Shown here piece after piece: positions 1-64,000 of a stretch of 64,000 nucleotides of DNA (positions within the stretch are counted from its first letter, which is position 1; each line of letters begins with the position of its first letter). The notes under the pieces were generated by a model. That model was not told the DNA's origin and did no database searches. It was given only the letters and a program-made list of their open reading frames with translations. Location of the stretch: the NCBI GenBank assembly GCA_043228905.1, contig JBHGNT010000005.1:16554001-16618000 (forward strand), in the 5' to 3' direction. Origin of the DNA: Azolla caroliniana. Its lineage: Eukaryota; Plantae; Polypodiophyta. Made by a program: the position numbers and the translations under genes.

Positions 1-457
1 AGATTCAACATGCAAGGCGCAAGGCCGATCGGCTTGACACTGCTGACAAACTGCAAGTTGAACGGAGGCCAATGTCCGAAATCGGAGAAGGAGAAAGATG
101 AGATGAACAAAGTATCGTATGCCTTAACCGTAGGAAGCTTGATGTACACAATGGTCTGCACCAAGCCAGACATCGCATATGTAGTTAGATGTTGGGAAAT
201 CGGTCCCTCTAGATAGGATCCGGTTATGAATGAAGAGGACCCGATGAGAACCGGAAGAGATCTGGAAACCGGATCGAATGGACCCTGTGAGAACCGGAAG
301 TGAAGACATATTTGTAAATATGTTTTGAGTAAGCCTATTGAGGCTATATTTGTAAATAGCCCAAAGTTCATATAAGTATAAATATGACTTAGGGCAATCA
401 CTTTGAATGTTGTGGTCATATTGTTGTATGTGCATAACTGCTGTACAGAGAGCGATT

Positions 458-575
<118 letters not shown>

Positions 576-1783
576 GAGTGATACTTTGTTGTAACCGCCG
601 GCTGGCGAAGATACAGAGCTCGAGGTCATTGCCTCTGAGTCTCTGATTGTACCTTTCTCATATAATGATAGTTTGGAGTCCGTCAGCTCCCGTGGTTTTT
701 CCCTATTTGGGTTTTCCACGTAAACATCCTGTGTATTTCCTTTGTGTACTCTCTACTTCCCATTTCTGTGTTTCATTCTCATTGAAGTGATTCAAGACTC
801 GGTTATGGCCGAGCAATATTCCATGCTATTCTCATCAAACTAGTATTAGAGCGAACAACACATGAAATGGAAGAATCGTTCGGCGGCATGTTCAAGCTCA
901 CCGGCTCCAACTACTCAGTGTGGAAGTCAAAGATGAGGGATATGCTGGTGGTTAAAGACCTTTGGTTGTCGGTTCAGTTCGGGACAAGAGACCGGACAAG
1001 ATCGACGCCATGGTGTGGGAGGTGATGCACATGAAGACTATGGCATATATCTGGCGCTTCATCGACATGAGCCTGTACAACAACTTTAATGAAGAGAGCA
1101 AGGCTCATGAACTCTAGGAGAAGATCGACATCATGTTCCAGAACAAGAATGCTGTTAATCGGGTTTTGGTATTCCGGAAGTTAGTGAGGCTCCGGTACCA
1201 GGACGACTCAAGTATGATAGAGCACATGCATTCCTTCTAGGGACTGATTCACCAGGCAACCTCGTTGGAAGTACCTCTCGCCGATGAGGTATTCACATTA
1301 CTCCTGCTTGGTTCCCTCCCGGACAGCTGGGAGACGTTAGTTGTCACGTTGGGCAATGCCAGGCCGGAAGGAAAGCAGTTTTCCCTAGCAAGGGTAAAAT
1401 CAAGCTTGCTAGATGAAGAAGCTCGTTGGTAGGACCGGGAGTGAAGGCCTTAGTCACAGAAGATGACCACAATCGGGGAAGAGGACGGTATCGGAGTTCC
1501 CAAAACCGGGACTAATCGGGGACGAGGTCGAAGTCAAGGGGGAGGCCTACTTGCTTCTATTGTGGGAAGCCGGGGCACTTCTAGAAGAACTGTCGGCATT
1601 TCTAGAAAGAGAAAGAAACCGACACTACCGATTCGAAGAAGAATTCAGATCGAAATGGTTCGGACCGGATCGAAAAGGAACGTCGGCGATCACGACAAGT
1701 GAAGAAGAAACTGATGGTCATTATTGAAGAGAATGAGTTAAACCTTGTCGGCGATAAGACAACATGGGTTGTCGATTCCAGAG

Positions 1784-4700
1784 TGTCGAATACAAGTGTA
1801 TAATGGACGTATTCACACTATCTCTTTGTATAGATCAAGTTTGGGCCATTTGTGTAATTAGCATAAATGGTAGTTGCCCTAAGTCGGTCCCTATATAAAG
1901 TGACCTTGTAACCTTTTTGTAAGGTTGGTTGTATTATTGTCTTATGGAATAAGAAAAGACTCTTTGTGTGTGTGTGTGTGTCTCTCTCTCTCTCTCTCTG
2001 TGCGCGATCTTGGAAACTGTCATACGCAGGTATTCAACCCTAATCGAATGGTATTTGATCTTCCGCATTGACGGCCTTGTTCCCAACATCTGGTATCAGA
2101 GCCTGCACAGTATTCGGTCCTTCAATCCGCCGTCGGCCGTCGTCTCAGCCTGCACAGCATTCGGTTTCCTACGTCATTCGAAGAAGAGAGAAGAAGAAAA
2201 ACGAGGCTTGCATCTCATCGCGTTAGATCATCTTCGCTTGGAGTAAGCCAACCGGCTGTACTCTGTTCCCTGTGATCGTAACCGCTCGAGGTGAAATCCC
2301 CTTGTGCAACACTGACACGATCGTGCTCCACTCGGTTAAACGGCATCCGAAGAGGTCATCAAACGCTGCTCGCCGCTCATTGTAACCACTCGGTGCAGAT
2401 CGGTCTCAAGACAACAACCCCAATTCGTGCTTCATCTGGCTGATCGACATTCGGGAGGATCAGTTGGATCCGTCTCTCTCGTCGCTGTAGTCACCCGAAG
2501 CAGAATCGGTCCAGACAATTGGTTTCAATAATCGATATTTGGCATATATATTCGGAAGCGAACCGGGCTCACTCCGACTCGGCAACATTCGGGAAGACCA
2601 GTCGGTTCTGTCCCTCAAGATACCGGAGTCAATTCGAGCAAGTTCAACAATACATATATCCGAAGCCGAACCGACTCGGGTTCAAATCCGACTAGAACGA
2701 TATCGGGTGAGCCAATCGGCTGCACTCCAACGAGGTTCATAGTCGACTCCGAACTGAGCTTCGTCAACCGAAACCAAATTTGATGGCATCCACATCCGGC
2801 TCGTTAGAAATGAGTCTACGAAAGTTCGATGGATCGAACTTCAACTTCTGGAAGGAGCAAATGCAGGACTATCTCATAGTCAAGGGGCAAATCGATCCCA
2901 TCGAAAATGAAGAACCTCCAGAAGGATACAAACCAATTGAGTGGCAGAAGCTGGACAGAATCGTCTGCGCCACGATTCGGATGCACCTATCGGAATCGGT
3001 ATACTTTACGGTGCAATCGTGTACGACAGCATTCGAACTGTGGAAAACACTGTCGGACACTTACGAAAAGAAGGTCGCTGCAACAAAGATGTTTCTGATC
3101 CGGCGCCTCTACAACTTGCGGATGAAAGAATCCAATTCGGTTCAAGCACATCTCAATGAGTACGAAAGCATAAGCTCCCAAATCTCATCTCAGGGGACGG
3201 CAATCGAGGATGAACTCAGAGCAATGATACTCATGACCAGCCTTCCCTCATCATGGGAAACTTTCGTCACAACCGTGTGCAACGCGTCAACCACGGCTGT
3301 TAAATACTCCGAAGTCACGAGCGCAATCCTGACCGAAGCAGCTCGGAGAAAGTCTTTCGCCAAAGACTCAACAGACGACGCTTATGTAGTACAAGGTTCG
3401 ATAGACCGATCGAACATACGAGGAAGAGATTCCTCACGGTAGCCGAACAATCAGCGAAGACGGAGCCAGTCACGGGATAATCGAATCTGCAACTATTGCA
3501 AGAAACCCGGACACATCAAAGCCGACTGCCGCGCACTCAAGAACAAGAACGACAAGTCTCAGAAATCAGACAAGAAGAGTGGCCGGCATGAGGAGATCAA
3601 TTACGTCAGCTTCTCAGCCGATGTACTACCAAACGACCCGAATATACTATCAATCGAAAATCCAGTCGGATTAGAAGTTCTGCTCACGACTGAAGAATCG
3701 AGCACATGGCTCTTAGATTCGGGCGCGTCATTTCACGTGACTCCTCATCGATCCCAATTTCGGCAATATACGATCCGTCACTCCGACTCAGTTCGAGTCG
3801 GCAACTCGCAACACTGTGACATCATTGGAATCGGCACAGTAGAGCTCAACCTTGCAGGTGGCTCTACACTTGTACTTCACAATGTCCGACATGTACCCGA
3901 GCTCTCAAGGCCATTGATCTCAGTCGGACAACTAGATGAAGACGGCATTCGTGCCGGTTTTTCTTCGGGAGGGTGGACACTCCACAGGGGGAACCTCCTG
4001 CTTGCTAGAGGACCCAAGATACACTCACTGTATCCGTTACATGTTACGCTCAGAGAGGGTAACTTGTTTTTGGTGGATATACCTGTGTCATCACTATGGC
4101 ACAGAAGATTAGGACACCTCAGCAAGGCCGGCATTACGCACCTATCTAGAGCCGGATACATCCCTAAACTCTCCTTCTCGAACCATCAATTCTGCGAACA
4201 TTGCCAGTATGGCAAACAAGCAGCCGCATCACACCCGACATCAGCACCAAGAGAAACGAGACCTCTCGATTTAGTCCACTCGGACGTCTGTGGCCCAATG
4301 CCGCATCAGTCTCTCGGCGGTGCCTCTTACTTCGTCATTTTTATTGACGATTCGACTCGCAAGGTGTGGGCTTAACCAATTCGCACCAAAGATCGTGTCT
4401 TCTCGATCTTCTCCGATTGGCTCGCTATGGTAGAAAATCAAACTGACCGAAAACTGAAATGCTTTCGGACCGACAATGGGGGAGAGTTCAAATCAAAAGA
4501 ATTCGTCAAATTCTGCCAACAACGCGGCATCCGACGTGAATTTACGGCACCACACAGTCCGGAGCAAAACGGGATTGCAGAACGCATGAATCGGACAATC
4601 CAAGAACGGATAGTTTCCATGCTCCAACACTCCGGACTGTCGGATGGCTTCTGGGCAGAGGCTCTACTCACGGCAGTACACATAATCAATATGTCGCCAA

Positions 4701-7310
4701 GCAGACCTCTAGGACTTCAAATTCCTCAGGAACTATGGATCGGCAGTAAGCCGAATTACGACAAGCTGAGGATCTTCGGATGCGAGGCGTACGCCCTTAT
4801 TCCGAAAGATGATCGCCGAAAACTTGCACCTCGGTCCAGGAAATGCATTTTTCTTGGATATGGATCAGACGGCGAAATGGGATACTGACTCTGGGACCCC
4901 GAACGCAGACAAATCGTTCGAAGTTCGGACGTTGTGTTCAACGAGTCGGCTATGAATCCATCAGTCGAAAAACCGATCGAAGTCCGAAGGGTAACATTTT
5001 CCGATGTGCCGACCCTTCAAGAAGGCCCCGCTCTTAACACACGGTCAGCTTCACGGGTAGCTGAACCTTACACTACCGACTCGGACAACTCTGACTCGGT
5101 ACAGCCGAATGATTTGCTTTCGGACCATCCGACCTCGATACCCGATGCGACCAGTCCAATCATACCTCGACGATCCGAGAGACTGTCGCAACCACCGGAG
5201 AGGTATTCTCCTGGAATTTTCTTCACCGACGCCGGCGAACCGACGTCTTACGAAGAAGCATCGACATCTGTCGATTCAGCCACCTGGCATCTGGCGATGG
5301 AGTCGGAAATGCACTCCATTCGGGCAAACAAGACTTGGGATCTGGTCGAACTACCTAAGAATCGACGTGCTCTTCCTTGCAAGTGGGTTTATCGACTAAA
5401 AGAGACGTCTGATTCGACCACCCCAAAGTACAAGGCCAGATTAGTTGCGAAGGGCTTCCGACAAGAATATGGCGTCGACTTCGACGAGATTTTTTCACCA
5501 GTGGTGAAAATGACAACCCTTCGTTTTCTACTCGGCGTAGTGGCAGCCGACAACCTGGAGCTGATTCAGCTAGATGTCAAAACAGCCTTCCTCCATGGTG
5601 ATCTTGAAGAGGAAATTTATATGGAGCAGCCAAAAGGCTTCGTGGCAACTGGCCAAGAACATCTAGTCTGCCGACTCAGGAAGAGTCTATACGGCCTCAA
5701 ACAGGCACCGCGACAATGGTACAAGAAGTTCGATGACTTCATCCAATCGATCGGCTTCTCAAAAAGCGATGAGGACCATTGTCTTTTTACCAACATAGCT
5801 CAAGATGGATCACCCATCTTCCTCATCATTTACGTGGACGACATGCTAATTTCTGGACGCCACGCGGGCGAACTTGCCGATCTCATTCGGCAACTGCGGT
5901 TGAAGTTTGCCATGAAGGACCTCGGTCCGGCTCGACACATACTCGGCATGAAGATTAGTCGGCATCGCGATAAACGACATCTTTTTTTGTCTCAGACCGA
6001 CTATATCAGACGTGTCTTGGAACGCTTCAACATGCAATCAGCCAAATCTGCTTCAACCCCGCTCCCCATGAATCTTCGGCTCTCTCAGCGAGACTGCCCG
6101 ACATCCGGTCCGGAGGGGGAAGATATGAAGTCGGTACCGTATGCACCAGCAGTCGGCTCCCTTATGTACCTGATGGTCGCGACACGGCCTGATATTTCTC
6201 ATGCCGTAGGAGTCGTTAGCAGATTTATGCACAATCCCGGCCGATCGCATTGGAACGCAGTCAAGCATGTGTTCAAATATCTGGCTGGCACAAAAGACCA
6301 CGGCATTCTTTTCAGTCCGAACTCAACCGCAGGCGTAGTCGGTTACACCGACTCGGACTTCGCCGGCTGTATAGACAGTCGGAAATCAACAACTGGATAC
6401 TGCTTCAAATTCGGCAATGGAGCAATCTCGTGGAAGTCGAAACTTCAGGAGTGCACAGCGACCTCAACGACCGAAGCAGAATATGTAGCTGCGTCCGACG
6501 CTGCAAAAGAAGCTTTGTGGCTCGGCCGGCTGGCGCACACGTTTCGACAAGTCGACCATGACTCGGCCCCAGTTGTCTATAGCGACAGTCAAGGTGCTGT
6601 TGCCTTGTCGAAAAATCCGGTTCACCACAACGCCTCCAAACATATCAACGTTCGATATCACTTTGTTCGGGACTGCGTCATTTCAGGGAAAATCGGTCTA
6701 GAGAAAATATCCACAACCGACAATGTCGCAGATGGAATGACCAAGTGTCTTTCGGCAGACCGCTTTCGGTCCCTTCGGCATCAGATGGGCGTAACGACGA
6801 ACCAGTCCGGCTAGAGCCAGACACAGCGCAGGATGGTTTCCGACAACCGACATCAGTTCCTTAATGATCGGCTTCAACTCTTCCGACCCGACCAGTCCGG
6901 TCTTCTGCCTTCGGACCCTGCCGACTCGAACAAAACTGATATGTCTGAGAACCTAGGTTTATACCTGTAATCTTAGATAACCCATGTATACGCCCATTAC
7001 GGGGGAGTGTCGAATACAAGTGTATAATGGACGTATTCACACTATCTCTTTGTATAGATCAAGTTTGGGCCATTTGTGTAATTAGCATAAATGGTAGTTG
7101 CCCTAAGTCAGTCCCTATATAAAGTGACCTTGTAACCTTTTTGTAAGGTTGGTTGTATTATTGTCTTATGGAATAAGAAAAGACTCTTTGTGTGTGTGTG
7201 TGTGTCTCTCTCTCTCTCTCTGTGCGCGATCTTGGAAACTGTCATACGCAGGTATTCAACCCTAATCGAATGGTATTTGATCTTCCGCATTGACGGCCTT
7301 GTTCCCAACA
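1784..7310 (+). mobile_element. Ty1/copia element C, young full-length copy nested in B
   Basis: LTRs 1784-2088 and 7008-7310 (TGTCGAA...CCCAACA) are nearly identical. PBS TGGTATCAGAGC at 2091-2102, PPT GGGGGAG at 7001-7007, TSD CAGAG. Confidence 0.97.
2783..6814 (+). pseudogene. copia gag-pol polyprotein with three in-frame nonsense codons
   Basis: Same frame throughout as the intact 49507-53538 copy, but with stops at ~3440 (TAG), ~4373 (TAA) and ~4886 (TGA). Contains zinc knuckle, DSGA protease, integrase, YVDD RT and RNase H motifs. Confidence 0.95.
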
Positions 7311-10300
7311 CAGAGCATCGTTCCACCTGTCATAGGTCTGGAAATGCTTCTCAGCCTACACAGTCGGTGATCATGGTTGTGTCCGGATGGGGAATGAAGG
7401 TACATGCCAAATTATTGGCACATGAGATGTGTTGTTGACGACATCAACCAGATGCAAGTTGCTGCTGAAGGATGTCTGACATGTTCCGGAGGTTCGACTG
7501 AACCTGATATCAGTTGGTCGGCTGGATGATGAAGGCTACACGGGTAGCATCTGGAACGGAGTTATGAAGTTCAGCAAAGGGAGCCTAATAGTGGCTCAAG
7601 CCTGGAAGGTCAACACACTGTACTTGATGCATGCCCCGATATGCCGGGAAGAATTGAACGTCGCATTCGACACTGCCGGTGAGTTGTGGCACAAAAGACT
7701 GTGTCACATGAGTGAGAAGGGGATGAAGAGGCTTGCCGAAGACAACCTCACTTCGGTGAAGGACATGCAACTTGAGAAGTGCACCGATTGCTTCGCCGGC
7801 AAGCAAAACCAAACCTCTTTCTGGTCAAGACCACCGATGAGACGGAATACACCACTGGAGCTTGTGCATGCCGACGTGTCAAGTGGACACGAAGTCACAT
7901 GCCGGATCATAGTACTTCATGACGTTCATAGATGACCACATCTGAAAGTTGTGGGTCTCACCACTGAAGACGACGGATCAAGTATTACCCGTCTTCAAGG
8001 AGCTCCACGCGAGAGTGGAAAGAGAAACCGGCCGGAAGCTGAAGCCGGTTTGAGTGGACAACGGAGGAAAATACCGGGGCCAGTTCGAGGAGTAGTGCCG
8101 GTTGAAGGGAATCCGGCTCGAATTTACCGTGCTGAAGAGGCCGGAACTAAACGGGCTAGCCGAAATGATGAAACAAACCATAATGGAGAGATTCCGGAGC
8201 ATGGTTGCACATGCCAAGTTACCCAAGACATTTTGGGCTGAGGCGCTGACGACGGCGACCTATGTGATAAACAAATCACCCTCAGTACCCTTGGACAGAG
8301 ACACACCGCAAAGAGTATGGACCGGTAAGGACGTGTCCTACCGGCATGTAAAGGTGTTCGGATGTCTCGCTTACGTGCATGTGGCGATGGACAAGAGAAC
8401 AAAGATGTATCGGAAGTTCCGACCATGCATATTCCTTGGATATGGCGATGATGAGTTCGGTTACCGGGTGTGGGATCTGGTCAACAAGAAGGTGTTCCAG
8501 AGTCGGGACATAGTCTTCATAGAAGACAGGACCATTGCCGACTGGGAGTCGGAGAAGAAGGTGATGAACTCCGGATCATCCAATGAAAACCAGCCTGAGG
8601 ACACAAGGATATACCCGGTTGAAAACCGGATGTTAGCCGGTAACCGGATGACACTTGACGAACTAGCCGGATACGGACAAGAAACCGAATCGAACGAAGA
8701 AGAAGAAGACACCGAATACAGACAAGATCCCGTATCAGATTCAGATGAGGAACAAATGGAGGAACTAGTAGTGAGAAACCAAGGATAGAGATATCCTCTC
8801 CGAGAGAGAAGAGCCCCCCAAAGATTTCCGGATGCAAAGCTTTTTTTGTTAACTGATGAGGGGGAGCTGGAAAGCTTCGAAGAAGCAAAGAGAGACACCC
8901 ACAACCGCAAGTGGTTGAGTGCCATGTAGGACGAGATGGATTCCCTACATGAGAACCACACATATGAACTGGCGGAGTTGCTGATAGGGAAGAGAGCACT
9001 CCGGAACAAGCGGGTGTACAAACTCAAACCGAGAGATGCCGGAAATCCACCAAGGTATAAGGGCTGAATCATGGTGAAGGTCTTCCAACTGAAGAAAGGA
9101 GTGGATTTCGATGAGATCTTTACCCCGGTAGTAAAGATGACATCCATCCGGACGGTATTGGGCATAGCGGCAAGCATGGACCTCGAGGTAGAGCAACTGG
9201 ACATCAAGAAGACATTCCTACATGGCGACCTCGAAGAAGAAATCTACATGCAGCAACTGGAAGGATTTGAGAGGAAAGGGAAGGAGCACCTGGTGTGCCG
9301 GTTGAAGAAGAACCTATACAGATTGAAGCAAGCTCCCCGACAATGGTATCGGAAGTTTGACTCCTTCATGACTGACTAAGGGTACCAGAAGACGCAGGAC
9401 GATCATTGCGTGTTTGTGAAAAAATTTGACGGAGGAGATTTCCTGATACTCCTCCCATAAGTGGATGATATGTTGATCGTCGGACGAGACCAAGGCAAGA
9501 TTTGGATGCTGAAGAAGGCTCTGAACCAGAACTTCTCAATGAAAGACTTGGGTCCGGTAAGACAGATATTGGGAATGCACATCATCCATGACCGGTCGAA
9601 GAAGCTGTTGTGGTTGTCACAGGAGAAGTACGTGACAAAGGTGCTTCAACGATTCAACATGTCGGAGGTGAAGCCGGTACGATCGACACTTCTGTCAAAC
9701 TGCAAGCTATCCGGAAAACAAAGTCTGAGGACAAAGGCGGAGAAGACGGATATGATGAAGATACCATATGCGTCGACCGTCGTAAGCTTGATGTACGCAA
9801 TGGTATGTACCCGACCGGATATCGTATATGTAGTCGGAGTGGTAAGCCGGTTCATGAGCAATCCCGAAAGACAACATTGGAACGCGGTCAAGTGGTTACT
9901 CCGGTATTTGAAAGGCACCTCAAGTATGTGCCTCCAGTTCGGCTCCGGTAATCCCCAACTTGATGGATTGACAGATTCGGATATGTTGGCTGATGCAGAT
10001 ACTAGCCGGTCTACATCTGGATATGTCATGACTTATGCAAGGGGAGTTGTTTCATGGGAATCAAGGTTGCAGAAGACGGTTGCATTGTCAACCACGGAGG
10101 CGGAGTACATGGCAGTTGTGGAAGCCGGCAAGGAGATATTCTGGATGAAGGACTTCATCGGAGAGCTAGGGATCCAACATGAGGAATACTGACTCTACTG
10201 CGACAGTCAAAGTGTCATCCACTTTGCAAAGAATGCGGCCTACGATTCCTGGATGAAACATATCCAGCGGAGGTACCATTGGATCCATGAGAGAGTAAAA

Positions 10301-12333
10301 GATCAAGAGTTCGTGTTGACGAAGATCCACCCGGAGGAGAACGGGTTGGATATGTTGACCAAGGTGTTGACGACCGACAAGCTGAACGCGTGGTGAAAGC
10401 GGATCGGGCTAACGAGACATCCCTGGGGGAGATTGTTGGGAAATCAGTCCCTCTGGATGGGATCCGGTTATGAATGAAGAGGACCCGGTGAGAACCGGAA
10501 GAGATCCGGAAACCGGATCGGATGGACCCGGTGAGAACCGGAAGTGAAGACATATTTGTAAATATGTTTTGAGTAAGCCTATTGAGGCTATATTTGTAAA
10601 TAGTCCAAAGTTCATATAAGTATAAATATGACTTAGGGCAATCACTTTGAATGTTGTGGTCATATTGTTGTATGTGCATAACTGTTGTACAGAGAGCGAT
10701 CGAGAGAGAGAGATACAGAACGATACTCTGTTGTAACCACTGGCTGGTGAAGATACAGAGCTCGAGGTCCTTGCCTCTGAGTCTCTGATTGTACCTTTCT
10801 CATATAATGATAGTTTGGAGTCCGTCAGCTCCCGTGGTTTTTCCCTATTTGGGTTTTCCACGTAAACATCCTGTGTATTTCCTTTGTGTACTCTCTACTT
10901 CCCATTTCTGTGTTTCATTCTCATTGAAGTGATTCAAGACTCGGTTGTGGCCGAGCAATATTCCGTGCTATTCTCATCAGTTAGAGTCATTATTCGATTT
11001 ATGAGTAATCCCGAAAAAGAGCATTGGGCTGCGATAAAATGGATATTTCGATATCTGAAAGGCACCTGCAGTGTGTGTCTTCAATTTAGCTCAAAAAACC
11101 CCATGTTGGATGGTTTCACGGATTCAGACATGTCAGTTGATGCAAATACGACTTGTGGCAATTGAGGTTGCAAAAGGCCATGGCGTTGTCAACCATGGAA
11201 GCCGAGTACATGGTTGTTGTAGAAGCTAGTAAGCATTCGATATGAGGAATTCTGACTCTACTGCAACAACCAAAGTGCCATCCACCTTGCGAAGAATGCC
11301 GCCTACCACTCGAGGACCAAGCCCATCCAGAGGAGATACCATTGGCTCCGGGAGCGAGTGGAAAAAAACGAGTTTGCTTTAGTGAAGATCCACACGAATG
11401 ACTACATATCGGATATGCTGACGAAGGTGATACTAGCAGAGAAGTTGAATGCATGCCGAAAAAGTGTTTGAGTAGTGAAGTACCCCATACCGGAGTGAAG
11501 GGGGAGTTTTTTGGGAAACAGGTCCATCCGAATGGGAAGAGCACGAGCCGGATCAGATGGAGTGGATAGGTAACTCGGGCGAGGCGGAAAAATTGACTAA
11601 CCCATAACCGATCGATAATCGATTTCGGCTAATAGCCAAATCGGCCGAATCCAACTGAGCTATATTTGTAAATAGTCATATATGTATATGAGTGTAAATA
11701 TAGTTAGGGCAAGTAGTTATGAAAAAAATCTTTATTGTAAAATGTTATTGTGTGTGGTTGCCTTTATAACTAGAGTGAGAGAGTTGTAACTCTGTAACCG
11801 TCTGTAGACAAAGAAGAACTTGAGGTTGTTGCCTCAGAGTCTCTTATTGTTTTCCTCTCGATATAGTGATATTGTTCAAAGTCTGTGGGCTACTGTGTTT
11901 TTTCCCATTTCAGGGTTTCCACTTTAATACCTTGTGTCTCTGTGTTCATGCATCATCTTACGTTATTTTAGTTTTTTCTGTCTTTCTCGTTTATGCTTGG
12001 TAATCGGTTGTGGCCGAACCCATATTCAACATGAATTACTTCTATACCTAGAAAGTAATGGAGCTCCTTCATATCTTTCATTTCAAATCGACTAGAGAGA
12101 AGCTTTTTGATATGATTGATATCGACAATGTATTCTACTCCAATGACCAAGTCATCCACATATATTATGATAAAAAGTTCTCCTTTCGAGGCGTTAAATC
12201 GATGAAGATACTGTGTGATCTTTGAATGTCAAGCTCTAGGTGGTTGCTTGAGGCCGTAGAGGTGCTTCTTGAGTCGGCAAACCGTTTGCGGGTGTGTGCC
12301 TGACTTGAAACCGGGTGGTTGTACCATGTACAC

Positions 12334-15300
12334 TGTTGGCATAAAAGGCCGACTCCTTCCAACGTGTATCCGTCCGAGTGTGAACTCGTCCACATAGTTA
12401 GGGCTTAGTATATAATCAATAACCTAACGTTGTAAAGGCGAATGAAACAAATTGTATCAAGTCTCTGAGTGAGAGAGAGAGAGAAAACTTAATAAAGTTT
12501 TCCATTAAAGCTCGTTTCTATGTAAGTCTCTACCTTTCTCCCTTTCTGTGTTGTTTTCCGTTCAACAAACAGGTTCTAATACGCTTCTGCATACACACAC
12601 ACCTACCAACTTTCCACAACTGGTATTAGAGCAACCTTGTTGTTCGGCGGCAATAGAACACAAAAGAAGCTCAAAAGAAAAAGACGAGGTCAGTAAAAAT
12701 CTCACTTTTCATAGAAGAATATGGTTTCAACATCCGGAACAGGAGTTGAAATCAAAAAGTTCGATGGCAAAAATTGTGCACTTTGGAAGGAGATGATGCA
12801 GGATGTTCTCATCATCAGAAGACAAGTTGAAGCTATTCAACACAGCGAAAGACCTGCTTCAATGACATCCGAAGAGTGGAAATCGATGGAGGAAATTGCA
12901 CACTCCACCATCTGAATGCATCTAGCTGAAAACGTCTACTTGAACATGGCAAAAGAGACGACAACGTTCTCACTATGGGAAAAGTTACAAGCCGTTTATG
13001 AGAAGAAGTCCTCATCTTCGAAACTGATTTTGATCAAATAACTTTTTAACATAAAGATGAGAGAAACCGATCCGGCTACCTCCCACATCAACACCTTCAA
13101 ATGGGTGTTGTCAGAACTCTGCTCACAAGGGATCAATTTCGAAGAAGATGTGAAAGCCCTTGCCCTCTTATCGAGCTTGCCGGCGAATTGGGAGGTATTC
13201 TGCATGACATACGCCAATAGTTAACCGATCCTAAATATGGATGAGACAATCGGTCAAGTCCTCACCAAGGACATTTAGAGAAAATCGATGGGACTTACCA
13301 TCGATGAATTGGTAGAAACCCATCACTCGACCAAGTCGTTTGACCGACATCGGTCGAAGTCGAGAACAGGCCGATCAGGCGAATTTTGCACACACTGCAA
13401 AAAAGTTTCCGACTGTTGGTCAATCAAGAGGAAAGATAGTGGTTGGCGATCTGAGCGGAATCGAGGAAGACCCAACTCGGACCACTCTCAGTCGGCAATC
13501 AAATCAACGTTGCTGACACTCGATCAGGAGAAGTTCTCTCCTTATAGAATTCAGTGATCGGAGAAGTCCTCTACAATGTACATGATGCACACACGTGGCT
13601 ACTGGATTCCGGTGCCACATTCCATGTGATCCCCAACATTGAATGGTTTTTGGACTATTTATCTGACGCCAGCAACACATTCCATCTAGGCAACAGGCAA
13701 GAGTGCAGAATTGCAAGGACTGGAGAGGTTCCCATCCGATTTCCATATGGCAACACAATAACCCTGCACCGAGTTCGGCTGTACCTAATCTGAAAAGGAG
13801 TCTGGTCTCCATCGGAATGTTAGCCGAAAACGGGTACAAAACGACTCTAAGTGAGTTAGTATGGATGATGAACCGAGGAAACTTGAAGATAGGAGGCGGG
13901 CACAAGTACAACAACCTATACCCATTAATGGCGATCAATCCCGAAGGGGCCGTGAAGGTAGCTGAAAAGACCGATCCAAACTTATGGCATGACCGACTCG
14001 GTCACATGTTTGAAGCCGGACTTGATCGGCTGCTGGCGGTAGGCTACATCCCGAAACTCCAAGCAAAGACGGACTTCTGTCAGCACTGTCAATATGGGAA
14101 ACAGACCCAAAGTCCGCACACTCTCCACTACGAGACGGTACGACAACCCCTAGAGCTCGTGCACACAGATATATGTGGGCCCATGCCAGAGAGATCACTA
14201 GGAAGTTCCCGGTACTTCATCACCTTTGTAGATGAATGTACACGGAAGGTTTGGGCCTACTTGATCAGGTCCAAAGATGAAGCACTCGAGGTCTTCACTC
14301 GGTGGATATCTAAAGTGGAGAACCGGTTGGGACACAGAGTGAAGACACTCAGATCCGACAACGGAGGTGACTACACCTCCAGAGCCTTCAAACAATACAT
14401 GTCGAACAAAGGGATCTGACATCAAAAAACCGTTCCCTACACACTAATGCAAAATGGAGTGGCAGAACGGATCAACAGAACAAATCCACGAGAGGGTGAC
14501 GACAATGCTTCAGCAAGCCGGAATGAAGTTGGAATTCTAGGCAGAAGCATTGTAGACAACAGTATACTTGATAAATCTAGCGTTGTCAAGAGCAATTAGG
14601 CTCGTAGTGCCACATGCACTATGGTCAGGCAAACAACCGACCTACGATAGGCTCTGTATATTCGGATGCGAAGCCTACGCGTTCATCCCTAGGGATAAAA
14701 GGACAAATCTGGCACCCCATGCAACGAAATGCATATTTCTCGGTTATGGAACCAATGGGGAATTTGGCTATAGGCTATGGGACCCTGAGAACCGGAAACT
14801 AATCCGGAGTAGTGACGTAGTCTTCAATGAAGACTTTATCTTCTCTCAGTGGAACCAATAGAAAACTGTTGGTAAAAAGGTATCCTTCCAGGGCGACAAA
14901 GACGTCGTAGAAGGACCGACCCACCGGGCCAACTCGGAGATTCGACAAACAGTCGAACTCGAACAAGCAAACAACATACCTACCGACTCCGAATCGGTAG
15001 GAAGTCCATTAGTCGAACTCGAAGACAAAGCCATCAACGACAGAGCCGATTCGACAAGAGTCGAAGCAGGCAATATCAACAAGATGCGAGTAGGAAACAT
15101 AATCAAGTCGAGAAAGTCCCTAGGGGAGGACAACATGACACCACCAAAATACCGACTTGGGGCAGGTCACCTAATAAGACTCCTAACACAAATGGTTCAA
15201 CAAATACAGATCGCCCAACTGAGTTGATCAAAGAATCCGAACGACTTATCTCAGCACCCAGGAGATCTGGACGAGCTCGAAGGCCAACAGAGTTCTTTCA

Positions 15301-18300
15301 ACCGGGCCCTTTGTGGGGTAATGAGTGCAATTTGCGGAAATGTGTATGGATCTGTTGTCGGTTCTTATCAGCAAACAACGCAAACAGAAAATAGAATAGG
15401 CGTGGACTTACACAGTGCAAGTTCTAATGGAAAGCTTTATTTCTTCCTTCTCACACTCTCTTTGAGATACAATACACAAACACTTTGTCTCTCTATCACT
15501 CATCACGCTATATAGTGTTAGGTATTTGCTTATATACTAAGCCCTAATTTATTGATGAGTTCACACTCGGACGGATACAACTTGGAAGGAGTCGGCCTTT
15601 TATGCCAACAAACTCCCCCGTAAAAGGACTACTCTTTCTTGCATTTACAAGTGTTTGGGGTTATCTCCCCCGTAAGCCTAGATTACAAAACTGATCTAAG
15701 TTTATATGTTGCAAGTCGGTCGGCATGCAGCCAAGTCAGCAGATATATAGGATGTGTTGTTATTGTTCCGATCAGATCTTACCTTCTGCTCCTTGTTCAA
15801 CTTTCTTTTGCTCGGTCGCTTGTCTTAGCCCCATTTTCGTCCTTAGTGTTCCGAAGCGTAGATCTGGGAGTGGTGTCGTCAGGCAATCAGCAATGTTCAC
15901 CTTGGTGTCGATCTTCCGGACTTTGAGTTTCTTTTCGTTTACGAGTTCCCGGATATGATTATATTGCACCTCAATGTGCTTTGTCTTCGCATGATAGAAG
16001 AGATTGTTGATGAGGTGTATTATGCTCTGTGAGTCGCAATAGATGGTCGACGTTGGTCGGTCATTTCGGCTTACAGTTCTGAAGTCGGCATTCAGTCGGC
16101 AATCAGTTGATAAGGAAGTTGGCAACTTGTTGGAGTTCGACAGTTTGTCGAGTCTCCGATTCGGCTCAGTGGGTCGGTCCTTCTACGACAATGTTGTCAT
16201 CTTCGAAGGATACCTTCTTACCAACTGTTTTCTATTGGTTCCACTGAGAGAAGATAGAATCTTCATTGAAGACCACGTCACTACTCCGGATCAGTTTCCA
16301 GTTCTCAGGGTCCCATAGCCTGTAGCCGAAGTCCCCATGAGTTCCATAACCAAGAAATATGCACTTCATTGCATGGGGTGCCAACTTCGTCCTTTTCTCC
16401 CTGGGGATGAACATGTAGGCTTCGCATCCGAATATACGAACCCTATCATAGGTCGGTTGTTTGCCTGACCATAGTGCTTGTGGCACTTTGAGCCTGATTG
16501 CTCTTGATGGTGCCAGATTTATCAAGTACACTATCGTCTACAATGCCTCGGCCCAGAATTCCAGCTTCAGTTCGGCTTGCTAGAACATTGCCGTCACCCT
16601 CTCCTGGATCATCCTGTTGACCCGTCCTGCCACTCCATTTTGCATGGGTGTGTAAGGAACAGTCTTTTGGTGTCGGATCCCTTTTACGGACAGGTACTGT
16701 TTGAAGGATCTGGAGGTGTACTCACCTCCGTTGTCAGATCGAAGTGTCTTCACTCTGTATCCCGACCGGTTCTCCACTTTAGATATCCATCGAGCGAAGA
16801 CCTCGAGCGCTTCATCTTTTGACTTGATGGACTATGCCCAAACTTTCCGTGTATAGTCATCTACCAATGTCATGAAGTATCGGGAGCCTCCTAGTGATTG
16901 CTTTGGCATGGGCCCACATATGTCTGTGTGCACAAGCTCTAGGGGTTGTCGTACCGTCTCGTAGTGGAGAGAGTGCGGACTTCGGGTTTGTTTCCCATAT
17001 CGACAATGCTCGCAGAATGTAGCCGACCTACATCAGGTGATCAAGTCCAGCTTGAGACATGTGGCCAAGTCGGCCATGCCATATGTTCGGGTCGGTTTTC
17101 TCGGTTATGTTCATGGTCCCTTCAGGGTTGATCGCCATTAATGGGTATAGATTATTATACTTGTGCCCACTACCGATTTTGAGGTTTCCTCGGCTGATCA
17201 CCCATGTCGACTCGTGTAGAGTCGTTCAATACCCATCTTCGGATAACATGCTGATGGAGACCAGACTCCTCTTTAGATCGGGTACATGCTGAACTCGGTT
17301 CACAGTAATTGTGTTGTCATTTGGCAATCTGATGGGAACCTCCCCGGTTCCAATTATCTTGCATTCCTGCCCATTTCCCAATCGGACTATGTCGTTGGTG
17401 TCAGTTGAATAGTTCGAGAACCATTCAATGTTGGGGGTCACGTGAAATGTGGCGCCAAAGTCTAGTAGCCACGTGTGTGCAACTTCTGCACTGTAGAGGA
17501 CTTCTTCGATCATTGAGTCCTCTAAGGAGAGGATTTCTCCTGATTGGGTGTCGGCAACGTTGATCTGGTTGCCGATTGAAGAGTGGTCCGAGTCGGAACG
17601 TCCCTGATTCCACTCGGATCGCCAACCACCCTCTTTTCTTTTTAATGACCAGCAATTGGAAACATTGTGGCCAGCTTTAAACAGTGTGTGCAGTACTTGC
17701 TTCATCAGCCCATTTTCGACTTCGACCGTTGTCGGTCTCTTGTTGTTTTCGATCGGCTGTAGCATCAACCGGTTCTGTCGGCTTGTTCTTTCGTTCGAAT
17801 CTGTCGATCGAGTGATGGGCTTCTGCCGACTCATCAATGGTTAATCCCATTCATTTTTGCCTGATGTCCTCTATGAGGGCAAGGGATTTCACTTCTTCTT
17901 CAAAGTTCATCCCTTGTGATGAGAGCTCAGACAACACCCGGTTGAAGGTGTTGATGTGGGAGGTTGTTGGATTGGTCTCTCTCATCTTCATGTTGAACAG
18001 TTGTTTGATCAAAATTAGTTTCGAAGATGAGGACTTCTTTTCATAAATGTCTTGTAGCTTCTCCCACAATGAGAACGTTGTCATCTCTTTCGCCATGCTA
18101 AAATAAACGTTTTCGGCCAGATGCATTTGAATGGTGGAGCGTGCAATTTCGTCCATTCATCACCACTCCTCCGTTGTCATTGAAGCAGGTTTTTCGTTGT
18201 GCCGAATGACTTCGACCTGTCTTTGAATGATGAGTACATTCTGCATCATCTCCTTCCACAAGGCAAAGTTTTTGTCGTCGAAGTTTCTGATTTCAACTCC

Positions 18301-20819
18301 TATTCCGGATGCTGAAGCCATATTCTGTTTGTGAACTTGAGATTTCTGACCTGGTCTTTTATTTCAGCTTTGTCTGTTGTCTGTTGCCGCCAAACAACAA
18401 AGATTCGCTCTAATACCAGTTGTGGGGTAACAAGTGCGATTTGCAGAAACGCGTATGGATCTGTTGTCGGTTCTGATTAGCAAACAACGCAGACAGAAAA
18501 TAGAATAGGTGTGGACTTACACAGTGCAAGCTCTAATGGAAAGCTTTATTTCTTCCTTCTCACACTCTCTTTGAGATATAATACACAGACATTTCGTCTC
18601 TCTCTCACTCATCACACTATACAATGTTAGGTATTCGCCTATATACTAAGCCCTAACTTATTGACAAGTTCACACTCGGATGGATACAACTTGGAAGGAG
18701 TCGGTCTTTTATGCCAACACCTTGACTATGTCAACTACACCGATGCAGCCCAACCAAGCACTTATGAAGAAGCTATGGCCGCAATGGACGCCGACACATG
18801 GTTACAAGACGTGAAATCTGAAATGGACTCGATTCACAAGAATCATACATGGGAGCTGGTTGAACTACCAATTGGAAGGAAGCTACTACCCTGCAAATGG
18901 GTTTTCCGATACAAATATGTATCCAACTTAGAAAACCCCAAGTACAAAGCTCGGCTCGTCGCGAAGGGATTCAAACAAGAATACGGGGTTGACTACGACG
19001 AGATATTCTCACTAGTAGTCAAGATGACCATCCTCTGACTCTTACTAGGATTTGTGGCAACAGAAGACCTAGAGCTAGAGCAGCTAGATGTAAAGATGAC
19101 ATTTCTACATGGAGATCTAGAAGAAGACATATATTTGTGTCAACCGGCAGGCTTCTCAGCGACGAGGGACGACAGTCACCTCGTATGTCAACTAACGAAA
19201 AGCCTATATGGCTTGAAACAAGCGCCGAGGATGTGGTACCAGAAGTTTGATTCCTACATCAGGCAACTTGGATACCACAGAACTGACTCCGACCCATGTA
19301 TGTATGTTCGGCAACTGGCCGACGAGTCAGGGATCTATCTGATCCTATATGTCGACGACATGTTGATTACAGGAAGCAATCAAGTAGAGATTGGAAAATT
19401 GAAGCGGAGCCTTCACGACAAGTTCGTGATGAAGGAACTCGGACAAGCCCGACACATACTGGGCATGAGGATCGAGCGAAATCGGATGACCAAGACTCTC
19501 CGACTCTCCTAGTCTGACTATATCCGAAAGGTGCTGAAGCACTTCAATATGGAGAATGTGAAGCCAGCATCAACACCGTTTCTGACGTCGATCCGACTAT
19601 CGGACAGAGACTCTCCTTCAACAGACAAGGAGTGAGAGCTTAATGGAAAGATGCCCTACGCATCAGCCGTAGGAAGTATCATGTACGCAATGGTGGTGGC
19701 CCGACCTGACCCAACCTATGCCGTAGGGGTGGTCAGTCGATACATGTCAAACCCAGGAAGGAAGCATTGGGAGGCCATCAAGCACATCTTCAAGTACTTG
19801 AGAGGGACCGAAGATACACAATTGACTTTCGGTTTGACAACCTCAACCGAAGTTGAAGGCTACACCGATTCCGACTATGCTGGAAATACAAATAATTGGA
19901 AATTGACATCATTGTCCATCTTCACATATGGTGGTGGTGCAATATCATGGAGGTCGAAACTTCAAGAGTGCACGGCTCTGTCTACCACAGAAGCCGAGTA
20001 CATAGCGGCATCAGAAGCAGCAAAGGAAGCGATCTGGTTGCATCGACTGTCTTCTGACTTCTCGGATACAAGAAGAAATGATCGGCTATCGCCAACCATC
20101 CATTGCGATTCACAGAGCACAATACACCTCATCAACAATCCCGTCTACCACGCAAAGATGAAGCACATTGAGGTGCGGTATCATCACCTCCAGGAGCTTG
20201 TAACCGAGAAGATGCTAGAAGTCTGAAAAATCGACACCGAGGTGAACATCGCTAATTGCCTGACGAAGCCACCCCTAGATCTACGCTTCGGAGCACTCAG
20301 GACGAAGATGGGACTGCGACAAGCGACCGAGCAAAAGAAAGCCAAACGAGGGACAATATGTAAGACCTAATCAGAACAACTATATCTACACTTACTATAC
20401 CTCTGCCGACTCGGCCACATGCCGACTGACTTGTAATGTAAATTTAGGATAATCTTGTAATCTAGATTTACAGGGGAGAATAACCCCAAACATTTGTATA
20501 CGCAAGAAAGAGTAGTCCTTTTACGGCGCAGTTTGTTGGCATAAAAGGCCGACTCCTTCCAACTTGTATCCGTCCGAGTGTGAACTCATCCACATAGTTA
20601 GGGCTTAGTATATAAGCAATAACCTAACGTTGTAAAGGCAAATGAAACACATTGTATCAAGTCTCTGAGTGAGTGAGAGAGAGAGAACGTAATAAAGCTT
20701 TCCATTAAGGCTCATTTCTGTGTAAGTCTCTGCCTTCCTCCCTTTCTGTGTTGTTTTCCGAGTCAGCAAACGGGTTCTCATACGCTTCCGCATACGCACA
20801 CACCTACCAACTTTCCACA
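12334..20819 (+). mobile_element. Ty1/copia element D, degenerate, full length
   Basis: LTRs 12334-12618 and 20534-20819 (TGTTGGC...TTCCACA). PBS TGGTATTAGAGC at 12621, TSD TACAC. Gag from 12721, integrase ~13900-14860, RT (YVDD) and RH 18720-20226. Confidence 0.95.
15312..18719 (-). mobile_element. Ty1/copia element E, D-related, internally deleted (no RT), nested antisense in D
   Basis: LTRs 15312-15610 and 18421-18719. PBS at ~18407-18418 and PPT at 15611-15625. Flanks share CCTT. After gag/PR/IN the coding jumps at ~16100 to the RNase H end (IYCDSQS...HAKTKHIEV). Confidence 0.92.
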
Positions 20820-21383
20820 TACACCTCCTCATCAGGTGCCACCATTTGGCTGCTGCAAACGTGATAACTGTTTGGATTGTCGTCATTTTTGCCACCGGAG
20901 CAAAGGTCTCTTCATAATCGACCCCGTGTGTCTATGCATACCTGTTCGCAATGAGCCTAGCCTTATACTGATTGATGGTGCCATCGACATTGTACTTCCC
21001 CTTGTATATCCACCAATAACCAATTTCCTTCTGGCGGGGTGAAGACGGGACAAAATCCCAAGTGTTGTTCTTGGCAAGGACTTGCATTTCTTCATTCATC
21101 ACTTCGACCCACAAACAGTCACCACCCTCATCATAAAAGCATAGTGGTATGATGAAAACATACATTTTGGCTTACAAGGATTCAAACCCACAACTTCTTG
21201 ATCTGTGTTAGACCTTTAACCATTATAATAACATATATGATATATAATATATAATTATAATAATTATATTATTAGTTATTACAAGATATTTAAAGTATTC
21301 GAGAACTTTCTAGAGTATTCTAGAACATTCTAGAATACTCCATAAGGACCTATAAATAAGTGTCTATTCATTCATCACAACTC

Positions 21384-21556
21384 ATTCGGTTCAATGCCAA
21401 TCTTCACCCCTTAGCCTACTCTTTGTAACCCTTGTTCACTTATAATATAAACTCCTTCCCGTTTCTCTCTCTCTCACTCACTCTCTCTACCCTCTATCAT
21501 CATCTTTTTTCTATTCTCTCTCTCTTGCTCTCATGTCACAACAATTTGAACCAAAT
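21384..21556 (+). promoter_or_regulatory. Self-priming pair of chromovirus F: LTR ATTCGGTTCAA (21384-21394) complementary to PBS-position TTGAACCAAAT (21546-21556)
   Basis: 10/11 complementarity. TATAAATA at 21351 lies ~30 nt upstream of the first motif. No tRNA-type TGG PBS follows the LTR. Confidence 0.75.
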
Positions 21557-22654
21557 CTCCTTTCTTCTTCTCCAACTTCTTCTTCTTATCTTTATTATTC
21601 AAGAAATCTAGCAAATTTCTCTCATAATTATGGAGACTGTCAACAAGCAAGAATATATGCGTGTATTGTCTGAGCTCGATATGCTAACAACTATGTTCAT
21701 GGCATTAGAGCAAGAAAGTCAAAGTCTACTCGGGGACCTACAACAAGTGTTGAGAAAGTACAACAATATGAAGAGTTATCTCAACGGGTGCATCAATTGG
21801 AGAGTACTCTACTACAATGACAAGCGATGGAAGTTCAAAACCCATCGAGTGAACCAAAGATTAGTCTTCCGGCCAAGTTTGACGGTACAAGGTCTTAGTT
21901 TCGTGGTTTTTTAAATTAGGTATGACTTGTGAATAAATTACATCCTAGTTGTTACCCAATTGATGTTGCTCATGTGGGAATGGTTGGTACCTTGTTAACC
22001 GGTACTACATTACCATGGTTTGCACCATTCTTGGAGAAGCACTAACCATTATTAGAAGATTTTGAAGGAATTCAAAGCTAGCTTTGGAGACACTACAAGT
22101 ATGAGGACAACAATATAAACAAAATTCGAAGATTACATCAAGGAGATTGTCCAACTTCCGCTTACGCTGCATATTTTTGCCTCCCAGCATGTGATATTCC
22201 GTGGGATGAGGCGGTGTTACCAATTAGGAACACGGTCTGCAATCAGTCCTTCAACCTAGACCTGCAAGTGATTGTGAAACGACGAATGGTGGCGTCTATG
22301 TGTAATGCATAGGGTAATGTTCCTCGTAACCTATCAACGTATAAGGGAGACGGCTACAACCGACTCCTTATCAATGGTCACACTCACGTTCTTACACACT
22401 CAGGTATTCCAGACACACAGTAGATTAGCCGTAGCTATACACAGACTTTCAGAGAAGATAGAATTCTATTATGATACGCTTCTTTACATTCCAAAATACA
22501 CGCTCCCTCTATCAGAGGTTTTCCGCCCTTTATATACGCAGGGTCTATTTAGCCGTTCACGCTTCCTGCGTGAACCGTTACATGCGTTATGATCTTATAT
22601 TATTTCTTATTCCTACTCTCTTGTCCGTCGGTTACTATTCTGGCGGACAACACC

Positions 22655-22671
22655 TGGCACGCCTGTGGGAC
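22655..22671 (+). promoter_or_regulatory. Second, inverted PBS-like motif of element G at the PPT position (TGGCACGCCTGTGGGAC)
   Basis: Lies 2 nt from the 3' LTR and is an inverted near-copy of the 37014-37031 PBS. No purine tract on the coding strand. Confidence 0.75.
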
Positions 22672-23014
22672 AGTGCCCTGGCACGTCAGACCCATCCCGT
22701 TAATCTTCTTCCAAAATGGCCCGGATGTTTGGCTCTACTATGGTGTCCGCGTTTGGAGACGACGTAGGGCCCGTAGGTGCATCGTGGTGTGGCTCCCCTG
22801 TTTGGTCGGAATGGTTTCTCCCGGTGTCGCAGTCGTTGTGTGTGGGCGGTCTGGGTACAGTGGGCTCTTCTTGAGCTAGTCGGTTGGGTTCTGCCGTCGT
22901 CATGCTTGTGGTCGGCCACGGCTCTGTCTCAATCGTTACTTCCTCCGTGGTGTCGGCCTTCTTTGTACGTTCCGGGGACTAGGGCTGTGATTCCACCTGG
23001 CCCGCACCGTTCTA

Positions 23015-23114
23015 NNNNNNNNNNNNNNNNNNNNNNNNNNNNNNNNNNNNNNNNNNNNNNNNNNNNNNNNNNNNNNNNNNNNNNNNNNNNNNNNNNNNNN
23101 NNNNNNNNNNNNNN
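23015..23114. other. Assembly gap (100 N) with duplicated contig overlap
   Basis: ~22565-23013 is repeated, apparently identically, at ~23116-23564. Confidence 0.95.
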
Positions 23115-23529
23115 ACCTGCGTGAACCGTTACATGCGTTATGATCTTATATTATTTCTTATTCCTACTCTCTTGTCCGTCGGTTACTATTCTGGCGGACA
23201 ACACCTGGCACGCCTGTGGGACAGTGCCCTGGCACGTCAGACCCATCCCGTTAATCTTCTTCCAAAATGGCCCGGATGTTTGGCTCTACTATGGTGTCCG
23301 CGTTTGGAGACGACGTAGGGCCCGTAGGTGCATCGTGGTGTGGCTCCCCTGTTTGGTCGGAATGGTTTCTCCCGGTGTCGCAGTCGTTGTGTGTGGGCGG
23401 TCTGGGTACAGTGGGCTCTTCTTGAGCTAGTCGGTTGGGTTCTGCCGTCGTCATGCTTGTGGTCGGCCACGGCTCTGTCTCAATCGTTACTTCCTCCGTG
23501 GTGTCGGCCTTCTTTGTACGTTCCGGGGA

Positions 23530-24747
23530 CTAGGGCTGTGATTCCACCTGGCCCGCACCGTTCTCCGTGTGGTCCGACGATAACGTGGGCTCCTGCGGAT
23601 GGAGCTCCTCTTGGGTAGCGATTTTGTTGTCTAGTACTGTGGGGGACTCCGCTCGCCGGTCCACGCTGTTCACCGTCGTTGTAATTTTTGGTGATCTGGC
23701 CTGAGGTTCCTCTTCTTCGGTCGTGCCCGGACTTGGCCTCGCGCTGGATTCCTCATTTGTTCGCATGTTGCCGGCTTGTGTGATCTGGTGAAATAGCTCC
23801 GCCTGGCTTTCACCAAAATCATCTAAGAGTTGCGCGAGTTCTTCGGAATGTTGGTCCGCTAGCGCACGATAGTCTTGCGCTAGGTCCTCGCGTACGGCCG
23901 CAATGCTCTCCTCATTTAGTTTATAGAAACCTCGGCCGACTTTTCGCCGGTTCTCCCAGTCCGCACGATATGCGTGCAATTCTGCTGCTTGGGTTGCCCA
24001 CACCATCCATCCTTTGTCCAACGCCGTTTTCAATTGCGCTTTGAACCTCTCCCGATTTGTTTGGAGAAGGATACGCACGTTGTTTGTGATGGCCTGGCAA
24101 TGGTTGTGTGCGTCCTCCATCGACTTCTGGAGGTTTGCAATTTCTTGCTGCCTAACCGCCGCCGCTTCTTCGTACGTGGTCTTTAGGCCCGCCCACAGCT
24201 GGGATTCCTTTGCATGTTGTTCTTCTAATTTCCCCATTTCATTGTTTAGGTGGATTTCGAGCTGATGCCTTCTTTCCTGTTCGACCACCAACTGCTCGTC
24301 GAACCATACCTTCTTTTTCTCTAATAAGGCCCGGAGTCCCGCGATTGCCGCCTCCGATTTCTTCGCTTCCTCCCGTAATTGGGCGTTTTCGTCTTTTGTC
24401 CGGATGTGCTGAGCTACCTCCGTAGCGAGTTTCTCTTCAAGGGTTTTTATTGCCCTCCGGCCGTTAGCCTGTATCTCCTTTTCTCTGTCTGAGGATTGGC
24501 GCAGTTCAGCTCGAAGGCGGTTAATTTCTGATTCCGCTAGTTGCACGACCCTTTTTGCTTTTGAGGCGATGGCAGTCTGAGCCTCAATTTCTTCCTTCAA
24601 AGCGTCGATGGCGTGGTTTGGTGGCGGAGTTGCATGTTGCGCCGTACTCGCGTTAGCTTCCAACTCCGCGATGCGTTTGTTGGCTTTTTGCAGCTCGGCT
24701 TGGGTCATTTTCACCTTCTTCCAGACATTCTTATTTTTAATGGCCAT
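23530..24747 (-). CDS. C-terminal coiled-coil part of the extra (3') ORF of element G
   Basis: 405-aa open frame rich in E/K/A/Q heptads, between integrase and the 3' LTR, on the gag-pol strand. Confidence 0.65.
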   Translation of the reverse strand: MAIKNKNVWKKVKMTQAELQKANKRIAELEANASTAQHATPPPNHAIDALKEEIEAQTAIASKAKRVVQLAESEINRLRAELRQSSDREKEIQANGRRAIKTLEEKLATEVAQHIRTKDENAQLREEAKKSEAAIAGLRALLEKKKVWFDEQLVVEQERRHQLEIHLNNEMGKLEEQHAKESQLWAGLKTTYEEAAAVRQQEIANLQKSMEDAHNHCQAITNNVRILLQTNRERFKAQLKTALDKGWMVWATQAAELHAYRADWENRRKVGRGFYKLNEESIAAVREDLAQDYRALADQHSEELAQLLDDFGESQAELFHQITQAGNMRTNEESSARPSPGTTEEEEPQARSPKITTTVNSVDRRAESPTVLDNKIATQEELHPQEPTLSSDHTENGAGQVESQP

Positions 24748-25469
24748 CTCCTTGGCGCCCGTGCTGACCTTTGCCAGTTCTCTATGGACTTTGACTAGGG
24801 CCGTGTTTAATGGGGTAGCTCCATCCCCACTCGGCGTACCCCGACGTTCCTTTGTCTACCGACCCTGGCTAGCCGGTCCTCATCGTCGCTCTCTGTCGTT
24901 TGTGTTAGGGCATGCTCGATCATCTGGCACTCCGCGTGCTCCTCGGCCATTCATTGGGAGGCTTTTATCGGTTGTGTTGCCAGGAATTCCATGAGCTCAA
25001 AAGAGGTTCCAAACTGTAAGAGGGTGCTGAACTCATGGGTCGTATCCTGGATATCTGGATATGCCAAAACCTCGCTTCCTGCTGTCGTGAAGATTTTCGG
25101 CAATAGTGTGAAAATCCCATAAAATGTACGAAATCGAGTATGAATCACGTAATACAATAATTGTGAAGATAACATTTTTAATATCTAAGTACAAAATGAT
25201 GGAGGTTTCGAATGCACTTTATTCCACGAGAAATGGACAACTAAATGTCAAGATATGAGGGTATAAAGTTTGTGAAAAGAAAAGAGAAAATTGTGAGATA
25301 TCCCACATAGGCACGACAAATACGGCTCTCATCATATATAAGGTGGAGCAAAAGATATTATCTTTGTGTCTATGTGTGGAGCATAGAGAGTTCAAGGTAA
25401 CTTGAACTAAGAGTGGAGGTGGCAAGCTACTTGTAAAAGGTTTTGGCCAACCAAAACCGGACCGGCGAT

Positions 25470-25920
25470 GGAGCCGGTGATCCGACGGCATCCAGCGGCG
25501 GCATCCGGCGACCGACAACATCCGGCGGCGGCACCGGTATCCGGCGTCGGCATCCGGCGACCGACCACATCCGGCGGCGGCACCGGTATCCAGCGGCGGC
25601 ATCCGGCGGCGGCACCAGTATCCGGTGTCGGCATCCGGCGACCGACCACATCCGGCGGCGGCACCGGTATCCAGCGACCGCAATCCGGCGGCGGCACCGG
25701 TATCCAGCGGCGGCATCCGGCGACCGACGGAATCCGGCGGCGGCACCGGTATGCGGTGACCGCAATCCGGCGGCGGAACCGGTATCCGGCGTCAACATCC
25801 GGCGACCGACGGCATCCGGTGGCGGCACCGGTATCCGACGACGGTATCCGGCGACCGACGGCATCCTGCGGCGGCACCGGTATCCAGCGACGGAATCCGG
25901 CGAACCGACGTCCGGCGACT
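25470..25920. repeat. GC-rich modular tandem array in U3 of the X LTR (CCGGCGGCGGCACCGGTATCC / GGCGACCGAC)
   Basis: Shuffled 10-21 bp modules. A partial copy lies at 31281-31415. Confidence 0.93.
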
Positions 25921-25965
25921 AAATAAAATAAATATATAAATATATATACATATTTACATATACAA

Positions 25966-26034
25966 GGAGGGCAAGTATGGATTCGAACCTTGCACCTCCA
26001 AGTTAGGAGTCAATTGGCTTACCATTAAGCCATG
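25966..26034 (-). promoter_or_regulatory. tRNA-like Pol III module (A box + B box) in the X LTR; copy at ~31461-31530
   Basis: Minus strand TGGCTTAATGG (A box)...CTCC-TAACTT-GGAG stem...GGTTCGAATCC (B box), then an AT-rich tail containing TTTT. Confidence 0.8.
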
Positions 26035-27702
26035 CTGTTTAGTTGAAATTATATTTCTATCATTGTACTTTTACATGTAAATTCTCATACATGAGAGCTA
26101 AAATGAGTGACATGGTTAGCATGCACCACATGTAATACTTAAGCGCCAAATGGCAAACATGCAATTTATGCATGTCTTGTACCCTCACATGCATCATATG
26201 CATGAGAGCATCTATAAAAGAGGGAAGGGGGAGGAGAAAAAACACGGTTTTTTTTGTATGAAAATTAAGAGGAAGAAATTCGTTATCAAATTGATCGTAT
26301 AATCTCAACTTCTCTCTTTCCCAATCTATCTTAAGTACTTTCTCACCAAAGCTTGTATCGACTCTAAATCCTTCTGGTCCAGAACCCCGGCGGTTCCGCC
26401 TCACAATCCGCGCGTAGTGACAGATCTTCACGACATAATTAAGTGGCTCCGTTTGTGGATCTACGGGTGAATTTCGGAAGAGGAGGAATGAAGAGATCTA
26501 TGGAGGATGCCGATGCGACTCATGTGGATGCGATGCACTATGCTGCGTCGGCCGGAATAAGAGTCGGGAAAGACAAGACTGAAGCTACTAGAGCGGGAGC
26601 AAAGTTTTGGACCTCCATTCTCGAATATGAGAAGAAGGGAAAGATCACATCGAACGAGGTAGAGCTTGCGGACCGAAGCGTGCAAAGCATAACCGGGTGG
26701 TCGGATCCAGTGGACGACAACACCATACTTGCTGAGGTGATGTGCGACAACCACGAGGTGTTCGTCGAAGAAAAGAGAAAGAGAATAGAAGAGCAAGGGC
26801 CATCAAAAAGACATGAAACAAGGAACGCGAAAAAGAAGGACGATGCGGAGACGAGTCGACCTTTACAAACGGAGGAACGAGAATCAAGCCGAAAAGGGGA
26901 GCCAAGCATACGAGTTGAAGAAACGGTTCGGCCCGTGAAGGTTGGTGTCGAAGACCCCGCTCGGAGGACAAGGACTATACCTACCTATAAGCTAAGGTCG
27001 GACATAGAGCAGACGACGGACCTAAAGAAGATTCTTGAAGAACGAGTTCTTGATAGTCACGTAACTTTGTCCTTGAGGGAATTGCTTGGCATTACGAAGA
27101 AGGAGTTCCATGACACGATCGTGGACCTTGTAAAGAGAAAAGACAACAATCGGACGAGGAAGAAGAGAAGCCGCAAAAAGCAAAAACGAATGCCATAACG
27201 ATGGCAAGAGACGAAATCGATGAAGATATGGTGGACAGCCACTACACTCGACCTCATTGGGCACGAGCGACAACGGAGACGCCGGTGAAGATCGGGGAGA
27301 AGAAAGAGACCGTGGTAGCCTTGATCGACCACGGCTCGGAGATCAACCTCATGTCAACCGACTTCTACAAAAAGGGAAGATGGCCAATCAATACAAACCA
27401 CGGATGGAAGATTCGCGCGGCAACAAAGTCTACGGAGGACTTGTACGGAGCTTGTCCCAATGTCAAAGTCACGATTGGGGATGTGGAGATGGATCAACAC
27501 TTCTTCGTACAAGAATCGGCGTCGCATCCTGTCATCCTAGGGCAACCTTATATCACATCATCTCAGATGGAGACCAAGATGTCGTGATGTGGCATGTCTA
27601 GTGCGAGAAAAAATCAAAAATTGAGGATCCACACACATTTCACGAATACTTGTAAAAATGAAAATAAATAAACCTAGGTCACAATGGCATTGAGTGCATG
27701 TA

Positions 27703-27772
27703 GAGGGTTGTAAGTAGGATTTGAACCTTGCACCTCTAAGATAAGAGGCAATTACCTTACCACTAAAGCTAC
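27703..27772 (-). promoter_or_regulatory. tRNA-like Pol III module in the Y LTR; copy at ~30702-30771
   Basis: Minus strand TAGCTTTAGTGG...CCTCT-TATCTT-AGAGG...GGTTCAAATCC. Confidence 0.75.
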
Positions 27773-28281
27773 TACTAAGTGCTTTAGATGTTCTATATTT
27801 CTTTCTCATATTCAGTATTCTGTAGGAAACAAACGAACAAAACCGTGTACACAAACCCACGGTTTTAAGCCCATAGTTTCCTGCATGTCACAAAGCAAAA
27901 CTGTGTGCACAAAAACCATGGCTCCAAGCCCATGGTTTTGTGCATGGACAAACCTATAAAACCCCTAGTACGGCTTGTGTATGGGGGGGGCTCAATATGA
28001 TATGACCATCATCATCACCATCAATAATATAAGCTTCTATTTCTTCTTCTTCGCATCTATCTTGTAATTATTTATCTACTTCTGAAAGTGTACAATCTTC
28101 AATCTTCTCAAGTGTAATAGGTCTTCCTCCAATCTTACATTCACATCGTCCTCTTCTCAATACCTTGACGGACATCCTCCTTGGTCCAAGACCCCAATGG
28201 TCCCGCTCAAGCGAAGCACGCTCGCACGCGCATCTTCGCGATTTTTTTTGGTGAACCCGACATGAAGAGCGGTAGGGGAGG

Positions 28282-29085
28282 ATGAAGTTGGACGAGGAAT
28301 ATCTAATGAAGGCAATGTCAAAGATGATGATGGAGTTTTCAAGAGAAGGGAAAACACGACATGCGGCCCAACAAGCCGTCAAAAGCATGATCAAGCGAGT
28401 CGGGTTTTTTGATGGAGGCAAAGTCCAAAAATTTCTAAAGGCCTACAATGCCGAAATGGATTCAAGAGGAGTGGAGGAAGCAATGAGGCTGGAGTACTTT
28501 TGTCGAGTGGTGGCCGAACCGATCTTCGAAGAGATTAAAGAGATTCAAAAAACTCACGATTCGTGGGTGTCCTTCAAAGAAGCTTTACGAGAGTCATATG
28601 GTTACGAAGAGCAAAAGGGACGAGGTCTGTATGAGTTTCACGAATGGGTGTCATCGAGAAAGACCCACCAGAGTGCTATGCATGCATTCGTTGAGTTTGA
28701 GTATCGCTTCGCTCAACTCTCGGACTGGGATCGAAGATTGGTGGGGGTGAATAAAGTTCTGATGTTTGTAAAGTCAATCGATCGGAATGAAAGGAAGACC
28801 ATTGGAATCCAACTCGAGGATGACAATGGTGAAAATGGCCTCACTGAGGATTGGGCCAAAGTGGAAAGGGTATGCCGACAACACGATAAGAGGGAGATGA
28901 GACTCTCATCGACAACAACACGACCCACAAGGGATGTTCAAAGGAGAATGGGATGTGGCAATAAAAACCCACTGAAGGAAGAAAGCTCAAAGAGGGAAGC
29001 TTCGAAAGAACTCAACATAGAAGCCTTGATGAGAGAGGCAATAATGAACTTAAAGGCACAAGTCGAGGTTGAAGAGAAGTTGTAA
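28282..29085 (+). CDS. Gag (capsid)-like protein of element Y
   Basis: 267-aa ORF just after the PBS. FDGGKVQKFLKAYNAEM is homologous to FDGRNVTKFLDAYKREM of element Z gag. Confidence 0.75.
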   Translation: MKLDEEYLMKAMSKMMMEFSREGKTRHAAQQAVKSMIKRVGFFDGGKVQKFLKAYNAEMDSRGVEEAMRLEYFCRVVAEPIFEEIKEIQKTHDSWVSFKEALRESYGYEEQKGRGLYEFHEWVSSRKTHQSAMHAFVEFEYRFAQLSDWDRRLVGVNKVLMFVKSIDRNERKTIGIQLEDDNGENGLTEDWAKVERVCRQHDKREMRLSSTTTRPTRDVQRRMGCGNKNPLKEESSKREASKELNIEALMREAIMNLKAQVEVEEKL

Positions 29086-31930
29086 ACAAAACCGAGGAAA
29101 ATGGTGATCGACGAAGAGGAGACCTCCCAACAAATGCAGACTAATGGTGCGGCCAATACGAAGGCCCAGGTTTGGTATGACAGTACCATGGGGGAAGGTG
29201 TGAAACAAGCCACCTTCTCAACTTATGGAGGAACGACGGTCGAGAGAAGGGCCGAAGACTCAAGAGCGGGAAATGCTGCTTTAAGAGTGGACGAGCATTT
29301 CAGAACACATGCTGTGTCCGAAATATCGAGTAATGAAGGTGCAAGCATGAGGGAAGCTTGCGTGATCAAGGGATGTAAAGAGTGCGAGGTCGACGTGATT
29401 GAGGCGGTAGCCACGAGAAACGACATCAAGTCGCAGATGGCTAAGGAAGAGTTCACGGCGGATGACCGTGTCGAGACTTTCCCAACACTTGATCTAGAGA
29501 CTTGGGCAGTTGCGTCCGAGAGCCAACATGAGACCCAAGAGACGGAAAGTGTGGGGAAGAAAATATTGAAGACAATGCGAATAACAACATTGAGCGAAAG
29601 ATTGCTACGGATGAGAAGACGGTGACCGATGGTGTCGAGGTTCTCCCCACATTTCTTCCTGAGACTTCGGCAGTTGTGCCCGAGTGTCAACATGAGACCG
29701 GAGAGATGGAAGGTGATGGCAAGAAATCGAAGGACCAAAGTGGCAATGAGGACGATGACCACAGACGAAGGGATCCCTCCACACCGGTTCCGAAGACTTC
29801 GGCAGTTGTGCCCGAGAGCGAACATAAGACCGAAGAGATGGAAGGTGGCGGCGAGGAGATGAGGGTCGACGCCAGCGCATACAGAGGAATGGTGGCCAAC
29901 AAGGACGCCAAAAACAAAGCTACAATAGAGTTCGATGAAGAGCCAGATAGCGGCAAGAAAGGAAGAACCAGAATACAATCCGGATGGAAGATGACGCGGT
30001 TGGTATTCCGACCCGAACGGAAGCCGACCCGAACGAGAGTTGATCAAACGGGCCCGACCCAACCGAAAACCGGATGGAAACTGACCCGGACGAAAGTCGA
30101 TCGTCTGAGTCTGATTCGGCCGAATGTGAATCCGGAGGAAGGCCGACCAAGCCAGAAGCTGATTGGTCGAGACAGACAAAAGTTGAACCGGCCTAGGCGG
30201 AGGTCGAAGCAGACAAGTCGTGACACCCGGTTGAGGATAGTGAGCATAAGGAAAGGCAAGCATGAGACGAGAAATGATGATAAAGGAAAGTTAGGTGACC
30301 AAGGAGATGGTCGAGATGAAGGTGGCACATGCATGAGGCATGAAGCGTTATGCTCGGGAGGAGCAAAGGGAGCCATGACAACTAGACATGGCAATAAAAA
30401 AGGTGAGCGAATGATATGGTGGATCGGATGGCAACGACAGTTCGAAGTAGACGGCAAAAAGACGGTGCGGACGAGGTGCAAGAAAGGAGGAAATCAAACA
30501 CCAACCGCCTTTGACCCTTCCACATCACTCTTTTCTTCTTGGCACATACCGGAGGATGTGCGGTTTGGTGGGGGTGGATGTCGTGATGTGGCATGTCTAG
30601 TGCGAGAAAAAATCAAAAATTGAGGATCCACACACATTTCACGAATACTTGTAAAAATGAAAATAAATAAACCTAGGTCACAATGGCATTGAGTGCATGT
30701 AGAGGGTTGCAAGTAGGATTTGAACCTTGCACCTCTAAGATAAGAGGCAATTACCTTACCACTAAAGCTACTACTAAGTGCTTTAGATGTTCTATATTTC
30801 TTTCTCATATTCAGTATTCCGTAGGAAACAAACGAACAAAACCGTGTACACAAACCCACGGTTTTAAGCCCATAGTTTCCTGCATGTCACAAAGCAAAAC
30901 TGTGTGCACAAAAACCATGGCTCCAAGCCCATGGTTTTGTGCATGGACAAACCTATAAAACCCCTAGTACGGCTTGTGTATGGGGGGGGCTCAATATGAT
31001 ATGACCATCATCATCACCATCAATAATATAAGCTTCTATTTCTTCTTCTTCGCATCTATCTTGTAATTATTTATCTACTTCTGAAAGTGTACAATCTTCA
31101 ATCTTCTCAAGTGTAATAGGTCTTCCTCCAATCTTACATTCACATCGTCCTCTTCTCAATACCTTGATGGACATCCTCCTTGGTCCAAGACCCCGATGGT
31201 CCCGCTCAAGCGAAGCACGCTCGCACGCGCATCTTCGCGATTTTTTTATTTTTTTATTTTTTTTATTTTTTTTTAAGAAGACCGACGGCATCTGGCGGCG
31301 GCACCGGTATCCGGCGGCGGCACCGGTATCCAGCAGCGGCATCCGGCGACCGACGGCATCCGGCGGCGGCACTGGTATGCGGCGACGGCATCCGGTGAAC
31401 CGGCGTCCGGCGACTAAATAAAATAAATATATAAATATATATACATATTTACATATACAAGGAGGGCAAGTATGGATTCGAACCTTGCACCTCCAAGTTA
31501 GGAGTCAATTGGCTTACCATTAAGCCATGCTGTTTAGTTGAAATTATATTTCTATCATTGTACTTTTACATGTAAATTCTCATACATGAGAGCTAAAATG
31601 AGTGACATGGTTAGCATGCACCACATGTAATACTTAAGCGCCAAATGGCAAACATGCAATTTATGCATGTCTTGTACCCTCACATGCATCATATGCATGA
31701 GAGCATCTATAAAAGAGGGAAGGGGGAGGAGAAAAAACACGGTTTTTTTTGTATGAAAATTAAGAGGAAGAAATTCGTTATCAAATTGATCGTGTAATCT
31801 CAACTTCTCTCTTTCCCAATCTATCTTAAGTACTTTCTCGCCAAAGCTTGTATCGACTCTAAATCCTTCTGGTCCAGAACCCCGGCGGTTCCGCCTCACG
31901 ATCCGCGTGTAGTGACGGATCTTCACGACA

Positions 31931-32872
31931 CCGCCGTCAATACGGCTTTCCCTCGTTGGGACTGGGTCGTATTGATCGGTCGTGGCTCCCGGATGATTTC
32001 GAAGGTGGTATTGGGCTTCGTAGCTGCGGAGCCATCGCCTTCGGTCGGTGTCTCTGCCGCTGTGGGGACTTCTTTGACCAATCCCCGCCCATCTTTACTG
32101 TCCAATCTACATCGTTTTGGTTTGGGGCTATCCTGCCGTGTTTCGGTGTCTGGCTCTGGGCTACTTCCACGAAACGTGCCGGTTGTTCCTCCTACGTTGT
32201 CCATGTGTCTAGCTGGGTGGTAGGTGTTGTCCGCGTGTCTAGTTGGGCGGGTTGGGGTTCCTCTTCCCACTCTCGGGCCGCTAACTCCGCTAACTTGCGC
32301 TTCGCGGATCGGGGCGGGGGCGTGGGTCGGCTGGGTTGTGGTGCCGACAGGCCTCAGGGTGGGAATAGTACCGTAAGGTACTGTTGTATGATCGGCCTGA
32401 GCTTTTTGCCTGCCTGATACGCATGCAAGCCTTCCCTTAACCCCGGCCCTGTGATGACCCCCCAATCGACCGCACGCCCTTCAAAGGTATCGATAATGAT
32501 GCCCGCCTTCTGCTTGGGCATCCCATATGCGTTGACATGTACGTAGCCGACCTCTAATAGGAACTTGGCAACTTCACGGAAGAAGGGATCCGAGATCTAC
32601 TTCGTTCTATAGGCCTTGGCGGAGGAGGAATATGGGCCGAAATATCGCTGCAACGGCTCTGCAGGAGGGATTTCGAAATGCCTTTCGCCTAGCGATGACA
32701 GGTCCAACTTTTTCCGGATGGAAGAGTTGGTGACCGTGTCGATGTTAAGCTTCCTGGCAATGTCCATGGCATCCGGGTGTGGGGGTGCCTCTGCGACCCG
32801 GATGTACCCATCTAGGCGTTTCTCCACGAGCCATCGGCGTAAGGCAGTAGAGATGAAGATCAGCATCGCCAT
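31931..32872 (-). pseudogene. N-terminal part of the extra ORF of element G (degenerate)
   Basis: Frames 32597-32872 and 31923-32465. VLTA continues as GSEVLAY at 25078 once element X is removed. Confidence 0.6.
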
Positions 32873-35231
32873 AGTAGGTTCGTGGGAAGGAGACTGGTGG
32901 TTGCAGTGGGCTGGAGCTCTGTGATAGGATGGAGGAGAAGGTGAGGGGGAGGAGCGATGGAAGCGTTGATAGTAGAAGGTGGGTTTCTGTTTTGTGCAGA
33001 AAATCTTCTATTTCCTTCTTTTTGTGGCTTAGGGTTCATTGGGCAGTGAGCCATCGTGGTGCCGCGTGTTCTTGAACTAGGAATCTGTGCATGCATTTAG
33101 TCCTTTTAATAGTCGTTATCTTCTCTTTTTTTCTCCTTTTTTTTTTCGTAACGGTTATATACAGCCTATTTTTACATTATGGTACAAGTGGGGCAGTCCA
33201 TTTACGCCACAGGTTCTCCGGCTCTGTCCTGTTTGGCGGTGAATGGGTTAGGTGGCGTAGATCCCAGGTAAGGTTTAAGGCGAAACCCATTCACCTTTTG
33301 CCATACTACTTCCCCGACCAGCATACCTAGTGGGAACGTGCCTTGTTCCGCTCCAATTATCCAGTATGGGCCGGTCTAGCGGAATCGTAACTTCCCTGGC
33401 ATATGGCCCATGGGGGTTTGGAAAACCAGCATCGCTCGACCAACGGCGAACTCCTTTTCCCTTACGTTCTGATGTCAATCCACAAACGCTTTACGTCGTC
33501 GTTGTTCCTGCTCCAACACAGCCATGTTGTGTACGCGTTTTTCCCTGAGTTTGAGTAGCTCGTGGAGTCGTACCTCCTCCGACTTGGCTTCCGATAGTCG
33601 GTCCCGTACCTGAATCCGCAAATTGGGTACCTGAAATTCGATCGGCATCACAGCCTCCAGCCCAAACGCTAGTCGAAACGATGTTGACTGTATGCTTGTT
33701 TTGTAGCTGGTTCTGTACACCCATAACGCACTCCATAATTTGGTAGCCCAGTCCATTCTATTTTCATTGATGATTTTCTTCAAGATGTTCTACAACGTCT
33801 TGTTGGTGGATTTAGCTAACCCATTCACCTGTGGATAATATGGCGTACTCTTCTTATGGACTACGGCGTAATGATGTGTTAGTTCCCGAACCACCATATT
33901 GAGAAAGTGGCTCCCTTGGTCACTGATGAGCTCAATCGGACAGTCGAACTGGCACTAGATGTGCTCGTAAAGGAATCTGGTTGTGACGACCGCCGTATTT
34001 TCTCGTAGTGCCTTTGCTTCTACCCACTTGGTGCAATAATCCGTAGCTACCAATATGAGTGTGTAGTGCGATCATCGTGTTTCTCTGGTCCGGCCTTAAT
34101 TCCTTTGCGATGGAGAGGAAACGGGGTTCCGACTCTATACCCACATTTACTTCTTCCAGGGCGGAGGCGGTGACTCGTCGTGAAATTTCCATTTCCCTTT
34201 CGAATGCCGCTCGTGCTCTGCTGAGTTCCAATATGGACTCTGGGTTTGATTCGTAAGCCTCGTCGTGGAGAATAGTGGTCGTGGAATATTCTGCAGCAGT
34301 TGCGATGACGTCGATTTCGAACAGCGGAATGATCTGAGGGTGCTCATCTAGGTATGCCTCTAATTCTGCATCCTCCACCCCAGCCAGCATATTTATATCT
34401 TCTGCGTATAATGGTGTTATACCCTTGGGTTGTGGCGTACTTCCTTCCGTAGGTACGCGAACCTTAGTGTGTCCGTGTCGGAAACTGGTACACTTGTGTT
34501 GCCAACTCTGCTTGATATTTGCTACCCAGAAGCACTGGGTACGCCCCTGGGGCGTCCAAGGCGAGGACGACCGCCGAGATGTTGAAGCAATGTCTGCCCA
34601 CGATAATGCCTATCTTGCGAATTAACCCCAATGGTTGTACTGAGCGGGTATTTACCATTCGGAGCCAGAATGGGCAAGCCTCCCATTCTGAAATGCCTAA
34701 TTGCTCGCAAGTTTTCACGCTAATTACATTGACGCCTGAGCCGCCATCGATTACGCATCCAGGAATTTCCTGTCCGTGTAATATTAATGTAATAGCCGGG
34801 CTGTGGTGATCCACTACAGGCGGGTCGTCGCTAACGTCTGTAAGGTTTGTAGCGACACTCACCCCGGGTATGCCCGTCACCCGTTCTTCCATGGTCTGAC
34901 GGAAGCGTGGGACTAGCTGCAGTAGTTTCTCCATGGTTAACGTTATCTCGCAGCCCGCTAATGCCTGCCAAATGGTGTCTGGGACCGGTCCTTCGTCCTC
35001 TGCTCGCTCCCTCGCATTCGCGGACTGCTTCCGCATGCGCTCTGTATTGGTCGTGTTTGCTTTTTCCACCCATGCCTGGGCTTGTCGTCGTATCTCATCT
35101 TGCGCAGCCCAATCAGCCGTTTTTGTTTACTGGCGTGTCGTGACTTGCTGCACTTCCGCCGTAATCATATTGATAACGGGCCCCTTGCCCTTGCATGCTG
35201 GGCATTGCGTGGCATAATGTCCGGGCTGCTG

Positions 35232-36317
35232 AAAAATAAAAGAATGGATGCTTGATTCGCCCTTCTCGGCTCCTAGTGGTGTGTGTCGATCCCCTGGTGC
35301 AACTTGCTCCTCACGCTCTAGCCTTGTTTGTCGGAACGCACGCGGTGGTTGTTGTTGGTCCCGTCGTGGTTCTTGGTGTCCCTTTGATTCATCTCCCTCT
35401 TATATGCATCAAGGAACTTCGTAACGTTCCTTCCATCGAATTGGCCCTCGAGCTCTACGACACGATCGACAGCCTTCTCCACGCTTGCGTCGTTGTCCCG
35501 AGATCTCATCATTTGCTCGACGATTAGCATCATCCTTTCGAGCTCTCCTGCTTGGTTGCTTGAGGACGCCATCTCCAAGTATTAATCTCGACTTGATCCT
35601 TCCTACCGCCTCTTTCACCTCGGGTTCACCACTTTATTATGTCGTGAAGATCCGTCACTACGCGCGGATCGTGAGGCGGAACCGCCGGGGTTCTGGACCA
35701 GAAGGATTTAGAGTCGATACAAGCTTTGGCGAGAAAGTACTTAAGATAGATTGGGAAAGAGAGAAGATGAGATTACACGATTGATTTGATAACGAATTTC
35801 TTCTTCTTAATTTTCATAAAAAAAAACCATGTTTTTCTCCTCCCCCTTCCTTCTTTTATAAATGCTCTCATGCATATGATGCATGTGAGGGTACAAGACA
35901 TGCATAAATTGCATGTTTGCCATTTGGCGCTTAAGTATTACATGTGGTGCATGCTAACCATGTCACTCATTTTAGCACTCATGGATGAGAATTTACATGT
36001 AAAAGTACAATGATAGAAATATAATTTCAACTAAATACTATGGCTTAATGGTAAGTCATTTGACTCCTAACTTGGCTTATTTGTCGTGCCTATGTGGGAT
36101 ATCTCACAATTTTCTCTTTTCTTTTCACAAACTTTATACCCTCATATCTTGACATTTAGTTGTCCATTTCTCGTGTAATAAAGTGCATTCGAAACCTCAA
36201 TCATTTTGTACTTAGATATTAAAAATGTTATCTTCACAATTATTGTATTAGATGATTCATACTCGATTTTGTACGTTTTATGGGATTTTCACACTATTGC
36301 CGAAAATCTTCACGACA
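35232..36317 (-). mobile_element. Truncated X-family element Z (5' LTR 35640-36317, PBS, gag start)
   Basis: The LTR is the reverse complement of the X LTR with an internal deletion of roughly 0.7 kb at ~36075. PBS TGGTGAACCCGA lies 8 nt inside. Gag N-terminus 35318-35578. No 3' LTR. Confidence 0.88.
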
Positions 36318-37013
36318 GCGTTGCCCGTATGGGTCGGCGTAATGCTGCCAGAAATGTCTCTCAAGCCTCGTCCTCCACGGGGCTGCGTTCTAGTTTCCGC
36401 CATAAATTTTGGAAATGTAAGCTGAAGTCTGCGATCGTCTCGGTCGGCAGTTGCTTAATCGTGTAGAACTGTCCAAGGATTTCGCATTGTGGAACCCTTC
36501 GATGGAAGAACCACAAGAAAGCGGACTGCAGCTGATCGAAGGTTGTGATGGCTGGTAAATCCATCTGTGAATGCCAAAACGTCGCGCGCCCATCCAATGT
36601 TAACCCGAACTCCGTCATTTTTTACTGGTGCGCTACTGCCTCCGAAAGGCTCTGCGCCATGTGGTTCGCAATCCAAACATTAAGGAACATGCGAATATGG
36701 GTTGCGGCGTCGGTTTCACCGTTAAAGCGGGGATAGGCAATGGCCATGTTGGGGGCTACGATGGGTCTGGAAAGACCACAGGGTGGCTGAGGTGAGCGTG
36801 CTCCCTGCGTATCGTCGGGGTATTTGGAGAGCGAAGAATCACCTTTGTAATCACGGCAGGTAGTACTGAGGTCGCTGAGGCGAGGCTTTTGTCGTGCGCG
36901 TTCCTTTGCCTGGCGTGTGACGGACCTTGTGATTGGTCGGTCTTGTCATGTTGGTTCTCTAGGGCGTCTGCGGCTAAACATCCATTCGTCGTTGTTCGTA
37001 TGTGAGAAGTCAC

Positions 37014-37031
37014 GTCCGACCATGCGTGCCA
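37014..37031 (-). promoter_or_regulatory. PBS of element G, tRNA-Arg type (TGGCACGCATGGTCGGAC)
   Basis: Lies 4 nt inside the 5' LTR. Resembles the complement of the plant tRNA-Arg(UCU) 3' end as I recall it (TGGCACGCCCGGTGGGAC). Confidence 0.8.
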
Positions 37032-39952
37032 AATGTGTTACCGATTAGGAACACAATCTGCGGTCAGTCCTTCGACCTAGACCTCCAAGTGATTGTGAAA
37101 CGACGAATGGTGGTGTCTATGCATAATGCATAGGGGAATGTTCCCCGTAACCTATCAGCGTATAAGGGAGACGGCTACAACCGACTCCTTATCAGTGGTC
37201 ACACTCACGTTCTTACACGCTCAGGTATTCCAGACACACAGTAGATTAGCCATAGCTATACACAAACTTTCAGAGAAGATAGAATTCTATTATGATACGC
37301 TTCTTTACATTCCAAAATACACGCTCCCTCTATCAGAGGTTTTCTGCCCTTTATAGACACAGGGTCTATTTAGCCGTTCACGCTTCCTGCGTGAACCGTT
37401 ACATGCATTATGATCTTATATTATTTCTTATTCCTTCGCTCTTGTCCGTCGGTTACTATTCCAACGGACAACAGGCGGCAGTGGGCACTAATGGACCAAC
37501 TTCGTCAAGGTTTGCGCAATGACGTGAAGGGTTTACTTCTTACCTTCCCTGATAATCTGAAATTTGTTACTAAAATAATAAGTTGGGTTGTGCGCTGTGA
37601 CAATCGCTTATTTGAGCAAAATTGTGAACGCCAACAAATGTTATGTTTCATATTAGAAAAAACATATGCCTCGGTGGTCGCAACTCCACCACAAGTGTCA
37701 AAGCCCAGTTTGATGGAAGGCCCCACGCTAATGGAAATTGAGACAACACGACATCGAGGACCATTATTGGATGCTGAAAAGCAACAACGTCGAGCGAATC
37801 GTCTATGCCTATATTGTGGCGGTCCAGGATATATAGTTGTGAATTGTCCACATAAACCAAGATGACAAGTTAACCAAGTAAGTGCCCATGAAAACCCCAT
37901 TTCAATTTCTGCCTCGCCTTCTCATAGCCTAAGTAGGCCTAGTAGCCCCTGTTATAAAAATACATTTGATATCTTGAGCCAATTCAAAGATGGGTTAAAC
38001 GAGTAAGTCTGGCCAAAATAGGAGCCATTTGGTTAGATAATCCTAGGGGCATATAACATTCATCCCTAGTAGTGGTTCCATTGCATCAGGTCAAGTTAGT
38101 CGAGTTTTCTCCACATAGCTTGAACTTACCACATCTAGGTGCCATCTCTTAGATTCTGGAGCCAACTCCTGTTTCATGGATCATGACTTCGCTATAATGC
38201 ATAGTATCAAGTTGCATAAGCTCCCAAACCTAGTGTCTATTGGAGTCATTGATGGATGCCCCATAGCATCAGGTGATATAGTTGAAGAGTCTAAACCAAT
38301 TCATGCAGTTCTAGGTAATTTGACCAGTGTCATCTCATTCAACATCATTAGTAGTTCAGAGCACTCCCTACTTGGTCTTCCATGGTTTGAGCTACATAAC
38401 CCAACTATTGATTGGAGAAAAAGAACTATTGAAAAGGTCATGGTATATAGTTCGAGTCTCTTAAAACTCCAACAAGGGATTTGGGATTCCACAAGATTTC
38501 AACAATCTCTATACATCAATTACATGAGGAAGGAAGGAAGACATGTTTGTGTTCGCAGTTTTAGCAACTCCCTCATCTAGCTCACAAGAATTGAGGGTCC
38601 AACTACCAAAGAAGTATACAGAATTCTCCAATGTGTTCGATAAGGTGAAGGCCAATAGACTACCAAAGCATTGACCATATGATTGCCCGATTGATTTGCA
38701 ACCAGGAAAAGAGCCTCCATGGGGACCAATTTATAACTTTGCGCCCACAGATTTAGAGGTTCTTCAAGAATATATCGATGAGAACCTGGCAAATGGTTTT
38801 ATACCACATTCAAGATCTCATGTTGGCACACTCGTTTTTTTCATTAAGAAGAAAGATGGTTCGCTTCGTATGGTCGTGGATTATCCAGGATTGAATAAAG
38901 TGACTATTCAAAACTAATATGCTCTACCATTGATCTCAAGCCTTCTTGAACGCCTCAACGGAGCAAAATATTTCACGAAGTTAGATCTTCAAGGTGCCTA
39001 CAACCTTGTTCGAATTCATCCTAGGGATGAATGGAAGACTGCTTTCCGCACTCGATGTGGCCATTTTGAGTATACAATGATGCCATTTGATCTCACAAAT
39101 GCACCAGCAGTTTTTCAACATATGGCAAATGACATTTTTTGTGACTTCCTTGATATCTTCGTCATAATTTACCTGAGTGATATCTTGATCTACTAAAAAA
39201 CTCAAGAGGCTCATGATATACATGTTTGCCAAGCTTCACAACGGTTGTAGAATATGGTCTCCATGCAAAATTGGAAAAGTGTAGTTTTGACCAGTGTCAA
39301 GTAGAATTTTTGTGGTACATAGTCTCTTCAAATGGCATCTCTATGGATCTAGCAAAGGTTCAAATAGTCTTGGATTGGCAAACACCACAGTTTGTGCGAA
39401 AATTACAATGTTTTTTGGGGTTCACAAACTTTTATCGCAAGTTCATCAAAGATTATTCAAAGTTCATATTTCCCCTCACTTAACTGATGCAAAAGAATCG
39501 ACCATTTGTATGGAGTACAAATGCAAACTCTGCATTTGAGGGTTTATAACAATCATTTACATTTGCACTAATTTTGATGCATGTTGATCCAATGAAGCGC
39601 TTTATACTCGAAGCTAATGCATCCGACTTTGCATTAGGAAGCGTACTATCCTAGATTTGTGTGGCCAACTACACCTTGTGGCTTTTCACTCACGAAAATT
39701 TGAAGCAGCAAAAATCAACAATGAGATTCATGACAAAGAGCTTCTTGCCATTATGGATTCTTTTCAACAATGGCATCAATTTTTGGAGGGTTCTTTTGAA
39801 CAAATTATCGTCTACAATGATCACAAAAAACTAACATACTTCCAAAGTGTTGGAGTCTTGAGTTGTCGACAAACTCGTTGCCCGTGCAGTTCTTAACTTG
39901 TTTTGATTTCGTAATTCTATATCGCCCTTGGATGCAACAAGGAAAAGCATAT

Positions 39953-40443
39953 TGTTGTTGGTTTAGGGTTAGGGATGATGATCATTGATAGTGATAATAA
40001 TGAGATGGAAATGGTGATGGCATTGAGAATCATTGCAGGATGTGTTAGGATGATGTTGAGAAGCATTGTGGGGTGGGGGGTGGTGCCTAGAATGGCTCCA
40101 CCCCCCTCCCAAGGGGGTTCAACATGAGAGAGAGAGAGAGAGAGAGAGATGACAAGAGAGAGAAGTTGAGACTCGAGAGAGAGCTTATTCCATGTTTCAT
40201 TCATTCCCCATAAGGGGGTTAAATAGTTACAAAAGGGGTAGATACATAGTGGTGCAAGCCCCCTTAGCCATTCACACTAATCACTCACTCACACCTCTTC
40301 TTATTTTTCCACATGTGCATGTGTTACATACGTATCTACTCACACTCACAATTACACTTATAATCGTAATCATTACACATACATACAACAACATTAAGTT
40401 TCTTCACCCTCACTCAACTCTCTGAACATCTCGTACGGTAACA
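39953..40443. mobile_element. Solo LTR in pol of chromovirus F
   Basis: TGTT...AACA ends and 5-bp TSD CATAT. Removing it restores the host GKA-YT-LSRR motif. Confidence 0.85.
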
Positions 40444-42085
40444 CATATACTTTATCTCGACGTTCGTATATGGAACTTCAACCATGAGAGGCCGCATTTG
40501 AAAGTCAAAAGAAAATCCTCTTAGGTTGTGACCATCTACCACTAATGACAATTCATACTATAAACACACTTGAAGATTCAAGTTTTCTTGATTCCATTCG
40601 GGAGCATATTGAGAATGACGAATTCGCCCAAGAGATTTTGAGCCATATTGTCCTAGATCGTACTTCTTGCTCACAATATCAAAATCCTCGTCAAGACTAC
40701 ACCCAGTTCAGTTGGCATGATGGTTTCTTGTATGTGCCTGATGGTCCTTCTCGACTCCAAGTCTTGCAACAATATCATGACACACCAATGGCAAGACAAT
40801 TCAGCATCCACAAGACTTTCGAGTTAATTTCTCGATGATATTGGTGGCCACGACTTCGCCATTTTGTTATTATGTTCGTAGTTGTGATACATGTTAATGA
40901 TAAAAAAAACCTCAACATCATCCATATCACTTATTACAGCCAATGCCTATTCTTGAGAGCCCATGGAAATCTATTTAATTGGACTTTATTACGGATATAT
41001 TATGTTCCAAGGGTTTTAATTCTATTCTCACGGTAGTAGATCGTTTTACGAAGTTGGCGCATTTTCTTCGATGCACGAAGGCCATTACTAGCCAAGAGAC
41101 AACCGATTTACTCATGCGGGAGGTGTTTCGGCATCATGGTCTTCTAGATGATATTATCAGTTATTAGGGTCCCCAATTCATCTCAAAATTTTGACGGCAC
41201 ATGTTCAAACTCTTACATACTTTTTGCAAACTCTCTTCCAGCTACCATCCAGAAACTAATGGGTAGAGTGAGTGCACCAACCAAATAGTAGATCAATATC
41301 TTCGTTGTTTTGTCAACTATCAATAAGATGATTGGGTTGATCTATTACATTTGGTGGAATTTGCTTATAACAACACAAAACATTCTTCTACTAGATATTC
41401 CCCATTTTTTGCGAACATTACTAGATATTCCCCATTTTTTGCGGACATTGGGTACCATTCTCGTTGGACGATGCTTGAACATCCCGAACTCCTTACAAAC
41501 CCAATTGCTGAAGATCGGCTCACCCGACTCCAAGAAATTTAGGATATCCTTTCTCACCATTTATGTGATGCTCAAAACAGTCAAAAGAAGGTTGTTGACC
41601 ATCATCGACATGATTCGTCAACTACAATTCAACTGGGAGATCGAGTATGGCTCTTATAAGGTAGCATTAAAACCACCAAACCTTGTTGCAAACTAGATTA
41701 TCAATGTTTTGGCCCGTAGGTGATCTCTGGTAAGATCAATAATGTAGCATTTTGCCTTGATCTTCCTCTACATATGCATCTTCACCCGGTCTTCCATGTT
41801 TCACTTTTGGAGCCCTACACAACAAGCTCTATTCCGGGTCGTCTTACATCTCCCCCACCTCCAATCAAAGTTTTTGACGGCTTTGAATATGAAGTTATTG
41901 CCACTATCGACTCCAAGATCGTCTATAACAAACTATATTATTTGGTTTACTGGTTAGGTTATACATATACACCTAATGATCGAACATGGGAGCTTGCTCA
42001 GAATCTTGTTAATGCCTCCGACATGGTTGTTGCATTTCACAACAAATATCCCCATAAGCCAAGTCCAAAATGTTGTCTTCCAACT

Positions 42086-45000
42086 TGTTAAGTGACAAGC
42101 TCAACATTGGGTGCGTAATATGGCGTGTAACCCAGTGCGTAGACTGGACGCGTCAGTTAGTATGCACAACCTGGCCGTATCGGTGCGTAAACCGAAAGGC
42201 CGTTAGAGAGATATTCCTCGTAAGGAATAATTTTGGGAGTGAGTGTCGAGGCTCATTTATGAGCAGTCAAATACTGTCAGTACTTGTGTCAGGCCGATTG
42301 TCAAGGCTTGTATAAAAGGTGCTCACTAAGCACACTGTATGTACAGAGCGTCATTATTTTGAAATAGAACTGAGTTGTCTGTCTCTGTCTCTGTCTCTCC
42401 CTCTCTCTATCTCCATCTCTGCATTTTTTGTGTTTTACCTAACTATCTTATTCCTCCGAACTGTATACTCTGTGTTTTCGCAACACGCTTCCGCATAACG
42501 TATTCTTTTACATGGTATCAGAGCGCGAGGGTTGAGGTCCTCTACAGCCGACAAGAAAAGTTTGTGACGAAACAGAGTTGAAGTTGTTCGCTTTCGGAGA
42601 AGAAAAAGATAGTACTATGGACAGAGGAATGGGAAGCTCACTTCTGATTGAAAAGCTTAATAGAAGCAACTACGCATCTTGGTCTTACAAGATGCACCAG
42701 TACCTGCTCGGCCATGGCTACTAGAGTTATGTCGAAGGAGCAAACGATGTGGCACCCAACTCGACACACAGGGACTATCCGGCTTGGGAACAAGCGGCAA
42801 GCAGAGTGATGTACTACTTCGCGTCCTGTGTGAGCGATCAGCTTTTGAGCTATATTCGGGATGCCAAGACGCTGAAGGACGCATGGGCGAATCTCAAAAG
42901 GATTTTCGCCGCCAGCACAACGGCCAGAAAGCTGCAGCTCAGACAGGAGCTCAGCAATGTACGACAAAGAGATATGTTGGTGGCTGATTACACCACCAAG
43001 ATCAAAGAAATCTGCGACTCTCTCACCTCCGTCAATGTGAACGTCGAGGAGGATGAAATGGTGCAGGTTTGTCTTGGTGGCTTGGCGTCAAAGTTCATAC
43101 CTTTCCGAACGGCAGTCTGCACAAGGGAGATTACACCTTCGTTTTTCGAGCTTCAGTCAATGTTGCTCGTAGAAGAAAACCATGCGGGTGCGTCGATGAG
43201 TGTGTACGCCGGTGGCAAGATGCTCTACACAGAGGATGATAGGCCCCATGGACGTGGTGGATGAGGCGGATCGGCGCGCAATGGAGGCAGCCGAAAAGAG
43301 CAGAATGTACAGCATAATCGAGATGCCAGAAGCAATTCCGAACTCTCTGCAAGCAGGGGGAGTCATGGCGGCGCCGGAAGACGGCAAGAGAAGGCCGCGT
43401 CGGAATGTTGGTATTGTGCCAAGAAAGGCCACAAGGAGAGCGAGTGCTGGAAGAAACAAGTTGACTCAAACAAAGCTAGACCGAACGGAAGAGACGCAGG
43501 AAGGCGTCAAAGATCGCACTATGCTGAGGACTCCGAACAAGCCGGAAATGGAGCGGGCCCTGCCTTCGTAATGAAGCATAAGGCCAATTCAATGGTCGTG
43601 AACACCTTGAAATCGAGCGAGGTGTGGTATGTGGATTTCGGAGTGTCAAATCATATGACGAGCCATGAGGAATGGTTCTCATCCTTGGAGAAGCCGGAAT
43701 CACGAGGGGTTGTCGAAATGGGAGATGACACCCCGCATACCATCGAACATGTCAGTGAAGTTCCCCTCAGCCACGTCAGGCAAAAAGGGAAGCTTATGAA
43801 CGTGTTGCACGTCCCGACAATAACGAAAAACTTGGTGTCGGTCGGTCAGATCGTCAACCAAGGTATGCAAGTTCGATTCACGCACCTCGGCTGCTTCATA
43901 GAAGAGGAAGGCAAAGTGATCGCACAGGGGCGTCGTGAAGGAAGGATGTTTATCCTCGAAACCAATAATGTGGGCACCACAATGTTCGCGAAAGGACAGA
44001 AGGTCGAGTCAGATATCGACCTGTGGCACAAGTGGTTCGACCACGTGAATTTCCCACGGCTTCGTGAAATGCAGACGAAGAACATTGTTTTCGGCTTGCC
44101 AAAATTTCGTGGCCGGAATGGCCAAGTCTGCGAAGCCTGTCAGATGGGAAAACAACACCGACTTCCATTCCCCAATGAGCGTATTCATAGTCGAAGTCCG
44201 CTGGATTTGATCCATTCGGATGTGTGGGGTCCGGCACAGAATGTGAGTCTCGGTGGAAGCCGTTACATTGTAACCTTCATCGATGACTTCACTCGGCACA
44301 CATGGGCATGCATGATTGAGAAGAAGAGCGAAGTCTTCGCATGTTTCATGAAGGTGAAGAGCCTTGCGGAAAGGGAAACAGGGCGTAAAATCAAATGCCT
44401 ACGGTTCGATGACGGAAAGGATTACTTCTCCAACCAGTTCACATGTTATCTACGGAAGGAGGGAATTCGAAGCGAATTCTCATGTAGATATACGCCGGAG
44501 CAGAACGGCGTAGCCGAGCAGAAGAATTGGACGATTGAAGAAGCGGCCCAGGCAATGCTTGAAGAGAAGCATATGCCGAAATTTTATTGGGACGAAGCCA
44601 TGAAGACGGCTATCTACTTGTAGAATCGGACTTCTGTTAATGGAGGAGTGTCGCCACATGAGTTGTATTTCGGGAAGAAGCCGAACTTGGCACACTTGAG
44701 GATTTTCGGTAGCATTGCTTATGTGCATGTGCCAAAGGAAAAGAGGAGGAAGATGGATGCCAAAGCCGAGAAATGTATCTTGGTCGGCTATTCAGACAAG
44801 TAGAAGGGGTATAAGTGATATAACCCCCAAACGAAGGAAGTACGCGTAAGCCGCGATGTCGTATTTGACGAGTTCATTTCGTGGTACTTGCCTTCTCCTC
44901 TAGAACCTCAAGACTCCATTCCGATTTTTGAAGAAGAAGTTGGCGAGGCTGAAATGCCTCCGCATGATGAAGAAATCGGAGCTCTGAGAGAGAGTCCGAT

Positions 45001-47870
45001 CTCATTTCAGCTAAGTGAGCCGAATGAGGGGTTGGGCCGAGATGGCCAACAAGATGATGAGACAGCGAGTAGTGGAGACTCGGTTGTGTTGTTCCCGCGT
45101 AAAGAACCGAGGAGATGATTTATGCACAAAGAGAAGGGGAAGAAGAAGACACCGGAATACGATTTCGGTTGTGCCGAGTCAGTTTGAAGCGAATCTGACC
45201 TCGAGCCAGTCGAGAAGGAACCTCCACAGAAGAGGTCAAAATCGACCGAAAAGGTCACGAAATCGGGTAATCACAAATTACGCCGATCTACCCGCCAGAA
45301 GAACCCCGTAAAGAGATACCGGTATAATGAGTACATGGCACACCATTACGCGTACATGACGCGAGTGGCGGAAGTGCGTGAGCTAGAGACCTACGCAGAA
45401 GCGGCGAAAGACGCAAATTGGTGTGCCGCAATGGAGGAAGAGATGCACGCCTTAACGCAGAACGAGACATGGGACCTGGTTGACGAACCGAAGGGTGTGA
45501 AGCCGATCGGCTGCCGATGGGTGTATAAAGTGAAACACAACACGGACGGCTTTGTCAACCGATACAAGGTCCGTTTGGTAGCAAAAGGCTACGTGCAGAA
45601 ACACGGCATCGACTACGATGAGACGTGTGCGTCGGTCGCAAAGATGACGACCATCCGTGTTTTGCTCGCAGTAGTTGCGGCAAAGGGGTGGCACCTACAT
45701 CATATGGATGTAAAGAACGCATTCCTGCAAGGTGATCTTGAGGAACATGTGTACATGGTACAACCCCCCAAATTTCTATCCGAACAAAACACCTCGGTAG
45801 TTTGTTGATTGAAGAAGTCCCTATACGGACTGAAGCAAGCCCCACGAGCTTGGAACGCAAAGATTACGCAACAGTTGCGTAGGATGGGGTTTGCGTTGTC
45901 GAAATCAGACTCTTCTCTATTTGTTCAGCAAGGTCAATATGGACCGATCAGCATCCTCTTGTACATTGATGATTTAGTCATCGCCGGTGCCGACCTTGAC
46001 GAAATCCGCCGCGTGAAGTTTCAGCTCACAGCATCGTTTGAAATGAAGGATCTCGGAGACCTCCATTACTTCCTCGGGATCGAAGTGATCCGTACCTCCG
46101 AAGGCATATTGATCGGACATCGTCATTACACGCTGAATATGCTCTTCAAGTTCGGGACGGCAAACTATAAGCCCATCTCGATCCCTCTGGATAGAAACAT
46201 GAAGCTTCGCCCAGATTCGGGCAAGGCGTGCGACCCAACACGGTTCTGATAGATTGTCGGGAGACTTATCTATTTGACGATTACTCGACCGGATCTTAGC
46301 TACCCGGTTGGCTTAATAAGTCAATTCATGTCGCAACCTACGGCCGAACACTTTCAGTGCACGCAACGGATACTACGTTATGTCAGTGGCACGAAAGACA
46401 TGACATTGCTATATCGAGCAGGCATAGCCGAACAGTTAGTCGGCTACACGGATGCCGATTGGGCCGAAACTGCCCACGATCATCAATCCACATCTGGATA
46501 TGCATTCTCATTGGGAAGTGCAGCGATCGCATGGAGCAACAAGAAGCAGCCGACAGTAGCATTGTTGAGCACGGAGGCCGAATATTGAGGGGCGATTGTC
46601 GCTACGTACGAAGTCATTTGGCTAAAACGGTTATTACGGAATCTGCAGGTAGAGGTGCCTGATCCGACGACGATCCATTATGACAACCTTAGCAGTATCC
46701 ACCTTGTGAAGAACCCCGTGTTCCATGCCCGGACCAAGCACATTAAGGTGCATTACCATTTTGTCCACGAGCGGGTCCTTTCAGGAGAGGTCAAATTGGT
46801 GCATGTTTTGACTGATCGGCAGATTGCCGACATCTTCACAAAACCTCTTAATCTCGACAAGTTAGGGCATTTCTCAGGTGCACTTGGGTTGCATCACCTC
46901 GACACACCGAACTTGAGGGGGAGAAGGGAAGACAAACAGGAACAAGAGCGTGAAAGGAACTGAGGTAAGCATCACGGCGGAAGTGACCGAGATGCGAAGT
47001 CGGATCGAGAACTGGCTGAAGAAGCCGAAGATGGAAGCAAGGGTCGTAAGCATGAGAAGGAGCCGAGGATAGCTGAAACTGAGGGAGATAAGGCCAAGAC
47101 TAAGACGTGGTCAGATGTTATCAGGGGCCTGAAGATTGAGGACGAATTGGACACAACCAATTCGGATGAGGGCGGAATTGAATCAGAAGTGTTTGATTCA
47201 ATTAGTATGTTCGATTTGGATATGCTGAATCAACTGAAGGCCATGCGGGAAAAAGGGCAGCGAAGGACACGCCGACACCACAACATCAAGGGAGCTGAGA
47301 AGGGTCGGATGAGCAGACAAGCCGACCGGAAGGGTCGAGGCGCGCGGAATCGAACGGGTCGAGGAGTGCGAGCGAGGCGTGAAGCCAGAAGGAACCGGAG
47401 CGTAGATCCGGCGGAGTAGGAGGAACCTCAAGTTGAGCTTGAGGGGGAGTGTTGAGTGACAAGCTCAACATTGGGTGCATAATATGGCGTGTAACCCAAT
47501 GCGTAGACTGGACGGGTGAGTTAGTACGCACAACCTGGCCGTATCGATGTGTAAACCGAAAGGCCGTTAGAGAGATATTCCTCGTAAGGAATAATTTTGG
47601 GATTGAGTGTTGAGGCTCATTTATGAGCAGTCAAGTACTGTCAGTACTTGTGTCAACCCGATTGTCAGGGCTTGTATAAAAGGTGCTCACTGAGCATAGT
47701 GTATGTACAGAGCGTCATTATTTTGAAATAGAACTGAGTTGTCTGTCTCTGTCTCTCCCTCTCTCTATCTCCATCTCTACGTTTTCTATGTTTTGCTTAA
47801 CTGTCTTATTCCTCCGAACTGTATACTCTATGTTTACGCAACACGCTTCCGCATAACGTATTCTTTTACA
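42086..47870 (+). mobile_element. Ty1/copia element H, degenerate, full length, related to the basal element
   Basis: LTRs 42086-42512 and 47450-47870, PBS 42513-42524, PPT GAGGGGGAG, TSD CAACT. Gag-pol ~42617-46963 with several stops (YIDD RT). Confidence 0.96.
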
Positions 47871-49005
47871 CAACTCGTGGAACTCATCATCAAAAAGGGG
47901 GGATAATGTTATGAAGACATACATTTTGGCTTATAAGGATTCGAACTCATAACTTCTTAGTCTATGTGTTAAAACCTTTAACCATTATAATAACATATAT
48001 GATATATAATTATAATAATTATATTATTAGTTATTACAAGATATTTAGAGTATTCTGGAACATTCTAAAATATTCTATGATTATCTTAAATATCATAAAT
48101 GTCTAAAATATTCTAGAACATTCTAGAATACTCCATAGGACCTATAATATAGGTGTCTATTCATTCATCACAATTCATTCAGTTCAACACCAATCTTCAC
48201 CCCTTAGCCTACCCTTGAACTCTCTTATAATATAAACTTCTTCCCATTTCCTTCCTTTTCTCTCTCTCTCTCTCTCTCTCTACCTTCTATCATAATCTTT
48301 CTTCTATTCTCTCTCTCTCCTACTCGCAAGTCACAACAAATGGTATGTCATATAGTCGTCGTAATCGAATCGGCTGAAGACATTCTTTTCTCGAGTGGCG
48401 ACGAAGTTTCTCATTTGTCGTTGCAATGGCTTTCTTCACTCCAGTTGTCCGCATAATAGGCACATCAAAACCACCATATTCACTGTCGAGTGAGTGAGTT
48501 GATTGGTTGCCGTTAGATTGATCATCTTCATATTCCAACAATTTGGCCTTGCCTTTATCCGGTTTCGAACTTGGCCGCAACGTGCTTTGGTCACTCAGAG
48601 GCTCTTGAGGTCCACTTAGCCTGGTTGAGATTAGATTTTCCTCTAGTGTAAGCCTCAATCAATCATCCTCCTCTGAGTCTATACAATTGACATCGGTTAC
48701 AATTGGTTTGGATAGAGTAGAGTCGTCGGTTGTGTACCAAGATGCCGATTCATCGAATATGACATCTCTACTCACTGTAGATGGGTTGAAGCACTTATAC
48801 CCTTTTTGTTCGAGCGAGTAACCTACGAGTATGCACTTCTCCGATTTCGGATCAAGCTTTTGCCACTTTTCATTAGGAATGTGTACGTATGTAATCAAGC
48901 CGAATAGCTTGACGTGAGATAAGTTCGGCTTCTTTCCACAAAACTTCTCGTGAGGGGTTACATCATGTAGTACGGATGTTGTGCACCAATTCATCAGGTA
49001 GACGA

Positions 49006-52000
49006 TGTTGGAGACAAGGCCGTCAATGCGGAAGATCAAACACCATTCGATTCTGTTGAATACCTGCGTATGACAGTTTCTAAGGTCGTGCACAGAGATG
49101 GAGAGAAAGAGAGAGAGAGAGAGAGAGAGCACAAAGGAGTCTTTCTATTCCATAAGACTATAATACAACCAACCTTACAAAAAGGTTACAAGGTCACTTT
49201 ATATAGTGACCGACTTAGGGCAACTACCATTTATGCTAATTACACAAATGGCCCAAACTTGATCTATACAAAGAGATAGTGTGAATACATCCATTATACA
49301 CTTGTATTCGACACTCCCCCGTAATGGGCATATACATGGGTTATCTAAGATTACAGGTATAAACCTAGGTTCTCGGACATATCAGTTTTGTTCGAGTCGG
49401 CAGGGTCCGAAGGCAGAAGACCGGACTGGTCGGGTTGGAAGAGTTGAAGCCGATCATTAAGGAACTGATGTCGGTTGTCGGAAACCATCCTGTGCTGTGT
49501 CCGGCTCTAACCGGACTGATTTGTCGTTACGCCCATCTGATGCCGAAGGGACCGAAAGCGGTCTGCCGAAAGACACTTGGTCATTCCATCTGCGACATTG
49601 TCGGTTGTCGATATTTTCTCTAGACCGATTTTCCCTGAAATGACGCAGTCCCGAACGAAGTGATATCGAACGTCGATATGTTTGGAGGCGTTGTGGTGAA
49701 CCGGATTTTTCGACAAGGCAACAGCACCTTGACTGTCGCTGTAGACAACTGGGGCCGAGTCATGGTCGACTTGTCGAAACGTGTGCGCAAGCCGGCCGAG
49801 CCACAAAGCTTCTTTTGCAACGTCGGACGCAGCTACATATTCTGCTTCGGTCATTGAGGTCGTTGTGCACTCCTGAAGTTTCGACTTCCACGAAATTGCT
49901 CCATTGCCGAATTTGAAGCAGTATCCAGTTGTTGATTTCCGACTGTCTATACAGCCGGCGAAGTCCGAGTCGGTGTAACCGACTACGCCTGAGGTTGAGT
50001 TCGGACCGAAAAGAATGTCGTGGTCTTTTGTGCCAGCCAGATATTTGAACACATGCTTGACTGCGTTCCAATGCGATCGGCCAGGATTGTGCATAAATCT
50101 GCTAACGACTCCTACGGCATGAGAAATATCAGGCCGTGTCGCGACCATCAGGTACATAAGGGAGCCGACTGCCGGTGCATACGGTACCGACTTCATATCT
50201 TCCCCCTCCGGACCGGATGTCGGGCAGTCTCGCTGAGAGAGCCGAAGATTCATGGGGAGCGGGGTTGAAGCAGATTTGGCTGATTGCATATTGAAGCGTT
50301 CCAAGATACGTCCGATATAGTCGGTCTGAGACAAAAAGAGATGTCGTTTATCGCGATGCCGACTAATCTTCATGCCAAGTATGTGTCGTGCAGGACCGAG
50401 GTCCTTCATGGCAAACTTCAACCGCAATTGCCGAATGAGATCGGCAAGTTCGCCCGCGTGGCGTCCAGAAATTAGCATGTCGTCCACGTAAATGATGAGG
50501 AAGATGGGTGATCCATCTTGAGCTGTGTTGGTAAAAAGACAATGGTCCTCATCGCTTTTTGAGAAGCCGATCGATTGGATGAAGTCGTCGAACTTCTTGT
50601 ACCATTGTCGCGGTGCCTGTTTGAGGCCGTATAGACTCTTCCTGAGTCGGCAGACTAGATGTTCTTGGCCAGGTGCAACGAAGCCTTTTGGCTGCTCCAT
50701 ATAAATTTCCTCTTCAAGATCACCATGGAGGAAGGCTGTTTTGACATCTAGCTGAATCAGCTCCAAGTTGTCGGCTGCCACTACGCCGAGTAGAAAACGA
50801 AGGGTTGTCATTTTCACCACTGGTGAAAAAATCTCGTCGAAGTCGACGCCATATTCTTGTCGGAAGCCCTTCGCAACTAATCTGGCCTTGTACTTTGGGG
50901 TGGTCGAATCAGACGTCTCTTTTAGTCGATAAACCCACTTGCAAGGAAGAGCACGTCGATTCTTAGGTAATTCGACCAGATCCCAAGTCTTGTTTGCCCG
51001 AATGGAGTGCATTTCCGACTCCATCGCCAGATGCCAGGTGGCTGAATCGACAGATGTCGATGCTTCTTCGTAAGACGTCGATTCGCCGGCGTCGGTGAAG
51101 AAAATTCCAGGAGAATACCTCTCCGGAGGTTGCGACAGTCTCTCGGATTGTCGAGGTATGATTGGACTAGTCGTATCGGGTATCGAGGTCGGATGGTCCG
51201 AAAGCGAATTATTCTGCTGTGCCGAGTCGGAGTTGTCCGAGTCGGTAGTGGAAGGTTCAGCTACCCGTGAAGCTGACCGTGTGTTAAGAGCGGGGCCTTC
51301 TTGAAGGGTCGGCACATCGGAAAATGTTACCCTTCGGACTTCGATCGGTTTTTCGACTGATGGATTCATAGCCGACTCGTTGAACACAACGTCCGAACTT
51401 CGAACGATTTGTCTGCGTTCGGGGTCCCAGAGTCGGTATCCCATTTCGCCGTCTGATCCATATCCAAGGAAAATGCATTTCCTGGACCGAGGTGCAAGTT
51501 TTCGGCGATCATCTTTCGGAATAAGGGCGTACGCCTCGCATCCGAAGATCCTCAGCTTGTCGTAATTCGGCTTACTGCCGATCCATAGTTCCTGAGGAAT
51601 TTGAAGTCCTAGAGGTCTGCTTGGCGACATATTGATTATGTGTACTGCCGTGAGTAGAGCCTCTGCCCAGAAGCCATCCGACAGTCCGGAGTGTTGGAGC
51701 ATGGAAACTATCCGTTCTTGGATTGTCCGATTCATGCGTTCTGCAATCCCGTTTTGCTCCGGACTGTGTGGTGCCGTAAATTCACGTCGGATGCCGCGTT
51801 GTCGGCAGAATTTGACGAATTCTTCTGATTTGAACTCTCCCCCATTGTCGGTCCGAAAGCATTTCAGTTTTCGGTCAGTTTGATTTTCTACCATAGCGAG
51901 CCAATCGGAGAAGATCGAGAAGACACGATCTTTGGTGCGAATTGGATAAGCCCACACCTTTCGAGTCGAATCGTCAATAAAACTGACGAAGTAAGAGGCA

Positions 52001-54541
52001 CCGCCGAGAGACTGATGCGGCATTGGGCCACAGACGTCCGAGTGGACTAAATCGAGAGGTCTTGTTTCTCTTGGTGCTGATGTCGGGTGTGATGCGGCTG
52101 CTTGTTTGCCATACTGGCAATGTTCGCAGAATTGATGGTCCGAGAAGGAGAGTTTAGGGATGTATCCGGCTCTAGATAGGTGCGTAATGCCGGCCTTGCT
52201 GAGGTGTCCTAATCTTCTGTGCCATAGTGATGACACAGGTATATCCACCAAAAACAGGTTACCCTCTCTGAGCGTAACATGTAACGGATACAATGAGTGT
52301 ATCTTGGGTCCTCTAGCAAGCAGGAGGTTCCCCCTGTGGAGTGTCCACCCTCCCGAAGAAAAACCGGCACGAATGCCGTCTTCATCTAGTTGTCCGACTG
52401 AGATCAATGGTCTTGAGAGCTCGGGTACATGTCGGACATTGTGAAGTACAAGTGTAGAGCCACCTGCAAGGTTGAGCTCTACTGTGCCGATTCCAATGAT
52501 GTCACAGTGTTGCGAGTTGCCGACTCGAACTGAGTCGGAGTGACGGATCGTATATTGCCGAAATTGGGACCGATGAGGAGTCACGTGAAATGACGCGCCC
52601 GAATCTAAGAGCCATGTGCTCGATTCTTCAGTCGTGAGCAGAACTTCTGATCCGACTGGATTTTCGATTGATAGTATATTCGGGTCGTTTGGTAGCACAT
52701 CAGCTGAGAAGCTGACGTAATTGATCTCCTCATGCCGGCCACTCTTCTTGTCTGATTTCTGAGACTTGTCATTCTTGTTCTTGAGTGCGCGGCAGTCGGC
52801 TTTGATGTGTCCGGGTTTCTTGCAATAGTTGCAGATTCGATTATCCCGTGACTGGCTCCGTCTTCGCTGATTGTTCGGCTGCCGTGAGGAATCTCTTCCT
52901 CGTATGTTCGATCGTTCTGTCGAACCTTGTACTACATAAGCGTCGTCTGTTGAGTCTTTGGCGAAAGACTTTCTCCGAGCTGCTTCGGTCAGGATTGCGC
53001 TCGTGATTTCGGAGTATTTAACAGCCGTGGTTGACGCGTTGCACACGGTTGTGACGAAAGTTTCCCATGATGAGGGAAGGCTGCTCATGAGTATCATTGG
53101 TTTGAGTTCATCCTCGATTGCCGTCCCCTGAGATGAGATTTGGGAGCTTATGCTTTCGTACTCATTGAGATGTGCTTGAACCGAATCTGATTCTGTCATT
53201 CGCAGGTTGTAGAGGCGCCGGATCAGAAACATCTTTGTTGCAGCGACCTTCTCTTCATAAGTGTCCGACAGTGTTTTCCACAGTTCGAATGTTGTCGTAC
53301 ACGATTGCACCGTAAAGTATACCGATTCCGATAGGTGCATCCGAATCGTGGCGCGGACGATTCTGTCCAGCTTCTGCCACTCAATTGGTTTGTATCCTTC
53401 TGGAGGTTCTTCATTTTCGATGGGATCGATTTGCCCCTTGACTATGAGATAGTCCTGCATTTGCTCCTTCCAGAAGTTGAAGTTCGATCCATCGAACTTT
53501 CGTAGACTCATTTCTGACGAGCCGGATGTTGATGTCATCAAATTTGGTTTCGGTTGACGAAGCTCGGTTTGGAGTTGACTACGAACCTTGTTGGAGTGCA
53601 GCCGGTTGGCTCACCCGATATCGTTCTAATCGGATTTGAACCCGAGTCGGTTCGGCTTCGGATATATGTATTGTTGAACTTGCTCGAATTGACTCCGGTA
53701 ACTTGAGGGACAGAACCGACTGGTCTTCCCGAATGTTGCCGAGTCGGAGTGAGCCCGGTTCGCTTCCGAATATATATGCCAAGTACCGATTATTGAAACC
53801 GATTGTCTGGACCGATTCTGCTTCGGGTGACTGCAACGATGAGAGAGACGGATCCAACTGATCCTCCCGAATGTCGATCAGCCGGATGAAGCACGAATTG
53901 GGGTTGTTGTCTTGAGACCGATCTGCACCAAGTGGTTACAATGAGCGGCGAGCAGCGTTTGATGACCTCTTCGGATGCCGTTTAACCGAGTGGAGCACGA
54001 TCGTGTCAATGTTGCACAAGGGGATTTCACCTCGAGCGGTTACGATCACAAGGAACAGAGTACAACCGGCTGGCTTACTCCAAGCGAAGATGATCTAACG
54101 CGATGAGATGCAAGCCTCGTTTTTCTTCTTCTTCTCTCTTCTTCGAATGACGCAGGAAACCGAATGCTGTGCAGGCTGAGACGACGGCCGACAGCGGATT
54201 GAAGAACCGAATACTGTGCAGGCTCTGATACCAGATGTTGGAGACAAGGCCGTCAATGCGGAAGATCAAACACCATTCGATTCTGTTGAATACCTGCGTA
54301 TGACAGTTTCTAAGGTCGTGCACAGAGATGGAGAGAAAGAGAGAGAGAGAGAGAGAGCACAAAGGAGTCTTTCTATTCCATAAGACTATAATACAACCAA
54401 CCTTACAAAAAGGTTACAAGGTCACTTTATATAGTGACCGACTTAGGGCAACTACCATTTATGCTAATTACACAAATGGCCCAAACTTGATCTATACAAA
54501 GAGATAGTGTGAATACATCCATTATACACTTGTATTCGACA
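49006..54541 (-). mobile_element. Ty1/copia element I, intact, same family as C
   Basis: LTRs 54236-54541 and 49006-49313 are identical apart from one GA unit. PBS 54222-54233, PPT at 49314-49320, TSD GACGA. Confidence 0.98.
49507..53538 (-). CDS. Intact copia Gag-Pol polyprotein (gag, zinc knuckle, protease, integrase, RT, RNase H)
   Basis: Uninterrupted ORF with CNYCKKPGHIKADC, LLDSGAS, WHRRLGH/CEHC, TDNGGEF, NGIAER, YVDD, YTDSD, TEAEY, SDSQ and SKHID. Confidence 0.97.
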   Translation of the reverse strand: MTSTSGSSEMSLRKFDGSNFNFWKEQMQDYLIVKGQIDPIENEEPPEGYKPIEWQKLDRIVRATIRMHLSESVYFTVQSCTTTFELWKTLSDTYEEKVAATKMFLIRRLYNLRMTESDSVQAHLNEYESISSQISSQGTAIEDELKPMILMSSLPSSWETFVTTVCNASTTAVKYSEITSAILTEAARRKSFAKDSTDDAYVVQGSTERSNIRGRDSSRQPNNQRRRSQSRDNRICNYCKKPGHIKADCRALKNKNDKSQKSDKKSGRHEEINYVSFSADVLPNDPNILSIENPVGSEVLLTTEESSTWLLDSGASFHVTPHRSQFRQYTIRHSDSVRVGNSQHCDIIGIGTVELNLAGGSTLVLHNVRHVPELSRPLISVGQLDEDGIRAGFSSGGWTLHRGNLLLARGPKIHSLYPLHVTLREGNLFLVDIPVSSLWHRRLGHLSKAGITHLSRAGYIPKLSFSDHQFCEHCQYGKQAAASHPTSAPRETRPLDLVHSDVCGPMPHQSLGGASYFVSFIDDSTRKVWAYPIRTKDRVFSIFSDWLAMVENQTDRKLKCFRTDNGGEFKSEEFVKFCRQRGIRREFTAPHSPEQNGIAERMNRTIQERIVSMLQHSGLSDGFWAEALLTAVHIINMSPSRPLGLQIPQELWIGSKPNYDKLRIFGCEAYALIPKDDRRKLAPRSRKCIFLGYGSDGEMGYRLWDPERRQIVRSSDVVFNESAMNPSVEKPIEVRRVTFSDVPTLQEGPALNTRSASRVAEPSTTDSDNSDSAQQNNSLSDHPTSIPDTTSPIIPRQSERLSQPPERYSPGIFFTDAGESTSYEEASTSVDSATWHLAMESEMHSIRANKTWDLVELPKNRRALPCKWVYRLKETSDSTTPKYKARLVAKGFRQEYGVDFDEIFSPVVKMTTLRFLLGVVAADNLELIQLDVKTAFLHGDLEEEIYMEQPKGFVAPGQEHLVCRLRKSLYGLKQAPRQWYKKFDDFIQSIGFSKSDEDHCLFTNTAQDGSPIFLIIYVDDMLISGRHAGELADLIRQLRLKFAMKDLGPARHILGMKISRHRDKRHLFLSQTDYIGRILERFNMQSAKSASTPLPMNLRLSQRDCPTSGPEGEDMKSVPYAPAVGSLMYLMVATRPDISHAVGVVSRFMHNPGRSHWNAVKHVFKYLAGTKDHDILFGPNSTSGVVGYTDSDFAGCIDSRKSTTGYCFKFGNGAISWKSKLQECTTTSMTEAEYVAASDVAKEALWLGRLAHTFRQVDHDSAPVVYSDSQGAVALSKNPVHHNASKHIDVRYHFVRDCVISGKIGLEKISTTDNVADGMTKCLSADRFRSLRHQMGVTTNQSG

Positions 54542-55339
54542 GACGAAAGTATTTGCCGCTTTAGCCTAGTACAACTTTGGCAGGTTTTTCTCATTCATTA
54601 TGGGCCTTGCTACCTCGAGGATGTGCCGATTCTTTCGTTCGGCTACTCCATTCTGTTGAGGTGTGTGTCGGCAGGTAAACTCTCGCTGGATTTCTTCTTG
54701 TAGAAGGTATGCGGGGAAGGGCGTTCGCGAAGTATTCTTTACCTCCGTCTGACCGTAGACATCGTACATGTTGACCGATTGCGTTTTCAACTTCGTTTTT
54801 AAACTTCCGAAAGTGTGTGAACACTTCACTCTTTTGCCACATAGGAAAGATCCAAGTGTGCTTGGAGAAGTCATCGATGAATGTGACGTAATATCGGCAA
54901 CCACCGAATGTTGCCATCTGAGATGGCTCCCATACATCTGAATGTATTACATCTAGGATTCCTTTGCTTACATTCCTCTCTTTTAGGAACAGTTGTCGAT
55001 GTTGCTTGACGAATTGGCAAGCTTCGCACACTCCAGCAATCTCCTTCTCTGTAAAAGTCGGGAGTCCGATAACGGCTCCTTTCGTTTGCATGCCTTTGTG
55101 CTTGTGGAGTTTGATATGGCCAATTCTTTTGTGTCATAGCTCTATGTGGGTGTCAACTTTATGGCCTTTTGTGAACATGGTCGATTTTGCCCATTCAACT
55201 CGAGGATAAACATTCGGCCTTCCCTTTGACCATGAACGATAATTCAACCTTTCTTTTCAATGAAGCAGACTCTATGATTTTTTTTTCCATAAAAAATATC
55301 CTCCATTGGTATTAAAAATAAAGTAAACAATATACATAT

Positions 55340-56950
55340 ATTGTCTTGCATTTGTTCAAAACTAATACAACACCTCCTCAGCATATCCACGGTCTCTATA
55401 GCCTCTTTTCAGTGCATTCCATGAGATGATATTTGAAACCATCATAGTGCTAAATGTTTTCTGTACAATTTCTCCATTTGGAGCATATCCCGAAATTAAA
55501 CTAGTCCATTCAGTAAGACTTCTTGCTCGTCCTATAGCAAAGACTTGTTGAGCTTCAAGTATACTTCCACAATTTGCATACATCTCAATAAGAGCACTTG
55601 TTTTTGTGACCTCCATGTTCTGCCTTGTTAGAGACTATGTTCGAAAACAAGCTTTCAAAAAGCAAATGAATGAAGTAGGGTTGGGAGAAAATCCTTCTAC
55701 TTGCATTTGCTCCAGGCAATAAAACACTTGCTTTTCGAACCCATAGTCAACATATCTAGATGCAATCACATTTAAATGAAATGATATCACGGAAAATAAG
55801 TTCATCAAAGACCATTCTTACATCCATTATCAGACCACATTTTATGTAGATATGAATCAAAGAGTTTCCCACAACCACATTTCCATCAAAACCAACTTTG
55901 ATGGCCTTTGCATGCATATATTGTCCTTTGAGAATACATATTCACTAAGGTATTTCTAAACATAACATCATTTTTTAGCAACCTTGAGTTGAGAATCATA
56001 TTATGCATTTGTTTACCCTTGTATAGAGCTCCTATGTTTCCACAAGCCTTTAAAATGCAAATGAATGAGATCACATAAGGAGAAAGCCCCTCCCTTGCAT
56101 ATGTTCAAAACTCTTCAGTGTTTCAAGATCTTGCCCCTATTGGGTATACCCTGAAATTAATGCAGACCAAGAGACTACATCTCGGACAAGAAGCCCTTCG
56201 AGCACTTCTTGAGCCTTCATGAGTACACCACATTCCACCTACATGTCAATCAAAGCATTTCCAATCACTGCATTCTTCTCCAGAAAACCCTTGCTTATAA
56301 ATATACCATGGATTAGTATTCCTTTCTGTATATCTCCTGTGTTGCCACAAACTCTCACGATGCCAAAAAAGGTTAGTATACTTGGAGAGAGGCCTTTGTT
56401 TTGCATAAGTTCCAAACAATTCAATGCTTAATGGTATAGCCCCATGTCCAACATACCCTGCAATTAGTGAATTCCATGAAATGTCATCACGAACAGGAAG
56501 CTCTTCAAAAATATTTTGTGCTTTTCCAAGCTCACCGCATTTTCTAAACATATTAATCAAAGCACTGCCAAGCATGATATTCTCCCTTAATAAGCTCTTA
56601 CTCGCAAATTCATTTTGAAATTGATTCTTCATATCTACTATTCCTTCTATGTTGCCACAAGATTTCAAGATGCAAATCAAAGTCACTTCATTTGGAGAGA
56701 GACCCTCTTTTTGCATTACTTCAAAGCAATTCAACACTCTATAACCTTTTTCTGGTTAGCATATCCTACATTTACAACATTCCATGAAGTCGTATCATAG
56801 TAAGGAAGCTGTAGTAGCACTTTCTGTGCTTCTTACCATATTTTGCATACATCCATACTAAACTACTTCCAAGATGGGTATTCTTTGTTAAAAAACCTTT
56901 TTGTCAAATATGAGCATGAACCTTGATACCTTCTCGAAGGACTTTCTTTT
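55340..56950 (-). pseudogene. PLS-class pentatricopeptide-repeat pseudogene
   Basis: Repeated motifs GLSPNEVTLICILKSCG, LGSALINMFRKCGELGKAQNIFEELPVRDDISWNSLIAGY, IGNALIDM, SALIEMYANCGSILEAQQVF. Many frameshifts and stops. Confidence 0.88.
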
Positions 56951-57039
56951 TGGACAATAGTTGTGGGCCGCCTTGGTTAGCCCACAACTATCCTCTCCCA
57001 TGTCGAAACTGACCGTCTCCTTCATCTCCACGACCATCG

Positions 57040-57820
57040 AGAATATACTTCTATGAAACCTCCACACCATCAACACTCAGCTTTATCAAAACCTCAAGAA
57101 GTATTATTCATGTTCCCACATCAGCCATGTCGATGGTTACCACCAAAATCATGTACCTATAACAACGAGATGATATAGTGTCCTCATCTCCTCAAGAAAG
57201 TATGCTTCGACCCCCACACCATCTTCACTCATCCTTATCACAAAACAAGAATCTGCTTCATTCAGTCCACATCAACCATCTCGCCGATTACCACCAAAGT
57301 CCTGTATGAATAACAACAAAATGAGTCTAGAAAGTTTCCTTATCTCCTCATGGTATGCTTCAGCCCCCACACCATCATCACTCATCCTAATAAAAAACAG
57401 AAAATCAGCTTCATTTAATCCACATCAACCATCTAGCTCTCGTCGATTATCATCGAATTTTTTTATCTACAGAAACAAAATGAGAATCCTCTCTACCTCG
57501 CCTCATGGAAATATGCTTCAATCCCCGATGCCATCATCACTCATCCTTATGAGAAACATAACATTTGCTTCATTCAGTCCACATCAACCATCTCGCCAAC
57601 CATCTCTCCATCTCACCGATTTCCACCAAAATTCTGTACTAACAACACCAAATAAGTCTAAAAAAATTTCCTCACCTCCTCATGATAATATGCTTCAACC
57701 CCCACACCATCATCACTCATCCTGGTCAAAAAACAGAAACCAACTTCCTCAAGTCCACATCAACCATCTCATTGTCATCGATTATCACCAAAATCTTGTA
57801 CCTACAAAGACAACATGAGT
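57040..57820. repeat. Degenerate minisatellite, ~5 units of ~150-175 bp
   Basis: CCCCACACCATCATCACTCATCC...CCACATCAACCATCTC recurs near 57060, 57212, 57364, 57523 and 57699. Confidence 0.85.
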
Positions 57821-58335
57821 GTCCACAAATCGTACGGGCTAGACCACTATCCATTGCAACCCAAGATAACCTAGGGTGTAGACCCAAAACACATGCAACA
57901 TTATCAGTAAATAAAGGTTCCATATCAACGGTTGATACATGAATTGACGATAACTTTTTGGTGGCAAGAAAACAAGTGCTTGCCGAAGACTTTCGCATGC
58001 CCAAAAAATTCCATTAAAGAAACCTAAAGACCCAACAATGGACTTAGGTAACGAAAAATTTGAATTAAAGAACCATCTAAGACTATAATCCCATTGACCA
58101 CCTACTTATGGCTTAACCTTATGTAAGTGTTGAATCCATAACTCCTCTCCTGGCAATAAACTCCTAACAACATGTTTAACAAGTAAGGCTTTACTTTGCA
58201 TAAAGGCGATCAATCAAACCTAGACCTCCTTCTTGTTTAGACTGTATAAGAACCGGCCAAGCTACCTTTGCTACAGAATTGTCTGAAATAGTGTTCCCCC
58301 AAATAAAATTACGTATTAGACGTTGAACTGTAAGC
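57820..58335 (-). mobile_element. L1-clade LINE ORF2 fragment (region after the RT domain)
   Basis: Minus-strand translation with frameshifts: VQRLIRNFIWG...AKVAWPVLIQSKQEGGLGLID...QSKALLVKHVVRSLLPG...QPLIWN. Confidence 0.8.
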
Positions 58336-59092
58336 GTTACTGACCTTTAATCATCGACTGAAGATTGAAGAAGGAGGGAGGATTCTCCCTTGCAAGGACA
58401 ACCAAACTTATTGCACCGAACTGAGCTGCTAGGCCGCCGAGGCATATTTGCACCATTTTATCGTCGTCGATGTTAACATTGATCAATCCAAGGGAGTCAC
58501 ACAACTCCTTGATCTTCAAAGTGTAGCTTCCGATCGACATATCCCTCTTTTGAATGTTATTCAACTCTTGACGGAGTTGAAGTTTCCATGCAGCTGCATT
58601 GGCCGCAAATATATTTTTGAGGTTCCCCCATGCCTCCTTCAACGTTCTGACCTCTCGAATATAGCCAAGCATGTGATCATGAGCACATGATGCTAGGCAA
58701 TACAACACATGGCTTCCCGCTTGTTCCCATGTTGAGTAGTCAACGTGTGTTGGGCTGGGTTGCGCTTCTTGTGCTCACTCAATATAACTCTAATAACCTT
58801 GGACGACAAGGTATTGGTGCATCTTGTATTCCCAAGATGCAAAGTTATTTCTGTCAAGCTTTTCACAGGGGAGAGAACGACCCATTTGAGTATTCATGAT
58901 GGTCTACTTGGTTGAAACAAGTTTTCTTCTTCTTCTCTATGATACGAACTGTGTAGGGTTGCTACTACAATGATTGGTCAATTCTTCGTGAACACCAGCA
59001 TATACACAACACGCGCGGATGGGCTTGGATCAAGCTAACCTTACTCTGATACCATATAAAGAATCGAGTGTGATTCTGTGCAGTGGAAGAGA

Positions 59093-59134
<42 letters not shown>

Positions 59135-59154
59135 TCCACACAAGATAGACAAGA

Positions 59155-59330
59155 AAAATAAAAAAACTATATACACAAGAAAACAATAACCGATAGTTAC
59201 AAAGAAGAGGAGAATGTGCTTATGTAGTCACCATCGCTCTATAAATAAAAAAACTATATACACAAGAAAACAATAACCAATAGTTACAAAGAAGATGAGA
59301 ATGTGCTTATGTAGTCACCATCGCTCTATA
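59155..59330. repeat. ~87-bp tandem duplication in the basal element LTR
   Basis: AAATAAAAAAACTATATACACAAG...CACCATCGCTCTATA occurs twice. Confidence 0.9.
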
Positions 59331-60360
59331 TTCTCTCACTACAACCACCTCTTGGGAAAGAGGTGGAGACTTAACCACCTACTAACTATGTGTCATAGGA
59401 CTAACTTCTATGACACATAAGTTATGATACAAAGTAGTGGGGTGCTCATACACTTCGCTATTCCTAAGGTGTGTTCCCACACTAGGGAAGTTGAGTTTGA
59501 TTTTCAACAACGTCATTCAATGGCACCATCTCACTTATTGCATGGAGTAAAATATTGAAAGTTCAAAAAATGTTCTTACATGGGAGTTAAATCCTCAACA
59601 TCCTATTTTGTCATGATATTAGAAACAAGTGCTCGGCCTATAGAGATGTTAGCCCATGCGCAAAGTATACAAAGCATAACCCAAAAGTCGATAATATGCT
59701 TGATCACATAGATTGCTCAAACATGTTTAGCAATGTCGGATGCAAGGTACAAAAAACTACTAAGATCAAAATCTATCTCATCTAGCTAGGTGTGGGACAT
59801 CATGGAATGGTTTAAAATCTAGGGAGTGGAAGAGTTATTGGAGTTATCAAGTGAATGCTATATATGATGAAACATGCTTAGGAATGTTGGATGCAAGGTG
59901 CACAAAAACTAATATGCTTATGAATCATATGGCTGGGTGTGCTGTCGACATTATGGAATGGTTTAAAAGCTGGGGAGTGGAAGAGTTCTCGGGCGATGCC
60001 ATGAAGTGTGCGATTATCGACGAAAGATTAGATTACTAGGGGTGCTAAGGATGGAACGCGAGAGTGTCAAAATTGGAATAATAGCACACTGCGAATTTCG
60101 ATCAATCCATCCCGAAGCAAAGCTAAAGCTAAGATTAAAGCTAACAAAGGAAGAAGCTCTACTTCTTACTTACTTACTTACATATTGATCTGTACATACT
60201 AGTTGTGCCACACTCCCCCCCCCCCCAACAACACAAAAAAAACAGGGGAAAGAATAATCTCTCTGTCTCTCTGTCTCTGTCTCTTCTGTGCGATAGAGAG
60301 TGTGTTTGGTTTTGCTGTGCGTGGAATCTGTGTGTGTGTGTGTGTGGGAGGCAGGCCGCG

Positions 60361-63300
60361 ATGGCGTGCGTGTACATCCCCGTGCAGAACTCGTCGGAGG
60401 AGGTGCGTGTGGATCTAGACCTCCTCCCTCGTGACGCAGCCGACATCCTCGACATCCTCAAGGCTGAGCAAGCCCCCCTTAACCTCTGGCTCGTCTTCGC
60501 AGTAAGCTTCCCTCCCTCTCTATGCTACAATGGAAAGGAAAATAATTGGAAACCTGAAACATATGCTACAATGGAAAGGAAAATAATTGGAAACCTGAAA
60601 TATATGCTACAATGGAAAGGAAAATAATTGGAAACCTGAAACATTTGCCCCCCCCCCCCCCCCCCGTTTTGAAGGGGGGGAGATTAGGTTTGAGAGGGAT
60701 ACGAAGCTGATTAACAGTACTAGAATTTCCTTGATTTGAATTCCTTTGTGGGAAAATTAATTATTACAGAAGATTAAAAGAAGAAATCATGTTGCAAGTT
60801 TATTCTTGCTATACTGGACTTTTCTTTGGTAGGCATCCATCTTCAACGAAAAATGCAGAAAGAGCAAGAGATAATTCATTTCGCAAGTTGATTCATCATA
60901 CTGAATTATCATTGATTTGAAGGTAGGATACAGAAAATTAATAGAGATTTCATGGAAAATCAATGCCTGACATTGTATATGCTGGAAGCCTTCCTGAAAA
61001 AAATTGCTATTTTATCTGTAAGCATTGTGTATTCCACGAGAAATTTATTTATTCCACATGGTATATAGTAAGGCTCCGAGTGTTCTCGTTTTGGATACAT
61101 AAATGTTAGCATGGGATATTATGCTGATTATTGCCTGTGCTACAATATATTCTAGGAATCATTTTCTCTCTCACAAGGATTTTGTGCAATTGCTGATGCC
61201 CAGTCTACTTATAATTCATGTATAGCTGTCCATTTTGTGCTCTCAGAAGTTAATGTATATATATAAATATATATAGTGGTTCCCATTTTGAAAGTTTGCA
61301 TTTTTTCTTCCCCAAGACTTAAACACTGTCAGTTATGCTGATTTTTCTGCTATACCTTACATACTTGTAGAGAGAATATTTCAAACAAGGGAAAATCAAA
61401 GAGTTTTTACAGATTTTGGAAGAAGGTTCAAGTCCAGGTACATTACTGCTTATCAACTTGAGTGCCCCTTATGTGTCTATATCATATGTTTGTTTGTTTG
61501 GCTACTTTTAAGTAAATTTAAATATAACTCCTAGCAGATATGTGCATTGTGGCACACAGTGCACGAAGTAGATACTTGCTGTATGTGCACTGACTAATGC
61601 AGAATGGAAGGAATCAAGGACCTGTCTGACTGACTTGTATGGAAAGGATGTGATGATTATATGTGGAGTTTCTGTGATAGTGACACTCATTGTATCCTTC
61701 ATGCAATTCATGTGTGAAAGCTGATAATAGCTCAAATTTATACCATTGTTGTGAACTGATAATTCTTGTAACTTTTTAAAGCTCACGTATGTAACCCTAC
61801 TTGTTTTATTGCTGATCACTTCCTTCTGTGAATTTCGATCTCATTCAAACTTACGAATTTCTGGTGTGAAGTGCGAATTTACGTGAGTGTGAAACACTTG
61901 TGTACGCACACAAACTATACATCTTTGTGTTCTCATTACATCTTTTAGTAAATCTAATCACTCAGCCAGAAGAATATCCACATCTCAGTTTCAAAGTAGA
62001 AGATGGGTAGGCTCTTGCAGAGGGCATGCCAAGCAAATGGCTAGAGATATCAATAGCATTTCAATCAAGACTAATTTGAGGTTTATATACGGTTGTGCAA
62101 TATGTAGGATGGAAGACTTACATTGCATCCATATTCAGCTGCATTTGGGCGAGCTTACCTCTGGCAGATTATGTGCATGCTGGAGCTCAGAGCCTCCCGC
62201 CTTACCTGGCCACAACCAGCAAGTCTGTGTAGCAAAGTTCCATGAATCAGTTAGTGCCACAAAGAATACAGCTCCAGATTCTTTGTGCTACCTATGCAAT
62301 TGATCTAGTTCATTAACCTTGCCACTTTTTGGCAAAGCAGAATATCCACTTTTGGATGATTCTCATCATGGACTAAAGCATACTTTGACCACAGTGAGGA
62401 AAACCTTGAAACTTCAAAATGCTTCCAAGTGTAGAAACAGATTTCATCCATCCAATCAAAACTGTTAGTAATCACCTACTATTGAGGTACATGACCAAGT
62501 CACATTGACATGTTAACATAAACCGTTGTAATATTTGTTAAGTCTCCCAGGCTACATGCTCTTTTAGAGACACTAATATCTTTCTTTCGTGTTGGGCTTA
62601 TAGGCCATTTTTGCATCTGGAAAGATGTTATTATGTCTTTCATTTCTTCGTTCTTTCTGTTTGTAGACACAGTGGTTCGGAAAGTAATTGGATGTTTTAA
62701 TTAATATTCAAAATAGGTATTGCATATTTGTATATTATTACTGAATGTAATATCGACATGCCATAACCAATACAATAGTTAATATAACACTACAAATACA
62801 GAAATAGGTGATATTACTGTTTGGGAAAGACATTGCATGTGTAAGGAAAAATATTTTTGGTTAGACGCTGGTAACTACCACTGTCTGGTTCAGGATACAC
62901 TTTGTATTACATTATGAAGAATGCTTCATTAATAATGAATGCCCATGTTTATTCATTTTAGAACTTATACCCTACCTGCCTCTCTTGGAACAGAGATTGA
63001 TGAATACTATAGTGATGTCAAATATGACCGCATTGCAATCCTCAATGCTCTAGGAGCATACTACAGCAATCTTGGGAAAGTTGAAACAAAACAACGTGAG
63101 AGGGAAGAATATTTTATCCGAGCAACACAATACTATAATAAGGCATCTAGAATAGATCAGGATGAACCGACAACATTTGTTGGTAAAGGTTGGTATTCCA
63201 TTGTTGTATTATTCATAATAGACCCTGGAATGTTTCTGTTGTTTGTCAATTGTTCTACATTTCAGATTTCATATTATGTTTTTCCAGGACAGTTATTGTT

Positions 63301-63712
63301 GGCGAAGGGGGATCTTGATCAATCCTCGCATGTTTTTAAAATTGTGTTGGATGGTAGGCCAGATAATGTTCCTGCATTATTGGGTCAGGTAAATTTCTCA
63401 GTGCACATATGGCCTTGTTAAATTATCCTTTATCTGGTCGTATAATGAGATTAATTTGGTATTATGCACAGGCATGTGTTGAGTTCAATCGTGGACATTT
63501 TCAAGAATCTTTAGAGCTTTATAAGGTAGGCAGATTGTGCTAACAGTTTTGACATGGTATCCTTGTTGAAATGCCCTTGATTGCTATCATAACAGAGAGC
63601 ATTGCGTGCCCATCCACGTTGCCCACCTGCAGTAAGGCTTGGTTTAGGCATTTGCCGCTATCGTCTTGGACAAATGAAGAAAGCTCGGCAAGCTTTTGAG
63701 CGAGTATTGCAG
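60361..63712 (+). CDS. CTR9: CTR9/VIP6/ELF8 homolog (PAF1 complex TPR subunit), first six coding exons; gene continues beyond the window
   Basis: GT-AG exons 60361-60501, 61371-61437, 62994-63188, 63288-63388, 63472-63525 and 63596-63712. They give MACVYIPVQNSSEEVRVDLDLLPRDAADILDILKAEQAPL..REYFKQGK..EIDEYYSDVKYDRIAILNALGAYY..NVPALLGQACVEFNRG..AVRLGLG..ARQAFERVLQ. Confidence 0.95.
60521..60643. repeat. 41-bp x3 tandem repeat in CTR9 intron 1
   Basis: TATGCTACAATGGAAAGGAAAATAATTGGAAACCTGAAA occurs three times, followed by a poly-C run. Confidence 0.95.
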
Positions 63713-64000
63713 GTATTGCGGCTGTGTTAATGTTTAACAAATAATTGCTGATAGGCATCAAATGCATCTTCTGTTATATGATATATTTGTCTCCATCGCT
63801 CTATTAGATAGCAGGATCTTACTGAATAGTTTGATCATAAAACCGTCTTCCTTAATAAATATCATCCTGTCTATTATTGCCTGCATGATAATCTCTCACA
63901 TAGGTCTCCAAAGCAAGGGAAGCACCTGTGATAGTGAGAGATAATGACCTTTATCTGTTGATGAGTTCGGGGCCTACGTGCATGGCAAATCTTCAGGATG

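What the first reader, a model, noticed from the sequence alone, without database searches (positions are those of the whole stretch)
22215..37473. Gypsy element with two inverted tRNA-Arg PBSs and no PPT: possible tRNA priming of both cDNA strands
Seen: G is minus-strand by gag position and LTR TATA, and its PBS TGGCACGCATGGTCGGAC lies 4 nt from the 5' LTR. Where the PPT should be, 2 nt from the 3' LTR, the RNA reads GUCCCACAGGCGUGCCA-GG, a sense mimic of a tRNA 3' end ending in CCA (plus strand TGGCACGCCTGTGGGAC, 22655-22671). No purine tract is present. The LTRs are direct repeats with a clean GGCGG TSD, so this is not a head-to-head chimera. Established: LTR elements normally prime the plus strand from an RNase H-resistant PPT, and the Ty3 bipartite PBS is same-sense, unlike this. 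Inference, three options: the same tRNA anneals to minus-strand cDNA and primes into U3; the mimic pairs with the PBS to circularise or self-prime the RNA; or the element replicates from either strand. I know of no described family with this layout.
Basis: partly seen in the sequence, partly recalled or inferred. Interest (0 to 1): 0.85.

Follow-up and report, generated by a model that had tools for sequence, protein, structure and literature searches.

The report
Retrotransposon with tRNA site replacing PPT
A high-copy clade of plant jumping genes lacks the purine-rich patch that such elements normally use to start their second DNA strand and carries at that exact spot a conserved 41-base likeness of a tRNA's end, so it likely starts both strands from tRNA-type primers, which would be a new way to copy this class of elements.

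Summary
Observation confirmed and extended. The element has 438-bp LTRs, a GGCGG target duplication and a minus-strand gag-pol. It has a tRNA-Arg PBS 4 nt inside the 5' LTR and no PPT. A tRNA 3'-end likeness ends in CCA 2 nt before the 3' LTR. This is a clade trait: CCA sits there in 41 of 45 junctions examined, none has a purine run over 5 nt, and sampled relatives are 41-69% identical to the window in the linked ORF. The likeness is larger than reported. It is a 41-nt cassette matching tRNA positions 49-76, with a covarying hairpin inserted at 58/59 and position 66 always missing. The recurring changes are mostly G>A, which keeps pairing between a tRNA and the minus strand. I therefore favour a second host tRNA-Arg priming the plus strand (0.48) over the element's own RNase H-cut mimic (0.27). 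Priming itself is untested, and host tRNAs were unavailable. The last 5 nt of the 18-nt 5' PBS are specific to this copy. Nine literature searches listed no such element. The scan noted this layout three times before in this genome and once in a fungus.

The parts
22210..22214 (.). target-site duplication GGCGG (left)
22215..22652 (-). 3' LTR, 438 bp; U3 begins at 22652; TATA-like motif 22529-22536
22653..22654 (-). 2-nt spacer between CCA and the LTR's TG; length fixed, sequence variable (TG 19, AG 11, GG 11, other 4 of 45)
22655..22671 (-). cassette 3' half: tRNA positions 59-65 and 67-76 including CCA; position 66 missing; a PBS-like site on the opposite strand
22672..22685 (-). inserted hairpin (13-14 nt) at tRNA position 58/59, with compensatory changes
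22686..22695 (-). cassette 5' half: tRNA T-stem 5' strand and T-loop, positions 49-58
22700..25080 (-). 3' part of the extra sense ORF (coiled-coil-like by sequence, no Pfam family), broken; stops 4 nt before the cassette; holds the N gap and the 449-bp assembly overlap
25083..31930 (.). nested retroelements that split the extra ORF (not part of the element)
32040..32866 (-). 5' part of the extra sense ORF, 68% identical to P0001 residues 1-234
33119..33147 (-). 29-nt purine run just after the pol stop; similar run in L008, L018, L020; candidate central PPT
33211..34056 (-). integrase core and C-terminal part (72% to L018 pol 1548-1833), with stops
34064..35375 (-). zinc knuckle, protease and pre-RT linker; RT, RNase H and the integrase zinc finger (L018 pol 910-1547) are absent
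35640..36317 (.). nested solo-LTR-like insertion in gag (not part of the element)
36316..36750 (-). gag core (46% to L018 pol 100-244), frameshifted
37014..37031 (-). 5' PBS, tRNA-Arg type; about 14 nt shared with other copies, last 5 nt private to this copy
37032..37035 (-). 4-nt spacer between 5' LTR and PBS
37036..37473 (-). 5' LTR, 438 bp
37474..37478 (.). target-site duplication GGCGG (right)

Best explanation
This is a defective copy of a high-copy plant Ty3/gypsy clade that has no polypurine tract and carries a conserved tRNA-Arg 3'-end cassette 2 nt before the 3' LTR, where a second host tRNA-Arg likely anneals to the minus-strand cDNA and primes the plus strand. Shown: the layout, its conservation, the absence of a PPT, the hairpin's covariation. 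Inferred steps: (1) tRNA-Arg primes the minus strand at the ~14-nt 5' PBS as usual; (2) after strand transfer RT copies U3 and the cassette and RNase H removes the RNA; (3) the exposed DNA offers a two-part site that pairs with tRNA 76-59 (C66 bulged) and 57-49, the hairpin looping out at the modified base A58; (4) RT extends the CCA end, giving a 2-nt overhang for integrase to trim; (5) RNase H removes the tRNA at the CCA-DNA junction.
For: Position: CCA exactly 2 nt before TG in 41 of 45 junctions, exact GCGTGCCA in 34 of 45, longest purine run in the last 25 nt at most 5 in 45 of 45. Neither end has a PPT in either orientation, so a second-strand primer of another kind is needed whichever strand is copied. 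Identity: a 25-nt degenerate pattern built from the cassette and PBS matched 23 bacterial loci, 21 called tRNA-Arg by ARAGORN. Against one such tRNA the 29 distinct cassettes average 88% identity over 27 positions (70-96%). External partner: tRNA-matching stems show no compensatory changes while the inserted hairpin does (85.7% paired vs 76.8 shuffled, 4 pairs with two-sided changes). Asymmetry: G>A in 47 cells at 11 G sites (16 of them at position 67, where the host base is unknown) against C>T in 10 cells at 8 C sites. G>A keeps a G.T wobble between tRNA and minus strand. Decay between the two window LTRs runs the other way, 16 C/T vs 5 A/G. A68 appears in two separate clades. The freest positions are 55 and 58, which are modified in tRNAs (recalled). 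Ty1 uses a two-part PBS with a small loop (PMC5371799, passages).
Against: No priming was observed; all of it is sequence inference. Host tRNAs were not available, and some variants need isodecoders with G67 or U68 that I could not show exist. Cells are not independent events; the asymmetry rests on about five recurring changes. Position 66 is missing in 29 of 29 cassettes although its presence would lengthen tRNA pairing. Two family-level G.U pairs (58:60, 48:67) favour folding of the sense RNA. A tRNA:DNA hybrid is itself an RNase H substrate (established knowledge). Single cassettes fold no better than shuffles (z from +1.3 to -2.8).
Confidence: 0.48

Rival explanations
1. The element's own RNA cassette is the plus-strand primer. 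It refolds as a hairpin that escapes RNase H, keeps a 10-nt tail paired to the cDNA, and is cut after CCA, a junction like that of tRNA removal. No second host tRNA is needed.
For: The RNA is already annealed and need not match the tRNA, which explains the fixed loss of position 66 (29 of 29). Hairpin covariation. A 48:67 pair varies C-G, T-A, T.G in some clades. The stem ends 10 nt before the CCA junction, and Ty3 RNase H cuts 10-12 bp downstream of a local distortion (PMC5371799, section 13).
Against: It does not explain why the outer stem keeps tRNA sequence with no compensatory change, nor why positions 53, 67 and 68 vary almost only between G and A. A49 opposite C65 breaks the sense stem in 5 of 24 rows. 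The same 10-nt spacing also fits a bulged tRNA base.
Confidence: 0.27
2. The cassette helps another step (pairing with the 5' PBS to circularise the RNA, or taking up the freed 5' strands of the PBS-bound tRNA to bridge the ends), and the plus strand starts elsewhere, for example at the purine run after pol.
For: PBS-mimic duplexes of -13.5 to -25.8 kcal/mol in 7 pairs. Ty3 bridges its ends through tRNA (PMC5371799, passages). A purine run follows the pol stop in the window, L008, L018 and L020.
Against: Pairing follows trivially from both sites being tRNA-derived. In intact L018 the sites do not match at positions 67-68. A primer 3 kb upstream cannot set the U3 end of a 438-bp LTR. The fixed 2-nt spacing fits a primer end.
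Confidence: 0.13
3. The reverse-transcribed genome is, or can be, the strand antisense to gag-pol, with the cassette's complement as an extended first-strand PBS and the 5' PBS priming the second strand.
For: The antisense site (17 + 10 nt, structured) is a longer tRNA match than the 14-nt 5' PBS. The wobble asymmetry fits antisense RNA as well as minus DNA.
Against: TATA-like motif, gag-pol and extra ORF share one orientation. The window's 5' PBS departs from other copies only up to PBS position 18, as a copy of the first-strand tRNA would (inference). No cassette has regained position 66.
Confidence: 0.07
4. A copy-specific accident (template switch, head-to-head chimera) or an assembly artefact with no function.
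For: An N gap with an exact overlap lies 350 bp from the junction. Earlier notes describe single-copy inversions in other genomes (unchecked).
Against: Same layout in 41 of 45 junctions across several clades and in intact elements. Laid contigs from 3 studies cover the junction bin at high depth with no listed variant at 22642-22677. The target duplication is intact.
Confidence: 0.02

Closest known systems
Canonical LTR retroelement priming (tRNA at PBS, RNase H-resistant PPT), e.g. Ty3 (PMC5371799: passages and section 13)
   Same: Direct LTRs with TG...CA, tRNA PBS after the 5' LTR, gag-PR-RT-RH-INT order, a fixed primer-like site just upstream of U3.
   Different: No purine tract; the site is a tRNA 3'-end cassette. 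Ty3's bipartite PBS lies in the RNA sense and in U3 and coexists with a PPT.
Plant non-chromovirus Ty3/gypsy: Athila, Tat subclades, Phygy, Selgy (Neumann et al. 2019, PMC6317226: passages and Additional file 5)
   Same: No chromodomain, 5-bp TSD, extra ORF after pol, tRNA-Arg PBS as in Ogre, TatIII and some Retand.
   Different: No aRH (unlike all Tat). PBS is Arg, not Asp/Asn (Athila), Trp (Phygy) or Ala (Selgy). RT-RH groups with liverwort, fern and unnamed sequences, apart from angiosperm Athila-like and aRH-bearing rows. The passages read report no inverted PBS.
Ty1 bipartite PBS and HIV-1 primer activation signal (Ty1 from PMC5371799 passage; PAS recalled)
   Same: Extra pairing with the tRNA T arm across a looped-out segment.
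   Different: Those act on the RNA genome for first-strand initiation; here the complementary site is on the opposite strand at the 3' LTR.
Helenus TRIMs (PMC10886601: passages)
   Same: tRNA-derived sequence inside an LTR element.
   Different: Helenus carries it within the LTR with Pol III promoter boxes, keeps PBS and PPT, and the author found no role in priming. Here it is outside the LTR, includes CCA and replaces the PPT in an autonomous clade.

Membership tests
Ty3/gypsy LTR retrotransposon | Direct LTRs with TG...CA and a target duplication | tested here: met
Ty3/gypsy LTR retrotransposon | Domain order gag-PR-RT-RH-INT | tested here: met
   met in intact relative L018; the window copy lacks RT-RH but keeps the order of the rest
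Ty3/gypsy LTR retrotransposon | tRNA PBS after the 5' LTR | tested here: met
   tRNA type by bacterial look-alikes only
Ty3/gypsy LTR retrotransposon | PPT before the 3' LTR (usual, not part of the phylogenetic definition) | tested here: not met
   purine run at most 5 in 45 of 45 junctions
Chromovirus | Chromodomain at the integrase end; RT clade | tested here: not met
   no chromodomain hit in L018 or L008 pol; separate from chromovirus rows
Tat (TatI-III, Ogre, Retand) | Additional aRH domain (92-100% of members) | tested here: not met
   one RNase H region only, no PF13456 hit
Athila | RT-RH clade; PBS tRNA-Asp/Asn/Ala | tested here: not met
   outside the starred angiosperm Athila-like group (rows labelled Athila-like by me from species and lack of aRH, not from REXdb); PBS is Arg
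Phygy / Selgy | 4-bp TSD, Trp or Ala PBS, no extra ORF | tested here: not met
   5-bp TSD, Arg PBS, long extra ORF
Phygy / Selgy | RT clade with REXdb reference sequences | not testable with these tools
   reference FASTA too large to read
Dual tRNA priming (proposed) | tRNA covalently at the 5' end of plus-strand DNA | not testable with these tools
   needs particles or in vitro RT
Dual tRNA priming (proposed) | Host tRNA-Arg complementary to both sites | tested here: inconclusive
   no host genome or tRNA gene; bacterial tRNA-Arg has the same 3' end

The most novel reading that the evidence does not exclude
An autonomous, high-copy LTR retrotransposon clade has dropped the PPT and starts its plus strand from a tRNA-type CCA end (a second host tRNA on DNA, or a captured tRNA 3' half that the element transcribes itself), so both cDNA strands are tRNA-primed.
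Probability: 0.75. Interest if true: 0.88.

Novelty: new variant of a known kind. Interest (0 to 1): 0.78.

Why it matters
First-strand priming is known to vary among LTR elements (whole tRNA, half tRNA, self-priming; PMC6317226), but the reviews read here treat the PPT as the second-strand primer throughout. A successful clade without one would show that PPT priming is replaceable. It offers a natural test of how RT tells a primer from an RNase H substrate. It also predicts that tRNA fragments could act at both ends of the element. Annotation pipelines that require a PPT, or that orient elements by the PBS, would miss or flip such elements. The cassette includes CCA, which eukaryotic tRNA genes lack (PMC6317226, methods passage), so it was probably captured from a mature tRNA by reverse transcription.

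Tried and rejected
No host genome is held, so copies could not be collected genome-wide. No tRNA gene in the window or in 47 of the 79 loci scanned. Rfam found nothing on the L064 cassette at E up to 10. Viral contigs gave nothing for the junction pattern, the pol region or the tRNA pattern. No RNA holder listed. Paper searches for the motif letters gave only unrelated hits. My first register script and first pair count were off by one column and were redone. Folding z-scores of single cassettes were uninformative. Pfam found no family in the window's extra ORF; a weak VP30 hit below cut-off on L018's ORF was ignored; Atlas hits under 0.9 are leads only. Head-to-head chimera rejected by the target duplication and relatives. 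Contigs reading cassette-LTR-PBS were not taken as single elements because they may be assembly collapses. DNA around the next-nearest pol relatives (P0009-P0027) was not obtainable, so the point where the PPT was lost is not located.
Full report
Observation. The two LTRs (22215-22652, 37036-37473) are 438 bp, 94% identical and flanked by GGCGG. Gag, protease and integrase remnants lie on the minus strand, and the stretch matching L018 pol 910-1547 (RT, RNase H, integrase zinc finger) is missing. Nested elements split gag and a long extra ORF after pol. The 5' PBS is 4 nt from its LTR and the inverted site 2 nt from the other, with no purine tract at either end in either orientation. A 100-N gap with an exact 449-bp overlap duplicates the 3' junction but does not create it.

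Not copy-specific. Contigs of four runs (three samples, three studies) laid on 22150-23014 at 80% likeness gave 2204-3794 records per run. The bin 22643-22671 was among the deepest, and no variant between 22642 and 22677 was among the 40 listed; 178 further rows were not shown, and other families sharing the motif may add depth. On the 5' side the same runs show that PBS positions 14-18 of this copy are nearly private and that position 9 is a minority letter. So the shared PBS is about 14 nt, as in the loci. The private stretch ends exactly at PBS position 18, which is what copying a different tRNA up to modified A58 would leave; this is an inference.

Relatives. The extra ORF found 4 longer homologues and 79 metagenome loci. 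In 44 loci a U3 start was located by alignment to five LTR seeds plus the window's (the five were themselves found next to the motif). With the window that gives 45 junctions: CCA 2 nt before TG in 41, exact GCGTGCCA in 34, longest purine run at most 5 in all 45. The four exceptions (L015, L031, L043, L055) look decayed or deleted; none has a PPT. Of the other 35 loci, 23 end before the expected LTR and 12 run on without an LTR match; one of these (L033) has a purine run near a TG but no LTR match, and L058, L067 and L076 show all or part of the cassette. The loci are not independent: there are 33 distinct 42-nt junctions, 29 that could be put in register, and at least three clades in a tree of 41 of the 45 rows; eight rows sampled across it are 41-69% identical to the window. 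How many host species they stand for is unknown. L018 and L020 are intact from PBS to 3' LTR, with one long gag-pol frame and a sense extra ORF.

What the motif is. A degenerate pattern built from the cassette and PBS matched 23 bacterial loci; ARAGORN tRNA-Arg, one tRNA-Asp and one nothing. Against these, the cassette reads as tRNA positions 49-58, a 13-14-nt insertion, 59-65, a one-base gap at 66, and 67-76 with CCA; the L064 type matches at 26 of 27 positions. The insertion forms a hairpin: 85.7% of cells pair against 76.8% in shuffles, 4 of 7 pairs change on both sides, and slid registers reach at most 47%. I derived the structure from these same sequences, and relatedness can inflate such counts. 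Single sequences fold no better than shuffles. The host tRNA itself was not seen; that plant tRNA-Arg(UCU) ends this way is recalled.

Mechanism. The fixed 2-nt spacer with variable letters is what a primer end gives before integrase trims two bases (established knowledge), so a CCA-ended primer is the common core of the two leading models. I began favouring the element's own mimic. After seeing earlier notes that favoured a host tRNA I counted substitutions. tRNA-matching stems keep tRNA sequence without compensation while the inserted hairpin covaries. G>A fills 47 cells at 11 G sites and C>T 10 cells at 8 C sites, whereas decay between the window's LTRs is 16 C/T to 5 A/G. G>A in the RNA sense leaves a G.T wobble between tRNA and minus strand. 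Position 55 takes all four bases and 58 two; these are pseudouridine and 1-methyladenosine in tRNAs (recalled). Against this, the signal rests on about five recurring changes, position 66 is absent in 29 of 29, and two G.U pairs favour sense-RNA folding. The structural break lies 10 nt from the CCA junction, and Ty3 RNase H is redirected 10-12 bp downstream of a distortion (PMC5371799, section 13); this fits both models. Odds: host tRNA on minus DNA 0.48, own mimic 0.27, helper role with priming elsewhere 0.13, antisense genome 0.07, accident 0.02.

Classification. L018 pol has gag, zinc knuckle, protease, RT, RNase H and integrase, with no aRH and no chromodomain. Its best named relatives are Riccia and Marchantia proteins at 43-48%. 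In a 40-row RT-RH tree the cassette-bearing rows form a starred clade with unnamed sequences inside a group holding liverwort and fern rows, apart from angiosperm Athila-like and aRH-bearing rows; one partial row was dropped and deeper forks are weak. By TSD, PBS type, aRH and extra ORF it fits none of the non-chromovirus lineages in Neumann et al. 2019 (PMC6317226: passages and Additional file 5). The host is probably a non-seed land plant (inference).

Novelty. Nine searches listed no element with an inverted PBS in place of the PPT; most hits were seen as listings only. I read passages of PMC6317226, PMC11963269, PMC10886601, PMC12786077 and PMC5371799 (plus its section 13). Additional files 1 and 3 of PMC6317226 were too large to read and could bear on classification, and subscription journals and Repbase are outside the library. 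The scan noted the same layout three times in this genome and once in a fungal copy; these are unchecked notes, not support. Verdict: a real, conserved feature; a new variant of LTR-element replication; mechanism inferred; interest 0.78.

Noticed in passing
window 22565-23564: Exact 449-bp overlap on both sides of a 100-N gap, most likely unmerged contigs; inflates the element length by about 550 bp.
   Followed up: yes
window 33119-33147; L008:3275, L018:6912, L020:5635: A-rich purine run of 21-29 nt just after the pol stop in four elements; possible central PPT or a signal for expressing the extra ORF.
   Followed up: partly
window 37014-37018: Five PBS bases private to this copy end exactly at PBS position 18; possible footprint of a different tRNA-Arg isodecoder copied up to A58.
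   Followed up: partly
window 25083-31930: Nested plus-strand Gypsy with TGTCGTGA termini and CTGC/CCGC flanks, like the NCGN 4-bp target of Phygy; it holds a younger element with 671-bp repeats at 99.4% (27578-31247) and GC-rich tandem repeats at 25437-25902.
   Followed up: partly
window 35640-36317: Solo-LTR-like insertion of the same nested family inside gag, in the opposite orientation to the copies at 25083 and 31930.
   Followed up: no
window 21900-22214 and 37474-38600: The element sits inside the gag of another repeated Ty3-like element; a loose end in run X5 at 22219 reads like the empty site.
   Followed up: no
window 1781-7310 and 49004-54541: Two copies of one copia family in opposite orientation, 97% identical, each with LTRs about 99% alike; the second has a 1367-aa open frame.
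   Followed up: no
window 12334-20819: Nest of copia copies with related 286-300-bp LTRs in both orientations.
   Followed up: no
L001, L002, L006, L010-L012, L016, L017, L021, L024, L027, L037, L039, L053: Contigs read extra ORF, cassette, one LTR, then a PBS: assembly collapse of the LTR, or real tandem arrays or circles.
   Followed up: no
window 32040-32866; P0001 residues 1-175: The extra ORF's N-terminal domain is well conserved (68%) but has no Pfam family; weak Atlas likeness (0.81) to clusters with DUF1985 or plant mobile domain in 13-20% of members.
   Followed up: partly
window 57058-57819: Array of about 153-bp repeats, 64-84% alike.
   Followed up: no
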